64,000 bases of DNA, from assembly GCA_000004985.1 (NCBI GenBank), contig GG738863.1, one strand, 5' to 3'. The position numbers and the translations under genes are program-made. The DNA is from Naegleria gruberi. Taxonomy: Eukaryota. Position 1 is the first letter of the stretch. Every line of letters starts with the position of its first letter. The notes below the pieces were generated by a model. The model saw only the letters and a list, made by a program, of their open reading frames with translations. It made no database searches and had not been told where the DNA came from. Of the stretch, positions 1 through 64,000 are shown one piece after another.

Positions 1-504
1 CAACGATTTTTATTGTTGGAGCAAAAACTGGGTTGATTTTATTTCTTACAATGAATATTTTTCATGTCATCACCAGGTGCTTCAGCAATTTTTATGAAGG
101 CCATTCTATTTTTATTAGACAATTTTCCCACCAAAGCAAACTTCAAGAGTGAACACGAGGTTTCACACAACAAGTATTTACAATCCAAGTTTTTCAACAC
201 CTTATTAACAGGATTTCATTCTGAAGTATTCAATTCATTGGCAATATCATCATACCCGTGTACCTAACTCATTCTTGTAATGTGTGGAGTATTGAAAGAT
301 ATTTATTGATCATCGATACAACCATCAGAAGAGAGGCCTTTATTATCCATAGAATTTGATTTGGTAATTTCAAAAAACGATAATAATGATCACAATCTCT
401 GACAAATCACCAGAATATCCAAACTCTCATTTCAATCAGCATAATAACGTAAGAAACCTCACCCAGCACTTTCAAATTCTCTCCCAACACACACATGAAA
501 AAAT

Positions 505-3135
505 ATGCCACAATCAAATTCGGAGGGAGAATCATCAGATGACAATAACAGCAGTTCCTTCATCACCATGATGGAAGACAATGATAGAACTATTAGTAGT
601 AGTGCAGATGATGCAGTACAACCTTCTTCTTTCTCAACAATTTCATCCTCACCACCACCAATAATAAATCAACAGCAAGGAACGATGAATCCAATCTTAT
701 TGGATAGCAGCAACAACAACAATAATTTGTTGTCATCTTTATCAAATAATAATAATAATAATAATAATACAATTCTTCAAACCAATCATTCTGATTCTGA
801 AGAAGATTCCGATTCCGATAATGGAATAATACCTATTACAAGACTAGTCAATAATAATAATATCATTAATAATATTCCTCCTCACCAACCAGTAAATAAT
901 AATGGCATGAATATTCAGACAAATTCTGCAAATATACCACTCCCAACAGTCACTCAAAGACTTGGCAATTTATTGAATAATAGAAATGATCAAGATGTGA
1001 GACGACAGGCACAATCTATAGCATTGGAAATTATTAGATTATTATTCACAAGCTCAATCAAGGTTACCATCTTTTTGGAATATTATCTGCTGGCTATTGG
1101 ATGTCTTTCTTTCATATTACTTGTTGCTTTACATACCCTATTTTGCATACCACCAAATAATTATCTAAATGCTCAACAAAGAATTGACTATACAAGGAAT
1201 GTAATTATGAATAGTACAGAATCAAATGCTTTACAATTTAGCAAAATGATGAAAATATTTGCATCGGAAAAGGCACAAAATACTACAAAACACTTTACTG
1301 CCATGTTCAGATTGGGACTATTTGGTCAGGATTATCATGGAGTCATTAATACGACCATCACTCAAAATGAGACACTACCAATTCAAAATGCAACATTAAT
1401 AATGGCAGAAGCAGATCCAAATAATCCTGTTGTTAGTGGCAATTTATTGAGTAGTATAGAAAATTCTACTGTTGCAACAAGTTTAAATCAGAATGATACA
1501 ATCATGACTGAAACAACAAGTTCATATCAAAACACATCCACACTATTGGAAAGTACTAGTAGTAATTCAACAAGTGAAAATGTTACACAAAATAATGGTG
1601 CTCTGGAAAATTCTTCTGAGGAGAAATCAAACGAAGAACAACAAGAGGATGACGACATTATCGATAATCTCTTCCAATACTATGAACAATCAACATTTTA
1701 CAAGAGCATTATCAAACCACTTAATCAATTTTTCGATAAGAGATTCTATTCCAAGCCTAGAATTAATTGCCTACAAAATACTATTTTACAAAAGTACAGA
1801 GATGAAATCATTAATAGATATTACGATTCAAATGATACAATCTCACCATTGGCAGCACATTCCTACCTCTTGAGAACCTATATTGAAGGTCCAATAGATA
1901 AGAAAATGAAATCTTGGAGAAGGGAATTGGAAGCAAAGAATGAATCAATTCCATTGAGAGAATCTTATGAAAGCTTTGATACTATAGAATCTATCAAATA
2001 TTGGATTGTGACAATGTATGAAACTTCAGGTGTTACAGAAGTTTTCAATGATACTAGATTATTTGTCTATACAACAGAGAGGGGATTATTTTACATTGCC
2101 AGAGAATCAAAGCAAACATTACAAGTACCAGTTTACACTATCAATTTAGATTGGAATGAACCATGCTTTGATGCTTTTGGAGGCATTCTACCATATATTC
2201 TTTCCTATTTTATTGGATATGACACTTTAATGTTCAATGCTTTTATTCAGTACAATCATGATTTTAATCATGCATATACTATCAATAGTGGCATGATCTA
2301 CACCAAACAATTCGATGAAGTGTACTACCTGAAACATTTTGAATATGATGATGATTTTGTTACTAGGTTCTTTGTAAAGATTTCTCCATTGATTCTCTAT
2401 GTGGTCAGCTTTGTGTTGATTTACTATCTAGTTAGAACAACCCAGATGAATATTCTACATCTCATTATTGAGTTGCAAGCACATTTGAATTCTGTGAATC
2501 AAATTTTGAGATCATTCTTAACTCACCTCTTCCAAAACATCATGTTTGTTCCAGTTTTATTGGGTGTAATTGGATTTATTGATAACTTCTTTGGTGGTGA
2601 TCAAAAAATCAGTTTAATGGTTTTCTGTTTAATTTGGCTTGCTCAAATATTCTTGAACAATATTTGTAGCAGTAGATTCTCGAGAAGCGTTTTCCCTTGG
2701 ATTCTTCATTTCCATTGTGGAGTTTATTTGACCTATTACTTTAGATATCCAACAGGTTATTCATATTTTGGATTCTTTGTTTGTTTGGTTCTAGTTTCTG
2801 AAATGATGTTACACTTTTGGAATAATTATGAATATCACCATATTATGAATTATCATCCTATTTTGAGAGATTTTCTTGGAAACAATAGAGCTAATGCTGA
2901 CCCAATGTTATTCGATAGATTATTACAACAAAATGGAATTCCAGTTCTTGGGCAACCACAGACAAGAGTACAAAACGTTCAACAATTTGTTTTCAATTTA
3001 TCTGACATGCAAAATCAGAGAACAACCATTGAGCAACAAATAGGACGATTCAACATTTCAATTTCTTTGGCTCAAGATCCAAACAACCAAGCTAATGCGC
3101 CAGGTACAAACAATACCACTACTGCATCTCAATAA
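505..3135 (+). CDS. Protein with an Asn/Ser-rich low-complexity N-terminus followed by a polytopic membrane domain; function unknown
   Basis: 876-aa uninterrupted ORF. The first ~200 aa are polyN/polyS tracts. The C-terminal half has several long hydrophobic helices (e.g. VTIFLEYYLLAIGCLSFILLVAL, MFVPVLLGVIGFI, YFGFFVCLVLVSEMML). No family motif recognised. Confidence 0.45.
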   Translation: MPQSNSEGESSDDNNSSSFITMMEDNDRTISSSADDAVQPSSFSTISSSPPPIINQQQGTMNPILLDSSNNNNNLLSSLSNNNNNNNNTILQTNHSDSEEDSDSDNGIIPITRLVNNNNIINNIPPHQPVNNNGMNIQTNSANIPLPTVTQRLGNLLNNRNDQDVRRQAQSIALEIIRLLFTSSIKVTIFLEYYLLAIGCLSFILLVALHTLFCIPPNNYLNAQQRIDYTRNVIMNSTESNALQFSKMMKIFASEKAQNTTKHFTAMFRLGLFGQDYHGVINTTITQNETLPIQNATLIMAEADPNNPVVSGNLLSSIENSTVATSLNQNDTIMTETTSSYQNTSTLLESTSSNSTSENVTQNNGALENSSEEKSNEEQQEDDDIIDNLFQYYEQSTFYKSIIKPLNQFFDKRFYSKPRINCLQNTILQKYRDEIINRYYDSNDTISPLAAHSYLLRTYIEGPIDKKMKSWRRELEAKNESIPLRESYESFDTIESIKYWIVTMYETSGVTEVFNDTRLFVYTTERGLFYIARESKQTLQVPVYTINLDWNEPCFDAFGGILPYILSYFIGYDTLMFNAFIQYNHDFNHAYTINSGMIYTKQFDEVYYLKHFEYDDDFVTRFFVKISPLILYVVSFVLIYYLVRTTQMNILHLIIELQAHLNSVNQILRSFLTHLFQNIMFVPVLLGVIGFIDNFFGGDQKISLMVFCLIWLAQIFLNNICSSRFSRSVFPWILHFHCGVYLTYYFRYPTGYSYFGFFVCLVLVSEMMLHFWNNYEYHHIMNYHPILRDFLGNNRANADPMLFDRLLQQNGIPVLGQPQTRVQNVQQFVFNLSDMQNQRTTIEQQIGRFNISISLAQDPNNQANAPGTNNTTTASQ
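741..775. repeat. (AAT)n microsatellite encoding a poly-Asn tract
   Basis: Perfect aataataat... run inside the 505..3135 ORF. Similar codon-level homopolymer tracts recur throughout the window. Confidence 0.8.
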
Positions 3136-3170
3136 TAGTTTATCATTAAAATATAATACAATCAATGAAT

Positions 3171-5752
3171 TTATTTTGTTAAACTTAAAAACATGTGATG
3201 CTCTCCAAAACTAGCAGATTTGATCTTCAATCCCAAATTTGTGTTGTCAAGATTTGGGCATGAGACGTTCAAAATTTCTACTGGAATATCGACTGCGATT
3301 GGAATGTCATGATAAAAGTAAAATCCTTGTTGATAAGGCCAACTGACTAACTCTTGATAACTGTTATCGCCTGAAACAAAGACTCTACCATCAATTCCCA
3401 CAAACAAAGTGTGATCGAATTTGGCATACACACTTTCAATTTCTCTTCTACTTAATGGATGCATATCAAAGTCATTATGTTGTGGTTGGAAATTAATCTT
3501 GAGAGGAATACAACTTGATGGCAGTTCAGTCTTAGTTCCCAATTGGCCCTTACTATTACTTCCTACAGTGTAGACAAAGTTTTGACCATTGACAAACACT
3601 GAATGGTTAGCACCTGCAGCAATAGCAACTATTGGGGTTCTGTTGAACAAATTCAATGGCAATTCTGATGGCACACAAACCTTCTTGATTCTTTCAAAAC
3701 CACACTGACCATTTCTATTATCACCACAAGTAAATACTCTTCCTGATTCGGTCAAAATTATAGTATGATTTTCACCACATTTAATATCTTTGAGTTGCTC
3801 ACCCTTAAATGTGGCAACTTTAGTCATGGATGGAATGAACTCTCTATGGTCATCAATACCAAGTTGTTTGTGATTGTTTGAACCACAAGCATACAAATCA
3901 TTATTGGCTAAAACAACTGTATGATTCTTGCCTGCTGCTATATTGGAGACAAACACTTCTTCATCCCAAACAACTTCACAAAGAGTATTTACATCCATAT
4001 TGTGACCTTGACCTAATTGACCAAACTGATTTGAGCCATATACAAACAATTTTCCATCATTTCTCTTCATAATGTAATGACATGATTGCTCATTTCCATT
4101 GCAATCAATATCTTCAATATTATCCAAATCAAATTCAATCAATGATGAATCCTTTGGACCTCCTAGAATATATACACGACCTGTTTCACTCAAAAGCATG
4201 GTGCTAGAAGCAGCACAACACACTTTCTTAATATTTGGTATGTCTTCAAATACTGAATTTTCCTCGTCCAAAAACCCAAGAGTTGGGTGAAGAATGCAAT
4301 TTTGCATACCAGTTTGGTTGTTCATATTGGATCCTGAGACTACCAATGTACAATCATTTGGATCCTTTAAACCTTGGGCAAATGTTGTAAATGTGTTGTA
4401 CTTTGGAACTAAATCTCTGTACTCCTCAAAGTATGGATGTTGAAGTATTTGTTCAGTGGTCAATCTCTCTTCTTGATTAATGTTCAACATTCCTCTCAAC
4501 AAGTCAAGTTCCTCATCTGTACAGGATCCAAAAACAAAGTTTGCAGAGCCATCTTCAGTCATTCCCCATCCCTTTTCTGTTACCAATGTTGTGACATGGT
4601 TTTTGACATTAAATTGTTGGTCACACCAGTCATTTTCAGTTGGTTTTCCAAACAGTTTTACAATACATTCCCAGATTTCTGTTGATGTAGATCCCTTAAA
4701 TATTGGGATTCCTCTGAGAAGGAAGGCAAAAATGGTTCCCAGGGTCCAAACGTTGTTGACTCTTCTGTTATTATCGCCACCGGTGACATCTCTGAAAATT
4801 CGTTCATTCTTTGTCGCAAACAAATAATCTCTAGAGTAATTCTTGCTTGGGCTTGCAAAGGATGATCTTCTTGGAGTTCTTGGGGATTTTGGTGAGGAAA
4901 TGATTGAGCTTCTTGGCGATTCAAGTATAGAATTTCTTCTTGGTGTCATAGATCCACCAGGAAATTCAATGGATCTTCGTGGTGTTGCAGTATAACTGTA
5001 AATATCATTGTTTGAATCATCTTCAATGGACACACTGGTGAGATCAAATAAACCAACTTTACAACCATCACCAATAACAATTAAATGAGGATCGACGGCA
5101 AATCTATGAAGACACTGATGAACCATTCCAGCCTTATGGATTTCATTAATTGCGGAAACGATTTGGAAAAATACAAATTTTCTCTGCTCATTATTAAGCA
5201 AACCATCCAAAATGGCATCAACCAATGAAAGTTCTAAGGAAATCGTGTCAATACAACGAAACAGTAGAATAATTACTTACGCATGTCTCCGTTTGGATAC
5301 AAAAAATAGGTCAGACCATCATCAATTGGTATCACCTTTTCTGGATGAATTATATTATCATGACGGAATGATTGGAGAAGTTTAATATATTTCATACATT
5401 TTTCTCCATCATCAACTGGATCCTTTTCATAAGGAAAGGTAAATTGGTCGACTAGCTTGTGAGTTAATTTCAGAACGAGTACATCTTTTTCTAATCCCTT
5501 TTCCTTAGCTGTAAATAACTCAACTTGAGGTACCCGATGAATATTATCACCAATCACTGCTTGCTCACTTTCCAATATTCTTTGAAAATGCTCCAATCTT
5601 CCAGTGATAACCTTTCCTAATGTTGATAACATAAACTTGTAACTACCAGCAGAAATTGGACTTCCCTTATTGGCCAATGTGTTTTGTTGGTTCTGGAGGA
5701 GAATATCTGCATTGATGTAGTTTGCAATTTCCGTGAGAGTGGCTCTCTGCAT
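3171..5752 (-). CDS. Protein-kinase-like (probably pseudokinase) domain fused to C-terminal RCC1 repeats; two exons, minus 5752..5281 and 5233..3171, with a 47-bp intron
   Basis: Exon 1 encodes the kinase N-lobe (GSPISAGSYKF...K, HDNIIHPEKV). Its donor is C|GTAAGT and the acceptor is TTAG. Exon 2 continues ...ARKFVFFQIVSAINEIHKAGMVHQCLHRF, where HRDLK is replaced by HQCLH, then ...KVGLFDL with DFG replaced by FDL. More than five RCC1-type repeats follow (YACGSNNHKQLG, VFTCGDNRNGQCG, VYTVGSNSKGQLG). Confidence 0.6.
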
Positions 5753-6338
5753 TTTTTTATATTTGTATTATCTACGTAGTTTGATGCTGAGTGTCGTTGT
5801 TGGTGATGAATATGCTACTACTGTGAGGGGTGGTTCCTAATGTGATGGGTAATGAAAAAATTTAAGGCTCTCTCAGCAGGTGGAGATAGATTTAATAACA
5901 AACTATCAAACAATAACAGCGGTCAAATCACTGAAAACCATAAATAAAGATTTTGACAAATAAAGATTATTAATGAATTAACGCTCTGAGTGATGCCATC
6001 ATTGATTCTTTTCATAAGGAAAGGTAACTTGATCGTGGTGGATTAGTGCAATTGTAAAGATGAAAATATTTAATTGTACCTTAGGAAAGGATTGGACCCT
6101 CTCTGAATAAGTACTTGCTAATACGTATGTTAACGTTCTAATTAGTGTATTTACATTTCCTTTTTCATATTTAATAAGATTAAGCAGAGAGAAAATGACT
6201 CATAGTAATTGCATATTTGGTATTTCATAAGCCATCAACACATCAAACATAAATACATCATAAAAATATTGATTGACTGCTCGTAAACAACATTCAAGCA
6301 TTGTCATGGTAAAGAACGGAAAATACTAAGAAGGATAT

Positions 6339-7775
6339 TTACTTCTTTCTTTGTAATTCTTGTCTGAGATAGTCTATAAAGTAGGCTTTTGAGTTGATGG
6401 CTCTGTATTCGTGATAGGTACTCATGATATAATAAAGCTCACTAATGGTTATCTTTGAAGAAATAATAGATTCTAATACTTCTGTCAAATCCTTAATACA
6501 TTGTTCATCCTTAAATGTTGAGTAGTAAACAGATTTTCCAGTAACTTTGGCAGCACATAATTGTTGGACAAATTTCAAAACAAAGTCTCCACCGAATTGC
6601 CCACATCCCCATCTTCCTGAGGTAATTTCTTTCTCAGGTACATTTTTGAATCCCAAGTAGGCCTTGTTGAGGTCACGTTTGATCATTTCAGGTTGGAAGT
6701 GCTTTCTAGATATGGCATCCATAATAATAATATCAACAGTATGTCCAAGAGGTTCGTATAAACCTGTAAATTCAAAAGTATTGAGATAGCCCTTATATTC
6801 GCTATATCTGACCATACCTCTCATGGTCATAATTTCTGTATCACTCAAAGATTCACAAATGAGGAGAGTGAGGAAAGATTCTGGGCAACAACTGAAAAGG
6901 ATTTCTTCTTGAGTGAGTGATGGAATAATTGAACCAATGTGAATGAAACGATTGGCAAAATCAACAAATCCACGACACAAAATATCCTCCATTCTTCCAT
7001 CATGAAGCTTGATAATAGACTTGGCTTCTTCTGCATTAGAAAAATCGATGTCCTTCATTTCAGCCCAATTTGGTTCCTCCTCTACTGTCAAGTTGTGACG
7101 AGTAAAAACAATATCCTCTCTATCTATGCACAATTGTTGTTCATGATTAGCTTGTTGATAAAAGTAACTTAATTGACAAATAATTCTTTCAATAGATTCC
7201 TCCAAACGACATACATAAAGTCTATTGAAATCCAAAACTCCAAAATCTCTCTCCCTATCTTTTTGCATAAAATTGTGTATTTCCGAAGAAATGTTCAAGA
7301 AGAAGGCATTTGCTAAAATGCAACGAACATCCTTTGGTTTGACAGTGAATGAACCTTGTTGATGCATCTCAATGAGTGGTAATCTTTCGATCAATTCGCT
7401 CTCTGTTGCTTCGAGAGCATATTGAGCAATCTTTGGAAGCAAGTGTTGGTAAAAATCAAATTCCTTATGTTCTTCGCCTCTTCCACGAATATATTCTTCA
7501 AAACTTTCAATGGCAACTTCAAGACCTGGGAACCCGAATCTTCTCTTTGAAGCATCGGTCTGGAATAAGTGAAGAATATCTTGAAGCTCTTCATATTCTT
7601 CAATTTCTTCTATTCCTTCCAGGATGGCTCTCGTAATCTCGGTTCCCTTTATAAAGAAACGATGACGAGTAGGCTCATGAACATGAATTTGAAACAACTT
7701 TTCAGCAGAGGCAGTCTTGTGAAGAATTGGTGAAAGAGGAACCTGATCAATGATATTATTATTGTTTGGAATCAT
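6339..7775 (-). CDS. Poly(ADP-ribose) glycohydrolase (PARG)-like protein
   Basis: Single 478-aa ORF. The PARG catalytic-loop region reads VDFANRFIHIGSIIPSLTQEEILF. The QEE is retained but the GGG of the GGG-X6-8-QEE signature is HIG. The C-terminal tail GRWGCGQFGGDFVLKFVQQLCAA matches the PARG WGCGAFGGD motif. Confidence 0.6.
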   Translation of the reverse strand: MIPNNNNIIDQVPLSPILHKTASAEKLFQIHVHEPTRHRFFIKGTEITRAILEGIEEIEEYEELQDILHLFQTDASKRRFGFPGLEVAIESFEEYIRGRGEEHKEFDFYQHLLPKIAQYALEATESELIERLPLIEMHQQGSFTVKPKDVRCILANAFFLNISSEIHNFMQKDRERDFGVLDFNRLYVCRLEESIERIICQLSYFYQQANHEQQLCIDREDIVFTRHNLTVEEEPNWAEMKDIDFSNAEEAKSIIKLHDGRMEDILCRGFVDFANRFIHIGSIIPSLTQEEILFSCCPESFLTLLICESLSDTEIMTMRGMVRYSEYKGYLNTFEFTGLYEPLGHTVDIIIMDAISRKHFQPEMIKRDLNKAYLGFKNVPEKEITSGRWGCGQFGGDFVLKFVQQLCAAKVTGKSVYYSTFKDEQCIKDLTEVLESIISSKITISELYYIMSTYHEYRAINSKAYFIDYLRQELQRKK

Positions 7776-8394
7776 TTCCTTTTGTCCGCAAATGTGTTGT
7801 TGGTGATGAGATTATATATTTTAAAGACACAAACTTTACCCGCTAACGCAACAAGGCTTTGGTTTGTTTTTTTTAATTAATTGACTTTTTCAACCATCAA
7901 TAATAATTGATTTTCAGTTTCATCTCACACAAGTCGGAGGTAAATTCCAAAGTCCACCCAAAACGCCGAATGTTGTACAACACAAAACTAAAGTCTGTGT
8001 GTTTCGAGTAAAGTGTTGTGTTTTCTTAATTGGCTAGATACTTTCGTATTGGCCATTATATGCCAATGTGTTTTTATGGATTTTCTTTACAATACATTCA
8101 ATTTACAGTTTGTTACAACACTATAAGTCAGTTCAGGCTAATTTCTCAATTTGCAGTTCTTTTCAAGTTCTATATCATTTTTGTAACCTCTTTCCAGTTT
8201 ACAGTAACTGAATTGAATATTTCATCTCATTCAAATTTTCTCCTATTGGCTCAACATGAATCATTTTGATAGAATCACAAAACATTGAAATGTTTAAAGT
8301 TTTGATAGAATTTACTCGACAACCTCAACAATTTTCTTGTTGGTTTTTTTCATTTCAATCAAAAAGGATTTTTCAAATATTTATTATTAAATAA

Positions 8395-10253
8395 TTGAAA
8401 AAAATGTTCAACAACAAACTTGCAAATAATTGTAGTGGTGGTGGTTTACTCATTAAACGAGTACTGCTTTTAAATTCTTTTAAAAGTCAAACTAGTTGGC
8501 TATTCGGAAGAGGAGGAGGGATTAAAGTAACAACAAGGAAAAAGTCAATTCCGATGATGATACCTCTTCTTAATAATCTTCATCAACATTCCTATCACTC
8601 CTGTATGAAACACAATAATGAACATCAGAGCAAGTCACAAAATTATTCTAGCTTGTTGCTTTCCAAATTATTTCAAGTTAGTTCTGAGGATGATAGAAAC
8701 CAAACCATTGAACAGATAAAAAAGGATTTGTTTTTGAAAGAATTGGATTTTGGTGGAACACAAAACATTATTAAACAATTAGATTGCTTAGAAAGGGATG
8801 ATTTTATGAAAATACTAGATGAATTCCTTGAAAGAAAGAGTATATTATCATCGATGAAACATGGGCCAAGTTACAAAATTCTGCTCCGACTCTATGATGG
8901 TCTACCTGATTCGGGAAAGGAAATATTGTTGGAACATTGCATTTACAAACAGAATTTATTTGATATTTGTACTGGAAAATACTCTAGTGCAACAGTTAGG
9001 GAGCTTGTTTCTAAAATGAGCGATAGCGAGTGTGACAGACTTATCAAATTAATTGACAGTAATTTGGTTAAGGAATTATCTAAGGATTCTACAGGTGCCT
9101 TTTTGATTTCAAAATTGCTACAAATAGAAAATCACAAGAGGGTAATGAGAATGGTTGAAGAAAATTTAAGTGAGCTCATTGTCCATCCAATTGGCAACTA
9201 CATTGTGCAAGAGTGCTTTAAAAAAATGGAAGATGGTGAACACTTGTTTATAATTGAAAAATTTAAAGATGATTTCAAACATATTGCTCTCTCCCAACAT
9301 GGGTCAATAGTAATTAAGAAGTTCATGAGTGTTGCATCAGATAAGGTTCTGGATATCTTTTTCACTCAAGTGGTTCTTCCTGATTTTAAAATATTTGCAT
9401 CGAGTAAGTCAACTCCTGCTTTAGATATTATATTTGCTAGGATTAATCTGGACAGGAAGATTCAATTTGTTGAAAAATTGGCACATTATATCATGGATGT
9501 GATTAACACTACTCAAGGATCAATCTTTACAAAAAGCTTATTGTAAAGTTTACAGATCCTCTAACGGAAATATTCTTACAAAATGTCAAACTTAAAATCA
9601 AACCAATCATGGAAGGAACATCTAGTAGCTTTGTAGTGCCAGCTCTTTTCGACCACTGTAACAAGCAAGGAAAGAAGGAGCTGATCACAGCATTGAAGCC
9701 ACACATTTTGGAGATGTCATACAATAGAAATTCCTCTCGAGTTTTACAACACATTTTAAATACATGTGATAGAGGTGAATTGGACTCTATGATATTGCTA
9801 CTTTTATCTAACTTTGATAATGTAATTACTCATGAAAGTTCTGCACCAATATTCCAAATGATTGTAGAGAGAGGGTTTGGCGAATCAGTGTTTTTGAGAA
9901 TGAAAGGGAATATGTTAAGTTATGCCTCTCACCCACTTGGGTCCTATGTTGTTTCTCAGTGTATTAAGAATTGCAAGAAGAGTGTAACAGATCAAATATT
10001 GCTGGAATTACTAGTTGATGATGTATCAAATAATCAAGTCTCTGAGAATAAGGTTCTCCAGCTTGTTAAATCTAAAGCTGGATCATTTGTTTTATTGGAC
10101 TGTTTGCAATTGGTATCTGAAAAGTATGCCAATCAAGCTGTTTTCGATTCTCTCCTCGATACTCTGAGCAAAAACATTCTTTCCATTAGAAATAGCGTTC
10201 TCAAAAAAAGGATTATTGAACTTTGTGAAAAAAGAGATAATAAATTGAATTGA
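8395..10253 (+). CDS. Pumilio/PUF-repeat RNA-binding protein (Puf-A/Puf6-like); two ORFs (8395..9546, 9609..10253) in different frames
   Basis: Repeated PUF helices: HPIGNYIVQECFKK, SQHGSIVIKKF, SSRVLQHILN, SHPLGSYVVSQCIK, KAGSFVLLDCLQ. The second frame is open upstream back past the first ORF's stop. No canonical GT..AG intron joins them, so a 1-nt indel or pseudogenisation is likely. Confidence 0.55.
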
Positions 10254-10294
10254 TCTGTTAAAGAAATTACAAATTTATTCTCATTTCAGAATAT

Positions 10295-11491
10295 TTAAGG
10301 TAGTGAAACATCATAATCGAGAAGCACAAGGAGTGTTCTTTCAATTATTTCTAAAATCAAGTTTTGATTTTCACCGGCTGCCCCAATAAGAATCTCAAAT
10401 GAGAGAATGAATTGAAAAATTCCTCTACCCTTTTCCTTATTAAATTCCTGCATGAAAGTTTGGAAATCTATGAATGACTCAGTTTTGTTAAATAATTCGT
10501 ATCGTTCCTTTAGAATTGAATAGTAATGAGCATGTAAGAATGATTCCTTTTCATGCTTATCTAATTTGAGATATGTTGCTAAATCAGAGGAGCTGTAAAT
10601 GTAATAGGAAAGATCTTGAATACAGGATCCAACATGCATCCATTGAAAGTCAATCATGGCTATATTTGTTTCCTCACAATCTGATTCTTTCATAAATATA
10701 AAGTTATTCATCCAAATATCACCATGAGCAATAATTCTTGATAATATTGAATCGTTGGGTAACCAATTTTCGTCCATGATTTTGTTAATTAAATTGCAAT
10801 AATGATTCAGATCGAACCCAGCACGTTTAAATATAACTGAATTCTCTACAATATTCTTCTTATCCTTAATGAAATTTACCAACTGACAATCAGCTTTTGA
10901 AAATATGATATTCAAAGTTTTTTCAAACATTTCTGCATTCAATAAATGATTCGGATTACTTTGAGATTGATCTATTAAGTTTCTAATAGTTGGATGAAAT
11001 GAACATGAATGAAATCTAGCAAGTGCCTCCAATGAATAGCAAAAGAAATCTCTTCTCAATCCTCGAACAACCAATAAATTACTTTCCATCCCTAGTTCTG
11101 ATCTAGCTCGATTTTTTAAAAGGTTCTCCATCAAAATAAAACCACCTCCAATGGGAAACATTGACTGATTACATTCATGATTATTGCATTCAACATGGGA
11201 GTTTTTAACTGTAGGGAAAATGATATCAGATACCAGCAAATTATGCTCCTTTAACAAGGGAAGCAGAGTTGAGTAAAAGTAACATTCCCTTTCGTGTATC
11301 TTTACTTGTTGTAACATTGAATTGATCAAGGCATCATTTCTAAAGTGATCATTCTCATAGGATGGAACAATTTTCAAAAGTAGGTCATGATTCCTGTCCA
11401 TGAGAATGGTACCAAGGTAGCCTCCCGATAGTTTATCATTGAAGGAGAAAATATCAATGGAGCAATCTTTCAAGCTTTGATTGTTTTGCAT
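10295..11491 (-). CDS. EcKL/CHK-type (choline/ecdysteroid-kinase-like, APH-fold) small-molecule kinase
   Basis: 398-aa ORF with the family's catalytic motif IAHGDIWMNNFIF (HGD.W.NN) and a downstream IDFQ (DFx) motif. Confidence 0.5.
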   Translation of the reverse strand: MQNNQSLKDCSIDIFSFNDKLSGGYLGTILMDRNHDLLLKIVPSYENDHFRNDALINSMLQQVKIHERECYFYSTLLPLLKEHNLLVSDIIFPTVKNSHVECNNHECNQSMFPIGGGFILMENLLKNRARSELGMESNLLVVRGLRRDFFCYSLEALARFHSCSFHPTIRNLIDQSQSNPNHLLNAEMFEKTLNIIFSKADCQLVNFIKDKKNIVENSVIFKRAGFDLNHYCNLINKIMDENWLPNDSILSRIIAHGDIWMNNFIFMKESDCEETNIAMIDFQWMHVGSCIQDLSYYIYSSSDLATYLKLDKHEKESFLHAHYYSILKERYELFNKTESFIDFQTFMQEFNKEKGRGIFQFILSFEILIGAAGENQNLILEIIERTLLVLLDYDVSLP

Positions 11492-11620
11492 TTTTTTTCA
11501 AATTGGAAATTGCTGAAACAAGATATTTCTTGTGAAGTTGGTGAAAATCAAGACCAGTGTTTGGCAATTGACTTGCTTCAATATGTTGATAGAATTTAAA
11601 TAAATACATTCATCAATGAT

Positions 11621-12998
11621 TTATTCCAAGTTTAATTGTTTGTGGAATAACTTGTATGCTTTCAAAGCAATATCACCATTTCTGTCCCATTGTTGAAGAA
11701 TATCAATCCATTCAATTGGAATAGATGATGCACCATAAATAGCACCTGCAATTGAAGCAGTTACTGCAGTGTATGAATCAGAATCGCCTCTCATGTTGGC
11801 TGATTTGAGAACAGCCTCTGTGAATGAATTTGTAGAGTGAACACAGTGAAGTGCCATAGCAACAGCATCCATTGCATATGATCCAACATATCCAGGTTGT
11901 TGTTTAGCTCTCTTTGCACAGAACTTGAAGTTTGGATTCTTCCAATTCCAATCTCTATCTTCAACACTGAGATGTTGATTGGATTCATGTGAGTCTTCAG
12001 CCTTACTTTCAGATAAACACTTGACACTGTACAAATCGGTGGTGAAATCACTCAAATCTTCAATAACATCCTTCTTACCATCTGCATTATTGATGGCCTT
12101 TACAATAATATGAGCTAATAATCTACACAAGTCGGCAGCTTCATCTCCTTGGTGAGTTGTCTTACTTTGTTTGTAGGCAATTTCCATGGCTGTCTTGATA
12201 TCATCATGATAAAAAACTGGTACGGCAGCATGTCTCATGACACTACCATTTCCTGATGTAAATTTATCACCAGATTCAGTAAAAGCAATAGAGCTATCTC
12301 CCAAAAATTCAGTAAAAGATCCAGAAATATTACCACCAAGACCAACTGATGATCTTTGAGATCCATCCTTTGCAAATCCAAAAGCGTTACAATATCCAAG
12401 ATACCACCAATTCTATATTGTCATAAATTATACCACCTATTAGAAAATAATAAATTATTCTAAACCTACCACAAATCTCAATCTTAAATCAATAGGATCA
12501 AACTTTTGACAAACCAACAAACTATCAGCCAAGCACAACCCCTTTTGAAAAATGTCAATTTCAAACTTGAATACTATTAAAACATACCATTGAAAAATCG
12601 TCTGTCCATTGACCAGGCTTGAGATCAAATCTATTATATTGCTCTTTTTGCCAAATTTCAGCATGATCCAAACCTTTCAATTCATCTGATCCATATCTAA
12701 CTGCTGAAAATTCCAAAGGAGCTCCCAAACTATCACCAATAGCATTTCCAATGAATGCTCCGAGTGCTCTATCTTCATGTGCATCCAAAGTCTTATTTCT
12801 CAACTTGTCTTGAACCAATTGTCTTTCGGAGAGAATCTTTTCAGTCTCATCCAAGACTGAAAATTTAGATAAAGAAAAACTTGTATATTCATTCGATTGG
12901 ATCACTGATACACCTCGTTCCGCATTGGTAAAACAAGCAGCAATGGCTTGTGATCTATTTTCAAAGACTTTCTTTCCGGCTGATTGTGCGTTTCCCAT
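11621..12998 (-). CDS. ADP-ribosylglycohydrolase (ARH/DraG family) protein; two exons, minus 12998..12588 and 12412..11621, with a ~175-bp intron
   Basis: Exon 1 contains GAFIGNAIGDSLGAPLEF and ...WTDDFSM, ending at ATG|GTATGT. Exon 2 follows the acceptor ATAG and contains GSVMR and GDSDSYTAVTASIAGAIYG, the ARH metal-binding motifs. The N-terminus MGNAQS fits an N-myristoylation consensus. Confidence 0.65.
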
Positions 12999-13342
12999 CT
13001 TGACTTATTTTTTTAAATTAAATTTAAAATAGAATTTGAAGAAGAACTTTGCTTGGTTTACAATTTTTGCTGTTCATACTTCCAGTTTTTATTGGAGAAG
13101 ATTAACTTGAAAAGATTCATTATTATTGCTGGTTCAATATAGTTTCAATGGTTTGCATTGGGATTGGTTGCAATAATTTGAAAATTAGAGACTTTTGTGT
13201 GGTAATATCAAAAGTTGAATCTCGTTCAATGTTTGGATTGTTGTAAATGATGAGTGATTGTAGGTTGGGTAATTGTAAATTGGTCACTTTGAGTTGTAAT
13301 CTGTCATTTGCAAAGAGATTTAGTTGTTTGAGGTGTGAAAGG

Positions 13343-15589
13343 CTAATATTTTGTGCTTTGACATTGGGAAATTCTAATCTTTTGAATATGTGGTAGCATG
13401 GCCAAATTAAGACATTCAATGTTATCATCTGGTAGATTGTTTAGATTGCTAATAATTTCACTAATGCTATTCATATTTTCAGTGAGGAATGAATGGCTGA
13501 AAAGTGAGACCTTTGTCAAATACAGTTTTCTTAGATTCTTCAATGGGTTGAGGTCTATGGAAATGATACCGCCTTTAGCTTGCAAATTTTCCAGCTTTTC
13601 ACATTTTGATAGCATTATAAGTTTCTTCTCTAAATGAATTTCAACCTTTTGTGATCGTGTGAGTTCACTCGTATAAATAGTATTCTCATTCACTAAGGAA
13701 GTGTTTAGAAAGTCTGCAATTTTGTTTGTCTCTGTATTCTCGAATATTGCTGTGGTATAATAAAAAAGATCCTGGTAGTTAGATCTTACAATAACAACTC
13801 TTCCAACTTGTTTAAACTCTTGAATGAGGCTTGTAATTGGTTGGATCATTTCCGTTTCATTTCCTACCCATAAATTAAATTCCAATTCATCTACTGTAGT
13901 ATTTCCAACCTTACCCACAAACGATTTTGCAATAAGAACATCCTCATAAATTACCAATCTTGACACGTGTTTCACATTAAACTGGTTGACTTGTGTGCCC
14001 ACATTAACGTAAATAGTACCACAACTTTCACAATCCAAGTCCAAACTTGGACTTGCCACATCAGAGTAGAGTCCATGTGAGATATGATCAATTCTTTTTT
14101 GATTCATAATCTTTAGACTGGTTGCACCCCTCTCTGTATTTACATATTCCAATGAAGCACAATTATCTATTACAAAAGATGGGCAAGAAGTACTATGGAT
14201 AGCTTTTAACTTGGTCAATCCTGTCAAGGTAATTGGTGAATAAGAGGAAACAGCTAACTTTTCTAGGTTTGGAGTATTTAAGAAATCACTGTTATCAATG
14301 TGGCATGATACATCTCGCAAGCTTAGTAGCTTTTTCTGTCTTTCTGTGATAACAACAGTTGACCTTCTTTGATAACATCCAAGTCTCCATAATTTCGGCA
14401 ACTCTACACCATCAAATGTAGTAAGTCCATCTGAACAAAATATTTCCAAGTGAGGTAGTATAAAATTTGAATCCAACAAAATATTTGCTTGATAGTAGGT
14501 AAGGTACAGTTCTTTCAGATTTGAAAAGTAATGTTTTGAAAAAGCGTACATTAAAGCTTGGTCCTTAACTGATATTGCACTTAGAATAGATACCTTGTCG
14601 TGAACTAGCTCAATTGAGGAATCAAATTTTCTTGTCCAATTTTTAGAATAAGTAGATAGACCACCAAACCTATAAACCCCAACAGATTCTAAATTCTCGA
14701 ATGAATGCATATCACTGAGTGATTCGTATAACATAACTTCTTTTAACTGATTTTTAAATCTCTGAGGCAAAGCTGTTTGAATATCGAGAATGGAACACGT
14801 AAAAATCTCCAAGTGATCCAATTTAAGTTCATCAGAAATTTCAAATTGAGGTACATTTTGATTCTTCGTATTGGTGTGTGATTCCAGCACTGCAAGCTTG
14901 GAAATGTTAGGAAATCTCTCCTCAATAACTTTAAGAACTTCATTCAATTTTTCCAAATTGGAATTGCCAATTGTTAGACTTTGAATTTCAACAGCAACAT
15001 TACTTCCGAATGTATCATGAAACAATTCACAAAATATCTCAATTAAAGCAACCTCAGTTGAATAGAAATATTCCACTCTCTTTTTTACCTTTGAATAAGC
15101 TTGCATATTGGAAAAGTCCTTCCCAACACTCAACTCCATACACGAAATTCCCATCAAGGAATAATCATCAACGCTTGGAACATTAATTCTTTTCGGAGCA
15201 TTTGCCAAAAACTTCATCATATCCAAAGATCGGTCAAAATATCTTCTCCAAAACATTATAAAACTCTCACTCTTTCTAATCAATTCTCTCATGTGTCTAT
15301 TCACACCACATAAAGGTATAATTAAATTTGCTAAATCAAAATAATCAATATCCGATCTGGCTCGTTCCCATCTGTTCCAAGTAGTGTAGCATCCTGACAA
15401 TTCTTTATTTTCAAATTTTGCATTATCGATCGCTTGGAGAGCATGATGATGTTTTTCGAACTTTTCTCCAATGAGAAATTTTAATATTTGCATGAGCAGC
15501 TCATCAGGAAGATCCTCTAATTGTGACATTTTTTTAAACACTTTACAATGATCTATCTTGGAAATGAAATTGATAACCACACCAAACAA
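13343..15589 (-). CDS. F-box / leucine-rich-repeat protein
   Basis: F-box near the N-terminus (LEDLPDELLMQILKFL) followed by a long LRR-like region. A further LRR-like ORF (13123..13428) overlaps the 3' end in another frame, so a frameshift or short intron is possible there. Confidence 0.5.
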   Translation of the reverse strand: MFGVVINFISKIDHCKVFKKMSQLEDLPDELLMQILKFLIGEKFEKHHHALQAIDNAKFENKELSGCYTTWNRWERARSDIDYFDLANLIIPLCGVNRHMRELIRKSESFIMFWRRYFDRSLDMMKFLANAPKRINVPSVDDYSLMGISCMELSVGKDFSNMQAYSKVKKRVEYFYSTEVALIEIFCELFHDTFGSNVAVEIQSLTIGNSNLEKLNEVLKVIEERFPNISKLAVLESHTNTKNQNVPQFEISDELKLDHLEIFTCSILDIQTALPQRFKNQLKEVMLYESLSDMHSFENLESVGVYRFGGLSTYSKNWTRKFDSSIELVHDKVSILSAISVKDQALMYAFSKHYFSNLKELYLTYYQANILLDSNFILPHLEIFCSDGLTTFDGVELPKLWRLGCYQRRSTVVITERQKKLLSLRDVSCHIDNSDFLNTPNLEKLAVSSYSPITLTGLTKLKAIHSTSCPSFVIDNCASLEYVNTERGATSLKIMNQKRIDHISHGLYSDVASPSLDLDCESCGTIYVNVGTQVNQFNVKHVSRLVIYEDVLIAKSFVGKVGNTTVDELEFNLWVGNETEMIQPITSLIQEFKQVGRVVIVRSNYQDLFYYTTAIFENTETNKIADFLNTSLVNENTIYTSELTRSQKVEIHLEKKLIMLSKCEKLENLQAKGGIISIDLNPLKNLRKLYLTKVSLFSHSFLTENMNSISEIISNLNNLPDDNIECLNLAMLPHIQKIRISQCQSTKY

Positions 15590-15683
15590 GTATTGTAATG
15601 TTTATTTCTGTTAAAATTGAATGAGTTGAAATTAATCTAAAAATGGTTGATTTCTATTTTAGGAATTTTTAAAAAACAGTAAA

Positions 15684-17342
15684 ATGAAAAAAATAGCAAG
15701 TCATCTATGCAAACCAAGAGCTGAAATTTTGGTTGGAAGTAAAGCATCAAGAAAATCTTCAAATGGCCTATTCAATGCTTCAAAAGAACAAGTACGAAAC
15801 TTGTTAATGAATGCTCAACACACTGGTAAACAAAACATTTCATTCGAACACAAAATTCTCACAGCAGAAGAAGCCTTGAAGAGTCATATTAAAATGGGAG
15901 ATGTTGTTTTCCTTCATACTGGATGTGCTACTCCAAAGCATTTGATTAAAAACTTTGATTGTCTAATTCCAAAAGTCAAGTGAAACTGCCAAAAGTCATC
16001 ATGAAAAGGTGCAATTGGTTGGGTTGCACATTAGCTATTATCACAACGAACAACCTCCTCATTTGTTGAAAGAGAATTCGGCATATTTTCATACGAATTC
16101 AATGTTTTTTGGTCCTCACGAACGAAAGGCGCTCTACGAATCCGATAGACAAGTAATTGACACTAATTCACCAATTGACTATTTGCCAATCTTCTTGAGT
16201 GAAGCACCATTATTGTTCAAAAGCGGGAAATTCCCAATTGATGTTGCTCTAATTTCAGTTTCTCCACCAGACAGGCATGGATTTTGCTCCCTAGGAGTTT
16301 CAGTTGACATCTCTGCAGCTGCTGTTCAGTGTGCAAAGAGAGTCATTGCCCAAATCAATCCCAACATGCCAAGAACTCACGGAGATGGTTTTATTCATGT
16401 GAATAATGTTGATTGTTTTGTTGAGTTTTCTGAGGAGGTCTGTTTACCTATTGTTTCTCAAATTAAACTCAATAAGGATCAAGAAAATGCTGCAATTTCA
16501 GACAGTTTCAATGTATTGAATCATAGAGGTGGTGTCATTACGCAAACAGATCCTGAAATAGCCCATGTAGATGAAATTCATAGAAGGATTGGAGAATATG
16601 TAGCTGAATTGATTCCAAACAGGGCCTGTATTCAGATGGGAATTGGAGAAATCCCAAATGCAATCTGTTCGTCACTAATTAATCATACAGATTTGGGAAT
16701 TCATACTGAGACAATGTCAGATGGTGTATTGGAATTGTTCAATAGAGGTGTCATTACTAACAAGTACAAGAATGTTCATCCAGGATTATCTGTTTGCTCA
16801 TTCGTGTTGGGTTCTAAGGAAATGTTCGATTTCGTTGATGACAATCCAGAATTTTTATTCAGAACTTCAGACTTTGTGAATGGTAAGTTGAGTGAAAATT
16901 GAACATTTACAAACTTGTGAAAATCAAACTTACAGATGGTGCAGTAATTAAAATGAATAATAACATGATAGCCATCAATAGTGCAATTGAAATTGACTTG
17001 ACAGGTCAAGTATGTGCAGACTCTATTGGTACAAAAATTTATAGTGGAGTAGGAGGTCAATTAGATTTCATGTCTTCATCTGCAAAATCAGAAGGTGGTA
17101 AACCAATCATTGCCATTCCAAGTTGTACTCGTAAGGGAGATTCCAAAATTGTTGGAATGCTTCAAAATGGTGCTGGAGTGGTCACCACAAGAAGTCACAT
17201 TCACTACGTCTGTACAGAGTATGGTATTGCTGAGCTTTATGGAAAGAATATGAGACAACGTGCAAGAGAATTGATAAGAGTTGCTCATCCCAAACATAGG
17301 GATAGACTTATTTCAGAAGCTAAACAATTCTATGGATTATAA
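15684..17342 (+). CDS. Acetyl-CoA hydrolase/transferase family protein (4-hydroxybutyrate CoA-transferase-like); three exons
   Basis: Matches the AbfT/Cat2 family along its length: MGDVVFLHTGCATP; ISVSPPDRHGFCSLGVSVD...HGDGFIHVN; DGAVIKMNNNMIAINSAIEIDLTGQVCADSIG...GVGGQLDF. Intron 2 is unambiguous (AATG|GTAAGT...CTTACAG|AT, 16883..16935, 53 bp). Intron 1 lies near 15966..16008 and may be only ~34 bp; its exact boundaries are uncertain. Confidence 0.7.
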
Positions 17343-17459
17343 TAAAATGAATTATAAAAATAAATAAATATATTGAGCAATTCATGCAAAGTAGTTCTAA
17401 AGCTCTTGATTTTAAATAAATGCTAAATAAACCCTTCAATTTTGTTGGAAACTATCAAA

Positions 17460-17604
17460 TTCCGAATTCAAAAACTTCCGAATTATCAATTTTGAACCTT
17501 TTCACACCATAATCTCACTTTAAATGATCTAAGAATAAACAAATCTTAAATATTTCATGTAGTATCGGGACTTTCCAATTCCGAACCAAAAATAGTTTTC
17601 CGAA
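17460..17604. promoter_or_regulatory. Four copies of the heptamer TTCCGAA 170-315 bp upstream of the HSP104 start; candidate heat-shock-type promoter element
   Basis: TTCCGAA occurs at 17460, 17476, 17579 and 17598. The motif combines the TTC/GAA half-sites of heat-shock elements with non-canonical 1-nt spacing. The position upstream of a heat-shock gene is suggestive only. Confidence 0.3.
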
Positions 17605-17774
17605 ACCCAAAAATAAAAATTACCAAATCAAATAAAAAGCACAAATCCATTAAGCACCAAAAAAATTCCCAACAAGAAAAAAACAAGACAATAACAACTT
17701 AGCTACTCTGCTAATAATTATTTGCGCTATATAGTCCGAGTGTACATACAAATCTAAACAATAACAATAACAAA

Positions 17775-20459
17775 ATGAATCCAGATAAATTTACTGATAA
17801 GACAAATCAAACCATTTCCGATGCTTACATGATGGCAAAGGATAGAAAACATATTTTCATATCACCTCTTCATGTTGCTGCTGTGATTTTTAATCCCGAT
17901 GATAAACAATCTTTGGGTTTTTTAGTTTGTAAGAAGGTTTCATCATCACAAAAAACAATTGATTGTAATAAGATTGCAGATGAATTGAAGAATGCTATGA
18001 ATACAAAGATTTCAGTGCAAGATCCACCTGTGGAAGATTTGGCACCAAATAGAAGATTAGTTTCAGTTTTACAAGCTGCTGAAAAGATTAAGGATCAATT
18101 GGATGATCATTTACTTGCAGTGGATCATGTATTACTTGCCTTGATGGATGACAGTGATGTTTCAAACGCAATTCTCAAAGCTACTAATAATCAATTGACT
18201 AAACAAGTGTTGAAAGATACTCTTGCTTTGATTAGAGGTGGTAAAAAGGTTGATTCTAAACAAGCAGAAACTGGCTATGATGCTCTCAATAGATATGGTG
18301 TTAACATGGTAGATATGGCCAGACAAGGAAAATACGATCCATTAATTGGAAGAGACAAAGAACTTGCTCGTATGATTAGAGTTCTTTCAAGAAGAACCAA
18401 GAATAACTGTTGCTTACTTGCTGAGCCTGGTGTTGGTAAATCTGCCTTGGTAGAAGGTTTGGCAATGAGAATTGCAACAGGAGATGTTCCAAAGAATCTC
18501 CAAACTCAATTATATTCACTTGACTTGGGTAGTATGGTTGCTGGTAGTAAATTCAGAGGTGAATTTGAAGAAAGATTGAAGAGTATCCTTAAGGAAGTTG
18601 AAGAATCTGGTGATGTTATTCTCTTCATTGATGAAATTCACACCTTGTCAGGAGCTGGTTCTACTGGTGATAACTCTTTGGATGCTTCCAATATGATTAA
18701 GCCACTCCTTGCAAGAGGTGTATTGAGATTAATTGGTGCAACTACTCCAACTGAATATCGTAAATATATTGAGAAAGACGCCGCCTTGGAAAGAAGATTC
18801 CAACCAGTCTACTTGGCAGAACCTAATGTTCAAGAAACAATTAGTATCTTGAGAGGTCTTAAATCTAGATATGAAGCTCACCACGGTGTAAGAATTCTTG
18901 ATAGTGCAATCGTTGAAGCTGCTAGATTGAGTGCCAGATATATTCAAGGTCGTTACAATCCAGATAAGAGTATTGATTTGATTGATGAAGCATCCGCTAA
19001 CATTAGAGTTCAATTGAATTCCAGACCTGAAATTATTGACACTTTGGAACGTAAGAAACTCCAATTACAAGTTGAAGCAACTGCGCTCGAAAAGGAAAAG
19101 AATTATAGTGATGAAAAGACCAAGCAAAGATTGGAACAAGTCAAGAATGAGATTTCCAAGGTTGACGAAGAACTCAAACCAATCAAGCTTAAATATGAGG
19201 CTGAAACTTCATTGGTCAATGAATTGAGAGAAAAGAATCAAAAACTTGAAAAATTGAAAGCCAAGATGGTTGATGCTGAAGCTAGGTATGACTTGGCATT
19301 GGCCAGTGATTTGAAATATGGTGCAATTCCAGAAATTGAAGAATCAATCCAATCACTCAAGAAGAAGATTGAACAAAAGGAAGAAGACGATAGAAAGAAT
19401 GGTGTGAATAGTGCAAATATGACCAGTGACGTTGTCACACCAGAACAAATCAACGAAGTTATTGCCAGATGGACAGGTATTCCAGTTCAAAGATTGAATG
19501 AAAGTGAAAAGGATAAGGTATTGAAATTGGAAGAAAGATTGATGAAGAGAGTTGTTGGACAAGAAGATGCCATTAAATCCCTCTCTGAATCAATCATTAG
19601 ATCTAAGGCTGGTTTGAGCAATCCAAACAAACCAATTGGTTCCTTCTTATTCTTGGGTTCCTCTGGTGTTGGTAAGACATATCTTGCCAAGTCAATTGCC
19701 TATGAATTATTCGATGACGAAAAGCACATGGTCAGAATTGATATGTCTGAATTGATGGAACAACACAGTGTTTCTCGTTTGATTGGTAGCCCAGCTGGTT
19801 ATGTTGGTTATTCTGATGATAATCAATTGACTGAACCAGTCAGAAGACAACCTTACACAGTTGTATTATTTGATGAAATTGAAAAGGCCCATCCAAGAGT
19901 TCTTAATGTACTCCTTCAATTATTGGATGATGGTAGATTGACTGATGGTCAAGGTAGAACTGTCGATTTCAAGAATACTGTTATCATTATGACTTCTAAT
20001 ATTGGTTCAAAGCACTTCCTCACTATGAATGATAATAACAAGGAAACTGTGAAGAAGCAAGTCATGAATGAAGTAAGACAACACTTTACTCCTGAATTTT
20101 TGAATAGATTGGATGACATTCTCTTCTTTGAACCTCTCACAAGCAAGCACTTGGTTAATGTTGTTAGATTACAAATGGAATCTCTAACAGAAAGATTGAA
20201 AGAAAGAGACATCTCAATTGATATTAGAGATTCTGCTTGTGAGTTGGTTATTTCTGAAGGATTTGATCCAAATTATGGTGCTCGTCCTCTTGCAAGATTT
20301 ATTCAAAAGCACATTGTTACAGAACTCAGCAAACTCATGCTCAAAGGAGAACTCAGAGATGGTTCACAAATTGTCATTCAAGGTGTTGATGGTAAATTCA
20401 AATTTACTGTCTTGGATAATAATGAAGGAGTAAGTAAGTCGAAAAAAGTTAAACATTAA
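17775..20459 (+). CDS. HSP104: Hsp104/ClpB-type AAA+ protein disaggregase (cytosolic Hsp104/Hsp101 class)
   Basis: 894-aa intronless ORF with two AAA+ modules. NBD1 has Walker A LLAEPGVGKSALVEGLA. NBD2 has FLFLGSSGVGKTYLAKSIA and the sensor-2 region GARPLARFIQ. A coiled-coil middle domain lies between them. Confidence 0.9.
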   Translation: MNPDKFTDKTNQTISDAYMMAKDRKHIFISPLHVAAVIFNPDDKQSLGFLVCKKVSSSQKTIDCNKIADELKNAMNTKISVQDPPVEDLAPNRRLVSVLQAAEKIKDQLDDHLLAVDHVLLALMDDSDVSNAILKATNNQLTKQVLKDTLALIRGGKKVDSKQAETGYDALNRYGVNMVDMARQGKYDPLIGRDKELARMIRVLSRRTKNNCCLLAEPGVGKSALVEGLAMRIATGDVPKNLQTQLYSLDLGSMVAGSKFRGEFEERLKSILKEVEESGDVILFIDEIHTLSGAGSTGDNSLDASNMIKPLLARGVLRLIGATTPTEYRKYIEKDAALERRFQPVYLAEPNVQETISILRGLKSRYEAHHGVRILDSAIVEAARLSARYIQGRYNPDKSIDLIDEASANIRVQLNSRPEIIDTLERKKLQLQVEATALEKEKNYSDEKTKQRLEQVKNEISKVDEELKPIKLKYEAETSLVNELREKNQKLEKLKAKMVDAEARYDLALASDLKYGAIPEIEESIQSLKKKIEQKEEDDRKNGVNSANMTSDVVTPEQINEVIARWTGIPVQRLNESEKDKVLKLEERLMKRVVGQEDAIKSLSESIIRSKAGLSNPNKPIGSFLFLGSSGVGKTYLAKSIAYELFDDEKHMVRIDMSELMEQHSVSRLIGSPAGYVGYSDDNQLTEPVRRQPYTVVLFDEIEKAHPRVLNVLLQLLDDGRLTDGQGRTVDFKNTVIIMTSNIGSKHFLTMNDNNKETVKKQVMNEVRQHFTPEFLNRLDDILFFEPLTSKHLVNVVRLQMESLTERLKERDISIDIRDSACELVISEGFDPNYGARPLARFIQKHIVTELSKLMLKGELRDGSQIVIQGVDGKFKFTVLDNNEGVSKSKKVKH

Positions 20460-20602
20460 ATGACCACAGTTGACTAATTAGAAGCGAGTATCCAAAATGT
20501 AAATAAAATAAACTGAACATTAACTTATTGAAAAAGTTTCAAGTTCAATTTCTTCTTAATAAATACTTTATTCACAATTTTTACAATCTTGCATTCAACA
20601 AC

Positions 20603-21187
20603 CTAGTTTTGTTTCTTTTCAGTATTACCATGAACATGTCTAGTCAAAACACCATATCCCCACATGACAGTCAAAGCAGGGAAGATGATCCAAACAAATG
20701 ATGGAATAAAGTACAAACTAATCCAAGTTGGCCAATCATTGTGTCCAGTAAATTCAAATCCATCACAGATATCAACCAAAAAGTATAAAATTGTCTTGGA
20801 ACAACTCATGATTGAACCTAACAAGATGAGTGAAAATCCACAGAATGACTTTCTGCTCAACAATCCAATAATAATCAATAAAATTTCCAAAAAGTTAACA
20901 AGGGTCTGAGCAATAACAAAGCCATTTTGCAATTCACCATACGATTTGTCTACTTGAATATACAAATCATCTATTCATTAACATCATCAGATCGGAAAGA
21001 TAACAAATATTCAATAATGACAATACTTTTCAAAGTTCTACTTACAAGGAGCGAAAATAGCAAAGAAATCTCCACCCTTCATAGATCTAGGTCTCAACAT
21101 GACAAAGGCAGCATCCCAAGTTTGCAAAGCAATTTGGATCACGAGCCACAATGAAATCCACAATGGATAATCAACTTTGAACGACAT
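20603..21187 (-). CDS. Small four-helix membrane protein, possibly EXPERA (TMEM97/sigma-2-receptor-like) family; two exons, minus 21187..21046 and 20970..20603
   Basis: Exon 1 (MSFKVDYPLWISLWLVIQIALQ...FAIFAP) ends at T|GTAAGT. Exon 2 starts after TGAATAG and is in frame (YDLYIQVDKSYGEL...). Four hydrophobic helices and a WGYGVL C-terminal motif are present. The family assignment is tentative. Confidence 0.4.
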
Positions 21188-21495
21188 TTTTTTTGTTTGT
21201 GTTATATTGCAAAGCAATTCGTTCTGCGAATCTTTGTTTAAGAAAGTGTTGATGGAGTTGCGATCGGCACTGACAATGGATGTCGAAATTGGAGGAATAG
21301 TTTACAACAATAGAATGAAAAGTTTTTGAATGTTTCTATTGGTTGAAAAAATCGTCGTTGGACCCATCTTGGAAAATATGGTCCAAGAGTGGAAAGTGGG
21401 TATTGATTTTGTAAAAATATAAAATATCTAAATATTTTAGCATCTACAGAGATTATTTAAAAAAAATTATTAATATTTAATACGCCTCTCAAAAC

Positions 21496-23814
21496 TTAGT
21501 ATTTCTTTTTTGCGAATCTGAACTTTCTCTTTTCAGATTCTTGAACTAATTCCTCAAATGTCATAAGCTTCTCCTTCTTTGAAATTAGTTGAATAACATC
21601 CCCAGATTGGATATCCTTGTAGTGATCCAATGAAATACCACAATCAGAACCCTTCTTCACTTCTTTAACTTGGTCCTTAAAGTGGAACAATGAATTGATT
21701 GCAGTCTTTTCAAGACTAGTAGCACCATCTCTAATAACTCTGTAAAAATCTCCCTTTTCAACCTTTGCCAAAATTGAACCTTTGGTAACAGCACAACCAG
21801 CAATATTGATAAGACTCTTTTTTCCTGATGAAGATTTGTCTTGGAATGTGAATGGCTCTTTACAGATAGCTTCTCCAATAACTACATCCTCGTACACTGG
21901 TGGAATTAATTTTGTTAATTCCAATTTCAAATAATCAATCAAGTGATAAATAACCTTAAATTGAGCAATATTAATATTGTTAGATTTGGCATCAATTGAA
22001 ATATTTGGAGCAACTTTAGCATTCATAGCAATAATTTGAGTTCCTTCAACAACCTTTGCAAGTTGAATATCAGCTGTCGATACTGGACCAACAGTTTGTT
22101 TGATAATTTGAATTTGAGCAATTTCAGTTGGGAAGGATGAAATAATTTCAGAAAAAGCGTCAATAGTACCAACAACATCAGTCTTCAAAATAATTGGTAA
22201 AATATACTTCTTCTCCTCTTCAACTTTTTCTTCTTGAGCCTTTTCACCTTCAACTCCTTCAGTTAAACTTGCTCTCTTTTCCATTTCAATCATTTTTTCT
22301 TCAAACTTCTTTGCCTTCTTGTCTTCAGCCTCAATAGACATGCACTCGATTCTATATTCAACGATTCTCTTTGCTGTTTCTTCAGAATCAACCTCGATAA
22401 CTTTATCTCCAGCCTTTGGCATACTGTTAAAACCAACAATTTCCACTGGATCGGCTGGATTTGCAACCTTAACTTCCTTCAAATTCGGATCTCTCAAACT
22501 CTTAACTTTACCATAGGCAAGACCAGAAACTACCCATTTACCAACCTTCAGTGCACCTCTACGAACAATACAGGTTGCTGAAATACCAAATCCGTGCAAC
22601 ACCTTACATTCAATAACTGTACCTTGCATTGGAACATTGTCAACCATTGCCTTCAATTCCAACATTTCAGCTTGCAAACCAATTGCTTCAATAAGATCCT
22701 TGAGACCTTTTCCTTTGAGAGCAGAAATTGGAATAAATTGAGTATCTCCTCCCTTTTCTTCAGAAACAATTCCTTCATTCATCAAGTGTCTTTCGACCAT
22801 TTCCACATCAGCATTAGGTTTATCAATCTTGTTAATGGCAACAATCATTGGAACGTTGGCTTCTCTTGCATGTTTAATAACTTCCCTAGTTTGAGGCATT
22901 ACACCATCATCAGCAGCAACTACAAGTACAATGATATCTGTAACTTGAGCTCCACAAGATCTCATTGAAGTAAAAGCCTCATGGCCAGGTGTATCGATAA
23001 ATGTGATTGGTTTGGCAACTGATTCTAACTTGACTTGGAAGGCACCAATATGTTGTGTAATACCTCCGAATTCCTTATCAACAAGATTAGTATTTCTCAA
23101 TTTATCGAGAAGTGTTGTTTTACCATGATCGACGTGACCCATAATTGTGACAACAGGTGCCTTTGGTTTAAAAAGCTTGGCATATTCCTTCTCAGACTTT
23201 TTCATTTCACTTGCTGATGGTGGTGAATTATCTTCAAGTTTTGCCAATAATTTCAAATCTGATTCTGATAGAATTTTAGGTTTTGTTCGGATAGGTATTG
23301 ATTTTAAATGTTCCAAACACATATTTTCAATTGTATCAATAGATATCACATCTTCCATAGTATATCCTTTAGGTAAATGTTTAATAATTTCATGGGGAGA
23401 TATATCTAATTTTTGTGCCAACTCTCTTGCACTCATAGGAGCTTTTAACTCGAATTCAATATAGGTTTTTCTTGTACGGAAGAATACTTCTTCATCATCC
23501 TCGGATCCCTTTCTTTTTTTATATGATTTCTTCTTTTCTTCGTTATTTTGAATTGAACAAGTATGATAATTCATCACCCTTTGTTGCATTAATTTGCTTT
23601 TTAATAGTTCTTGTTGAATAAATAATTTTAAAGCCCTTTGGGACATTCCGTTACCCAAAACAACGTGATGATGACGATAATTATTCCCACCCAAACTAGT
23701 TGTATTGCTACTGTTGATCATTTGATGTTGTTGTTGTTGCTGATTGGTCAACAGCCAATTCCACGTAGAGCGAACAATTTGTTGTTTGTGTTGGCTTCTC
23801 ATTTTTTTATTCAA
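21496..23814 (-). CDS. Mitochondrial translation initiation factor IF-2 (bacterial-type IF2)
   Basis: 772-aa intronless ORF. GTPase domain VVTIMGHVDHGKTTLLDKLR...DTPGHEAF...NKIDK, followed by the IF2 beta-barrel and C-terminal domains. The N-terminal extension with Q/N tracts is consistent with an organellar presequence region. Confidence 0.85.
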   Translation of the reverse strand: MNKKMRSQHKQQIVRSTWNWLLTNQQQQQHQMINSSNTTSLGGNNYRHHHVVLGNGMSQRALKLFIQQELLKSKLMQQRVMNYHTCSIQNNEEKKKSYKKRKGSEDDEEVFFRTRKTYIEFELKAPMSARELAQKLDISPHEIIKHLPKGYTMEDVISIDTIENMCLEHLKSIPIRTKPKILSESDLKLLAKLEDNSPPSASEMKKSEKEYAKLFKPKAPVVTIMGHVDHGKTTLLDKLRNTNLVDKEFGGITQHIGAFQVKLESVAKPITFIDTPGHEAFTSMRSCGAQVTDIIVLVVAADDGVMPQTREVIKHAREANVPMIVAINKIDKPNADVEMVERHLMNEGIVSEEKGGDTQFIPISALKGKGLKDLIEAIGLQAEMLELKAMVDNVPMQGTVIECKVLHGFGISATCIVRRGALKVGKWVVSGLAYGKVKSLRDPNLKEVKVANPADPVEIVGFNSMPKAGDKVIEVDSEETAKRIVEYRIECMSIEAEDKKAKKFEEKMIEMEKRASLTEGVEGEKAQEEKVEEEKKYILPIILKTDVVGTIDAFSEIISSFPTEIAQIQIIKQTVGPVSTADIQLAKVVEGTQIIAMNAKVAPNISIDAKSNNINIAQFKVIYHLIDYLKLELTKLIPPVYEDVVIGEAICKEPFTFQDKSSSGKKSLINIAGCAVTKGSILAKVEKGDFYRVIRDGATSLEKTAINSLFHFKDQVKEVKKGSDCGISLDHYKDIQSGDVIQLISKKEKLMTFEELVQESEKRKFRFAKKKY

Positions 23815-24156
23815 ATTTATTCAATCAACTTTTTATTGAACAGAAAATTAAATAGCAGCTTGATGAAGCTGTTGTTGTGCGATGAAGAGGATAAATACTA
23901 AATGTTTTTAAAGATTCGTTTAAATTGAATAAAAAACTATTAATAACGTAATTGTTTCTGTTTGATTGAATAAGTCCTCAAGCAAAAAAGAAGCTAAATA
24001 TCTAGCCGTTACATTTAATTTAAAAAAAATAAACAAGCAGCTTGATGATATCAACATAGTGTTTTTATTTCTGTATCGATAGATAGTCCTGAAGGTTTTA
24101 GATTTTTAATATCTATTACAATTTTATGATAATTAAACGTTAACTACCTTCAAAAA

Positions 24157-27100
24157 ATGTATCAACATCTTCCTTCATACATTTTCCTTCTATTTTTCTT
24201 CTTGTTATTATTTGTTGTTTCTGACTCCGAATGCCTTCATCATCATCATCATCGGTATAACACAGAGGAACCAACAAACATCTACACAGCCATATATTAT
24301 GTTGATCAACAGCAGCAGGGAAGAGAGTATAGAAATTTAACGTGTCGAGATGAACAACATCCCTGTTCTACTTTGGATCAAGTCATACAGGCAGCTAGGA
24401 AGGAATTATCAATGATGAGTTCTAATGACAATATCAACCATATTGCTAATGGTGAACGTCCTTTGATTATTGACACATTCAAAATGGTGATTATGAGTCC
24501 TTTCAATTTATCAAGATTTTCATCAGAATTACCTTTCGAATTTACCGAATATTGTACAAGATTTGAATTATTTTGGATTGGAAAGTTTATTACAGAATTA
24601 ATATTACCAAGGGAAAGTGTAATTGACTTGTTCTATATGAATGGTGGAATATTTGATAATTTTTCTACCCTGCAATTCAACAAGGGAATTGATAATGTGA
24701 AAATAGAGAATTGTACTGGAGTGATAGATGTCAACACTAATATTAGACAGCTGGAGATTGAATTTTGTAAATTTAATGAAATAATCATTCAAAACAATAT
24801 TAGACACATACAAATCAGCAACTCGAGGCTCAATTTCTTTAATTTACATTCAGAAAATATTCAATCCATGGTCAAGATTGAAAATTCCTTTTTAACTGGC
24901 AGTGTGCATATGCAGCTGTTTGAGCTATTTTCAATCTTTAATAGTACTTGGACCAGCATGAATACAAAATCTGAATTCAAACTTGGAAGGACAGTTCTAT
25001 TATCAAATATCACTACAAACTCTTTGGCACTATTTATGTTGATTGATACATTACAATTGGACAATGTTTTGGTGAATGGCACAAGAAATGATTGTCAATT
25101 TTATCAAATGATTAGTATCAACTCTTTGATAATTCAAAATTGCACATTTACTAATAATTATTTTTCAGAAGCCAATAGATTTATGTCTTTACAGATTGTA
25201 ACTTCCCTAACCATACGAGATACATTATATTCCCAGAATAATGGCGGATTTTTGCTCTTTACTGAGCCACAAAGTGTGGTGTTTACTAAAATTTCCCTTA
25301 CCAATAATATTATTCAAAACAATACCATTAAGAGTGATGCTTTATTGAAATTCATTGACCAAAATCATAGTTACTACAATATTGAAATTGAAAATTGTTA
25401 TTTTATGAATAACATTGGCAATAATTTGGGATCTTGTCTATATGTAGATGGTGGAATAGTTGATATTAGAAACTCGGTATTTTCTTTCAATATAGCACTT
25501 TTTGGTGGTTCCATATATGCTACCATGTCGAGTGTAGTAGTGAATAATTGCTCATATATTCAAAACCGTGCTGATATTGGTGGTGCAGTGTATTGTTTAG
25601 GTTCACACCTTGAAATTGAGAATGTGTATTGTGGAGAGAATCTGGCATTCTATGCAGGAGGCTGCATCTATTCAGATAGCACTGTGGTATCAAACAGATT
25701 GGAAGGAAGAAATAACATAGGTGCTTCTTATGGTAATCTTATTGCCTATCCATTACAAACCTTAGCACTTAGTATGAATGATATAATTATTGAAGATAGT
25801 ATTCAAGCCTATCCTGGACAATTACTCTATTTAAATCTTTATATAATGGATAAGAATAATCAGAGTGCTCTATTTCTATCAGATTCTAATTATTTAACAA
25901 TCCAACCAAAACATCCATCAGATGGCTTGTTATCTCAAAGCACTATTTCTGGAAATGCTCACTTGATAGTAGGATTACAATTAAAACTCAACAAACCATA
26001 TATTAGAAACATACCAATCACTATTACAGTTAATGCAAATATTATTAGAGAAATTCAAATTGAAATCCTTCCCTGTCCTTACAGTTATATTTTGAAAGAG
26101 AGCACTGGTTTTGGATGCGAATATCTTGCTATTGAAATTATAATTCCTTCAGTTGTTTTGGGATTCATTTCACTTTTGATTATTATTGGATCAATTTCTT
26201 ATGGATCTTTGATTTTAATTAAAAAATTATTGAAATTACAAAAACAAGAAAAAGCAGAGAAGGAGATTGAGAAAAAGTTCAATGATAAGCAATTCATTTT
26301 CGAAACAAATGAAGAATCACCACTCCTCTTCAATGATGATAACTATTCCAATTCTATTAACAACAATAGAGAAATGTCTAAAACAAAGAATATTTCTCAA
26401 CAATATATTATTCCAATAGCTGAGATTGAAATTGTAAAACGAATTGGGGAAGGCACATTTGGAAGTGTTTATCATGCGCTATGGCATAAGACTGATGTGG
26501 CAATCAAAAGACTTAAACATGAAACTAGTGATGATGAAGAATTCGAAAGAGAAGCTATTTTAATGTCTTCTTTAAGACATCCATTTATAGTAAGCTGTTT
26601 TGGAGTTTCACTAACAACCAATGCAAAATATATGGTCGTTGAGTATATGAACAATGGAAGTGTTGAGAAGGCAATTTATAATTCCAATCAGGGAAAAAAT
26701 GTTTTGAGGTTTAATGTGAAATTGAAGATTCTCATTAGTGTGGCTAAAGGATTGACCTATCTACATTCAATCAAACCACACAAAATAATTCATAGGTAAG
26801 TACTACTTGAAAAAGGTTAATGGTTTAAAGAAATCTTTCATAGAGACCTAAAATCTGCCAATATTCTGTTAGATTCAAATATGAATGCTAAAGTATGTGA
26901 TTTTGGATTGAGTAAGGTAGTTTCCAATTCGCATACAATGACTTCTAATGTGGGCACATTATTTTACACCAGTAAGTTCTTTATGTTATTCTTGTATTGT
27001 GATCAAATCTACCGAATCATGTTGAATATCAATTTTTGCTTCCCTTAATGTTTGTCACAAATAGGTCCAGGTAAGTATTTCAGTTGGTTTATTATTGTTG

Positions 27101-27612
27101 TATATTTTTCTGTTTTGTTAACATGTCATCCTATAATGCTCTGTTACATTGTGTTAACTCTTTAGTAAGTTTCACAATTATTTTCACTTTACTTTAATAT
27201 TGAAAATAAGGAGTTGTTATCTAACCAAGGCTATAAAGGCCAATCCACCAAATTGGATGTTTATTCCTTTAGTATTGTAATGTGGGAACTTTTATTTGAA
27301 AAGTCTCCATTTTCTGATGAATTGGAACAAGTTGAAAATCCATTCTCAATGCTAATGAATATTATTAATGGACACAGACCTAAATTAATGTTTGGAACTT
27401 CATTCGAAAATGTAACAAATGATTGGATTGAACATAATTTCACCAAGAAACAAATTCAAAATGTTGGTAGTAGGGAAAAGATTATTCAATATTTAGCAAA
27501 GTATGTGAAAATAATGGAAATGTGCTGGGCTCAAGATGCCTCACAAAGACCAGAATTTATTGAAATTGTTGATTATTTGGAGAATTTAAATTCTTCCTTA
27601 TTCAACCATTGA
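24157..27612 (+). CDS. Receptor-like transmembrane protein kinase: signal peptide, parallel beta-helix (Pmp-like) ectodomain, one TM helix and a TKL-type kinase; at least four exons
   Basis: N-terminal signal peptide MYQHLPSYIFLLFFFLLLFVVSDS. Repeated ectodomain motifs GGSIYAT / GGAVYC / GGCIYSD. TM helix IIIPSVVLGFISLLIIIGSISYGSLILI. Kinase motifs GEGTFGSVY, AIKRL, HRDLKSANILL (split by the 26796..26843 intron after CATAG|GTAAGT), DFGLS, then a 6-bp microexon (27065..27070) and a last exon from ~27211 (ELLSNQGYKG...DVYSFSIVMWELL). The phase across the microexon does not close with canonical sites. Confidence 0.7.
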
Positions 27613-27628
27613 GTTGTTCTTCCATTCA

Positions 27629-28651
27629 TTACACTACATCAACTTGATTAGTTATAAAAAGTCTATCCTTCTTCCTTTGTCTACGGTGTAAACCAGTGAA
27701 GAGGAGAAGCTTGCTGACAAGTAGATCTTTTGAACTATAGATTAGAATATTTTCATTCAAATTCTCTTCTGCCAATCCTATCTCTACAATACAATAGAGA
27801 AATAATCCTCCAATGAGAGATTTTATCATCAGTATGGCACTAAACATACATAAAAAGATCCCAACACCACCTATTGCAGATGTTAAGCCAATTGGTTCTA
27901 ATGTCCACTCAACTTGTGTTGTGAGGATTCCATTTCTATCATAATAGCAGATAAAGTGTCTGTGTTCGTATTCTAATGGGTTACATGGGCCATCCTCACC
28001 TCCACATTTGTATTGAGTTGGTCGAATGAATTTGTAGCCATCAGAGTGCATGGTTATTTCAGTCCTTACTTCAATAGTCAATTTGAATGAATCTGTTGGG
28101 ATTTTATCGTAGGTACATTTAGATATTTCGATACAACATGGATAGAATGAATTTTTAAAATCACACATGGCCAAACCCTTTTCACATGGAATGCAAGTTG
28201 TGTTTGGAAATGGAATGGTATTATAGATTATTTCTGTAGAGTTGGAAATGGAATATTGATGACAATCAGCTGCTTTCCATACATCTTCAATTAGATACCA
28301 TAGTATTGCCATACCAAAAGCAGCAATATTTAACAGAAAACCAAAAAGTAAGAGAGCAAATCCATTGTAGAATGTTTTAACCCTACAAATATCACCAACA
28401 TGTTCATTCATCCTCTTGTGTTTGACAATTTGTGTACGTTTAGATTTTGGATTGGAATGTTGGAGATTTAATTTGTTATCGAATTCTGTCCAATATCTAT
28501 CGGAAGAAGCAAGGGAGAAGAATCTCTTATTGACCAGAGTGAGAGTATTAAGCACTTTCACATCTAAAACATTTATAAATTGGAAAACTAAATCCAGCTC
28601 GTCATCATTAAGGGAGGATGGTGTGCGAGATTGTTCTTTATATTGAGACAT
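27629..28651 (-). CDS. Hypothetical protein with an F-box-like N-terminus, a Cys-rich region and hydrophobic TM helices
   Basis: 340-aa ORF. N-terminal LNDDELDLVFQFINVLDVKVLNTLTLVNKRFFSLASSDRYW resembles an F-box. At least two long hydrophobic segments (GFALLLFGFLLNIAAFGMAILWYLI; AIGGVGIFLCMFSAILMIKSLIGGLFLYCIV). Confidence 0.35.
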   Translation of the reverse strand: MSQYKEQSRTPSSLNDDELDLVFQFINVLDVKVLNTLTLVNKRFFSLASSDRYWTEFDNKLNLQHSNPKSKRTQIVKHKRMNEHVGDICRVKTFYNGFALLLFGFLLNIAAFGMAILWYLIEDVWKAADCHQYSISNSTEIIYNTIPFPNTTCIPCEKGLAMCDFKNSFYPCCIEISKCTYDKIPTDSFKLTIEVRTEITMHSDGYKFIRPTQYKCGGEDGPCNPLEYEHRHFICYYDRNGILTTQVEWTLEPIGLTSAIGGVGIFLCMFSAILMIKSLIGGLFLYCIVEIGLAEENLNENILIYSSKDLLVSKLLLFTGLHRRQRKKDRLFITNQVDVV

Positions 28652-28869
28652 TTTTTTAAAGAGTTTCGTATTAAGGGAAAGGGGTACGGGATGAACAATT
28701 TAATGTTCAATGTTTCATGCTTTGTGAACTTTACTCTGCATTTATAAAGCAAGTTTAATGTTCAAAATATAGTGCTTTGAATAAATCTTGAATGATTGAA
28801 CTTTAGAATTTTTTAAATAATTTAATATTAATGTTACAGAGACTTGATGAGCCTGTAATAATTGATTTC

Positions 28870-30940
28870 TTAATTGATACGTTGATAGTTCTTTTCCTTC
28901 TTTTCTTCATCAACAACTCGGTAAACAAAAAGAGCAATGCAAATAAAGGTCATGCAATAGAATCCAAAAACAAGAGAACTGAATGGCAAGTAGAATGGAG
29001 CAAACTTGATAGCAAAGATAATGTAAGGAACATTGTAAGCAATAAGGCCATAAATGTCACTGTGTAAGAATACCATCAAGGCAGTGTAAATCACTGAAGT
29101 AACAACGACAATAACAAATCTAATCAAAACTGAAGCACTACTAGCACTTTCAAACCAACCAGAGGTCAAGAATGGGAATTGACAAGTGAGTGGAACCTTA
29201 GAGTGGCAAATAAATGCTGTCATAACACACCAAAGAATGAACAAAACAATAGCAAACAACCAAGTAACAATAGTAATAACCAAACCACCAATAGCTCTAT
29301 CATTAACTCTACTACAAGCATTATTTTGACTATTACCAGTCATTTGATATTCCCAATAGCAGTGGAAAACATCCAAAACAGGAGCAGCAGTTTCAGTATT
29401 GGCCAAAATGACAAAACCTTGCTTGTGTTGTCTGTTGAATGCATAACGAGCATGCCATCCGAGATTGTGTCCAGATTGGAAATTAGTCATGGAACCATCA
29501 GATAAGACTTCAATTTCTGAACCAAGAGACATTGAGGTGGTAAACTTGTCCTTAATATATTCATAATAATTGAAAAGTTGTTCAGTATGTTCAGCATCTA
29601 GAACAGCATTACCTTCAATACCAGCATTCAAACCAGCAATCAAAAGATTGGCCATTTCAATACCACAACTGTACAATCCAAAACCAGATTGAACACTATA
29701 GGAATATTCTGGAATAGCGTAGAAATAACTGCCATAGGAAGAACTGAATGTACGAATATTAGCAACATCATCAGTGTCAAAAGTAGAAAGTGACAAACCC
29801 AAAGGATTGAGAACATTCAAGTTAATCCAATTTGTGAAATTGTGGCCAGTAACATCTTCAATGATGGCTTGCAAAATTGCCATATCAGCACCATTAGAAA
29901 CTCTAGATGTAGAAACACCAGTCTTTGAAGGGTCAATACGAATACTGTTGAAAACATCATTGAAAACAACACGGTTACGGCTAGTGGTTGGTTGACCATA
30001 GAATGATTCATATTGGTTAATATCAACAGCTCCAGAAGTGTGAGTCAAAAGATTCATAATAGTAGTGTCATTACTTTGACCACCCTTCAAATTCAAAAGG
30101 AGTCCTCTCTTAAGATAAAGATTGGCAGATGAACGAACAGATGTAATTTTACCATCTTGAACAAGTTTCATAATACCAAAACCAGTAATAGTTTCAGAAA
30201 TTTCACCAACTATTTACAATTAATTTCAATTGATTGCATCATATGTGAAAATTTGACATTTCCGAATAGTATTTTCGAAACGGTTGTCATCAAATGATGA
30301 TAACACAAATACCAATAATATAATAACAATCATATTGTTAATGAAAATGCAACAATAAAAACTAACCTTGAAAGAGAGTATGATTAGTAACAGAACTGTT
30401 CACTGTTGTGAAATAAATATCTCTCTGACCAAAAGCATAAGGTCTAACTCTGTAATTATCATCATCATCAGAAGCAGTATCAACCAAAACCAATTGAGCA
30501 CCAGCAATACCATACATGCTCAACAACTTTGGAAAATGATCCATAACATTAGTTTCAATAAAACTCTCAGAAATTGGCAAGCTACCATTACCACTGGTAC
30601 TATTTACGAAACGGTGTGGTCCAACCCATTCAAAATCAGGACTATAATTAAAAGGATTCATGTAAACATTTTGGAAAATCAAGATAAACCACAATAATGG
30701 AATTGATATCAAGAATATACTCAATATGAATGGCAAGGAACAAGAATCTGACCAATTACCGAGTGTTCCAGCACGATCAGTTTCATAGTGAGAAATTTCT
30801 TTAGCGGCTTGAGCAGAAAAATCTACATCAATATTTACGCCATCTTCTCTTCCGTTGTTGTCATTGTTGTCTTCTTGTTGTTGTTGGTGTTGCTGTGTTG
30901 ATGATAAGAGTGAGGCTCTCTCGTTGCTTTTATCACTCAT
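28870..30940 (-). CDS. Beta-lactamase/transpeptidase-like serine hydrolase (class-C/esterase-like fold) with N-terminal and C-terminal TM segments; two exons, minus 30940..30367 and 30209..28870
   Basis: Exon 1 ends at CAAG|GTTAGT and exon 2 starts after AAATAG (157-bp intron), in phase. The domain shows GIAGAQLVLVD and LLTHTSG (K/H-T/S-G box). One hydrophobic helix follows the N-terminal low-complexity region, and about four helices follow the hydrolase domain. Confidence 0.55.
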
Positions 30941-31179
30941 TTTTTTTTAAAATCTTTTTTTCGGAAGTGAAAAAAAGACTCCGTTCCCGTAACTTACGGC
31001 GACTCCGTTTTGTGGTGTGATGTGTTTATTTGGTGGTGCCCTTCTTCGTTGCAGTTGAAAACAAGGAAGTGAATATCCGTACAAGTACTCGTATGAGAAA
31101 ATTGTTAATTAATTTTGTAATTGTTTCATTTTCACAAGAATATGTATTGAAAATTATTGAACCAAAAAACAAATTACAT

Positions 31180-32151
31180 TTAGAATTTAATTCTTTGTGC
31201 ACAGGTAATGTAACCTTTTTGTTGGCTCTTTGTCCAAATCCAGTGAGAACCTGATTGCTTAGTAACTCCATAGTTATCTGAGTGAGGAGCCTTGACACCA
31301 ACAGGCCAACTGAGGAATTCATCTCCTGAAACAGAGAGATCACCAACCTTACAATTCCAAGTTGATGAACCAGTATTGAATTGTTGTCCCTTATCATTAT
31401 AGATATTGACAAGCAAACCACCCAAACCGTCCATATCAAAAGCACGGACAGAAATCAAGTCTCCATTAGTTAAAGTTACCTTGGTCTTTTGCTTACTACC
31501 CCAACTATCGCCAGAGATGACTTTACCACCATTAATATAGAGAGAATAGGAATTGTCACATGCAGCCTCAATGGTGAATTCAGACTTTCTGTTTTGAGCT
31601 GCTAATTCTTGAGCTTTCTTTTCTGCAGCTTCTTTTTCAGCCTTCAACTTGGCAGCAGCTTCTTGTTCGCCTTTTTGCTTGGCTTCAGCTTCCTTTGCCT
31701 TCTTTTCAGCAGCTTGTTTCTCAGCAAGTGCCTTTGCTTCAGCTTCTTGTTTTAATTTCAACTCTTCGGCAACTTGCTTAGCAGCTTTTTCTTCCTTAGT
31801 GGTTGGGGTATTAACAGAATTAATGACCATTCCATTTTGTCTGGAAGAGGTTGGTACTTGCTTGGAGAGGAAATCAACTTCATACTGCAAAACATTTCTC
31901 AACTCTGAGAGTTCAACCAATTGCTCCTTCTTTTGCTTGACATAGGAAGCTTGCAATTCGTGTGCTCCAAACTCTACAGCTCCTTGAATCAAATCCTTAG
32001 TAGAGGCAATAGCGTTATCCAAACTAGCAAGATTTTGCTTCTTCTCAGCCAAGATTCCCACAGCATTAGATTGTTGAGCACTAACCGATGTAATATACAT
32101 CATCATCATGAGCACAGCAGCTACAACAAGGGCAACATTAAATTTGAACAT
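31180..32151 (-). CDS. Secreted coiled-coil protein with a C-terminal beta-sandwich/lectin-like domain
   Basis: Signal peptide MFKFNVALVVAAVLMMMMYITSVSA, a long Ala/Lys/Glu-rich coiled-coil segment (...AEKKAKEAEAKQKGEQEAAAKLKAEKEAAEKKAQELAAQ), then a Gly/Asp-rich globular domain (SYSLYINGGKVISGDSWG...DMDGLGGLLVNIYNDKGQQF). No confident family assignment. Confidence 0.4.
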   Translation of the reverse strand: MFKFNVALVVAAVLMMMMYITSVSAQQSNAVGILAEKKQNLASLDNAIASTKDLIQGAVEFGAHELQASYVKQKKEQLVELSELRNVLQYEVDFLSKQVPTSSRQNGMVINSVNTPTTKEEKAAKQVAEELKLKQEAEAKALAEKQAAEKKAKEAEAKQKGEQEAAAKLKAEKEAAEKKAQELAAQNRKSEFTIEAACDNSYSLYINGGKVISGDSWGSKQKTKVTLTNGDLISVRAFDMDGLGGLLVNIYNDKGQQFNTGSSTWNCKVGDLSVSGDEFLSWPVGVKAPHSDNYGVTKQSGSHWIWTKSQQKGYITCAQRIKF

Positions 32152-32524
32152 TTTTTAATGATGGTTTTTAAAATAAACTAAGAAGCCTCAATGAATGGCC
32201 TTGACCCACTCTCTCATTCTCTAAAAGTCAATTGTTTAAGATTTTTAACAGACCAAATCTATTACAGTTACCAGTTTATGTGATCAGTTACTGGAAAATA
32301 TTAATTCTAAATGTTTACAGCACACCAAGAACAAAGGTCTAACACTATTATTATAATTACAAAGCACGGAAGAAGAATAAAACCATCAACCATTAATAAT
32401 CAAAATGTGTGATGAATATTCATTATCCAAACCAGCAGTTGGTGATGAAGATGACGAACAAAGAAATTCATCACCACTCACACAAAGAAAAAAAGTTCTC
32501 TAATACAATCCAAAATATAAAACA

Positions 32525-34482
32525 ATGAGTTCATTCCACTGGAAATTGTTGAAGGAAAAGTTTCTCTCACCAACAGAAACCATTAAAAAGACTGTATTTA
32601 CTATTATTATGGTAAATGATGTGTATGAAATGCTTCCGTAGGTTTATTGATAATGAAATATTTGTATTGATTGTATTTTCTTCATCAACCATTCTTGTCA
32701 TGTTTAAATTCATTTGTGGATTTCAAAATGTTTAATGTTTAATTAATTAATACGATATATTATATTTAAATCAAAATATTTAAAATTGATGATGATCAAA
32801 ATATTGTCCGATTTTAGAGATAACGATGGGTTGGGAGGATTGGCTGAATTACAAACCATCATCGAACAGGAAAAGTTCAAGAGTAGACATTGTATTGCCA
32901 CATTGAATGGTGATTTTATGAGTGCTTCAACATTGGCCACTAAGTATAAGGGATATCACATGATTGATATTTTGAATCATATTGATTTGTAAGTAGAGAG
33001 TGATGATTGCTTTCGGAATAATGTAATGTGGAAATTTTTGTTGATAATTTGTGAAATAGAGATTATGTCACTTTGGGAAATCACGAATTTGATTTTGGAA
33101 CTCCAAATGTTTTGGAAAAGGTCAAGGAATCTAGATTCAAGTGGATTTGTTCAAATGTAGTTTGTCCTGATGATCATAGTAAGGTTTTACCTGGTTTGAT
33201 TCCAAAGGTTATACATGAATGTGATGGTTTTAGAATTGGTGTTTTCGGTGTTTGTACAAAGAATACTGAATACTTGTCAAGACCAGGTAAGTTATTGACC
33301 TAACCTATATTGATTCATATTATTCTTAGGTACTGAGGCTGTATTTTTGCCAAGTGTTACTGTTGCAAATAAGATGGTTAAGGAATTGAGAGAGGAAGAT
33401 AAGTGTGATGTTGTCATTGCTTTGACCCATCTTACTATTGGAGATGATAGAGAATTGGCAAGAAATTGTCCAGGAATTGATTGTAAGTTATTAATATGAT
33501 TATTGATTCATATATATTTCAGGTATTTTAGGAGGTCACGACCACACACCACATTCACAAGTACAAGGTAGTTGTTTCATTCATAAGGCAGGTCACGATG
33601 CTCAATATGTAACCAGAATTGATTTGTCCATTGAAAAGAAACAAACTCCACTCAATGGAGAAAATCTTGTCCAACTCAAAGTTTTCCCAGGCTGTAACAT
33701 GATTGTAAACAGAGGTTATAAACCAAATCAAAAGGTTTCTGAAATAATTGAAAAGTACATGAAACAATTACCAGAGGGAATTATGGAAGAAATCGGATTG
33801 ACTGTTACTAAATTGGATTCTTCAACAGAAAGTGTCAGATCAAAGGAAACTACTTATGCAAACTTTATTGCTGATATTTTCTTGGATTCATTTGGAGCTG
33901 ATTTGGCCATTATCAAGTGAGTTTTTATTCTAAATTTATTTTACTTACCATTAATACTATCACTTAATATCTCTTTACAATAGCGGTGGAGGTATTAGAG
34001 GAGATAGATTCTATGATATTTCAAAGAGAATTACTCGCTTGGATGTATTGAAGGAATTCCCATTCCCTAATAACATTTCATTGGCAGAAATTAAGGGAAG
34101 TGACTTGATGGAAGTTACAGAACAAGGTGTAGCCAAGGCTGAGTGTGTCATTGGATCTTTCCCACACTTTTCAAGAGGAGTTTGTGTACAATATGACACT
34201 ACCAAGCCACCAATGAAGAGAGTTGCCAAAATGACTCTCAATGGTGTCGATATTGATCCTAACAAGGTGTACAATATTGCAACAGTAACCTATATTCTCA
34301 ATGGAGGTGATGGATTCAGTGCATTCACAAAGGCAACACCAAAGGAACATCCTTTGAATGGAAAATCAGTTTATGATCTCGTTATTGATTGGATTGAAAC
34401 TCATAGAAAGGTTGGAGCCAAGAAGGAAGGCAGAATTTATGATGTTTCAAAGAAGAATTCTACAGCTGTTTTCAATTTTTAA
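32525..34482 (+). CDS. 5'-nucleotidase / metallophosphoesterase family protein; six exons (32525..32637, 32818..32988, 33060..33286, 33330..33482, 33533..33916, 33984..34482)
   Basis: Motifs in order: NDVY (motif I, His replaced by Tyr), GNHEFD, GGHDH, NGGGIRGD, and the 5'-NT C-terminal domain. Every junction has a GT donor (GTAGGT, GTAAGT, GTAAGT, GTAAGT, GTGAGT) and an AG acceptor, and keeps the reading phase. Introns are 180, 71, 43, 50 and 67 bp. Confidence 0.75.
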
Positions 34483-34967
34483 TTTATTGTGAATTAAATC
34501 TCTCTACAGTTCAATCTTAATAATTCATTCTATCGGACTATTTGTGAAATAGCACAAAGTTAAATTCACGAGTTGACTGAAGACAACATGATGTTTATTT
34601 ATTATCTCAATTAACATCTCTTGATATTAGAGAAAATGCAATTGGTTGTAAGGAGCTAAACATTTAACTGAACACTCTAATCAAAATGATTAAAAACAAC
34701 CACAAACATTTATTACCTTTCCATTTCTTATTCGAATCAATTCAATATTAATAATTAAAACAAAACATCATTATCAATTATAAATATTTTATCTCGAGAA
34801 AACCAAAAAGTTAAAAACTAAATATTACCAAAAATAGACGCACTCCAAAACCAATACAAAAAAAGATCCAACTCCTCCTCTCAACTGTTTGTTCATACGT
34901 TTCTTGTAAACGACAATCTATCATCATCAACAGCCAGCATTAATCTTCTTTACAAATTAATTTCGGA

Positions 34968-36353
34968 ATGCATGCAGTTAATGATCAACAACAATCAATT
35001 AATTTAAATTCGTCATCTTGTGCTTCTTCTAATGAGAAAGAACAGCAACAACCATTAATTCATCTCTTGGAACCATTGAATATTGTCTTGGTCGGAGATG
35101 AAGGTGTTGGAAAGTCCTCATGTTTAATAACCTATTCTGAATTATTAAATAAGAAGAATGATATTACAAAGCAGCAACAGCAACAACAATTGGAATATAA
35201 ATATGATAGAGGATGTATTCCATCAGTAGTTGAGACATTGAGAAGAGAAGTGACCATTCCCAAGACATCACTTGGACATTGTAAATTTGTGAATAGTTCT
35301 GCACTGGATCAATCATTTGATTCAACTCAAAGTTTACAAAATTGTGAAGGTTTTACAATGAATGTAAATCTTATTGATACACCTGGTGAAGAGGATCAAT
35401 CAATGGATAGAGTTCAACATTATTATCCTCATGCCAATGTATTTGTATTAATATTTTCGATTAATGACATTACATCATTTGAGAAATTGGCTGATTATTG
35501 GTGTAAGGAAATTAAGAATGTATCTCCACATCCATGTATGATGATTGTGGGTAATAAGAGTGATGTTGGTTCAGAGGAAAGACACGTGACTCGTCTCGAT
35601 GGTTTGGAAATGCAAAATAAGATTGGAGCTAAAATGTATATGGAAATTTCATCCACGAGTGGAAATAATATTGTAAACATGTTTGATGCTTGTGTGAAAA
35701 TGGGCACTAAAGAACTTGATGGTCGATGCGCTCACTTACTTTACAAACAAAACGATCATTCAATTCATTTGGAACGTCGACATCATCTTCATCCTGAAAC
35801 TCTAACTTTGAATATTCCTCCAAGAGAAACTTTGGCAGCCATTAAGGAAACTCCCTCAATTCCACCATCAACTACGAGTAGCATCAATAGTAGTAGTAGC
35901 AGCAGTTCAGCTTCTCAAAAGGTTGAGACGATTAAGGAACTGAGCTCAACAACCCAATCACTCTGTGCAAAAATTACAAAACAACTTTCATTTGGGACAC
36001 CTCCTATAGTAGAGAAGGAATTTAGATTTGGAGTTGAGCTTTTACCAAAGATATTCCTAGATAATGATCCAGAAGCAGAAGTGTTGAAAAAACTAAATTT
36101 CAAAATTAAGAAAATTGTAAAGGTAAAAATTGATCTCAACATGAATCCGCTCTGTCAAATCAAGAGACAAATAATTGGTGCATTTGGAAAGGAAAATCCA
36201 AAGGTTTGGGGAAGAAAAACTGAAGAGCAATGGTTGAAAACTCTCAAAGTTCAAATATTGGATAACATTTTTAATGATTATTATGATTTGGACGATTGGG
36301 AACAGGTTATTTCTCAAAAGGAGGACAATATCAAATTACTTGTATTTTACTAA
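34968..36353 (+). CDS. Atypical Ras/Rho-superfamily small GTPase domain with a long insertion and a ~250-aa C-terminal extension
   Basis: G1 is VLVGDEGVGKSS, G3 is LIDTPGEED, G4 is MIVGNKSD and G5 is ISSTSG. There is a ~90-aa insert between G1 and G3, and a Ser-rich tail follows. Confidence 0.5.
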   Translation: MHAVNDQQQSINLNSSSCASSNEKEQQQPLIHLLEPLNIVLVGDEGVGKSSCLITYSELLNKKNDITKQQQQQQLEYKYDRGCIPSVVETLRREVTIPKTSLGHCKFVNSSALDQSFDSTQSLQNCEGFTMNVNLIDTPGEEDQSMDRVQHYYPHANVFVLIFSINDITSFEKLADYWCKEIKNVSPHPCMMIVGNKSDVGSEERHVTRLDGLEMQNKIGAKMYMEISSTSGNNIVNMFDACVKMGTKELDGRCAHLLYKQNDHSIHLERRHHLHPETLTLNIPPRETLAAIKETPSIPPSTTSSINSSSSSSSASQKVETIKELSSTTQSLCAKITKQLSFGTPPIVEKEFRFGVELLPKIFLDNDPEAEVLKKLNFKIKKIVKVKIDLNMNPLCQIKRQIIGAFGKENPKVWGRKTEEQWLKTLKVQILDNIFNDYYDLDDWEQVISQKEDNIKLLVFY

Positions 36354-36663
36354 TCTACAGATTGTATGAAAACTAAATAAATAATGATATTTGTTACAAC
36401 TACAGTTTCGAATAAGGTTTTGACACTTAAACGAAACTACCCAAATACAAACTGCATCAAAAAATCTATTTTTATCTATGCTGACATCCATCGTTGAGAT
36501 TCTTGCTGAACCATAGTCCATACCTTTTTCTTAAAGTTCCTACTAAAAAAAATCCGCCAAATCAAACTCTAACTTTCTCAGGAAAATATAAACGAGAAAA
36601 AAACAAACCCTTTCAATTTTGCTCTCCAAATAACAACAATAACAACAACAAACTTTATACAAT

Positions 36664-37122
36664 ATGAGTTTTCTCTTCAGTAAAAAGACCCGAGTTCCTT
36701 CCATTGATATCGACCATGAAATGGATCAGGAGAATCACAAGAATTCCAAACAACAAAAACTTCAATCAACTACAACAACAACATTGAGTCGTGTTCGTTC
36801 CAAGTCTTCCGTTGATAAATTAGATAGTAGTAATAATAATAACAATAACAGCAACAATGAATCATCACAACAAGGAACATCTTCATCATGGAATGTTCTC
36901 GGAAGGGCTAGAGCCAATTCATCTAAACAAAATGCTGATCGTTTTCAAAAGGCTGAGGAAGATTTGGAAAGAGAACACTCTGGAGCAATGACTCACTTGA
37001 AGGAGAAGGGAAAGATTGGAGATTATGAAGATGAACATGAGGAGGAACAACAAGAAAAGGTTTCAAAGAGAAGGTTTAGTTTGAAGAAGAAGAAGAATGC
37101 TGAATTATTGACTGAACAATAA
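36664..37122 (+). CDS. Hypothetical low-complexity (poly-Asn/Ser, acidic) protein
   Basis: 152-aa ORF with biased composition and no recognisable domain. Weak support. Confidence 0.25.
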   Translation: MSFLFSKKTRVPSIDIDHEMDQENHKNSKQQKLQSTTTTTLSRVRSKSSVDKLDSSNNNNNNSNNESSQQGTSSSWNVLGRARANSSKQNADRFQKAEEDLEREHSGAMTHLKEKGKIGDYEDEHEEEQQEKVSKRRFSLKKKKNAELLTEQ

Positions 37123-37488
37123 GAAGGTTTTACTCGGTTTTAGTGTGTTGTGCAGAGGAAGAAACAATTCCTCTGTTGTATTTTAAAAATTGTATTAGAA
37201 ATTAGTGATATTATTATTACCCAATGTACATAAAAATTATTCCTTTTGAAATTTGTGCTTTCCTTGTGTTGTCTAGATATCAAAAGTGCCGAGCAGGTAT
37301 ATTTCTTATTAATTCCAATTTAAAGTTCAATCTATTCGAAACTAGTAAAATTTACAATTGTTAAGTAATAATAATTTAAAGAGTTAATAATTTATTTGGG
37401 AGATTATATTCAAAACCTAATTTGAATATTTCTTCTTCTGGTTGTTATTCGTTGTTTTTGTGTTAGAAAAATTTGATTGAAAACTAAT

Positions 37489-38978
37489 TTACAATTCTTC
37501 ACCTTCATCCAACATGGAATCTTCTTCAGCAACTCCTGAATCCTTTTCCAATTCTTCATAGTCCTTTTCCAAGGCAGCCAAATCTTCACGAGCTTCAGCA
37601 AATTCACCTTCTTCCATACCTTCACCAACAAAGTGATGAACATAGGCACGTTTAGCATATAACAAATCAAACTTGTCATTCATCTTGGAGAAGACTGAAG
37701 CAATGGCAGTAGAATTGGAAATCATTGAGCATGAATTGTCAACTTGAGCCATTTCAGAACCTGGCAACATGGTTGGAGCTTGATTATTGATACCAATCTT
37801 GAAAGCACATGGAGACCAATCAACAAATTGAATACTGGACTTGCTCTTCATAATCTTGACAGCATCACTGACATCCTTATTGACAACATCCTTACCACGA
37901 TACATTAAACAACATGAAATGTACTTGCCACTTCTTGGATCACATTTGGCCATCATGTTATTTGGTTCAAAGACCTTACTAGTCAATTCAGCAGCATTAT
38001 TAGTAGCATAGTATTGTTCAGCAACTGAAACCATTGGAGCCAATGAAGATAACATAAAGTGAATTCTTGGATATGGAACTAAATTAGTTTGGAATTCGTT
38101 CAAATCAACATTCAATGAACCTGGGAATCTCAATGAACAAGTCAATGATGAAACAGTTTGAGCAATGACACGATTCAAATTTCTGTAATCTGGTCTAGCA
38201 ATCTTCAAGTTTTGTTTACAGACATCATAGATAGCTTCATTGTCCAAAACAACTGAAATATCATTATGTTCCAATAAGGAATGAGTAGATAAGACTGAAT
38301 TGTATGGTTCAACAACTGAAGTAGTCAATTGAGGAGATGGATAAATATTGAAACCCAATTTGGTCTTTTTAGGGAATTCAACAGCTAATCTTTCCAAAAG
38401 CAAAGAAGCAAATCCAGAACCAGTACCACCACCAACAGAATTGAAAATTTGGAAACCTTGCAATGATTGACAATTATCAGTAATTCTTCTAATAGTATTC
38501 ATGGCACTATCCAAAATATCCTTTCCAATAGTGTAATGACCACGAGCAAAGTTATTGGAAGCATCTTCACTACCACGAATCATATAATTTGGATGATACA
38601 ATTGTTTGTATTCAGTATTCTTAATGGCATCAATGACAGATGGTTCCAAATCCAAGAACATGGCACGTGGAACATATTTACCAGAAGAAGCTTCGGAGAA
38701 ATAAACAGAAGCATCGTTACCTTGAACAGAATCAGTGGTACCATCAGGTTTGATTCCATGTTCAGCACAGAATAATTCCCAACAGCTGTTACCAACTTTG
38801 TTGAAGAAGATTTTCAAAAATTTAGATTAGAAAAATTTGATGATAAAAAGTGGAGATTGGAAAATGAATCATGTGAATAGATTAAAAATGTTAATATATT
38901 AGAGAATTGTGAAATTAGGTGTTGATAGTTACCTTGAATACCGGCTTGACCAATGTGGAGGGAGACGACTTCTCTCAT
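37489..38978 (-). CDS. Alpha-tubulin; two exons, minus 38978..38933 and 38795..37489, with a 137-bp intron in codon 16
   Basis: Exon 1 revcomp reads ATG AGA GAA GTC GTC TCC CTC CAC ATT GGT CAA GCC GGT ATT CAA G|GTAACT ([15 protein letters not shown]). Exon 2 ([15 protein letters not shown]...GGGTGSG...) continues in phase after ...CAACAAAG. The gene is alpha-tubulin-like throughout but moderately divergent at the N- and C-termini. Confidence 0.9.
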
Positions 38979-39492
38979 TTTGTGTGTGAATTTGTGTGTT
39001 TTTTTGTTAGGAGTTTAGACTAGTATCAACTATCTTGTAATGAGATGATTGACTTTTTTTTTTGTTGTTGAATTTTGAAAGGTGGCAGGTTGTGTGGGTT
39101 TTTATTAGACTTTTGGCAAGTGACTTTTAAATTTTTTTAACGTTCACAAGATTTTGGCGCTGGCGCAAAAAAAAACACGAATTTTTTGGTTGGGTCAAGG
39201 CGGCAAACATTACAAAAATTCTTGCGAAAGTTTCAGTGGAAAATTTGGTGCAAGTTACTACTTTAGCAATTTAACATTCAGCTGTTTAAACTATTATTCC
39301 TTCTTGCTAATTTTAACAAATATTGCAGTTTAGTTTGGTTGGTACCAAGTAGTTCAAGTCACATTGATTGTCATCACCAGCTCCTTCCTTTTTGTTTTCA
39401 GATAAGTAACAATGTAAAAAGGGAATTTAAAACCAAGTGGTTAAAAGGTAAATTGCAGTAAACAAAACTCAAAAAAACAATCAAGAATCAAA

Positions 39493-40451
39493 ATGGGTCT
39501 CTCAGCATCTACCTCTCTTGTCTCTTCACATAATAAGTTTTNNNNNNNNNNNNNNNNNNNNNNNNNNNNNNNNNNNNNNNNNNNNNNNNNNNNNNNNNNN
39601 NNNNNNNNNNNNNNNNNNNNNNNNNNNNNNNNNNNNNNNNNNNNNNNNNNNNNNNNNNNNNNNNNNNNNNNNNNNNNNNNNNNNNNNNNNNNNNNNNNNN
39701 NNNNNNNNNNNNNNNNNNNNNNNNNNNNNNNNNNNNNNNNNNNNNNNNNNNNNNNNNNNNNNNNNNNNNNNNNNNNNNNNNNNNNNNNNNNNNNNNNNNN
39801 NNNNNNNNNNNNNNNNNNNNNNNNNNNNNNNNNNNNNNNNNNNNCGATCAACAAGACACCTATGACAGCAATTTCTTTGGTGTTGATGGTGAAACCAATT
39901 GTAGATTGATGAATAAGAATAATTCAAAGGAACAATATGGTGCTGAAGGTGAATATCATTGGGTAACCATGCCATTCTCTGATGTCAAGTACAAGATGAC
40001 CATCGTCGCTGTCAAGAATCAAGCTCATCAACAAACACTTGATGGATGGGTTGCTCAAAAATTGAATCAAGGAATAGACACTGCCTTCCCAACAGTAGAA
40101 ACTAAACTCGGCTCATTTGCCTTCCCTAAATTCGAACTCTCTCAAGGAATGGAATTGAGCGACATTTTACAAAATGCTCCATTCAACATTAAGAAACCAT
40201 TTACAAATGAGGCCGATTTCTCTCACCTCCTCCAAAAGGAAAGTATCTTTATTGATAAAGTCATTCATAAGGCATCTATTAAGGTTGATGAAGCAGGTGC
40301 TGAGGCTAGTGCAGCAACTGCTATTGTGATGAGATGTTTGAGTTATGATCCAAATGAAATTAGATTTGTGGTCAATTCACCATTTGCATTTGTGTTGACT
40401 GATGATTCTAGTAAGACTGTTCTTTTTGTTGGTAAAGTCAACAAGTTGTAA
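39493..40451 (+). CDS. Serpin (serine protease inhibitor), interrupted by assembly gap 39542..39844
   Basis: The post-gap ORF has the serpin C-terminal half. Hinge/reactive-centre loop: IKVDEAGAEASAATAIVMRCLS. Signature FVVNSPFAFVLTD...TVLFVGKVNKL. The ATG at 39493 (MGLSASTSLV) is probably the start, before the gap. Confidence 0.7.
39542..39844. other. Assembly gap (303 N)
   Basis: Run of N inside the serpin gene. Confidence 1.
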
Positions 40452-40608
40452 ATACAAGAAACCATTTTTCCTCATTATTTTTACTCTATTGTTTGATGAG
40501 AGTATTTAATAAATTAATTTTGATCAGTTTATTGTCAATTGAATTGTTGGCTATTGGTTGATTGGTTCTTTACTGTTCTTAAACCATTACAATGGTCAAC
40601 TGAGTTGA

Positions 40609-40679
40609 TGCTTACTAGCTCAGCAGGGAGCGACTAACTTCAGATTAGTAGGTCGGCGGATCAAGTCCACCGTAGGTAT
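40609..40679 (+). tRNA. tRNA-like gene with anticodon UCA (candidate UGA-reading/suppressor or Sec-like tRNA, or a tRNA-derived pseudogene)
   Basis: Hand-folded cloverleaf: acceptor TGCTTAC/GTAGGTA (two G-U pairs), U8-A9, D-stem GCTC/GAGC with a short 6-nt loop, anticodon stem ACTAA/TTAGT, loop CTTCAGA (U33, anticodon TCA, G37), 5-nt variable loop, T-arm GGCGG-ATCAAGT-CCACC (one C-A mismatch; A54). A T-run follows 8 nt downstream. Confidence 0.35.
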
Positions 40680-40686
40680 CGTCAAA

Positions 40687-40690
40687 TTTT
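40687..40690 (+). terminator. Oligo-T run consistent with an RNA polymerase III terminator for the tRNA-like gene
   Basis: TTTT begins 8 nt after the predicted tRNA 3' end. Confidence 0.3.
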
Positions 40691-40749
40691 GATTGCTCGA
40701 AATCAAATAGAAAATCACACACAACAAGAGAGATCAGCAGATTAAAAAA

Positions 40750-42044
40750 ATGTCATTACAAGAGAGGGAAGATCAGCATGCTATTGCTTCATTAGAGAAT
40801 AATTTACTGGATAAACTTCCTGATGAATTGTTACTTTATATTCTGGGCTACTCGACAAGTGATCCGATCACAATTGTGCAACTCTCGCATGTAAATAAGA
40901 GAATGGAGAGGATTTTGAATTACTCTCCGATTGTTGTTTCTCAAATGATCGAATATCATCATTCTGCTAATCATCAATGGATTAGAGAAGGATACACGAT
41001 TGGAAAATTCTGGGAAAATCCTATTCGGAATGGAATTTCGGTTTTAAAACAATTTTTCAAATTGCTATACTAGCTACTAGTGGACGAAAGAGGAAGAATG
41101 AAAAATCCAATGGGCATGATGATGATGAATTAATTGTGGACAAGTATCAAAATGTGAGGAAATATGTGGATTCTAAACAAAAGATTGTTGATTGTTTAAA
41201 ATATTCAAGATGGAATCCAATTAAGAAACTTAGAAAGATTGAGGACTTGACAACTGTCTTTGAACGAAGGCATATGAATAAGGTGTTATTTATGATTGGT
41301 ACTATGTTTTCAATGACAGCACAATTCATTGTGGGAAAGATTGGGAGCACACCAAATGACCAATGGTCTTTGGAGAAGGGTTTATGGTGGCTTCCATATG
41401 CATTCTGGCCTTTTGAAGGAGCTGTAGTGGGAATTATATTAGCATCAATGACAATTTCCATCTTTTATTCATGTAAATGTATCAGTTCATTAATTGTTAA
41501 ACCTGACAAGAAACTACGGTCGCAGGATATCAGTGTTGTTTACATGGCACCTATTTCATCAATATTTTACACCACTACTTGGAGACCTATGTTGATTTTA
41601 ATGAGATCTCTCCTTTATGAAACTGTTGGGGTTGAACTCTCCCTGCTGGAATCCATAGTAAGCAAATTATTTTATTATTCTCATTATCCTGGCCTTGCAT
41701 TCTTGGGGATTTCCTGCTTTTCTTCCTCTGTTAACTCAATTACAGACAAATTAGCTGATCCTACTTTGGGGTCTTTTATTTCCCTTTCTCTGTTCAAGTA
41801 TAGTGGAAATTTATTGAGCTTTATCCCACTTTCTCTCAGTTTATGCTTTGCGTCAATTAAGGAGATTATATCAGATATCAAATCACCAGACAAGGTGGAC
41901 CAATTTATACCTATGGCTCTATCTATTAGTACAGCTTTGGTTAGTGTTGGTCACTTCTCATATCTCACTCTTGCTCCTATTTCTTTAATGTTTGTTGGTT
42001 TAATGATTGATTCGTTCAGACCAAACAGATATCGTAACCTTTAG
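40750..42044 (+). CDS. F-box-like N-terminal domain plus polytopic membrane domain (two ORFs, 40750..41073 and 41136..42044, in different frames; probably one gene)
   Basis: ORF 1 has LLDKLPDELLLYILGY (F-box-like). ORF 2 has at least six hydrophobic helices. The second frame stays open upstream through the first ORF's stop, so a 1-nt indel or a non-canonical junction near 41040-41075 is likely. Confidence 0.4.
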
Positions 42045-42080
42045 ATTTTTGAAAACCACAAAATGCTACCAAGAATGGAT

Positions 42081-44793
42081 TTATTCAAAACTGGACAAAT
42101 CCAAGTTCAGTTTTATCTGATGATTAGAATTTGTGAGTTTCAACTTTTCCAAAATAAAGTCCTTTCTCTTTGTACAGTCAATCATCCTTTGAATGATTTT
42201 TCCAAAAGCGTTGAATACTTTAGTGAACCTCTTTCCAATCAAATTAGCAGAATAAAGATCTAGAGAAAGCATTTCATGAAAGTAGATAAACTCTTGCACA
42301 TCGATTGGAATAGCTTTGAAAAAATCATTCTCAATCTCTTCAACTGCTTCCAAATGGGATCTCCACGACTTGGACAACCCAGTCAAGAGGAATGCAGGGA
42401 TATGAGGAAATAAGGGGCTTTTAGCTAAATTTGACAGATTAGCTGCTGACTGTTTTAAAGATCTTCCTCTAAATCCCAACTCTCTAAATATCAATAATCT
42501 GTAGGATGAGACACTGATTGAAATGAGTAAATTTCCTAGTAATCTTCCCCTTTCTGGAATATTCTTCTTTGAATGATAGGCATTATACTCCTGTTCAATG
42601 GCATTCACAAAATGTAAATAGTCGGGTACATTTTCTTGTGAAATTGGCTTTTTCAAAATATTATTCAAACTATCAGGAATTACACTCTGACTAGAACTGT
42701 ATCTATATCCTTCTATCAGTTTTCTTTGCATAAAGTTTGGAATATATTGTTCCTCATTATCAACATCCCCCAATGTTAGAAGAACGAGTTGATAACCTCT
42801 CTTAAGACACATTGTAGATTCATCAAGTTGAGTTTGCTGTGAGAGAAACTTTCCAGTCGTTTCCACCAATGAAGCAGCTTCATCATTCATATAGGATGCA
42901 GCTGCAAATGATCCTAGATAACAACATATGGCAGCAATCAAATAACTTGGAGGAGATGAATAGTTATAGTCCATACACAAGAGCTCTTTTCCTCTGTAAA
43001 ATGCCCTTACAGAATTGGTATTATTTCCTGCCCTCTGGAAGCAAAACGATTGAATGGAGTAGAGTAAACTTGTGTACTGATACATGGTTCCGTACGCTTC
43101 CTTATTTACAATAATCTTGTTGAAGACATCTCTTGTTATGATTGGCACGCCAGCACTGACCATTCCAAAAAAGAGTTCAATAGTTTGTTGTTGAAGAATA
43201 ACTGGCAGGAGAAGAGTATTTCTTTCAAATGTGGAATAAACGGCATCATCTATTACTTGTGGAATGGTACTGATTGAATCTCGTACATCATTGTTTGATC
43301 CATTATTTGGAGAATTGTAAGAGGCATTTTGAGGTTGTTGGTGACTGATAAAATCAGTCTGTTGTCTCTGAATTAACATTTGACTAATAATTGGCATTAT
43401 TATTCCTGCATTTCCATTTTGAACAATTAATCCAAGAAGAGTTTCAATTGTTTGTTGATCACAATTAGTAGTGAGTACACTTCTAATGGTATTGACAAGA
43501 CTCTCAACATCTAATTGTTGAATATTCTGCATTCCGCTCATTATTGAACTATTATCATTGAAATATTGTTGTCGGTATGGTGGTTGTTGATGATAAATAT
43601 TTTGTTGTTGCTGTTGATTAGTATTTACAAGCTCTGCTCCATTGTTGATTGGAGTGGGAATAAATGAAAACGGAGGAGCATTTGCAAATAATGAAGAATT
43701 AACTTCATTATTCGAAATGGGTTGAGTAGTGGAGGTATGTACAGATGGAGGAGGTTCAGGAGTTATTTCATTATTTGTAGTCGAAGAAGATTTCTTAGAT
43801 TTTCCCACCTTTCTCTTTTTCACAGATGTTAATTGGAAATTTTCATAAGAACCACTTCTTTTTCCATTTGATTCTTGAATTGGTGGTTGTTGAATGGAAA
43901 ATTGTTGAGATTCATTAACTGTGTGACTAGTGTCAAATTGTGAAAGGGTAATATTATATCCAGAATTCTTCTTTTTAAAACTGTCAATTCCCATTATTGT
44001 CATGGTGACACTCTTCCTCTTTGGATGTTTGTTTTTACTTCCAACAGTTCTTCCACGTTTTTTTGGTTCTGGATATTGACACACCTTTCCCCTTGCTTTA
44101 CATTCCAAACAAATAGGTAATTGTCTCCCACACTATTTTCATCAATTTAAATATCCTCCAATCAGAACTGAATTAACTTACCTTTTTGTGTCCTCTTCTG
44201 CACGCTGTACATGAGATTGGGAATAAATTTGCCTCTTCTGAAATACTATTTTCCTCCACGGCTTCCTCTTCTTCTTCATGATTGACCATCTTTTTATGAG
44301 GAGAAGCTCCACATGATTCCACAGACAAAGAACTCGTAGAACTATTATCCAAATTATTGTCATTTTCATTTCCGAAATGAAACATGTTTCTTCCATGTAC
44401 GCCAATGTCCTCTCCTTTTTCCAGTAATTCCTCTCGAAGAGAAATATCCAACAAATCATTGCCATATACTGATGAATTTTTAGATAGTTGCCTTGTTTGA
44501 TTATTCCTACATGAACTACTTTGATTGGATTGTGTTTTTTGCTTTATCATCTCATCCCGAGAAGAAATATTCACGGATGATGTATCATCCAAAAATACTT
44601 GTTGCATGCTTGAATGCTGAAAGTCACTCACAACTCGTTCATCCTTCTCTGCTCTTTCATGTTGATCTCCATCACCAACACATGATGTCTCCCCACACTC
44701 CTGGTGACTGTTATTTGGAGGTTGCATTGGCGGCATTTTTGTTTGCTTTGGTTTTGTGAGAAGCAACGTTCTCCAATTCATGTGTGCAAGCAT
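42081..44793 (-). CDS. Zn(II)2Cys6 binuclear-cluster transcription factor with fungal-specific transcription-factor (middle homology) domain; two exons, minus 44793..44182 and 44132..42081
   Basis: The 49-bp intron (AAAAAG|GTAAGT...AAAATAG|TGT) splits the zinc cluster in phase 0. The spliced product reads SCTACRRGHKK|CGRQLPICLECKARGKVCQY, a canonical CX2CX6CX6CX2CX6C cluster followed by a basic linker. The downstream ...LLYSIQSFCFQRAGN...LIAAICCYLGSFAA region resembles the Fungal_trans domain. Confidence 0.7.
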
Positions 44794-45451
44794 TCTGTGT
44801 TGGATTTCCTCACCAAGATATTTGATAAGATGCAGCAGTTGTTTTTTGATAGGGAAATATTGAGAGTGGAGGAGTCACGTGACTAAAAATATTAATTTTG
44901 GTAAGGATTTCTTTTAGGAGAGGAAAATTGGGAGCCTTATTTCTCCAGTAACCTATGGGTATGTTATCTTACAAATGCGATAGAGCGTGAATACCCTAAT
45001 AACTATGATAGGACTTCCTATTAAACATCTGAAGAGTCAAATTTCAAATGCCAAGTAGTTCTCCCTTCTTTTCAGATGCATTTAGTGACTAATAAATGTT
45101 TTGAAATAGTTTGTAATCTTCCTCTTTCATTATTTACCTTTTATTATCATTGTCACGATTTTAATATCGCAATTAAAACTTGCTTGTTTTTTGTCCATGC
45201 CAACAGTCAAAAAGTCCATTCATAAGGTCAATTGTACGCTCAAAGATGAATGTATAAATTATTTTGTGCTCATATCTGAGCTTCAGAGTTACTGTAGTAT
45301 CTAAATTAGATTACAACAAAGACTTTATCTTCTATGATGCTATGAATACACCAGTGCAATAAACTGCTCATAATCCAACATACAAAGTCGTTGATTACAA
45401 AGTGAGCAGTCTATTGGCGCAAAAATATCACTACAACTTGGGAACAGGTAG

Positions 45452-46809
45452 TTGAATTATCATCTAAAAAAAATGCTCTCCTTCTTCTCTAGGGCTCGAT
45501 CTCTCTCATCCTCAACAGAAAATAATGAAGAATCAACAACGTCTAATACAAAATCAAGTAAAATAATCATTGAGGAGATTGATTCTGAAACTGAAATAAC
45601 AACCACACCAACAACCCCACAACCTACAACAGAAACAGAAACAAGAGAAGATCCATCCCAAACTTCTCCCTCAAGCGCCGAAAAAAGGTACCACACTCCA
45701 AGAATAACTGTAGATGTTATCAGGGACTTGTGCTCTCGCCAAAGTTTGTTCCAAACACCCTATTTGAATGATAAACTCTTCCTTCATCACCGAGGCTTCA
45801 GAGTCATTGAAAATTTAGAATTATACACTGAACTGAAAGCTTTATGGCTTGAGGGTAATGCCATCACTAAAATTGAAAACCTTGGCCACTTGGATAAGCT
45901 CAGATGTTTGTATCTCAACCAGAATCTCATCACTACAATTGAAAATTTGGAAAATTTAGTGAATTTGCAAACATTGAACCTCTCCAGTAACAGAATTACT
46001 GTTGTAGAAAATTTGGAATGTTGCCCTCAATTGGAGACTTTNNNNNNNNNNNNNNNNNNNNNNNNNNNNNNNNNNNNNNNNNNNNNNNNNNNNNNNNNNN
46101 NNNNNNNNNNNNNNNNNNNNNNNNNNNNNNNNNNNNNNNNNNNNNNNNNNNNNNNNNNNNNNNNNNNNNNNNNNNNNNNNNNNNNNNNNNNNNNNNNNNN
46201 NNNNNNNNNNNNNNNNNNNNNNNNNNNNNNNNNNNNNNNNNNNNNNNNNNNNNNNNNNNNNNNNNNNNNNNNNNNNNNNNNNNNNNNNNNNNNNNNNNNN
46301 NNNNNNNNNNNNNNNNNNNNNNNNNNNNNNNNNNNNNNNNNNNNNNNNNNNNNNNNNNNNNNNNNNNNNNNNNNNNNNNNNNNNNNNNNNNNNNNNNNNN
46401 NNNNNNNNNNNNNNNNNNNNNNNNNNNNNNNNNNNNNNNNNNNNNNNNNNNNNNNNNNNNNNNNNNNNNNNNNNNNNNNNNNNNNNNNNNNNNNNNNNNN
46501 NNNNNNNNNNNNNNNNNNNNNNNNNNNNNNNNNNNNNNNNNNNNNNNNNNNNNNNNNNNNNNNNNNNNNNNNNNNNNNNNNNNNNNNNNNNNNNNNNNNN
46601 NNNNNNNNNNNNNNNNNNNNNNNNNGGCAACTCTCACATTCGAACATGCTGGTGAAGAAAAATCAATGATTGTCGATGTAAACCTATACAATTCCGAAGT
46701 TTGCAGAAAGGAATATGCCAGACTGTATCAAAATAATCAAGACAAACCATCAAAAACCCAACTCTACTCTCCTCACATCGTTTCACTGTGGCTTAGAGAA
46801 TTGAAATAA
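45452..46809 (+). CDS. LRR protein resembling dynein axonemal assembly factor 1 (DNAAF1/LRRC50/ODA7), interrupted by assembly gap 46042..46625
   Basis: LCSRQSLFQTPYLNDKLFLHHRGFRVIENLELYTELKALWLEGNAITKIENL...CLYLNQNLITTIENLENLVNLQTLNLSSNRITVVENLECCPQLE follows the DNAAF1 N-terminal LRR block almost position by position. The post-gap segment (46626..46809) may be the C-terminus of the same gene. Confidence 0.55.
46042..46625. other. Assembly gap (584 N)
   Basis: Run of N inside the DNAAF1-like gene. Confidence 1.
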
Positions 46810-46872
46810 AAACCGTTGCCGCTTTTTTTTCAAAAAGCTAACCGTTTAGTTTAATTTAATCACAAAAAAAAG

Positions 46873-48367
46873 ATGCAACAACACTACTCTTTCAACCAAC
46901 AACAAGTTCTGCATCACAATTCTTTTCACAATAATTTCACCACAGGTGTTGCCCAACAGCAACAACAACGAATGTACCAGAACCTTGTACCAGAACAACA
47001 AACACCATTCCAAGCCGATCCATCATCACTCCACAATATTCTCTACTCTCAACCACCAACAACAACAACAACAATACATTCCCGGAGGAACAACTAGCAA
47101 TTCCAAGACACCAAACAAGACTACCAATGGTTATCAATCCTACTTTTCCCAACAACAACAGCAGCAACAACAAAATACTTCCTTCAGCAATAAGGAAAAT
47201 ATTGATATCAATGCCATGATCATGATGTACAGTAGTAATCAACCAAAAACTCCAGGCAGAAACAACTCCTTCCAACAAGCTAACAATGATGGTATGAATA
47301 TTTGTAACTCGACTGGAAAATCCACATCCATCACACCTGGTAAGTCATTGAGAAAGGAATCATTGTGTAGAACTGGTGAGAAGAAATTCTTGGCCTCTCC
47401 TAAACGACCAACCCCTAAACAATTACGTAATGCACAAGCTTATTCAAATAATAATAATAATAGCGGCCTTACAAGCAGTTTGAATACCAGTTACAATGCA
47501 TCATCAAGCATGTTAAACAGTAGCATGATAAGTGGTGGAAACAGTATTAATAGCAATAGATCATCCATGCACCACCATCATCATCAAAATAATACAATGA
47601 ATAGGTCCACAATTAGTAGTTCCAACACCACCAACTCCTCCTCTAGTAGAATCTCCTCAAACCATTCCAATACAACTAAATCTACTACTGTTGGTAGTCA
47701 AAAAAGAACTAATTCAGTCAGAAGAAACAATGGTAAAACACCTACAACTCAACACAGGAACTTATCTCAGCAACAAAAAAAGAGCGCCAAGAAGGCCACA
47801 AACTTGAGTTCAGACATGAATAATTTCCTTACCTGCACCACCTCCTCAACTACCTTATTTGATGACGATGATACATTAATGGGAAATTCAAACAATGGTT
47901 GTGAAATTACCAATTATTTGAATAATCAACTTCATAAGTATTCAAAGAATGAATTGAGGAATATTCTCCAAAACTATCTAAAGAAAATGGATGATGTATC
48001 AAACAGTAGTAGTTTTTTACAAAGTACCTCCTCCTCTAGCAGCAGTAATTCTGGAGTGAGTTGCCAATTTCCAACGTCCAACCCTTATCAAGACATGAAC
48101 CTCCTCAATACATCCCTGAACAGTAGTAGTGGGCAATCAATCGTGGGTTCGTCCACCTCTAATATTCCAACAACAGTTGTTGGTGGATCCACCAATCTTA
48201 ATAGCAGTGGCTTCCAAACAATGCATACTGCAACTGCTCCTCAACACCAGCAAAATAATCCTAGATCCTCAATCTATCAAAGGTATGAACCTAGTGATCT
48301 GATCAAGAAGTTATTGATGGAAGAAGAATCCAGATCAAGATACTCCCAGAATGCGTACAGAAAATAG
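46873..48367 (+). CDS. Asn/Ser/Thr/Gln-rich low-complexity protein (two overlapping frames; possible frameshift)
   Basis: Long ORF 46946..48367 with an upstream in-phase-shifted ORF 46873..47097. Composition is strongly biased, including polyQ, polyN, polyS and a His run. No domain recognised. Confidence 0.3.
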
Positions 48368-48755
48368 ATAATCAAGTTTATCCTATACTGAAAGTACGTT
48401 AGTAGCAATTGATCAACTTATAACTGATAATATTTGTAAATGCTTAATAAAATGAATCCCATTCGTATTGACTATAAAGTAGAATGATGTGCTCGTATTG
48501 ACTCTGAATGGGCCTAGGCAACGAACACCTGTTTCCTGTAGTCTCCTTATTCAGTCCAAATACGATGAATAAGGCAAATATTTTCAGAGTAAGGTATGGC
48601 ATTCTGTCACTTCGCGTTTAATAATACGCCTATTCTTGATCAATTACTGTGCTTCTTCATCCTTAATTGCTTAAAAAGCACACCTTAGCAAGTACAACAG
48701 TCACAACACTACACAAAAAAACAACTCAACACAATCCACAAATCCTCCTCTCAAG

Positions 48756-49475
48756 ATGCCAGCTCCATCAATAACCGAAGAAGAACATTTTAACATATGG
48801 AAGCAATTAAAGACCAACCACCTCGATAGATATCAACTCCAACGCATGGACTCGAGGGATGATTTGGACTCACAAGTCACAGATCAGAGAAGAGTCTCTC
48901 TTCCTGGTGCTTATGCTCAAGTGCAACCATCTACATCATCCAATAATAGAAGACTGTCAATAGTGCAGGATCCTTTCTCTACTGATATAACCAGTTTTTT
49001 CAACGCCAATCACAAACAAGCCACAGCAGGTAGAAGGTATTCAGTTGCTGCCTCACAGATAAACTCTAGCTCACTTTATCCTGGGTATGATCTTTCATCA
49101 GTTTATAATTTAAAGAAAGATGTTGAAAACACTAGAAGAGACGTTGTGATAAAGGACGAGGGTATCATTCTCTATGGTGACTTGAAGAAGAAGAAACTCT
49201 TAGACTCTCTCACATGGCAAGTTCCAGTCTATGAAGAAATAATCATTGAAAGAATAACAGGACATGGAAAACTCTACTATTGTAATTACTCTTCATCAGA
49301 TAAGCTTAAGAAGATTTACGATAGCGCCTCAATATCTCAGGAGGATGGCTCTCTAACTTGCAACACCAAATTCCTCCAATTACACAACAGTTCAACCTAC
49401 TTTTTCAAATTTGTAAAATATAGTCCTCAAGATACCATCACCTTCTCCTTTAGAAACAAATCTGTAGGACTTTAA
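48756..49475 (+). CDS. Hypothetical protein
   Basis: 239-aa ORF with ordinary composition and no recognisable motif. Codon usage is consistent with neighbouring genes. Confidence 0.3.
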   Translation: MPAPSITEEEHFNIWKQLKTNHLDRYQLQRMDSRDDLDSQVTDQRRVSLPGAYAQVQPSTSSNNRRLSIVQDPFSTDITSFFNANHKQATAGRRYSVAASQINSSSLYPGYDLSSVYNLKKDVENTRRDVVIKDEGIILYGDLKKKKLLDSLTWQVPVYEEIIIERITGHGKLYYCNYSSSDKLKKIYDSASISQEDGSLTCNTKFLQLHNSSTYFFKFVKYSPQDTITFSFRNKSVGL

Positions 49476-49617
49476 ACAGCACTACAAAATTCCAAGCGAA
49501 AAAAGTGACTTCGCTATTATCGTAGAAATAAAGTTTGAATGTGAGCAATCTCTGAGTGGGAGATTCATCTAATCGTAAATAACAGTAAAACCATGACCTT
49601 AATTGAAATTGACTTAT

Positions 49618-50544
49618 TTATTTTCTTCTTTTGCTCTTCTTCGCCAATTGAGTGGAACTTCCACTCAATTTGTAAAGCAAGAAGGAATCGTGTTTATCTT
49701 TGAAACAATATCTATGCATTGGACCACATACGCTACAACCAGTAGAGGCACTATTCCTCACCTTCTCAAGTTTATGACAAACAACACAATGAGCAACTCT
49801 ACCAGAATAGCCCAGTTCACGAACCGTAATTAATTTGTGTGCTGAGGCAAGTTTGATTGGTGACAACTGTAAACAAAGTTGATCCACAAAATCATTCTTT
49901 GTAATGGATGATTTTTTAGCCAATTTGAAGGCGACGAATGCATTATGAATCATCATACTAAAATACCAATACAATAAACCAATTCTCCAACGATACTTTC
50001 GGTAAGGGAATTTAGTTTGGAGGCGGAATTATTAACTTGGTCAATATGACCTGCTTCACTGAAATATCTATTAACAAGAGTGGGAACAACTTTACCTTGA
50101 AGAGTGAAATCCGTTGTTTCCAAATTATCCATTTTCTCTTGACGAATGACAAGGTTTCCATTTTCGAAATCTATTGGAATAGTTGTCAAAAAATTCAAAA
50201 TCTTACCCTCATTATTCTTAATACAAAATACACCAAATNNNNNNNNNNNNNNNNNNNNNNNNNNNNNNNNNNNNNNNNNNNNNNNNNNNNNNNNNNNNNN
50301 NNNNNNNNNNNNNNNNNNNNNNNNNNNNNNNNNNNNNNNNNNNNNNNNNNNNNNNNNNNNNNNNNNNNNNNNNNNNNNNNNNNNNNNNNNNNNNNNNNNN
50401 NNNNNNNNNNNNNNNNNNNNNNNNNNNNNNNNNNNNNNTTTCGACAATCAGGAAATTGAACTTCCCAAAGAATGTAAAAAGAGAATAGTCACTTGGGAAA
50501 ATCAAGCTAGACAAATCATACGTGAAGCCAAAAAATATGAGCAA
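49618..50544 (-). mobile_element. piggyBac-like transposase remnant (C-terminal DDE region plus Cys-rich domain), spanning assembly gap 50239..50438
   Basis: ORF 49618..49974 (minus) ends with a piggyBac-type CRD: HCVVCHK...TGCSVCGPMHRYCFKDKHD, i.e. C-x2-C...C-x2-C...C-F-x-x-H. The adjacent upstream ORF has ...RYFSEAGHIDQVN, comparable to the transposase NKYMGGVDxxDQ region. The element is truncated at only ~300 aa, and TIR/TTAA ends were not identified. Confidence 0.45.
50239..50438. other. Assembly gap (200 N)
   Basis: Run of N inside the piggyBac-like remnant. Confidence 1.
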
Positions 50545-50893
50545 ACTGGCTCACTAAGTTCATTCAATTCCTACAGGATTGTGATGAAAAAATAAATGTA
50601 CTTTACAATGAAACTCTTCAATTCAACAACATTAGCTCAATGTTATTCTCATCAAGATTTATCTGAGAGAAAATCTCAAGTTAGTAACAAATGGAATAAA
50701 TGCGCACGTACAAACTTTCCTTACCGATAGAAAAATCGAAATGCTTCGGGTTTGCAAATTGCAAAAAACCAAATAAATAGAATGAACATGTCGAGTGATG
50801 AAAGAAAAACACAAAAAAAAAATCGATAAGCATCAATCTCTATCGGATCAATAGATTAAATCAAACCCTAATTAAATCATAGTTAATAGAAAA

Positions 50894-51703
50894 ATGTCTG
50901 CTAGAGCTCCTTCATTGTTTGTTTGCCATGGTGGTGGTCCTCTTCCAGTGCTTGGTGACAAATCACATTCATCTCTTATTGAATTCTTCACTACAAAAGC
51001 ACAGCAAATCTTCACTCCGAAACCAAAAGCCATCGTGATGGTGACTGCTCACTGGGAAGAGTCACAACCATTCATTTCATCAGGTGCTAAACATGATTTA
51101 TTATATGATTATTATGGATTTCCATCAGAATCTTATAAGATTCAGTATAAAGCAAGTGGTTCACCACAAGTTGCTCAACAAGTTGCTGATCTATTAAGAA
51201 AGGCAGGGTTTTCACCAGAAATGGATTCAAAGAGAGGATGGGATCACGGCACTTTTATTCCATTGAAAATGATGTTGCCAGAAGCAGATATTCCAATTGT
51301 CCAAGTGTCAGTATTATCATCACAAGATGCTGCAGCTCACTACAAAATGGGAAGAGCTTTGGAATCACTTCGTGATGAGGGAGTTGCAATTGTTGGAAGT
51401 GGAATGATCCCTCACAATTTCTCATACATTAGAAAATTCATGGCTGGAGGTAGTTCAAAACCTTGGGGAGTTGCATTCGATGCAGCTCTCACTGAAGCAT
51501 GTGCAATTGAGGACGTGGAAGAGAGAGAAGCCAAGCTTTTACAATGGAAGACAATGCCAGGTCGAGAGGAATGTCAAGCACTTGGAGCTGCTGAACATTT
51601 AATGCCATTATTTGTTGTGGCTGGTGCTGGAGGCTTTGGTAAGGGAAAGAAGGTTGATGCTTCTCCATTGATGGGCTCAGTTGCATCTTCATTCCTGTGG
51701 TAA
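50894..51703 (+). CDS. Extradiol ring-cleavage dioxygenase, class III subunit B (LigB/YgiD/DOPA-4,5-dioxygenase family)
   Basis: 269-aa intronless ORF with family motifs LFVCHGGGP, AHWEE, WDHGTFIPL and GSGMIPHN. It is noticeably less AT-rich than its neighbours. Confidence 0.75.
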   Translation: MSARAPSLFVCHGGGPLPVLGDKSHSSLIEFFTTKAQQIFTPKPKAIVMVTAHWEESQPFISSGAKHDLLYDYYGFPSESYKIQYKASGSPQVAQQVADLLRKAGFSPEMDSKRGWDHGTFIPLKMMLPEADIPIVQVSVLSSQDAAAHYKMGRALESLRDEGVAIVGSGMIPHNFSYIRKFMAGGSSKPWGVAFDAALTEACAIEDVEEREAKLLQWKTMPGREECQALGAAEHLMPLFVVAGAGGFGKGKKVDASPLMGSVASSFLW

Positions 51704-52179
51704 AATTGTTTCCTCTCCTTTTTGTACATAAACTCAGTCCAATAAATCATTTATTCAACCATGTATTGTCAGCTCTGTATATGAATTAATTGCATTCTTA
51801 AAGACTATAATGGTAACAAACAAAAGCTTAATTCTTATGAAAATGTTATCAACCCAATCTGCTAAATGCGGTGATATGTTGTTTGTTGAGGAGAAAATAT
51901 GATTATAATTATATGAAAATGACCTCCCAACCAAAATGGTAATTGGTATTCGATAAAGCAGTAACATTCTCGGCCTTGCATGAAGTAATGGCACATCTTT
52001 TTGTTATTATCCTCTGAATTCAGAACCGGCTTTCCTAATTATTTCCTCTACTCATGAAACATCATAGATTTACGCATAAAAAATCGTTTGTCCTACATTG
52101 ACATGTCAATGGTTAATAAACAAAGTTTCGAATAATATCTCCAGTGCTTATTGGATTTTTATCTATCTAACATTAAAAA

Positions 52180-53472
52180 ATGTCTTTAGATTCAACAAGA
52201 CTCTTTCGTTCATTATCACTGTACAGTATTTCTCCAGTAGTGGTCATTCAAAAAATCGATCCAGAACAATTGGCAAACAGTACTCATGAACAGTTGGCCA
52301 AATTTTTTCCTCAGATGGAAGAAAATATTCCCTCACTGGTCAATTCAGGTATTTTCTTAGTTTCCTATCTGATTGTGATGGTGATTATGGGAGTGATTGT
52401 GGCTAGATATTGGAAAGAAATGAAAAGGAATCAGAAAGTAATTTACTTTGCTGTTTTTTGGTGTATTCTGCAACAATCGTTCGGTTTAATCATGAGAACG
52501 AGTTTTAATTCATTAGCTTTGTGGATGAATCAATTTAGTGACTATACGAAAGTGGAAAACATGTCAGAGAAATTGATTACACTCGCTGTACTGTCACTGT
52601 TAGAGAGTTTGGCTGTTTATGGGCAGGGAATGACAGTTGTAATCGTAGTTGGGTTGATTTTGAATATGTTGTAAGTTTTTATTATTCAAGTTTCAATTGT
52701 TCGAATTCGAATATTGTTTAGTATGGATACCATTAGAAACGCTGGAGGATTTACTTCGAAAACTTATCTCACTATGAAGTATATTCTCAATGCCCTGATT
52801 GGGATTAGTGCATTCATTATTGGAATTTGTATCTTGTTGAATATTGGTATTGAACTGGCTGAGAAACTTGTCGGCATTGATGTGGAGGTATTACCAATCC
52901 TTGTGGTTATATTTCTTACATTTATTGTAATCTTAGTATTGGAGAGTATTGTTTTTATTGGAATGGGTATCAAACTCTTTAAAATTATCAAGAGATCTCA
53001 TCACGTCACTCAATTGAATAAGCAACTTCACTTTCTTCAAAAACCTGAAACGAAAATTATGGGTCTAATGATTGGAATGTTATTGAGTGCCTACATGCAA
53101 ATATTGGCAGCTATTGTCTCTGTCATTACAGGAGAGGTTGCATCATATCTTCACGTAATTGATTACTTTTTACAAGCAAGTGGAATTCTCCTCTTTTCAA
53201 TCTTTGTACTCCTAGTTCACAATCCATTGCTTTCATTTAATTTGGATAAGAGTGCAAAACAACAACAAGATATTCCACTCTCACAAATGTCCTCCTCAGA
53301 CAAGCACAGGCAAACACCTCGAAGACAATCTCAACATTACTCTCCCAAACAAGTAGTGGCCATTTCAAAGGATGATTTCAAAGAAGAGAATCCAAGTGTT
53401 GTAGAAGAGCTCCCATCACCATCACCATCATCAACAACTGAACAACCACAACAACCAAGTGATCAAGTTTAA
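52180..53472 (+). CDS. Seven-transmembrane (GPCR-like) protein; two exons, 52180..52670 and 52722..53472
   Basis: Three hydrophobic helices in exon 1 and four in exon 2. The 51-bp intron (ATGTT|GTAAGT...TGTTTAG|T) keeps phase. A hydrophilic Ser/Pro/Gln-rich cytoplasmic tail follows. Confidence 0.5.
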
Positions 53473-53972
53473 TTGTAGTATCAATTATAGTTGGACCAAG
53501 TTTTGGATGGCCAAGACAGAAAGTCTTCAAATTGAATTGAAGCAGATCATTAGCCATGCAAAACGTGAAAATGCTACAGAAGTGAAAATCAAAAAGAGTG
53601 TTGAACAAAGTATAAAATTTATGTTGTAAAACAAGAATTCACATAGTTCAACAAAAAAACTTGTTTGCGATAATTTTGGCCCAATTTGCTTTTTTTAAAA
53701 GAAATCAAAAAGAATAACATCACACAAATCTTTAGGTTGCATGTTAATCGAAAGGAAACATTAAATTACCAATTCAATTGCACAACCACTACTTGCATTA
53801 ATCCCACTTATATCAGTCCTATCCTCATAGTCAGTCCCTATTCAATAATAGATCTTGATTTGAATATTAATAGGTTATCAAAAAAAGAGCATCACCACAG
53901 AGATTCAAACAATTTAATTCCTTTTCTCATATTGCTACTGCTGCAAGACTACTTCAACAACGTAGAATAATA

Positions 53973-56900
53973 ATGCGAAGAATTCCAAGAACACCTTCTT
54001 CATCATCGAATAATAATCAACACAATTTACCAGTGATTGTTATTGATGATTCCACTGATGAGGATACAAGTATTTTACTTCCAGAAACTCCACCAAGAAG
54101 AGTTGTCGAACAACAGCAACGACAACGGGAAAATCTACCTATTGCTGTCTCTGATGATGAAACAACTCTGAATCCCTTCTCTCCAGGAGGTTCACCTTTA
54201 TATGCACCTTCTTCACCACAACTTCCTCTCAATTCTTTGGATTGGTCAGATTCAGAAGACTCCTCCGAATATGAATCATCATCTGATGAAGATGAAACAC
54301 CAAACCACAATAATATTGATGACTTTCTTGATAGATTAACAAGAGAAGAAGAAAGAGAAAGAGTCACCACTCACCAAACTCACCCACCAGTTGTACAATA
54401 CCCTTCAGTAGTGAATAGTAATAATAATTATAATAATTATAATTATTTACAATCACGACTGATCAATAATACTAACAGTAATAATAATATCAACTTGACT
54501 CTTCCCTTCGTGAATAACAATAATAATAGTAGTAATAATAGTAGTAACAGTAGTAGTAGTAATAATAATTCTAACAGAAATCTATTGCATCAACATAGAT
54601 TGCAGTCAACATCAGCAATAGCAGCAAGAATTCCAATTCAAGCATCCCGTAGATTTATAACTCCAACTACTTCTTCTACAAACAGAAATACACCTTTCGC
54701 ATCAGCATCTAATCATGCAAATCATCACCATCATCAACATCTTTTCACTAATAGAAATAATATCATAGGAATTCAAAGAAACAATGACCACCATGATACA
54801 CCATTTGAAAGAATGGTTGAAGAACATATTTTAGCCCAAGTTATTGCACGAACCCAACGTCACCAAGTGGGAGGAGCTATCCANNNNNNNNNNNNNNNNN
54901 NNNNNNNNNNNNNNNNNNNNNNNNNNNNNNNNNNNNNNNNNNNNNNNNNNNNNNNNNNNNNNNNNNNNNNNNNNNNNNNNNNNNNNNNNNNNNNNNNNNN
55001 NNNNNNNNNNNNNNNNNNNNNNNNNNNNNNNNNNNNNNNNNNNNNNNNNNNNNNNNNNNNNNNNNNNNNNNNNNNNNNNNNNNNNNNNNNNNNNNNNNNN
55101 NNNNNNNNNNNNNNNNNNNNNNNNNNNNNNNNNNNNNNNNNNNNNNNNNNNNNNNNNNNNNNNNNNNNNNNNNNNNNNNNNNNNNNNNNNNNNNNNNNNN
55201 NNNNNNNNNNNNNNNNNNNNNNNNNNNNNNNNNNNNNNNNNNNNNNNNNNNNNNNNNNNNNNNNNNNNNNNNNNNNNNNNNNNNNNNNNNNNNNNNNNNN
55301 NNNNNNNNNNNNNNNNNNNNNNNNNNNNNNNNNNNNNNNNNNNNNNNNNNNNNNNNNNNNNNNNNNNNNNNNNNNNNNNNNNNNNNNNNNNNNNNNNNNN
55401 NNNNNNNNNNNNNNNNNNNNNNNNNNNNNNNNNNNNNNNNNNNNNNNNNNNNNNNNNNNNNNNNNNNNNNNNNNNNNNNNNNNNNNNNNNNNNNNNNNNN
55501 NNNNNNNNNNNNNNNNNNNNNNNNNNNNNNNNNNNNNNNNNNNNNNNNNNNNNNNNNNNNNNNNNNNNNNNNNNNNNNNNNNNNNNNNNNNNNNNNNNNN
55601 NNNNNNNNNNNNNNNNNNNNNNNNNNNNNNNNNNNNNNNNNNNNNNNNNNNNNNNNNNNNNNNNNNNNNNNNNNNNNNNNNNNNNNNNNNNNNNNNNNNN
55701 NNNNNNNNNNNNNNNNNNNNNNNNNNNNNNNNNNNNNNNNNNNNNNNNNNNNNNNNNNNNNNNNNNNNNNNNNNNNNNNNNNNNNNNNNNNNNNNNNNNN
55801 NNNNNNNNNNNNNNNNNNNNNNNNNNNNNNNNNNNNNNNNNNNNNNNNNNNNNNNNNNNNNNNNNNNNNNNNNNNNNNNNNNNNNNNNNNNNNNNNNNNN
55901 NNNNNNNNNNNNNNNNNNNNNNNNNNNNNNNNNNNNNNNNNNNNNNNNNNNNNNNNNNNNNNNNNNNNNNNNNNNNNNNNNNNNNNNNNNNNNNNNNNNN
56001 NNNNNNNNNNNNNNNNNNNNNNNNNNNNNNNNNNNNNNNNNNNNNNNNNNNNNNNNNNNNNNNNNNNNNNNNNNNNNNNNNNNNNNNNNNNNNNNNNNNN
56101 NNNNNNNNNNNNNNNNNNNNNNNNNNNNNNNNNNNNNNNNNNNNNNNNNNNNNNNNNNNNNNNNNNNNNNNNNNNNNNNNNNNNNNNNNNNNNNNNNNNN
56201 NNNNNNNNNNNNNNNNNNNNNNNNNNNNNNNNNNNNNNNNNNNNNNNNNNNNNNNNNNNNNNNNNNNNNNNNNNNNNNNNNNNNNNNNNNNNNNNNNNNN
56301 NNNNNNNNNNNNNNNNNNNNNNNNNNNNNNNNNNNNNNNNNNNNNNNNNNNNNNNNNNNNNNNNNNNNNNNNNNNNNNNNNNNNNNNNNNNNNNNNNNNN
56401 NNNNNNNNNNNNNNNNNNNNNNNNNNNNNNNNNNNNNNNNNNNNNNNNNNNNNNNNNNNNNNNNNNNNNNNNNNNNNNNNNNNNNNNNNNNNNNNNNNNN
56501 NNNNNNNNNNNNNNNNNNNNNNNNNNNNNNNNNNNNNNNNNNNNNNNNNNNNNNNNNNNNNNNNNNNNNNNNNNNNNNNNNNNNNNNNNNNNNNNNNNNN
56601 NNNNNNNNNNNNNNNNNNNNNNNNNNNNNNNNNNNNNNNNNNNNNNNNNNNNNNNNNNNNNNNNNNNNNNNNNNNNNNNNNNNNNNNNNNNNNNNNNNNN
56701 NNNNNNNNNNNNNNNNNNNNNNNNNNNNNNNNNNNNNNNNNNNNNNNNNNNNNNNNNNNNNNNNNNNNNNNNNNNNNNNNNNNNNNNNNNNNNNNNNNNN
56801 NNNNNNNNNNNNNNNNNNNNNNNNNNNNNNNNNNNNNNNNNNNNNNNNNNNNNNNNNNNNNNNNNNNNNNNNNNNNNNNNNNNNNNNNNNNNNNNNNNNN

Positions 56901-59261
56901 NNNNNNNNNNNNNNNNNNNNNNNNNNNNNNNNNNNNNNNNNNNNNNNNTTGGAACTATTCTCACTGGATGAATTTTTAAAATTGTTGTCTAATGTGACTT
57001 CACCTTCAATTATTACAAGAATGGAGGTGAATGATTCTGCAAGTGGAGAACAGTCAATCGTCTATCAGACAACTGAGGAAAATTTTCAATTATTGACAAC
57101 ACATCTGCTAATGACTTGGGAGAGTTTACCTTCATCAATAGTAATTGTTATTTTCAGACTGTTATTTATGGTCTTTCTAATATCTTTACTTCCGCTTTGT
57201 ATTATTTACAGAAAGAGAGAACCCATCAGAAGAAAGTTACCAGTATCATTTTCTATTCTAATATTGGGTCTCTGTACTAACTCGAGATCTTTAATAGAGT
57301 CTATTCCTGTTCGAAAGATAATATTCTTACAGTACTGGAATCAATATTTGGAGGCGAAAACGAAGATGAATCCTTTCGAGTTTTTCGAAAAGTATTCTCA
57401 AAATGGTATCCCAGATTGGATGTTTAATATTACATATTATGAGAATATCATGTGTTACTCAGTTACTTTTGGTATTGTAATAATTTACATATTTTCAATC
57501 GTACTTTACTTTACTCACATGACCAAATTCATGTTGGACAGAATCATTACTAAGAAAAAAATGACCCTTAAGGATTCATTAGACAGAATCAAAGAAAAAG
57601 GAGCGAAAACAGTCATGTCGAATCAACCGCAACCAACCACTACCGTTCAATCAACCAATGACATTACACTGGTTCCTAAAAGTGTTGAAATTGAATTAGT
57701 GGAAAATGATCCTGCTATTTCCGTAACACTTAATACTATTGAGAATTCCACAATAGGAGACAAGAGATATCCCACATTAACAGTTGAAAACTCAATAGAA
57801 ATTGACAAAAATCTAGTAGCTCCAGAATCAACCGGTCAACTCACTACCATGACTAATGATACTTCCTTGACTACATCTCAACAACAAGGGGGTGGTTCAA
57901 CTAATATTCACATATCTTTCAGTGATGATACAGAGGATGACTTAACTTCAAGTGCTATAACAGATGCTGATGAAATATTTCTTACTGATGTAGACACTTT
58001 TGGGACAGAAGACAAGGAAAATGGATTAGCAACGGAAGGATATGAAAACTTTACAGAGAATACTAAAGCACTGAAAGTAATGCAATTTATAGAAGAGAAG
58101 AAGGTTATTCAAATAGTATTTTCTGTTGGATTGTTTCTAATTTGGTTTATCATTGCTGCTCTATTATTATTGTTTTGGAAGCAGGCGGGCCAATTTGTTT
58201 CTCTTTTTCCTGTTTTTGAGACGATCCAGGGAGTGTGTACTTCTGAGAAAAGATCAACCATTGGGACATTTTGTCTCTTGTTTGGACTTTTATTCCCAAT
58301 TGTATTCGTTTTTGTGTATTCTTTGGATATTTATCAATCAATATCTGAATATAGAATACAAAAGGACACAATTAAGAGGAATAGCCGGCAAGAAAATATG
58401 CCAAACTTTTTCATATACTACTTTATTGACACCGACTTGTTTCTCTACAGGTTAGAATGCTCATTGTTATTTTTATTTGGTGCTTTGTCTGTTTGCTTAT
58501 ATGTCATATTTTGGGATCCATCAGGAGATGACAAGATCAAAGGTTTGATATCACATCTGATATCCCTTTTTGGTATTGAATTTTTTATGATTGTAATTAT
58601 GCCTGGAATTTCAATTTTTGCAACAATTTACAGAACTTGGAAAGAAAAGAAATTGTTAAACAAACAAGATGAAAATTTAGATCAAATGACTGTATTGAAT
58701 TTGAAAAGGTTTGCACCTGGTATTGAATGTATAGATTTTATTCTAACACATCCAATAGAGAGACAGTTGTTTTACAAGTATTTGACTTCTGAGTTTTCTC
58801 AAGAAAATCTTCTCTTCATGGAGGATATTATGAGATTTCAAAGAATACCTCCCCAAAAACTTAGATATAAGATTATGAAATTGAGAGAAATAATAACACT
58901 CTATCTCATTCAGAATAGTTCTGTATTCGAGGTCAATATTTCTAAAAAATTGATTGACTCTGAAATACAGTCCTACATTCTTATTGAGCACATTCTTCAC
59001 CATCACTCAATTAAAATGATCAATCTTCCAAAATTTATCAAGGAAACACCCAAGATTAACTCATTCCCTGAACCGCTTCAACAGAACGACACAGACAGAG
59101 AATTACTACTCAATGCATTCAAGGAAATCAATCATCCAGATTTCATGAAAGGAATTATTACAGAAGCTTACTCTAATTTACTGGATTCTTATCTCAGATT
59201 CATAAGTAGTAGAGTGTGGCTAATACATTTGGAGAAAGTGAAACAATTTGGAATATTGTAA
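53973..59261 (+). CDS. Seven-TM protein with C-terminal RGS (regulator of G-protein signalling) domain; the N-terminal region is separated from it by the 2-kb assembly gap 54884..56948
   Basis: After the gap there are about seven hydrophobic helices, then an RGS box: FILTHPIERQLFYKYLTSEFSQENLLFMEDIMRFQ...LREIITLYL. Before the gap there is a Ser/Asn/His-rich low-complexity N-terminus, which may or may not be the same gene. Confidence 0.5.
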   Translation: MRRIPRTPSSSSNNNQHNLPVIVIDDSTDEDTSILLPETPPRRVVEQQQRQRENLPIAVSDDETTLNPFSPGGSPLYAPSSPQLPLNSLDWSDSEDSSEYESSSDEDETPNHNNIDDFLDRLTREEERERVTTHQTHPPVVQYPSVVNSNNNYNNYNYLQSRLINNTNSNNNINLTLPFVNNNNNSSNNSSNSSSSNNNSNRNLLHQHRLQSTSAIAARIPIQASRRFITPTTSSTNRNTPFASASNHANHHHHQHLFTNRNNIIGIQRNNDHHDTPFERMVEEHILAQVIARTQRHQVGGAIXXXXXXXXXXXXXXXXXXXXXXXXXXXXXXXXXXXXXXXXXXXXXXXXXXXXXXXXXXXXXXXXXXXXXXXXXXXXXXXXXXXXXXXXXXXXXXXXXXXXXXXXXXXXXXXXXXXXXXXXXXXXXXXXXXXXXXXXXXXXXXXXXXXXXXXXXXXXXXXXXXXXXXXXXXXXXXXXXXXXXXXXXXXXXXXXXXXXXXXXXXXXXXXXXXXXXXXXXXXXXXXXXXXXXXXXXXXXXXXXXXXXXXXXXXXXXXXXXXXXXXXXXXXXXXXXXXXXXXXXXXXXXXXXXXXXXXXXXXXXXXXXXXXXXXXXXXXXXXXXXXXXXXXXXXXXXXXXXXXXXXXXXXXXXXXXXXXXXXXXXXXXXXXXXXXXXXXXXXXXXXXXXXXXXXXXXXXXXXXXXXXXXXXXXXXXXXXXXXXXXXXXXXXXXXXXXXXXXXXXXXXXXXXXXXXXXXXXXXXXXXXXXXXXXXXXXXXXXXXXXXXXXXXXXXXXXXXXXXXXXXXXXXXXXXXXXXXXXXXXXXXXXXXXXXXXXXXXXXXXXXXXXXXXXXXXXXXXXXXXXXXXXXXXXXXXXXXXXXXXXXXXXXXXXXXXXXXXXXXXXXXXXXXXXXXXXXXXXXXXXXXXXXXXXXXXXXXXXXXXXXXXXXXXXXXXXXXXXXXXXXXXXXXXXXXXXXXXXXXXXXXXXXXXXLELFSLDEFLKLLSNVTSPSIITRMEVNDSASGEQSIVYQTTEENFQLLTTHLLMTWESLPSSIVIVIFRLLFMVFLISLLPLCIIYRKREPIRRKLPVSFSILILGLCTNSRSLIESIPVRKIIFLQYWNQYLEAKTKMNPFEFFEKYSQNGIPDWMFNITYYENIMCYSVTFGIVIIYIFSIVLYFTHMTKFMLDRIITKKKMTLKDSLDRIKEKGAKTVMSNQPQPTTTVQSTNDITLVPKSVEIELVENDPAISVTLNTIENSTIGDKRYPTLTVENSIEIDKNLVAPESTGQLTTMTNDTSLTTSQQQGGGSTNIHISFSDDTEDDLTSSAITDADEIFLTDVDTFGTEDKENGLATEGYENFTENTKALKVMQFIEEKKVIQIVFSVGLFLIWFIIAALLLLFWKQAGQFVSLFPVFETIQGVCTSEKRSTIGTFCLLFGLLFPIVFVFVYSLDIYQSISEYRIQKDTIKRNSRQENMPNFFIYYFIDTDLFLYRLECSLLFLFGALSVCLYVIFWDPSGDDKIKGLISHLISLFGIEFFMIVIMPGISIFATIYRTWKEKKLLNKQDENLDQMTVLNLKRFAPGIECIDFILTHPIERQLFYKYLTSEFSQENLLFMEDIMRFQRIPPQKLRYKIMKLREIITLYLIQNSSVFEVNISKKLIDSEIQSYILIEHILHHHSIKMINLPKFIKETPKINSFPEPLQQNDTDRELLLNAFKEINHPDFMKGIITEAYSNLLDSYLRFISSRVWLIHLEKVKQFGIL
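54884..56948. other. Assembly gap (2065 N)
   Basis: Run of N upstream of the 7TM-RGS coding region. Confidence 1.
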
Positions 59262-60082
59262 TCAGTTATTTGAAACTTTGAATCCAAGTCCTATTACTGA
59301 GGTTAAATAATATGTACTTAAATGACTGAATGTATACCTTTCAGCTTCTTAAACAGTACCTTTACAAATTAGAATGAACCAACAAGTTCAGAACAAAAAC
59401 TTTATCATGGACAATAAGGGCCCTTTTTCAGGTTTTCTCCCAACCCAAGGAAAAGGAACTTTGCAGTATTACTCAGCCAATTATGCAAGAGACACTATGT
59501 TGAGACACAAAGAATCACAACAAATTCAATCACCGTCACAGACCACTTTTTCCAATATTTTCCAATCTATAATAATATATACTAAGGGGAGATGAGGTAT
59601 CTTATGAGAGGCAATGAAAGGAGGTGATAAAGAGGGACCGATGACCCAATAGCGTTCAATTGAAACACTTTTGAGAGGGAGAGACAAATTTGTATGTTAG
59701 GATGAGAAAATATTGTTGGAGGCCAAATTTTTGAAACCTTTGTGGCGCCAACGCTTCTAACGAGCATTTGATGCTGCTTTGCAACTAAGGCCGTTCAACG
59801 CTTTTTGAGCAAAACTACAATTGTAAAAAAATAGGCCCACTTCATCTTGGTTATTTTGACCCTGTAAATTTCTCAAATTCATCTCTCTATATCTTGTTGG
59901 TGGCCTTTCATCTACTTCAGCTGTTGATTGGAAAACGTATAGAGAAGGATTTCATATCATTAGTATTAGGAATTTTGTCTAACTACTAGTAAAATTTAAT
60001 TAGAGAACGTTTTGAGCAGAAATTAACGTTCTTTCCTAAGGAACCTAATGTATTTTTAAGAATATCAACTATATAATTTATA

Positions 60083-60667
60083 ATGGGAATATGTGCTTCG
60101 AATATTGGCACAACAACTCTAGAGCCAGCTTCTCCTCAAGAAGAAGGACAGCAAAATAAGTTTATAGGGGCTTCACCCTCACGAGTTTCTCTTAAACAAC
60201 CAGTTGAAAAACAACCTATAGCTCCACGAACAGATAAGCATGAGGCCCTTTCGGGACAGGATCAGAAACATAGAGATTCAAATGTTGACCCCACGCAGCA
60301 AGGTCAAAATGGATCAGCAGCAAAACCAAATGATGAAAGCTCAAAAGATCCTTCAAGGAGGACGACAGCAGCCTCAGGAAATCAACAACCAAATGGTGAT
60401 TTTAAAATATCTTTCTCAGAACAAGGGGATAAATACATGAATGTGCAGAAATGGTTAAACGAATGTATATTGAATGACAAAACACCAAATCCAATTATGC
60501 CAATAGGTGGAGTTATTGTTCACAATATGCCAACACCAGAAGAGATGGCAAAAATTGGTCAAGTTAACTCGTCGACGCAAGTCTCAACAACAGAGGACAA
60601 TACTTTAGCAGGACTTAAAAGGCATAAGAGTATGATGCCCAGCACTAAACAATATCAAATATCATAA
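60083..60667 (+). CDS. Hypothetical protein with MGICAS N-terminus (possible N-myristoylation/palmitoylation)
   Basis: 194-aa ORF with hydrophilic, Gln/Pro/Ser-rich composition. No domain recognised. Confidence 0.3.
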   Translation: MGICASNIGTTTLEPASPQEEGQQNKFIGASPSRVSLKQPVEKQPIAPRTDKHEALSGQDQKHRDSNVDPTQQGQNGSAAKPNDESSKDPSRRTTAASGNQQPNGDFKISFSEQGDKYMNVQKWLNECILNDKTPNPIMPIGGVIVHNMPTPEEMAKIGQVNSSTQVSTTEDNTLAGLKRHKSMMPSTKQYQIS

Positions 60668-60689
60668 CATTGAATTTATTAAAAAAAGT

Positions 60690-63600
60690 TTAAACAATAC
60701 GAGAAAGGGCTAATTGTCTCTCTCTGGTTAACTCAAGAGTATTAACTTGTTCTTCGTCACTTGGTGCTTGTTCACTTGAGCTAGCATCATTGTTGGATTC
60801 AGTAGTTGAAGCAGTATTGTTGGATTCAGAAGTGGCAGCCGATGAATTTTTGGATTTGGTAATGATATAATTCTTTGGAGTGGATTCGACAAACTTTTGT
60901 ACAACACTAAGGATAAGATGCATGACGGCTTCTTTTTGAGAATCAATTCTCTCAGATGAAGCAATTAATAGTCTGAGAATATCATACTTGATCATCAAAA
61001 TTGCCAAATGATTAGGGTTAGAAACTGAAAGAGCCAATTGAAGGAGGAATGAACCGATGAAGGTTATTATCTTATGTGAACTTTCTATTTGCAAAATATT
61101 TGAAATTTCATTGAATACCAAATGTGGTTTCTTTGAGCAAATTTCAATAAGCAGAGAAGTACCACCAACAGTACTTTGTGGATCCATGAAAGAAGTAAGA
61201 AGGAAGTGAATAAACTTATTATCTCCCTTCATATTGGAATCCAAATTATCATTGGTATATTCAATGAGGCTTTCATACAAATCACAAGCACTAACAAAGG
61301 TGCCTAAAACTTCCAAATAGATTCTAGATTCTTTTGGTTTTTCAATAATGTATGAAACAAGTTTGTACAGTAAAGTCTTGGCAGTCTCACCATTTGAAGA
61401 GGATGACTGTGTTGCAGCTTCTTCAGTAGGAGCATCCTTTGTCTCAATAAATCTGTTTCTATTGATTTGGAACATTTCCTTGACAAGCCCAAAGAAAATG
61501 GATGGATTTCTCTCAATCAGAGAGGCATTTTCAGCAAGGAACAAGCGAACTGTAAGACGACTACCTGCAGTCTTTGGATGTCTTCTCTTCAAAATGTTTC
61601 TCATGATGGATTTTGTGTTATCCTTATCACAGACAATATTCAAGAGAATTTGTTCAATAGTTTGAGCATTAGATGCCTTCAATACCAATTCAAAGTGTGG
61701 AGAATTAAAGAGTTTGGTGCAGCNNNNNNNNNNNNNNNNNNNNNNNNNNNNNNNNNNNNNNNNNNNNNNNNNNNNNNNNNNNNNNNNNNNNNNNNNNNNN
61801 NNNNNNNNNNNNNNNNNNNNNNNNNNNNNNNNNNNNNNNNNNNNNNNNNNNNCTTGAACATTCTTTGGTTCATTTGTAAGTCTTTCAATTGCAGCATTCA
61901 CTACGAAATCCTTCAATGTATCCTTCTTCTTAGCAAATATACTGAGCACATCAATACAGGCATAGGCTAAACCCTTGGTAAAAAGTCTAGCGGTGAGCCA
62001 TTTATCACTCTCTTCTTCAAGAACGACTGAATAATCTGTCTTGTCCTCTTCATCGTTCATCATTCCAGATTCTACCATAGACATTCTAATAGCTTTACTT
62101 AATTCGTCTTCATCTTCTTCCTCCTCCTCTTCTTCAACCTCTTTTGGAATGGTATTGTTGAGAATCCACTCTGCAGCTACCATTACATCATTATTGGCAC
62201 CTCTGAGAGCGGCACGAGCATCTTTTTGAGTAAATCCCATTTCCATCAATTGGTTGACCTTATCTTCGTCCTCTTTAACAGGTGAAGTTTCCTTCTTGCT
62301 TGTATCACATCCCTTGATAATATGACCAACAACATTGATGAGACAAATCAAGAATGTAGTACTGCCCTTCTCAATATTCTCATGATTCCATACCTTGGCA
62401 ACAGCTCCAGCAACCTTCTTTTGGACTTTAGTGGTGAGCTCAGAAACTTTGAAACCATCAAGAGCAAACAATTTGGCAGTTATTGGTGATTGAGCAGCGT
62501 AGTTGGCTGATGTAATCTTTTGGAGGAATGCTGTAAAATCTTCCAAACATGCAGAAGCAATACCATATTCACTTGATTCATATTCAAAAAGATAGATAGG
62601 ATCGGCTGATTCTGGTTTGCTTGGTTTTTTGACATCTTGTGACAAGATTAAATTTACAAGATCAACATAAAGCTTCATGATAGAATCAATAACACCCTTA
62701 CTAAGCATATTGTCAAGTACAAGAGTATTCAAATTTCTATAAGTTTCACTGATAACAACACTATAAATTAATGTCATTAAAGAATGTACATGAGCAGCCT
62801 TGACTGTCCAGGAAAGGTTTTCATCATTGAGAACCTTTTGAGCTTCTGTAACAGAGACTGAGAAATTTTGAACTAAAAGGCCAGCAATCTCTTTGGCTTT
62901 CAAAATAGATTCTGCTTGACCATCATGTTCAATAAGCTCGAAAATAGCTCTTTGAAGAGATTGATAAAATCTGAAAATTAGGGTCAAATATGAGCTAATG
63001 GTATTGTTGTTAAACTTTCTCAATGATCTGGCACCAATCTCTTCTTGAGTTTCCTCAACAGGTTTAGTTTCAGCAGAAGAGGAGGCAGCTGAGGAGCTAG
63101 AAGTAATGGATGTTGTAGATGTGTCCAGAGTCTTTTCTTCAGAGACAATAGGTTTCTTTCTCTTAAGGGCTGCAATTTCATCCTTCAAAATTTGAGGCTT
63201 GGATTTGGCAATATAGAGTCTAACTTTTGATTCCAAACGTGCTAAATCAGTTAAAACATCACCTTTCTTATTTTTCCATACTTCCACAAATGAATCTTCT
63301 GATTGTTCAAAGCAATTACTCATAATTTCAATAATAGTTGTAAGAGCGAAAATAGTCTTAATAGTACTGAATTTCTCAAATTCCAATTCTCCTGCATTCA
63401 ATGCACCCAGCTTGGAGTTTAAAATCTCGGACATCCCTTCATACACCAAAGTACTATGGCTTCTAATTAAATCCTTGAATACCACAATATATCTCATTGG
63501 TTCGATGGCGTTTTGAGTAGATGGCACAAGAGACAAATCTGTAATCTTCAACAACACTGGGAAAAATCCCTTATCAACGAAGAGAGTAGCATTATCATGT

Positions 63601-64000
63601 ACAATAATACCAATGGCCAATACAAACTGGGAAGCCAACATGAAAATAGGATGGCCATTCTTTCCTTCTTCCAAGTTTGCTTGCTCTAGCTTTTCTAAGA
63701 GTTCATTCATAATTTTTACAACTGAATTTACAATATTTTCCTTCAAGGCAGGATAAGTTTTGGACAAGGCAGCAATTTCAGAACCAATTGAAAAACCGAC
63801 ATCTTTCTTGATTGCCTTCGAATACTTTTCATTCAAGAAAATCCTCAAATAATTGTAGAAAGTGTCATCTGAAGCAAGCTTTTCCCTGAAATCTTGATTG
63901 AGGCAAAGTGAGTTAATTAAAAGTAAAATATTGTGTAAAACTTTGGCATAAGGAGGAACCCCATTTTTAGCAATATCCAAAATCAAATCAAATGTTCCAA
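60690..64000 (-). CDS. Large helical-repeat (ARM/HEAT-like) protein with an internal UBA domain, resembling the N-terminal DUF908/DUF913-UBA portion of HUWE1/Tom1-type proteins; 5' end lies beyond the window; contains assembly gap 61724..61852
   Basis: More than 1098 aa of ORF running off the window edge. UBA domain: DKVNQLMEMGFTQKDARAALRGANNDVMVAAEWILNN, followed by an acidic stretch. No HECT domain lies between the stop at 60690 and the next gene. Confidence 0.5.
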   Translation of the reverse strand, partial: GTFDLILDIAKNGVPPYAKVLHNILLLINSLCLNQDFREKLASDDTFYNYLRIFLNEKYSKAIKKDVGFSIGSEIAALSKTYPALKENIVNSVVKIMNELLEKLEQANLEEGKNGHPIFMLASQFVLAIGIIVHDNATLFVDKGFFPVLLKITDLSLVPSTQNAIEPMRYIVVFKDLIRSHSTLVYEGMSEILNSKLGALNAGELEFEKFSTIKTIFALTTIIEIMSNCFEQSEDSFVEVWKNKKGDVLTDLARLESKVRLYIAKSKPQILKDEIAALKRKKPIVSEEKTLDTSTTSITSSSSAASSSAETKPVEETQEEIGARSLRKFNNNTISSYLTLIFRFYQSLQRAIFELIEHDGQAESILKAKEIAGLLVQNFSVSVTEAQKVLNDENLSWTVKAAHVHSLMTLIYSVVISETYRNLNTLVLDNMLSKGVIDSIMKLYVDLVNLILSQDVKKPSKPESADPIYLFEYESSEYGIASACLEDFTAFLQKITSANYAAQSPITAKLFALDGFKVSELTTKVQKKVAGAVAKVWNHENIEKGSTTFLICLINVVGHIIKGCDTSKKETSPVKEDEDKVNQLMEMGFTQKDARAALRGANNDVMVAAEWILNNTIPKEVEEEEEEEDEDELSKAIRMSMVESGMMNDEEDKTDYSVVLEEESDKWLTARLFTKGLAYACIDVLSIFAKKKDTLKDFVVNAAIERLTNEPKNVQXXXXXXXXXXXXXXXXXXXXXXXXXXXXXXXXXXXXXXXXXXXXCTKLFNSPHFELVLKASNAQTIEQILLNIVCDKDNTKSIMRNILKRRHPKTAGSRLTVRLFLAENASLIERNPSIFFGLVKEMFQINRNRFIETKDAPTEEAATQSSSSNGETAKTLLYKLVSYIIEKPKESRIYLEVLGTFVSACDLYESLIEYTNDNLDSNMKGDNKFIHFLLTSFMDPQSTVGGTSLLIEICSKKPHLVFNEISNILQIESSHKIITFIGSFLLQLALSVSNPNHLAILMIKYDILRLLIASSERIDSQKEAVMHLILSVVQKFVESTPKNYIITKSKNSSAATSESNNTASTTESNNDASSSEQAPSDEEQVNTLELTRERQLALSRIV
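61724..61852. other. Assembly gap (129 N)
   Basis: Run of N inside the UBA/ARM-repeat gene. Confidence 1.

Follow-up and report, generated by a model that had tools for sequence, protein, structure and literature searches.

A predicted MAPK-like pseudokinase fused to an RCC1-like propeller in Naegleria

Neither pseudokinases nor kinase-RCC1 fusions are new kinds of protein. The fusions include Nek9 (Nercc1) and Nek8, both with an RCC1-like propeller C-terminal to the kinase; the RCC1 domain of Nek9 autoinhibits the kinase module in cis and CDK1 is involved in activation (PMC5716973). In protists, RCC1-like domains (RLDs) are fused to many modules, for example as myosin-RCC1 and kinesin-RCC1 in Tetrahymena (PMC3143110). 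By the sequence definition given in two sources, a kinase-fold protein counts as a pseudokinase when one or more of three residues, VAIK Lys, HRD Asp and DFG Asp, is missing (PMC13519141, PMC7586955), and a degraded glycine loop together with an altered DFG is typical of such proteins (PMC7586955). The scaffolds Tribbles/STK40 and EphA10/EphB6 are examples in which the kinase fold is under selection and the catalytic motifs are degraded.

The gene described here lies in a 64,000-nucleotide stretch of Naegleria gruberi contig GG738863.1 (GenBank assembly GCA_000004985.1), which as a whole we call the window. It encodes a kinase-like domain followed by an RLD, and the kinase-like domain resembles MAPKs. 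In the literature that we searched, no published fusion of a MAPK-derived pseudokinase with an RCC1-like propeller was found, and nothing on this gene was found in the literature on the Naegleria kinome, pseudokinases or RCC1.

Gene structure and conservation

The gene is on the minus strand and runs from 5752 to 3171, with its ATG at 5752 and a TAA stop at 3171-3173 (Table 1). Without splicing, exon 1 reads through to an open reading frame of 159 amino acids. The exon junction at 5281/5233 across a 47-bp intron, which a first-pass annotation of the window had proposed from the letters, was borne out by our splice reconstruction, which gives a product of 844 amino acids. Support for the predicted junction comes from three other lineages, which have an intron at the same codon position (…DM/Q…; 191, 219 and 40 nt in orthologue loci L001, L002 and L003), and from the N. 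lovaniensis gene model at NCBI, which agrees with it, and the orthologue protein alignment passes across the junction (GDM/QLSLVDAILDG) without a break. The N-terminus encoded by exon 1 can be aligned to the N. lovaniensis protein P0001. The orthologues have a second intron at GQ/CGF that the window gene does not have. The N-terminal extension is kept in 4/4 orthologues and missing from MAPKs; it is helical, with low confidence, in the structure model described below.

Table 1. Features of the fusion gene in window coordinates
Feature	Position	Strand	Remarks
Exon 1	5281..5752	-	aa 1-157 and first base of codon 158; from translation and splice reconstruction
Intron	5234..5280	-	47 nt, GTAAGT...TTAG, phase 1
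Exon 2	3171..5233	-	aa 158-844 and TAA stop; unbroken in the window gene
Family-specific N-terminal extension	5606..5752	-	aa 1-49, ANYINADILL…ANKGSPISAGSYK
Predicted MAPK-like pseudokinase domain	4416..5605	-	aa ~50-430, intron inside; Pfam Pkinase
Lys95 in β3	5468..5470	-	invariant in four orthologues; VAIK-Lys position or one after
Tyr122 at the αC-glutamate position	5387..5389	-	REI aligned to KYI / KNV
Remodelled catalytic loop H196-QCLHRFAVDP-H207	5085..5120	-	four alignments and AF2 register
DFG-equivalent D221-L222-T223	5037..5045	-	alignments and AF2 register; Asp kept
Activation-loop insertion	4839..5036	-	aa 224-289, 59% S/T/P/R/K
P+1 / APE-equivalent segment	4791..4838	-	aa 290-305, YSRDYLFATKNERIFR
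RCC1-like domain (RLD)	3174..4355	-	aa ~451-844, seven blades, N/C-terminal closure

Besides the window gene, three orthologues were found, one in N. lovaniensis and two in Naegleria-like assemblies, at 57-64% identity (63% between the N. lovaniensis and window proteins). An upstream PARG neighbour is common to two of the three orthologue loci (L001 and L002), and the third contig is too short for neighbours. Between N. lovaniensis and L002, dN/dS was 0.044 for the kinase-like domain, 0.058 for the RLD and 0.12 for the activation-loop insert, and 0.03-0.04 over the region of the catalytic loop, D221 and K95, all of these values being approximate because dS is ~1 and near saturation. The value of 0.04 for the kinase-like domain indicates strong constraint and no decay. 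The gene is real and conserved in Naegleria.

Exhaustive searches with profiles, over 1.84 and 5.8 billion protein clusters, returned no family member outside Naegleria-like lineages, and a further database search with a profile of the four orthologues returned zero additional members. An RCC1 domain was sought in ten long profile matches (P0012, P0017, P0052, P0074, P0079, P0084, P0090, P0130, P0132 and P0147) and was present in none. P0012 owes its high score to two tandem MAPK-like domains. The family appears confined to Naegleria and the lineages nearest to it.

Family of the kinase-like domain and the attached propeller

The Pfam Pkinase profile (PF00069) matches the protein with E=8.8e-14 (52 bits, cut-off 31.7), which bears out the kinase fold seen in the first-pass annotation, and the fusion that it had described is confirmed by the presence of both the Pkinase match and the RCC1-like domain in the spliced product. 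The best stretch of the Pfam match covers the C-lobe only; an HMM built from active MAPKs only scores 148 bits and spans both lobes. An AF2 model of the kinase domain was made for the N. lovaniensis orthologue, not for the window protein, from a 76-sequence MSA rich in MAPKs. For structure prediction and for the exhaustive search, the N. lovaniensis protein formed the first row of the alignment and the two window exons entered as rows of their own. This model (pLDDT 73.6, pTM 0.73) is bilobal and contains β1-β5, αC and αD-αI, and residue register was read from it by DSSP secondary structure only. A full-length AF2 model from 12 sequences had a pLDDT of 56, with the N-lobe below 50, and was left out of the residue mapping.

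The best Foldseek matches of the orthologue model were a Cryptosporidium MAPK, Toxoplasma ERK7 and ERK2, with a target-normalised TM-score (TMt) of ~0.71. Among the best 60 PDB matches by sequence and family profile, all were MAPKs except two Cryptosporidium CDK-like kinase entries, and MAPKs were also the best sequence matches in the library of 1.84 billion proteins. The insert between αG and αH that characterises CMGC kinases can be aligned to that of MAPKs. By its sequence, the kinase-like domain belongs with MAPK/CMGC and not with NEK. Subfamily rankings disagree, a single sequence leading to ERK7/ERK2 and the family profile to JNK. The likeness to MAPKs (ERK7/MAPK15, ERK1/2 and JNK) includes the fold, the C-lobe from αF to αI with the MAPK/CMGC insert, the CMGC arginine, the activation-loop Tyr and the 'HPYF' end of the domain. 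Unlike MAPKs, the family lacks the catalytic Asp, Lys and Asn, the glycine loop and the αC Glu, has R-D-Y for TxY, carries an activation loop ~55 residues longer, and adds a 50-aa N-terminal extension and a C-terminal RLD. The acidic common-docking patch that follows HPYF in ERK2 is, by our reading, not evident here (RDLVPK vs DPSDEP in ERK2).

The second half of the protein matches Pfam WD40_RLD (3.6e-97), RCC1 (2.5e-36) and RCC1_2 (3.5e-36), and its best PDB matches are UVR8, RPGR, HERC1 and RCC1, with E from 1e-26 to 1e-43. Repeat turns fall at about aa 458, 514, 557, 608, 661, 715 and 779; five of the GxNxxGQLG type were found by a motif scan and two degenerate ones by eye. The region is β-rich by DSSP in the full-length AF2 model, where it is only moderately confident. 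The RLD is a complete, closed propeller of seven blades. It shares the seven-blade RLD with RCC1, RPGR, UVR8 and HERC1/2, from which it differs in that the partner here is a predicted pseudokinase. In overall similarity, which alone was compared, the match to RCC1 proper (1e-26) stands below those to UVR8 and RPGR (1e-43).

Catalytic residues and the activation loop

In the catalytic loop HRD is replaced by H196-Q197-C198 (H-Q-T in the three orthologues), and four independent alignments put Cys198, or Thr in the three orthologues, at the position of the HRD Asp (PKA D166). The first-pass annotation had read the loop as HQCLHRF instead of HRDLKxxN. The string does stand at aa 196-202 and HRD does correspond to HQC, but ~L199-A203 belongs to a 5-residue insertion directly after HQC. 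The position of the catalytic-loop Lys falls on His200 or inside this insertion, and Leu208 is the equivalent of Asn171. In the orthologue model, strand β6 stops at the His, with 10 residues instead of 5 ahead of β7. The annotation had also allowed that the region might be an insertion, with the real motifs elsewhere; part of the catalytic loop is indeed inserted, but no real HRD is restored elsewhere, and a six-frame translation of 3171-5752 contains neither HRDxKxxN nor DFG. The loop itself is constant in the family, with 10 of its 12 positions invariant among the orthologues (HQxLHRFxVDPH).

The position of DFG is occupied by D221-L222-T223 according to a MAFFT alignment with MAPKs, phmmer against ERK7, the MAPK-only HMM and the family profile against JNK2, and in the orthologue model β8 is followed by one residue and then by D221. 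Asp221 and Leu222 are invariant among the four orthologues, the motif being D-L-T/S. A residual ambiguity of 1-2 residues attaches to this assignment because one phmmer alignment, to an ERK2 entry, puts DFG in another register. The Mg-binding DFG Asp (PKA D184) is most probably retained as D221, to judge from the alignments and the model, and the earlier reading of FDL instead of DFG proved to be one residue out of register.

The N-lobe had been described as normal, a description that does not hold, as a loop of ~14 residues takes the place of the glycine loop, Tyr122 stands at the position of the αC Glu, and the Pfam stretch is confined to the C-lobe. Alignment is uncertain in this lobe, with two registers each for the glycine-loop region and the β3 Lys. 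A GxGxxG glycine loop is absent from both alignment registers of the N-lobe, and the orthologue model has a low-confidence loop of 14 residues between β1 and β2. A check of the glycine loop and the VAIK lysine, suggested with the original annotation, gave a divided answer: the glycine loop is lost, and Lys95, which is invariant, stands at VAIK or VAIK+1 depending on the alignment (the VAIK Lys, PKA K72, in MAFFT; VAIK+1 in the MAPK HMM and a second alignment). The αC Glu (PKA E91) position holds Tyr, or Asn in two orthologues, and because it is Tyr or Asn in all of them the Lys-Glu pair is impossible. The APE Glu and the F-helix Asp are also lost in the family.

The HRD Asp is absent in 4/4 orthologues, and by sequence the pseudokinase assignment of the kinase-like domain is supported. 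The earlier prediction of a pseudokinase is further strengthened by the losses of the catalytic Asp, Lys and Asn, the αC Glu, the glycine loop, the APE Glu and the F-helix Asp. Tribbles/STK40 and EphA10/EphB6 differ from it in that they keep the F-helix Asp, and several of them keep the HRD Asp (PMC7586955), whereas the Naegleria family has lost both and kept the DFG Asp; its parent is CMGC/MAPK and its partner is an RLD.

The activation-loop insertion is 66-84 aa long among the orthologues, disordered and rich in Ser, Pro and Arg. In the window protein its seven [ST]P sites, among them TPRR at 241, 254 and 277 and SPSK at 285, amount to ~10 per 100 aa vs 0.3 in the rest of the protein, or ~30-fold. 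Three [ST]Px[KR] sites, two of them TPRR and one SPxK, are positionally conserved in 4/4 orthologues. The insertion has a pLDDT below 50 in the orthologue model and an approximate dN/dS of 0.12 vs 0.04 in its flanks. In the P+1 segment that follows, TxY has become R/K-D-Y, with Thr lost and Tyr294 kept, and APE has become I-F-R, with the CMGC Arg302 kept. Y294 and R302 are invariant in the family and with MAPKs in the MAFFT alignment, and by our count the spacing from Y294 to W320 is 26 residues vs 25 in ERK2. The MAPK-only HMM left this segment, aa 290-305, unaligned.

Alternative explanations and a possible role

Three other explanations of the locus were weighed. That the gene is a decaying pseudogene or an artefact of the gene model, with its odd motifs due to drift or mis-splicing, might be argued from the weak Pfam kinase score of 52 bits, but this explanation is scarcely credible against an intact frame of 844 codons, the same architecture and substituted motifs in four lineages, an approximate dN/dS of 0.04-0.06, an intron position kept in four lineages and an upstream PARG gene in both of the orthologue loci that are long enough. 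We hold it to be equally improbable, to the point of near dismissal, that the protein is a divergent orthologue of the animal Nek9/Nek8-type fusions. The order of domains is the same, with the kinase N-terminal and the RCC1-like propeller C-terminal, and here the likeness to Nek9 drawn in the first-pass annotation stands. The kinase family does not follow, since it is MAPK/CMGC-like: there is no NEK among the best 60 PDB sequence and profile matches or the best 50 structural matches, the CMGC insert and CMGC arginine are present, and the best Foldseek matches are MAPKs. Moreover, the protein stops at the propeller and has neither the long C-terminal tail of Nek9 nor its coiled coil (PMC5716973). 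Nek9 is a NEK kinase and is catalytically active. The MAPK-like/RLD fusion is independent of Nek9 and lineage-restricted.

We also consider it unlikely that the protein is an atypical but active enzyme. On this explanation D221 and K95 would bind Mg-nucleotide, and His200, Arg201, Asp205 and His207 would give a non-canonical base, so that the protein would be an unusual protein kinase or another nucleotide-dependent transferase. Kinase-fold proteins without canonical residues have proved active before, as in WNK and in SelO, which is an AMPylase. The invariance of D221, K95 and 10 of the 12 catalytic-loop positions, and the approximate dN/dS of 0.03-0.04 across the region, speak in its favour. 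Against it, the glycine loop, the αC Glu, the HRD Asp, the catalytic-loop Lys and Asn, the APE Glu and the F-helix Asp, which anchors the catalytic loop, are all missing together, and the MAPK HMM puts K95 at VAIK+1, so that by our reading of β-strand geometry its side chain would point away from the ATP site. Nucleotide binding may be possible given the kept DFG Asp and possibly the β3 Lys, and the near-invariant HQxLHRFxVDPH loop could represent a new active site rather than a dead one. A more elaborate proposal, which we regard as distinctly improbable, is that the remodelled loop, the DFG Asp and the β3-region Lys form a new nucleotide-dependent site, either a non-canonical catalytic centre or a nucleotide- or phospho-sensing switch, which couples CDK/MAPK phosphorylation of the activation loop to a GEF-like activity of the propeller. 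If this were true, the protein would be a MAPK-derived regulator of a small GTPase, with mitosis and the change from amoeba to flagellate in Naegleria as examples of where it might act.

Our preferred reading, which we consider probable from the sequence comparisons and the model, is that the gene product is a signalling scaffold with no catalytic activity, confined to Naegleria and the lineages nearest to it. The MAPK-derived domain would not transfer phosphate and would act as a binding or conformational module, and its giant activation loop would be a substrate of proline-directed kinases, either CDKs or genuine MAPKs. Phosphorylation might then toggle the pseudokinase between presenting and occluding the attached propeller, and the propeller would serve as a second interaction platform, with either a small GTPase, in a GEF-like interaction, or a different protein as its ligand. 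Nek9 offers a functional analogy for such a proline-directed phospho-switch.

In protists, RLDs and kinases are commonly shuffled in a lineage-specific way (PMC3143110), and no long-standing question is opened by this gene; the fusion is a lineage-specific curiosity rather than a surprise. It is also a candidate clade-specific marker or handle for the genus to which the pathogen N. fowleri belongs. Should the scaffold model hold, the family would be a compact case of a MAPK fold that has been repurposed, with the C-lobe and the phospho-acceptor loop kept and the chemistry discarded.

Gene model and orthologues

The window gene is a real, conserved gene. The window is AT-rich eukaryotic DNA (GC about 33%) in which genes are compact and introns short; none of the N runs touches the gene. 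Excising the intron listed in the table fuses both ORFs in frame into an 844-aa protein, and this reconstruction reproduces exactly the exon junction (5281|5233) proposed in the first-pass annotation. The protein matches Pfam Pkinase (E=8.8e-14; 52 bits, cut-off 31.7), best over aa 318-426 of the C-lobe, and very strongly matches an RCC1-like domain (RLD; WD40_RLD 3.6e-97, RCC1 2.5e-36). Its propeller contains seven repeat turns, near aa 458, 514, 557, 608, 661, 715 and 779 (five from a motif scan, two degenerate ones recognized by eye from the sequence), and resembles UVR8, RPGR, HERC1 and RCC1 among PDB matches at 1e-26 to 1e-43.

Three orthologues were found: P0001, the N. lovaniensis 'hypothetical protein C9374_002938' (861 aa, 63% identity over 100% of the query), P0002 from Logan SRR29240419 and P0003 from ENA ERZ27315067, the last two being fragmentary prokaryote-style gene calls that we rebuilt into spliced orthologues. 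All four genes carry the intron in the same codon (…DM|QL…), and the three orthologues have a second one within the RLD (…GDNRFGQ|CGFER…) that the window gene does not have, which points to intron loss or gain inside the clade. In the two orthologue loci that extend far enough to include neighbouring genes (L001, N. lovaniensis; L002, the Logan assembly), the upstream poly(ADP-ribose) glycohydrolase (PARG) gene is kept. Nei-Gojobori comparison of N. lovaniensis with L002 gave dN/dS of 0.044 for the kinase-like domain, 0.058 for the propeller and 0.12 for the activation-loop insert, figures that are approximate because dS is about 1; the kinase-like half is thus constrained at least as much as the propeller and is not decaying.

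Several other features were recorded. In N. lovaniensis an ADP-ribosylglycohydrolase gene lies two genes further on from PARG. The window ORF 505-3135 (+) encodes an Asn/Ser-rich protein of 876 aa with hydrophobic segments and no Pfam match; it is convergent with the window gene (stops 35 bp apart), and a 710-aa gene has the same position and orientation in N. lovaniensis. The exon-1 ORF is present, identical, on a 1.1-kb contig of ENA metagenome assembly ERZ929261, implying the same or a near-identical organism in an environmental sample. ARAGORN calls a tRNA-SeC (anticodon TCA) at 40609-40680 (+), which implies selenoprotein machinery in the organism. The N runs account for the 15-26% GC bins in the composition profile and for the spurious 'ORFs' that overlap in several frames at 45.4-46.8 kb and 54.8-57 kb.

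Coordinates of the locus and residues at canonical kinase positions
Feature	Position	Strand	Details
Exon-1 read-through ORF	5273-5752 (ATG 5752)	-	159 aa, stop shortly after …NGDM
Second ORF	5225..3171	-	684 aa
Intron	5234..5280	-	47 nt, GTAAGT…TTAG
PARG gene	window 6339-7775; L001 8154-9724; L002 548-2200	- (window)	directly upstream, same orientation
Second intron of orthologues	L001 12231-12345; L002 4797-4881; L003 near 2605		
Assembly gaps (N runs, n=5)	39542-39844, 46042-46625, 50239-50438, 54884-56948, 61724-61852		
HRD	H196-Q197-C198 (T in orthologues)		then 5-residue insertion; four alignments
DFG	D221-L222-T223		four alignments
Catalytic-loop Lys	His200 or inside insertion		MAPK-only HMM
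Asn171-equivalent	Leu208		AF2 register, MAPK-only HMM
αC Glu	Tyr122 (Asn or Tyr in orthologues)		MAFFT with MAPKs, MAPK-only HMM
GxGxxG	absent in either plausible register		14-residue low-confidence loop instead; alignments, AF2
APE	I-F-R		MAFFT with MAPKs
F-helix Asp	Asn318		MAFFT with MAPKs
TxY	R-D-Y, Tyr invariant		MAFFT with MAPKs, orthologue alignment

A MAPK-like fold without the catalytic base

The kinase domain is not a NEK. By sequence, its 60 best matches in the PDB are MAP kinases without exception (Toxoplasma ERK7, 6v6a, and ERK1/2 at the top). The best named library matches are MAPK15-type, and the family profile ranks JNK1/2, ERK7, Cryptosporidium MAPK, a Cryptosporidium CDK and p38. 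Modelled with AF2 (76-sequence MSA; pLDDT 73.6, pTM 0.73), the N. lovaniensis kinase domain scores a target-normalised TM of ~0.71 against Cryptosporidium MAPK, ERK7 and ERK2. Since alignments with MAPKs also show the CMGC insert, the CMGC arginine (R302) and the 'HPYF' domain end, we place the domain as MAPK-like within the CMGC group.

The conserved fold lacks its catalytic base and most of the other elements needed for catalysis. The HRD and DFG sites were placed by four alignments (MAFFT with MAPKs, phmmer to ERK7, an HMM based on 103 active MAPK-like sequences alone, and a family profile against JNK2), and the AF2 strand register agrees: β6 stops at the His, 10 residues rather than 5 precede β7, and β8 and one residue precede the DFG-equivalent Asp. 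The earlier reading of the catalytic loop as HQCLHRF was right in substance, with an insertion following the HRD site; its 'FDL for DFG' was one residue out of register, and by alignment and model the protein most probably keeps the Mg-binding Asp, as D221. Invariant Lys95 is the VAIK lysine in the MAFFT alignment and VAIK+1 in a second alignment and the MAPK-only HMM. All frames of the locus lack HRDxKxxN and DFG, so these motifs cannot come back through an alternative isoform, a possibility raised in the first-pass annotation. The main rival is an atypical active enzyme that would work through D221 and K95 together with the remodelled loop, itself invariant; we consider it improbable.

Elsewhere, canonical kinase motifs occur in the window only within an unrelated gene at 24.1-27 kb (24157-26913, +). 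Its 880-aa ORF has a kinase N-lobe at the end (GEGTFGSV at 26446), followed past an apparent intron by HRDLKSAN (26839-26862) and DFGLS (26899-26913). It looks like an active kinase; its best match is PK_Tyr_Ser-Thr, and it is not a paralogue of the MAPK-like pseudokinase. The unrelated 742-aa library protein P0012, with two tandem MAPK-like domains (HRCIRPNH/DFK and HRCIRPRH/DFR), is another candidate CMGC-type pseudokinase.

Activation loop, proposed mechanism and distribution

An expanded Ser/Pro-rich activation loop is conserved beside the complete RLD. Between D-L-T and Y-S-R-D-Y lies an insertion of 66 aa (73, 74 and 84 in the orthologues), 55-60% S/T/P/R/K and of low confidence in the AF2 model. 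By our own count Y294 and W320 are 26 residues apart against 25 in the aligned ERK2 sequence, so the insertion falls in the activation loop proper rather than the P+1 segment. The minimal consensus of MAPK/CDK sites is [ST]P, and [ST]Px[KR] is the classical one for CDKs; [ST]P density is about 10 per 100 aa in the insertion against 0.3 in the rest of the protein, and the positions of its TPRR, TPRR and SPxK sites are kept in all four sequences.

We propose that the protein would act as a scaffold without catalysing phosphotransfer. Proline-directed kinases may phosphorylate its giant activation loop and thereby switch partner engagement by pseudokinase and propeller, with the propeller a possible platform for a GTPase or other protein. 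In Nek9 the kinase module is under cis control of the RCC1 domain, with CDK1 involved in activation (PMC5716973); the likeness is a functional analogy, not family membership.

An exhaustive HMMER search with the kinase-domain profile against 1.84 billion representatives gave matches below 1e-30 only to P0003 (the family representative) and the window's own exon-1 ORF; from there on, matches stood at 1e-19 or weaker and were to ordinary MAPK/CDK-like proteins, and none of the 10 long matches tested had an RCC1 domain. When 5.8 billion clusters were searched twice by word index, once with the four-orthologue profile, the three orthologues above were the only relatives to come up. Judged from these sequence searches, the architecture seems to be limited to Naegleria-like heteroloboseans. 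Pseudokinases are common and protist RLDs are promiscuously fused. Databases already list the orthologue from N. lovaniensis, as an uncharacterised 'protein kinase domain-containing protein', but the literature searched held no description of a MAPK-derived pseudokinase combined with both a giant phospho-acceptor loop and an RLD.

Follow-up and report, generated by a model that had tools for sequence, protein, structure and literature searches.

How is the reading frame carried through the activation segment of a Naegleria gruberi receptor kinase when the splice sites around it do not close in phase? The window, by which we mean the whole stretch of 64,000 nucleotides that was analysed, holds a kinase gene for which an earlier note described a phase off by one at the last acceptor. 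This is correct: taken as a single GT..AG intron, 27071-27210 frameshifts the CDS by one and leads to ...FYTSPGVVI and a premature stop. Is the gene intact? Can ordinary introns restore the frame? If not, which arrangement of splice sites does so, and do relatives of the gene agree with it?

The phase problem is no chance artefact of a bad open reading frame (ORF): the exons on either side of it are undamaged, and no kinase motif is missing from them. A reading frame of 879 codons runs from the start ATG, and the product of the two-step splicing proposed below is open for 1057 codons. It has the layout of a type I receptor kinase, with a signal peptide, PMP-like β-helix repeats, a transmembrane (TM) helix and a TKL kinase domain. 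The hydropathy profile has an N-terminal hydrophobic window at residues 3-27, the signal peptide being residues 1 to about 22, and a second window at residues 656-688 containing a single TM helix; the basic stretch KKLLKLQKQEK follows the latter, and the type I membrane topology is read from hydropathy only. The kinase motif set is complete for a TKL-like eukaryotic protein kinase, with GxGxxG, VAIK, HRDLKxxN, DFG, (A/S)PE and RP(E/D)F at residues 764, 781, 879, 899, 923 and 1037, respectively. The nearest PDB kinases are CTR1, TAK1, RIPK2 and ZAK, all TKL, and also Pto, SYMRK, BRI1 and plant receptor-like kinases (RLKs). The earlier assignment of a receptor kinase with a TM segment and a TKL kinase is upheld by the hydropathy profile, the Pfam kinase match and these closest structures.

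The ectodomain carries 12 N-x-S/T sequons together with three GGxIY and three FxxN motifs, and alignments of PMP type place the β-helix repeats at approximately residues 320-510. The proposal that it forms a β-helix draws its support from the repeats and the family: the isolated ectodomain returned only noise, with no Pfam match at E ≤0.1 for PF02415 or PF13229, and PF02415 is matched by five of 12 family members (best E 3e-9), PF13229 by three of the 12. A family profile finds PF02415/PF13229 (Chlam_PMP, Beta_helix) proteins with E values down to 5.5e-82. The putative assignment to the Pmp-type β-helix is based on the paralogs and the family profile. The GGxIY and FxxN repeats resemble those of the Chlamydia Pmp proteins, although the ectodomain of the kinase described here reaches no Pfam threshold alone. 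Receptor-like kinases with repeat ectodomains include the Entamoeba transmembrane kinases and the plant RLK/Pelle group. The Naegleria protein shares the type I arrangement of such protist and plant receptors, with a signal peptide, a repeat ectodomain, one TM helix and a TKL-like Ser/Thr kinase carrying HRDLKxxN. A homology search with the full protein and the family alignment retrieved zero Naegleria proteins; each match was either a plant RLK or a PMP-type protein from bacteria or archaea, and the search was informative for the ectodomain and not for the gene structure.

At the 3′ end, the earlier note had counted 13 sense codons between the TGA stop and a TAG. There are 12, and we attach no significance to them: the kinase domain ends about ten residues upstream of the TGA, and 17 nt past this stop a convergent ORF terminates. 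TGA is a rare but standard stop in the window, where ORFs close with TAA, TAG or TGA. We rejected a variant genetic code or TGA readthrough on the grounds that in-frame stops are absent from the exons, that the window uses all three stop codons and that the kinase domain finishes just before the TGA.

Table 1. Parts of the receptor-kinase gene, numbered from the first nucleotide of the window; a slash marks a splice junction.
Feature	Position	Strand	Length (nt)	Description
Gene	24157..27612	+		1057-aa type I receptor kinase, as predicted from two-step splicing
Exon 1	24157..26795	+	2639	Start ATG; signal peptide, ectodomain, TM, juxtamembrane region and kinase N-lobe to ...KIIH(R); from ORF, hydropathy and Pfam
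PMP-like β-helix repeats	25114..25686	+		Residues ~320-510, from PMP-type alignments
TM helix	26134..26217	+		Residues ~660-687, from hydropathy
Intron 1	26796..26843	+	48	CATAG/GTAAGT...TTTCATAG; phase 2, between IIH and RDLK; begins GTAAGT, ends CATAG
Exon 2	26844..26971	+	128	RDLKSANILL...DFGLSK...NVGTLFYT and first nt (A) of the Ser codon; ends ...TTA TTT TAC ACC A (LFYT + 1 nt)
Intron 2	26972..27064	+	93	GTAAGTTC...CAAATAG; phase 1
Microexon GTCCA(G)	27065..27070	+	5 or 6	Between AAATAG/ and /GTAAGT
5′ constituent intron (putative)	27071..27165	+	95	GTAAGTATTT...GTGTTAACTCTTTAG; exonic G27070 directly before
3′ constituent intron (putative)	27165..27210	+	46	GTAAGTTTCAC...CTTTAATATTGAAAATAAG; exonic G27211 directly after
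Last exon	27211..27612	+		Begins GAG TTG TTA after AATAAG/; ELLSNQGYKG...DVYSF...CWAQDASQRPEF...SLFNH
Stop codon	27610..27612	+		TGA

Intron 1 is as clean as had been claimed. The public model XP_002678082.1 (P0048), a 158-aa partial piece of the gene, is spliced exactly at this intron and stops 13 nt short of where exon 2 ends. The microexon GTCCAG is also present where the earlier note placed it and, with the A of exon 2, encodes the Ser-Pro of the SPE motif; 5- and 6-nt microexons occupy the same place in a paralog. The last exon is collinear with the paralog P0196 in alignment. Introns in the vicinity measure 40-53 nt and almost all begin GTAAGT. We enumerated exhaustively the models that have a single G[TC]..AG intron or two that do not overlap, and none of the 673 that are open and in frame restores Y-x-[A/S]-P-E. 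Small changes of the last acceptor or donor (27209, 27212, 27214, or microexons of 8 or 10 nt) were discarded as non-canonical or out of frame.

The answer appears to lie within what had been taken as a third intron. Within its sequence CTCTTTAGTAAGTTT, G27165 is at once the last base of an acceptor AG (27164-65) and the first base of a donor GT (27165-66), so that this intron can be read as two, one of 95 nt and one of 46 nt. The layout is G27070/GTAAGTATT...TTAACTCTTTAG27165/TAAGTTTCAC...CTTTAAT...ATAAG/G27211. Read as two overlapping introns, the stretch between the microexon and the last exon closes the phase without any site other than GT/AG. The 95-nt intron has a GTAAGT donor and a TTAAC sequence 8 nt before a T-rich ...CTCTTTAG acceptor. 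Against this reading, a distance of only about 8 nt from a branch-point-like TTAAC to the proximal AG is short.

Arrangements of this kind are known from filamentous fungi as alternatively spliced [D1,2]/[A2,3] stwintrons, the examples being the DHA1-antiporter gene of Trichoderma reesei and the alternative oxidase of Helminthosporium solani (Fekete et al. 2017, PMC5587772). In [D1,2] the internal intron lies between nucleotides 1 (G) and 2 (T) of the external donor, in [A2,3] between nucleotides 2 (A) and 3 (G) of the external acceptor, and in the combined class the two introns share one G, with an exonic G before the 5′ intron and another after the 3′ intron (PMC5587772). Both configurations can be traced at the Naegleria locus. 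Excision of the 95-nt intron joins G27070 to T27166-AAGTTT and gives the donor CCA/GTAAGTTT, almost identical to the exon 2 donor CCA/GTAAGTTC. The corresponding [D1,2] external intron, G27070 plus 27166-27210, is 46 nt long and in phase 0 between Pro and Glu; it has CTTTAAT about 14 nt before ATAAG, its length is within the local range, and a related locus (L009) likewise makes use of AAG acceptors. Conversely, removal of 27165-27210 joins ...CTCTTTA to G27211 and gives the [A2,3] acceptor TTTAG/AGTTG.

We propose that the 141 nt between microexon and last exon are two canonical U2-type introns overlapping by one G, which could be removed by either of two paths. By the [D1,2] path the 95-nt intron would leave first, joining ...GTCCAG to TAAGTTTCAC... 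and creating the donor CCA/GTAAGTTT, after which the 46-nt external intron would be excised in phase 0 at Pro/Glu. By the [A2,3] path the 46-nt intron would leave first to form the acceptor ...CTCTTTA-G, and a 95-nt external intron would follow. The microexon is 5 nt long (27065-27069) by the first path and 6 nt (27065-27070) by the second. Two-step removal would take out 141 nt, leaving ...GTLFYTSPELLSNQGY..., and both paths would give the same mRNA, ...TAC ACC AGT CCA GAG TTG TTA..., encoding GTLFYTSPELLSN. The predicted mature junction is CCAGAGTTG, in the context ...TTTTACACCAGTCCAGAGTTGTTATC...; the predicted [D1,2] intermediate, without 27071-27165, reads ...GTCCAGTAAGTTTCAC... (...GTCCAGTAAGTTTCACAATT...), and the [A2,3] intermediate, without 27165-27210, would read ...CTCTTTAGAGTTG... 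(...GTTAACTCTTTAGAGTTGTTA...). That the spliceosome performs two consecutive reactions, and in which order, we infer from these elements.

The protein predicted from the twin intron has the top Pfam score among six gene models, 181.7 bits for PF00069 (Pkinase) and 180.9 bits for PF07714 (PK_Tyr_Ser-Thr). Models with a non-canonical acceptor give 177.7 and 177.9 bits (SPEELL) or 167.5 and 174.2 bits (KELL), and the three canonical in-frame models 150.7-160.3 and 162.7-164.3 bits, for the two families respectively. Going by the remainder of the window, the internal AGTAAGT would be expected 0.006 times in a length of 131 nt; when the intron is shuffled with its dinucleotides preserved, 0.7% of the shuffles contain it. 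Of 22 copies of GTAAGT in 128 kb, four fall within 370 nt of the kinase gene. The strict pattern GGTAAGT..AGTAAGT has two matches in 128 kb (both strands), both within this gene. The second of these just spans exon 2. A comparison of the introns for internal repeats or symmetry, for likeness to each other and for likeness to the homologous Pro/Glu introns yielded nothing beyond the donor hexamer.

The gene belongs to a family with many paralogs in Naegleria, and these are informative. The twin-intron product aligns gap-free across the junction with the N. gruberi paralog XP_002669923 (GTLLYIAPELLSN), and Y-x-A-P-E-L/I is found in P0196, L008, L011 and L012. The closest relative with DNA (L008, 58% amino acid identity) has a canonical 46-nt intron, CCA/GTAAGT...CACAG/GAA, in phase 0 at Pro/Glu. 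An environmental locus (L009), whose identity to N. gruberi NAEGRDRAFT_75112 (XP_002669923) is 90% or more, has a canonical phase-0 intron of 49 nt at Pro/Glu, and a third locus (L010) one of 43 nt at Asn/Glu, the same codon boundary. These introns of 43-49 nt sit exactly where the 46-nt external intron falls; the kinase gene itself has no 46-nt phase-0 intron at Pro/Glu other than the external intron of the proposed stwintron. The sequence elements, the frame arithmetic, the product's match to the kinase family and the retention of the Pro/Glu intron position in relatives are directly observed. L009 also has microexons where the kinase gene has its own, of 5 nt (ATATT) and 6 nt (GCACCT). NAEGRDRAFT_75112/L009 offers the same receptor-kinase architecture with activation-segment codons divided by introns (there 40-49 nt) and microexons and with the phase-0 Pro/Glu intron, but all its introns are simple and non-overlapping and its public protein model is complete. 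In the kinase gene, by contrast, the Pro/Glu intron would be split by a second intron, and intron 2 is shifted by 1 nt, to phase 1; its homologues lie 1 nt upstream in phase 0 (1850-1891 in L011, 3280-3319 in L009). This offset may be a trace of the stwintron process. Of the metagenome scans, one with P0061 as query gave no match, and one with an N-lobe alignment gave seven loci (L001-L007) that were discarded as generic intron-less kinases of about 30% identity.

On this evidence the gene is probably intact, encoding a 1057-aa kinase; among its activation-segment codons would lie intron 2, a microexon of 5-6 nt and a [D1,2]/[A2,3] stwintron. We also lean towards the view that two consecutive reactions on this stwintron, beside a 5-nt microexon, would yield a functional receptor-kinase mRNA in N. 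gruberi.

The sequencing indel that the earlier note offered as one cause is not the best-supported explanation, yet it stays as the main rival. A surplus base in either of two GG pairs, 27070-27071 or 27210-27211, would leave a single canonical intron of 140 nt beside a microexon of 5 or 6 nt, with the internal AGTAAGT a coincidence. The mature mRNA would be identical to that from the stwintron, and an extra G at 27070/71 would put the 140-nt intron at the conserved phase-0 Pro/Glu position, which is then explained equally well. The scaffold is a draft with five runs of N in the 64-kb window, but the closest of these gaps is 12 kb away. Such an error needs one particular base to be wrong, for which the prior is low, and the chance occurrence of AGTAAGT after a T-rich tract and TTAAC inside an intron (p ~0.006-0.007). 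Its 140-nt intron would be three times the length of the homologues (43-49 nt), compared with 46 nt for the external intron of the stwintron. We consider an assembly or sequencing error unlikely.

The alternative exon that had been suggested finds less favour, as two overlapping canonical introns close the phase. Three structures with purely GT..AG sites are in frame, each at the price of an atypical activation segment. An intron at 26972-27169 (198 nt) would give LFYT-ISQLFSLYFNIENK-ELL across the junction ACCA/TTTCAC, the microexon with an acceptor at 27169 would give SP-VSQLFSLYFNIENK-ELL across GTCCAG/TTTCAC, and an intron at 26950-27210 would delete VGTLFYTSP. AAG acceptors are used within the family, in L009. 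Pfam nevertheless scores these products 17-31 bits below the one with SPELL, and such an insertion or deletion occurs in no relative, P0196, L008, L011 and L012 all keeping the motif given above. The 41 nt thereby added to the coding sequence are rich in T and resemble an intron, and ahead of the AAG at 27167-69 there is a proximal TAG (27163-65). An entirely canonical structure is accordingly improbable.

Is the extra base instead real, and the gene a recently inactivated pseudogene or null allele without productive mRNA? The large Naegleria family with its many paralogs would accommodate one, and the public annotation was unable to close the model. Every one of the 1057 codons is otherwise open, the kinase motifs are all intact, and the lone lesion would have to strike a splice junction exactly and be accompanied by a compensating AGTAAGT; we rate inactivation as very improbable. 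Hardly credible is a non-canonical 3′ splice site, the remaining cause proposed earlier, since a canonical solution makes it unnecessary and AG ends every recognisable intron in the window and five related loci, even though a GG acceptor (...AATAAGG, giving SPELL) would yield the same best-scoring protein as the stwintron and a TA acceptor (...AAAATA, giving SPEELL) one just ~3-4 bits lower in Pfam.

Stepwise intron removal has a precedent in recursive splicing, which PMC5587772 sets apart from stwintrons. At the ratchet points, or zero-length exons, of Drosophila and vertebrates, introns tens of kilobases long are removed in steps, and at a ratchet point AG/GTAAGT the two sites abut with neither splice-site element interrupted. 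The proposed Naegleria reactions would likewise be stepwise and would regenerate a 5′ splice site after the first ligation. The introns are tiny (46-95 nt), unlike those at ratchet points, and AG and GT share one nucleotide, so that one intron interrupts the other's donor or acceptor, with a 1-nt shift of the exon boundary.

The closer parallel is with the fungal [D1,2]/[A2,3] stwintrons. In common with these, the Naegleria structure comprises two canonical U2 introns with a one-G overlap and an exonic G on both sides, either excision order is predicted to give the same mRNA, the frame is lost if everything is excised in one step, and where the external intron sits, relatives have just one canonical intron. 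The introns are of comparable size, 66+88 nt in T. reesei and 95+46 nt in Naegleria. The differences are that the host is a heterolobosean amoeboflagellate, neither fungus nor animal, that the twin intron directly adjoins a 5-6 nt microexon and that the Naegleria case is a prediction from genomic sequence. Stwintrons of Hypoxylaceae show terminal symmetry and repeated 'sister' copies, neither of which was found for the Naegleria twin intron. The literature searched reports no stwintrons outside fungi, which counts against the Naegleria reading.

Confirmation by cDNA would make this, as far as the literature searched shows, the first case of a spliceosomal twin intron in an organism other than a fungus. 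In the public gene model, a receptor kinase of 1057 aa would take the place of the 158-aa fragment. Microexons of 5-6 nt and overlapping splice sites form a structure class beyond standard gene finders; unrecognised twin introns and microexons may explain the truncated or oddly spliced public models of several family members. Suspect models include NAEGRDRAFT_68759 (LLYI-KK-APELL) and NAEGRDRAFT_65139 (final residues ...FYMR), and perhaps NAEGRDRAFT_73913, which breaks off with ...LIHR where intron 1 is located; other Naegleria genes are probably affected by annotation failures of the same kind. Sequential splicing by intron definition would operate in a deep-branching excavate lineage. The locus would also provide a natural example, with informative relatives, of a new intron inserting into an older intron's donor, and would show how intron positions can shift by one nucleotide. 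Stwintrons and this mechanism of 1-nt intron shift would then be no fungal curiosity but general to eukaryotes with short introns and intron definition.

The exons of the receptor-kinase gene, its short first intron, the microexon and the start of the last exon are all present at the positions proposed for them in the earlier note, and the phase failure described there is also found. Removal of 27071-27210 as a single intron shifts the frame and yields ...FYTSPGVVI followed by a stop. Within this supposed 140-nt intron sits CTCTTTAGTAAGTTT (27160-27174), where an acceptor AG (27164-65) overlaps, by G27165, the consensus donor GTAAGT at 27165-70. As a consequence of this overlap the interval comprises two complete short introns. 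Their combined removal takes out 141 nt (47 codons' worth), whichever is excised first, and the mRNA by both orders reads TAC ACC AGT CCA GAG TTG TTA (Y-T-S-P-E-L-L) in a CDS of 3174 nt with its sole stop at the terminus. The elements of two overlapping U2-type introns are present and only their joint removal closes the frame. We consider that the phase defect most probably represents a spliceosomal twin intron (stwintron) beside a microexon, a reading drawn from the sequence.

Features of the receptor-kinase gene (+ strand) and scaffold gaps in the window; a slash marks an exon-intron boundary
Feature	Position	Length (nt)	Sequence or remark
Start ATG	24157		
Exon 1	24157-26795		
Intron 1	26796-26843	48	GTAAGT...CATAG
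Exon 2	26844-26971		ends ...LFYT plus one nucleotide
Intron 2	26972-27064	93	
Microexon	27065-27070		GTCCAG; flanked by perfect AG/ and /GTAAGT sites
5' constituent intron	27071-27165	95	GTAAGTATT...TTAACTCTTTAG; exonic G27070 directly before
3' constituent intron	27165-27210	46	GTAAGTTTCAC...CTTTAATATTGAAAATAAG; exonic G27211 directly after
Last exon	from 27211		begins GAG TTG (ELLSNQGYKG)
Stop TGA	27610-27612		
Scaffold gaps (N runs)	39542-39844, 46042-46625, 50239-50438, 54884-56948, 61724-61852		

GTAAGT occurs 22 times on both strands of the window, four of these between 26796 and 27165. Outside the gene AGTAAGT is found five times in about 114 kb, a rate at which 0.006 copies would be expected in the intron's 131 inner nucleotides; it turns up in 0.7% of shuffles that preserve the dinucleotides. 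The strict pattern GGTAAGT(N25-300)AGTAAGT has two matches in the window, both in this gene, and the second only spans exon 2. The window's other introns measure 40, 43, 47, 48, 49, 51 and 53 nt, nearly all starting with GTAAGT, and the 46-nt external intron of the twin structure is of normal length in this company.

DNA of five relatives (loci L008 to L012) was taken from metagenome assemblies. The closest, L008, with 58% amino acid identity in the kinase domain, reads ...TTT TAT ATT GCA CCA/GTAAGTAGC...TTTTTCACAG/GAA ATT..., a single canonical 46-nt phase-0 intron between Pro and Glu with no further intron nearby. In L009, whose product is at least 90% identical to N. gruberi NAEGRDRAFT_75112, the order at 3230-3374 is CTA TTA T/45-nt intron/ATATT/40-nt intron/GCACCT/49-nt intron/GAG TTA CTT; two microexons in a row, one of 5 nt and one of 6 nt, thus precede the phase-0 Pro/Glu intron, and the splice product is the public protein. 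Three of the four visible introns in this locus end in AAG. In the more distant L010, which has an EGF-type ectodomain, the same boundary (PN/E) holds a phase-0 intron of 43 nt. The phase-0 intron of L011 (42 nt) sits one codon pair further upstream (M/APE), and L012 is intron-free at the APE codons. A 43-49 nt phase-0 intron directly before the Glu codon is therefore recurrent and probably ancestral in the family. The gene described here has an intron of this kind only in the form of the twin structure's 46-nt external intron; the naive donor, 27071, is displaced from that position by 1 nt in the downstream direction, into phase 1. These alignments indicate that the position and size of the external intron are conserved.

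Of the competing explanations the strongest is that the assembly carries one base too many, a surplus G at 27070/71 or 27210/11. It predicts an identical mRNA and, if placed at 27070/71, the same conserved intron position. Such an error must, however, hit one particular base, and the AGTAAGT (p about 0.006), with a T-tract and TTAAC ahead of it, would have to be there by chance as well. The corrected 140-nt intron would be three times the length of its homologues (43-49 nt), and the nearest scaffold gap is 12 kb from the junction. The non-canonical acceptor or alternative exon offered earlier as the cause is disfavoured by Pfam scores and family alignment. Six candidate products were scored against Pkinase and PK_Tyr_Ser-Thr. 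The twin-intron product, SPELL, scores highest (181.7 and 180.9 bits, respectively), followed by SPEELL, from a non-canonical TA acceptor (177.7 and 177.9), KELL (167.5 and 174.2) and three canonical in-frame alternatives with a 14- or 16-residue insertion or a 9-residue deletion (150.7-160.3 and 162.7-164.3). Y-x-[AS]-P-E was found in none of 673 open in-frame models with one or two non-overlapping G[TC]..AG introns. SPELL aligns with the paralog P0196 (XP_002669923, NAEGRDRAFT_75112) over 969 residues at 38% identity and without gaps across the junction (GTLFYTSPELLSNQGYKGQSTKLDVYSF against GTLLYIAPELLSNHHRGPTTKIDVYSF), and on these comparisons the product fits the family. A recent pseudogene is unlikely since the rest of the gene is intact.

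The predicted 1057-residue protein starts with a hydrophobic, signal-like segment and has one transmembrane helix (residues 656-688) followed by KKLLKLQKQEK. The kinase domain is complete with GEGTFG, VAIK, HRDLKSAN, DFG, SPE and RPEF all found, and the closest solved structures are the TKL kinases CTR1, TAK1, RIPK2, ZAK, Pto, SYMRK and BRI1. The ectodomain by itself has no Pfam match above threshold. It contains GGSIY/GGAVY/GGCIY and FxxN repeats and aligns repeatedly with Chlam_PMP/Beta_helix proteins; PF02415 is detected in five of 12 family members, PF13229 in three of 12, and a family profile matches proteins with these domains at E-values to 5.5e-82. The architecture suggested earlier, a putative beta-helix ectodomain, transmembrane segment and TKL kinase, is upheld, the HMM evidence for the ectodomain coming from the family and not from the single sequence. 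In part of the family the APE motif is ANE, PNE or GNE, as in P0049, P0053, P0106, P0109 and P0113, proteins of Naegleria lovaniensis and environmental relatives. In L010 (1766-1825) the DNA itself encodes the variant, ATG CCA AAT/intron/GAA, so that faulty annotation is not its source. Active kinases do not usually show such a change in the P+1 loop.

Splicing could proceed in two orders. If the 95-nt intron were excised first, G27070 would be joined to TAAGTTT, creating a donor, CCA/GTAAGTTT, nearly identical to that of exon 2, CCA/GTAAGTTC; excision of the external intron would then join GTCCA to GAGTTG. If the 46-nt intron were removed first, ...CTCTTTA would meet G27211 and form the acceptor TTTAG/AGTTG. 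Intron definition may pair the splice sites across spans of 95 and 46 nt, the first AG after the TTAAC branch region (27164-65) being favoured over the distal one. A second spliceosome would then assemble on whichever site, donor or acceptor, the first step had restored. If donor 27071 paired directly with acceptor 27210, the message would carry a premature stop.

Element for element, the sequence has the layout of the alternatively spliced [D1,2]/[A2,3] stwintron, which was defined in Trichoderma reesei and Helminthosporium solani and demonstrated there through cDNA and splicing intermediates (PMC5587772). Stwintrons are distinct from recursive splicing, nested introns and intrasplicing, where splice-site elements stay uninterrupted (PMC5587772). 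The simplest history would be that the ancestral Pro/Glu intron had its donor split between G1 and T2 when the 95-nt intron was inserted. Intron 2, which neighbours the twin intron, is in phase 1 (ACC A/GT CCA), exactly 1 nt downstream of the phase-0 intron that the relatives carry between M or I and the A of APE (L011 1850-1891, L009 3280-3319). It has been proposed that stwintron intermediates generate one-nucleotide discordant intron positions (PMC5587772). An intron following KYM(I/V)V in the kinase N-lobe, its GTAAGT read through as V-S, occurs in several paralogs (L009 2900-2947, L012 2878-2919, P0047 C-terminus) but not in the gene under study, whose IIH/RDLK intron is in turn missing from L008 and L009. 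Intron positions in the kinase family thus change rapidly.

The window is gene-dense with a G+C content of 31-37%, and five N runs mark a draft scaffold. At least two lie inside long ORFs (53973-59261, 60690-63986), and the runs cause apparent G+C dips in the composition profile. Sense codons do follow the TGA of the kinase gene, 12 and not the 13 first counted. TGA is the rarest stop among 22 long ORFs in the window (TAA 17, TAG 4, TGA 1). A convergent 340-residue ORF (27629-28651, minus strand) ends only 17 nt past the kinase gene (27610-27651 region), so the 3' UTRs of both genes must overlap. Two introns of one gene, 33287-33329 (43 nt) and 33483-33522 (40 nt), have about 75% similarity (GTAAGTTATT...TATTGATTCATAT...) and may have arisen by duplication within it; by eye, this gene resembles a metallophosphoesterase or 5'-nucleotidase. 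Also by eye, 37489-38817 (minus strand) is a tubulin-like ORF with a GGGTGSG motif, its first exon absent from the ORF list, and the gene at 3171-5752 (minus strand), with a 47-nt intron (5234-5280), seemingly has a kinase-like domain and RCC1-like repeats.

The ORF at 34968-36350 is identical to N. gruberi XP_002678084.1, a small GTPase, on a 467,654-bp scaffold. The exon 1 translation, used as query in an exhaustive HMMER search, matched a 158-residue protein that is 100% identical to residues 761-918, namely XP_002678082.1 (EFC45338.1; 'predicted protein, partial [Naegleria gruberi]') from the same scaffold. That model is spliced at intron 1, ends 13 nt short of the end of exon 2 and lacks the ectodomain, transmembrane segment and C-lobe. 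Other family models also look mis-spliced or truncated: NAEGRDRAFT_68759 has a KK insertion at the APE site (LLYI-KK-APELL), NAEGRDRAFT_65139 ends there with ...GTLFYMR, and NAEGRDRAFT_73913 ends with ...SLIHR, the position of intron 1. The NAEGRDRAFT_75112 model is clean at the APE site (...NVGTLLYIAPELLSNHHRGPTTKIDVYSF).

The papers on stwintrons retrieved by full-text search all concern fungi or mention the fungal work in passing, and searches joining Naegleria with splice sites or microexons returned nothing relevant; the locus would therefore be a known structure in a lineage without prior report. It is ordinary as a kind, being known in fungi, and unreported in the eukaryote branch to which Naegleria belongs, and reading it as a stwintron corrects a badly truncated public gene model.

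Follow-up and report, generated by a model that had tools for sequence, protein, structure and literature searches.

What does a tRNA-shaped gene with the anticodon UCA, fully cognate to UGA, do in a nuclear genome that uses UGA as a stop codon? We analysed a 64,000-nt stretch of Naegleria gruberi DNA from contig GG738863.1 (assembly GCA_000004985.1), called the window throughout, in which such a gene lies on the plus strand at positions 40609–40679. The window is nuclear DNA of a heterolobosean amoeboflagellate, with ~33% GC, densely spaced genes, short introns and five assembly gaps; its open reading frame at 17775–20459 is 100% identical to an NCBI protein named heat shock protein 101 of N. 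gruberi, followed by matches in Naegleria lovaniensis (73%) and Willaertia magna (65%). On balance, and with modest confidence, we read the UCA gene as an orphan, probably disabled copy of a normal tRNA gene that carries a stop-codon anticodon.

The segment 40609–40679 is a real but flawed tRNA-shaped gene of 71 nt, of ordinary class I size, Pol III-type and nuclear. ARAGORN, run on the complete 64-kb window, reports a single tRNA, at 40609–40680 (+), with the anticodon tca and a score of 105.5. The Rfam tRNA model RF00005 matches the gene over its full length (1–71 of 71) with 42.1 bits and an E-value of 7.2e-08 in a local scan of 301 nt; the match exceeds the gathering score of 29, and the E-value rescaled to the whole window is ~1e-5, well outside chance. 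When the whole window was scanned at the gathering threshold with default filters, the UCA tRNA went unreported and passed with laxer filters only, which indicates weak sequence-level conformity. The cloverleaf has stems of 7, 4, 5 and 5 bp, in which 20 of the 21 pairs form, two of them as G·U, with a folding energy of −18.5 kcal/mol. The preliminary description of this locus had proposed a 71-nt cloverleaf with four stems, U8, U33, a 5-nt variable loop and an oligo-T run, and all of these are present according to ARAGORN, Rfam and the fold; the ARAGORN and Infernal/Rfam checks that it suggested both recover the gene, the latter above the model threshold. A scan for bacterial promoters and terminators is uninformative for a Pol III gene.

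Read from the 5′ end of the plus strand, the acceptor stem begins with UGCUUAC (40609–40615), which pairs with GUAGGUA (40672–40678) through U-A, G·U, C-G, U·G, U-A, A-U and C-G. The stem is thus unusually rich in AU and GU pairs; for comparison, that of a canonical tRNA-Lys(UUU) encoded on L001, a 1.6-kb ENA metagenome contig from a relative, consists of five G-C and two G·U pairs. The next segment, 40616–40632, comprises U8 and A9, the D arm (stem GCUC/GAGC, loop AGCAGG) and G26, and includes the A-box region. The D loop of 6 nt is 1–2 nt short and is without position 20/A21, as seen from the Infernal alignment, in which the loop has a deletion and departs from consensus, and from the ARAGORN drawing; the shortening possibly arose through a 2-nt slippage in the GGGAGAGC run. 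The anticodon arm (40633–40649) has a 5-bp stem, ACUAA/UUAGU, that is unusually AT-rich, with A-U pairs at four of five positions, and the loop CUUCAGA, that is C32, U33, U34, C35, A36, G37 and A38. The anticodon TCA, as previously proposed, occupies 40640–40642. It is followed by a class I variable loop of 5 nt, AGGUC (40650–40654).

The T arm with the B box (40655–40671; GGCGG, AUCAAGU, CCACC, from the Infernal alignment and pair list) carries two irregularities: A54 at 40660 replaces T54, and a C51·A63 mismatch at 40657/40669, marked in the non-canonical line of the Infernal output, interrupts the T stem. The mismatch had escaped the preliminary description. In the register with a 7-bp acceptor stem the discriminator is U73 (40679), and a TTTT run 8 nt past it (40687–40690) is a candidate Pol III terminator. 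Its trailer, TCAAATTTTG, recurs after the L001 tRNA-Lys. In a fold of 40607–40682, the leader GA (40607–40608) is able to pair with UC of the trailer (40679–40680), giving a 9-bp acceptor helix followed by G. Nearly all tertiary positions are canonical (U8-A14, G15-C48, G18G19, G26-A44, C13-G22-G46, U33, U55-C56, A58 and G53-C61), the B box matches the loose consensus GWTCRANNC, and both the A box and the B box come close to consensus. The preliminary description had pointed out A54 and the 6-nt D loop as atypical, and they truly are when set against the conserved nucleotides of the elbow. G37 beside A36 had also been counted as atypical and is no defect, since G37 after A36 is normal in eukaryotic cytosolic tRNAs, where m1G37 or wybutosine occurs in Cys, Phe and Leu tRNAs and in mammalian Trp and Tyr tRNAs.

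We determined the use of UGA in the genes that surround the tRNA. Stop-to-stop reading frames of at least 200 codons that are real genes contain no internal TGA in the window; in particular, there is no in-frame TGA in HSP101/104 (17775–20459) or IF2 (21496–23814), the two long genes (the former as HSP104) for which this had been asserted. Stop-to-stop frames of at least 200 codons end in TAA (27), TAG (4) or TGA (7). The seven TGA ends are mostly artefacts of assembly gaps or lie in an intron, and two confirmed genes of the window end in TGA, both of them as anticipated: (i) the PUF gene stops with TGA at 10251–10253 and (ii) the last exon of a receptor-type kinase gene (27169–27612) reaches position 258 of the 258 positions of the Pfam kinase model and then stops with TGA. 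If read through, the PUF protein would gain the in-frame C-terminal extension SVKEITNLFSFQNI and the kinase the extension VVLPFITLHQLD. A further TGA end at 16900–16902 was discarded as a stop, as it falls within an intron (GTAAGT...ACAG) of an acetyl-CoA hydrolase/transferase gene, and low-GC regions near 46 kb and 55–57 kb that appeared as open reading frames in six frames turned out to be assembly gaps. UGA is therefore a stop and not a sense codon in the nuclear genome. The real long reading frames of the window lack the in-frame UGA that marks codes in which UGA is read as Trp, Cys or Gly, and, UGA being no nuclear sense codon, the UCA gene does not serve a variant code as its cognate tRNA.

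The anticodon UCA is also that of selenocysteine tRNA, and N. gruberi uses selenocysteine and has the machinery for it (literature including PMC8450103). Eukaryotic tRNA-Sec is recognized by a 9/4 fold, its special secondary structure, the UCA anticodon and G73 (PMC8450103), G73 being essential (PMC5330540) and the 9/4 fold required (PMC8450103, PMC5330540). The Naegleria gene shares with eukaryotic tRNA[Ser]Sec the anticodon at 40640–40642 and a host with selenocysteine machinery. Unlike it, the gene folds with 7 + 5 bp in both ARAGORN and Infernal, has a D stem of 4 bp with a 6-nt loop instead of a 6-bp stem with a 4-nt loop, a variable loop of 5 nt instead of a long arm, and U instead of G73 at 40679 in the register picked by both programs, and it measures 71 nt as against ~87–90 nt. 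The pairing of leader and trailer, with its 9-bp helix and the G that follows, would speak for an unusually compact selenocysteine tRNA, but it leads to a 9/5 fold; it fails to rescue the Sec fold because the T stem stays at 5 bp and the long arm is absent. SerRS needs a long variable arm. ARAGORN attaches the label 'SeC' to the gene, which reflects the anticodon only, and in the Rfam clan competition the general tRNA model wins. Spurious 'Sec' (TCA) tRNAs are routinely reported in eukaryotes by ARAGORN and tRNAscan-SE, including in selenoprotein-less fungi and plants, and ARAGORN averages ~20 'Sec' calls per selenoprotein-containing genome (PMC5330540). Moreover, the study of the N. gruberi machinery by da Silva et al. 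2013 is already among the sources from which tRNAscan-SE 2.0 drew its curated canonical eukaryotic tRNA-Sec sequences (PMC8450103). The probability that the gene encodes a compact tRNA-Sec, an option raised in the preliminary description, is in our judgement next to nil, and with no 9/4 fold, long variable arm, 6-bp D stem or G73 we reject it.

Comparison with the canonical tRNA-Lys(UUU) of L001 shows how far the UCA gene falls below the standard of an ordinary elongator tRNA. The Rfam tRNA model gives 42.1 bits for the UCA gene and 68.7 bits for the tRNA-Lys, a gap of 27 bits, and ARAGORN scores them at 105.5 and 124.5. When the ARAGORN threshold is raised by 10%, the UCA gene is lost, whereas the tRNA-Lys persists even at +20%. 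The elbow of a canonical elongator has a D loop of at least 7 nt with G18, G19 and A21, T54 and a fully paired T stem; the UCA gene departs from this by three lesions, the 6-nt D loop, A54 and C51·A63, which cluster in the elbow formed by the D loop and T arm, that is in the region of the A/B-box promoter. A canonical elongator also has a sense anticodon for a codon used as an amino acid, and UCA pairs with the UGA stop. The GC content is 51% for the UCA gene, 62% for the tRNA-Lys and 27–31% for the intergenic flanks. The AU/GU-rich stems and the intermediate GC content are consistent with decay toward AT; since the gene is still 20 percentage points above its flanks, any such decay would be young or constrained. 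Of the marks of a tRNA pseudogene, a low score, lesions at invariant positions and missing orthologous conservation are found here.

Among the alternatives that the preliminary description had left standing side by side, a pseudogene-like copy is thus the best supported, through the low score, the three lesions and the absence of a tRNA from the corresponding interval of N. fowleri, while the Sec-type tRNA drops out. The following course of events would account for a disabled copy. A copy of a normal tRNA gene would have changed its anticodon to UCA and become defective in the D loop, T loop and T stem. It may still be transcribed, while the short D loop, A54 and C51·A63 would weaken folding of the elbow, binding of TFIIIC or both, and little or no charged UCA tRNA would get to the ribosome; on this account a stop-codon anticodon is tolerated for just that reason. 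As UGA never occurs in frame and is a real stop, a strong suppressor would be costly. A well-expressed UGA reader would lengthen every TGA-terminated protein, so that a surviving copy is expected to bear lesions in its promoter boxes and elbow. We count the low scores, the clustered lesions and the drift in composition in favour of a disabled copy, together with the lack of a syntenic tRNA in N. fowleri and of relatives in the pattern scans described below. Against it we count the 20 of 21 stem pairs, the canonical tertiary positions, the B box and the T4 terminator, as well as the GC content 20 points above the flanks and the presence of a tRNA gene at the same locus in a relative.

A single change in the anticodon of tRNA-Cys(GCA), tRNA-Trp(CCA) or tRNA-Arg(UCG) would yield UCA, which makes these three the likely parents of the gene. 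U73, the C-U-N-C-A-G-A loop and the variable loop AGGUC look most Cys-like, which we presume to be a lead to its origin. The same three tRNAs are the near-cognate readers of UGA in cells with the standard code, and misreading of UGA in yeast has been apportioned as 86% Trp, 7% Cys and 7% Arg (figures cited in PMC4967479). They resemble the Naegleria gene in reading UGA; unlike it, they have sense anticodons and do so by mispairing only, whereas the Naegleria anticodon is fully cognate. The gene also resembles the false 'SeC' or 'possible suppressor' TCA predictions in standard-code eukaryotes in its ordinary size, its sub-par score and an ARAGORN label based on the anticodon; a low-scoring tRNA(UCA) prediction in Condylostoma has been discounted (PMC4967479). 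It differs from such false predictions in that it keeps a near-complete cloverleaf, the A/B boxes and a terminator, and in that it is single in 64 kb of a compact protist genome, not one of many in a SINE-rich animal genome.

These retained features raise the possibility, which we regard as unlikely but credible, that the gene is a natural opal-suppressor elongator tRNA in working order, one that would be transcribed by Pol III, charged, and used to read through UGA at a low level or to insert cysteine there. The intact cloverleaf, the canonical tertiary nucleotides, the near-consensus A and B boxes with a terminator in place and the gene's standing as a GC island relative to its flanks would all be expected of a functional tRNA. 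TGA is moreover a minority stop (7 ends against 27 in TAA, with two confirmed genes in the window), and a tRNA gene is kept at the position upstream of the F-box gene in the relative represented by L001. U73 is the main identity element for CysRS. Judged from these nucleotides, the synthetase of a working suppressor would most plausibly be CysRS (U73, C35, A36 and G37), or else TrpRS. The low score and the three lesions at conserved positions argue against function, as do the lack of an ortholog in the N. fowleri synteny block or in any scan and the absence of in-frame TGA from the genes of the window.

A nuclear tRNA-Cys(UCA) that reads UGA as cysteine has been reported in Euplotes and provides a precedent for a working suppressor, while ciliates in which UGA encodes Trp have no nuclear tRNA-Trp(UCA) (bioRxiv 10.1101/2023.10.09.561518; for the latter also PMC4967479); that even eukaryotes with UGA as a Trp codon do without such a gene counts against a working suppressor. 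The Euplotes tRNA, like the Naegleria gene, is nuclear, of the class I elongator type and bears the anticodon UCA, and the Cys-like marks of the latter recall it. Euplotes genes use UGA as a sense codon throughout, unlike those of Naegleria, in which it is absent in frame and terminates real genes. On a stronger version of the working-suppressor reading, N. gruberi would express an elongator tRNA devoted to UGA and fully cognate to it, probably cysteine-accepting, and UGA would consequently have three meanings, as stop, as selenocysteine and as low-level cysteine or read-through; from the sequence as it stands we consider this distinctly unlikely.

The genomic neighbourhood bears on both readings. 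Upstream of the UCA gene lies the C-terminal part of a serpin gene (39906–40451, +; Pfam Serpin, 1e-34), the 5′ part of which is missing through the assembly gap 39542–39844. Downstream, starting 70 nt after the tRNA, lies an F-box-like gene (40750–42044, +; Pfam F-box-like) with two ORF blocks at 40750–41073 and 41136–42044. The second block has one homolog only, the protein P0121 with 38% identity, encoded on L001, where the canonical tRNA-Lys(UUU) is located on the same strand ~50 nt upstream of the orthologous F-box gene, which likewise has two blocks. The tRNA genes are sparse in this DNA: the 64-kb window has one, and six other heterolobosean loci totalling 98 kb, among them four (L004–L007, 73 kb) sampled for tRNAs, have none. 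A tRNA at the same spot in two genomes is therefore unlikely by chance. Its presence upstream of the orthologous gene in a relative suggests that the locus itself is old. Descent of the UCA gene from the tRNA-Lys(UUU) of L001 was considered and rejected: the two are ~58% identical (hand count), with matches mainly at positions common to many tRNAs. Four of the five pairs of the anticodon stem are changed on both sides, and such double compensatory changes indicate that the two are different tRNAs, neither a simple mutated descendant of the other.

Two explanations fit the recurrence of a tRNA at this site: either the position upstream of the F-box gene habitually holds a replaceable tRNA gene, or the tRNA gene serves as a DNA element for its neighbour. 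As a DNA element, a TFIIIC/Pol III site would be kept directly in front of the F-box gene to act as a boundary or close to the promoter, and its anticodon and isotype could drift freely. The same-strand position 50–70 nt upstream of orthologous genes in N. gruberi and L001, even though the neighbouring proteins are only 38% identical, would agree with this, as would the difference in isotype (UCA against Lys-UUU) beside the shared trailer and the low chance of co-location among sparse tRNA genes. We nevertheless regard retention as a DNA element as improbable, given that the comparison comprises two genomes, that the double compensatory stem differences show the tRNAs not to be simple descendants of each other, and that N. 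fowleri lacks the whole gene pair.

Synteny with N. fowleri was followed through the divergent alpha-tubulin gene at 37489–38978, the N. fowleri ortholog of which is 89% identical and lies in the block L002. This block also contains orthologs of the small ORF at 36643–37119 and of the Zn-cluster factor at 42081–44108 (45% identical), and the tubulin gene is inverted between the two species. The interval between tubulin and Zn-cluster genes is occupied by a PAS-guanylate cyclase and an EcKL-type kinase in N. fowleri and by serpin, tRNA and F-box genes in N. gruberi. L002 yields no tRNA with ARAGORN or in an Rfam E-value scan, and L003, an ENA contig reached via the tubulin ortholog, has none either. 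The absence from N. fowleri is weak evidence, since the serpin and F-box genes are missing as well and the species are distant. A degenerate pattern of the D arm, the CTTCAGA loop and the AGGTC variable loop has no match in JGI metagenomes, GTDB genomes or IMG/VR, and a pattern of the T arm and 3′ acceptor strand has none in JGI metagenomes; these negatives weigh little, as heterolobosean DNA is scarce in the JGI, GTDB and IMG/VR collections, yet no result favours conservation. In the literature we located nothing relevant on a described Naegleria suppressor tRNA or a census of its tRNA genes.

We examined repeats around the gene as well. Within 64 kb, a search at up to three mismatches gave neither a further complete copy of the UCA tRNA nor a further half copy, and no direct or inverted repeats flank it in the window. 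Genes shaped like tRNAs with odd anticodons are often SINE heads in general, which is the one argument for a tRNA-derived SINE head or a member of a dispersed repeat family at this locus, as nothing specific to it was found. The single copy within 64 kb and without flanking repeats speaks against a SINE, as does the exact tRNA size of a gene whose terminator follows after 8 nt, with no body unrelated to tRNA, and we hold a repeat origin to be very improbable.

UGA encodes tryptophan in many protist mitochondria, and some tRNAs are imported by Naegleria mitochondria. Both facts would allow the UCA gene to be a nuclear-encoded tRNA-Trp(UCA) destined for import into mitochondria that read UGA as tryptophan. 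U73 and the U1-A72 pair are not Trp-like. In addition, N. gruberi is the exception among excavates in retaining mtRF2a, which co-evolves with UGA as a mitochondrial stop (PMC3472500). We therefore rejected mitochondrial import as highly improbable.

Predictions of tRNAs with suppressor anticodons commonly arise as by-products when tRNA finders are run on eukaryotic genomes, and, as it stands, the UCA gene is one more such case. If it is a dead or crippled copy, its value lies mainly in annotation: entering it as the Naegleria tRNA-Sec would be wrong, and it is no sign of a variant code. If it proved to be expressed and charged, it would represent a rare natural, fully cognate opal suppressor in an organism where UGA still means stop and selenocysteine, and would bear on (i) the onset of stop-codon reassignment via an ambiguous intermediate and (ii) the interchange of cysteine and selenocysteine. 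Should N. gruberi have a dedicated UGA-decoding tRNA, one possible role would be as a fallback for selenoprotein mRNAs that does not depend on selenium. That a tRNA gene recurs just upstream of the F-box gene in two distant heteroloboseans raises a minor question of its own, about the part that tRNA genes play as DNA elements in the compact genomes of protists.

An Rfam scan of the whole window (1-64000) at the gathering threshold returned zero families. When the scan was confined to 301 nt, the tRNA with the UCA anticodon (40609-40679, + strand) scored 42.1 bits and passed the cut-off of 29 bits. The tRNA is atypical and is missing from the whole-window scan because the default speed filters discard it, and the negative result obtained there is therefore no proof of absence. 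The sequences flanking the tRNA on either side can pair with each other (40600-40690), the leader bases GA with the trailer bases UC and perhaps additional bases as well, and in the predicted precursor fold this pairing lengthens the acceptor helix to 9–10 bp. This complementarity may represent leader–trailer pairing in the pre-tRNA, or else may have arisen by chance.

The window contains five runs of N, which are assembly gaps (39542-39844, 46042-46625, 50239-50438, 54884-56948 and 61724-61852). These runs account both for apparent stretches of 15–26% GC and for the six-frame stacks of 'ORFs' around 46 kb and 55–57 kb. One gap, some 760 bp 5′ of the tRNA, has swallowed the start of the serpin gene, leaving only its C-terminal part at 39906-40451 (+ strand). 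Elsewhere in the window, the acetyl-CoA hydrolase/transferase gene carries a short GTAAGT...ACAG intron (16884-16934) with two TGA triplets inside. The TGA at 16900-16902 was ruled out as a stop codon; because it is intronic, the apparent end of the ORF at this position is not a stop, and the coding sequence restarts in a different frame after the intron and stops near 17300.

We compared 36643-44132 of the window with the syntenic block of N. fowleri (VFQX01000030.1; L002:7377-20595). Both blocks share their end genes, a small ORF, a divergent alpha-tubulin and a Zn-cluster factor, with the orientation of the tubulin gene inverted between the two species. The interior genes are the serpin, the tRNA and the F-box gene in N. 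gruberi, and a PAS-guanylate cyclase and an EcKL kinase in N. fowleri. The alpha-tubulin gene (37489-38978, − strand) has an intron past the first ~15 codons, and its product is 89% identical to the N. fowleri protein, 74% to Naegleria tubulin alpha-6 and only about 60% to typical alpha-tubulins; it may be one of Naegleria's divergent (mitotic-type) tubulins. The fungal-type Zn2Cys6-like transcription factor (42081-44793, − strand) contains many Q/N tracts (motif CKARGKVCQYPEPKKRGR). A Pfam search of its ORFs in the window gave zero matches, and its N. fowleri ortholog gave a weak match to Zn_clus.

A metagenomic relative (ENA contig L001) carries a canonical tRNA-Lys(UUU) of 68.7 bits at 134-206, immediately 5′ of the ortholog of the F-box gene (40750-42044 in the window, + strand), matching the window tRNA in position and strand. 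Both tRNAs have the trailer TCAAATTTTG. tRNA genes are otherwise sparse: six further heterolobosean loci, 98 kb in all, contained none. Judged by sequence comparison of L001 with the window, the position of the tRNA upstream of the F-box gene is conserved, whereas its identity is not.
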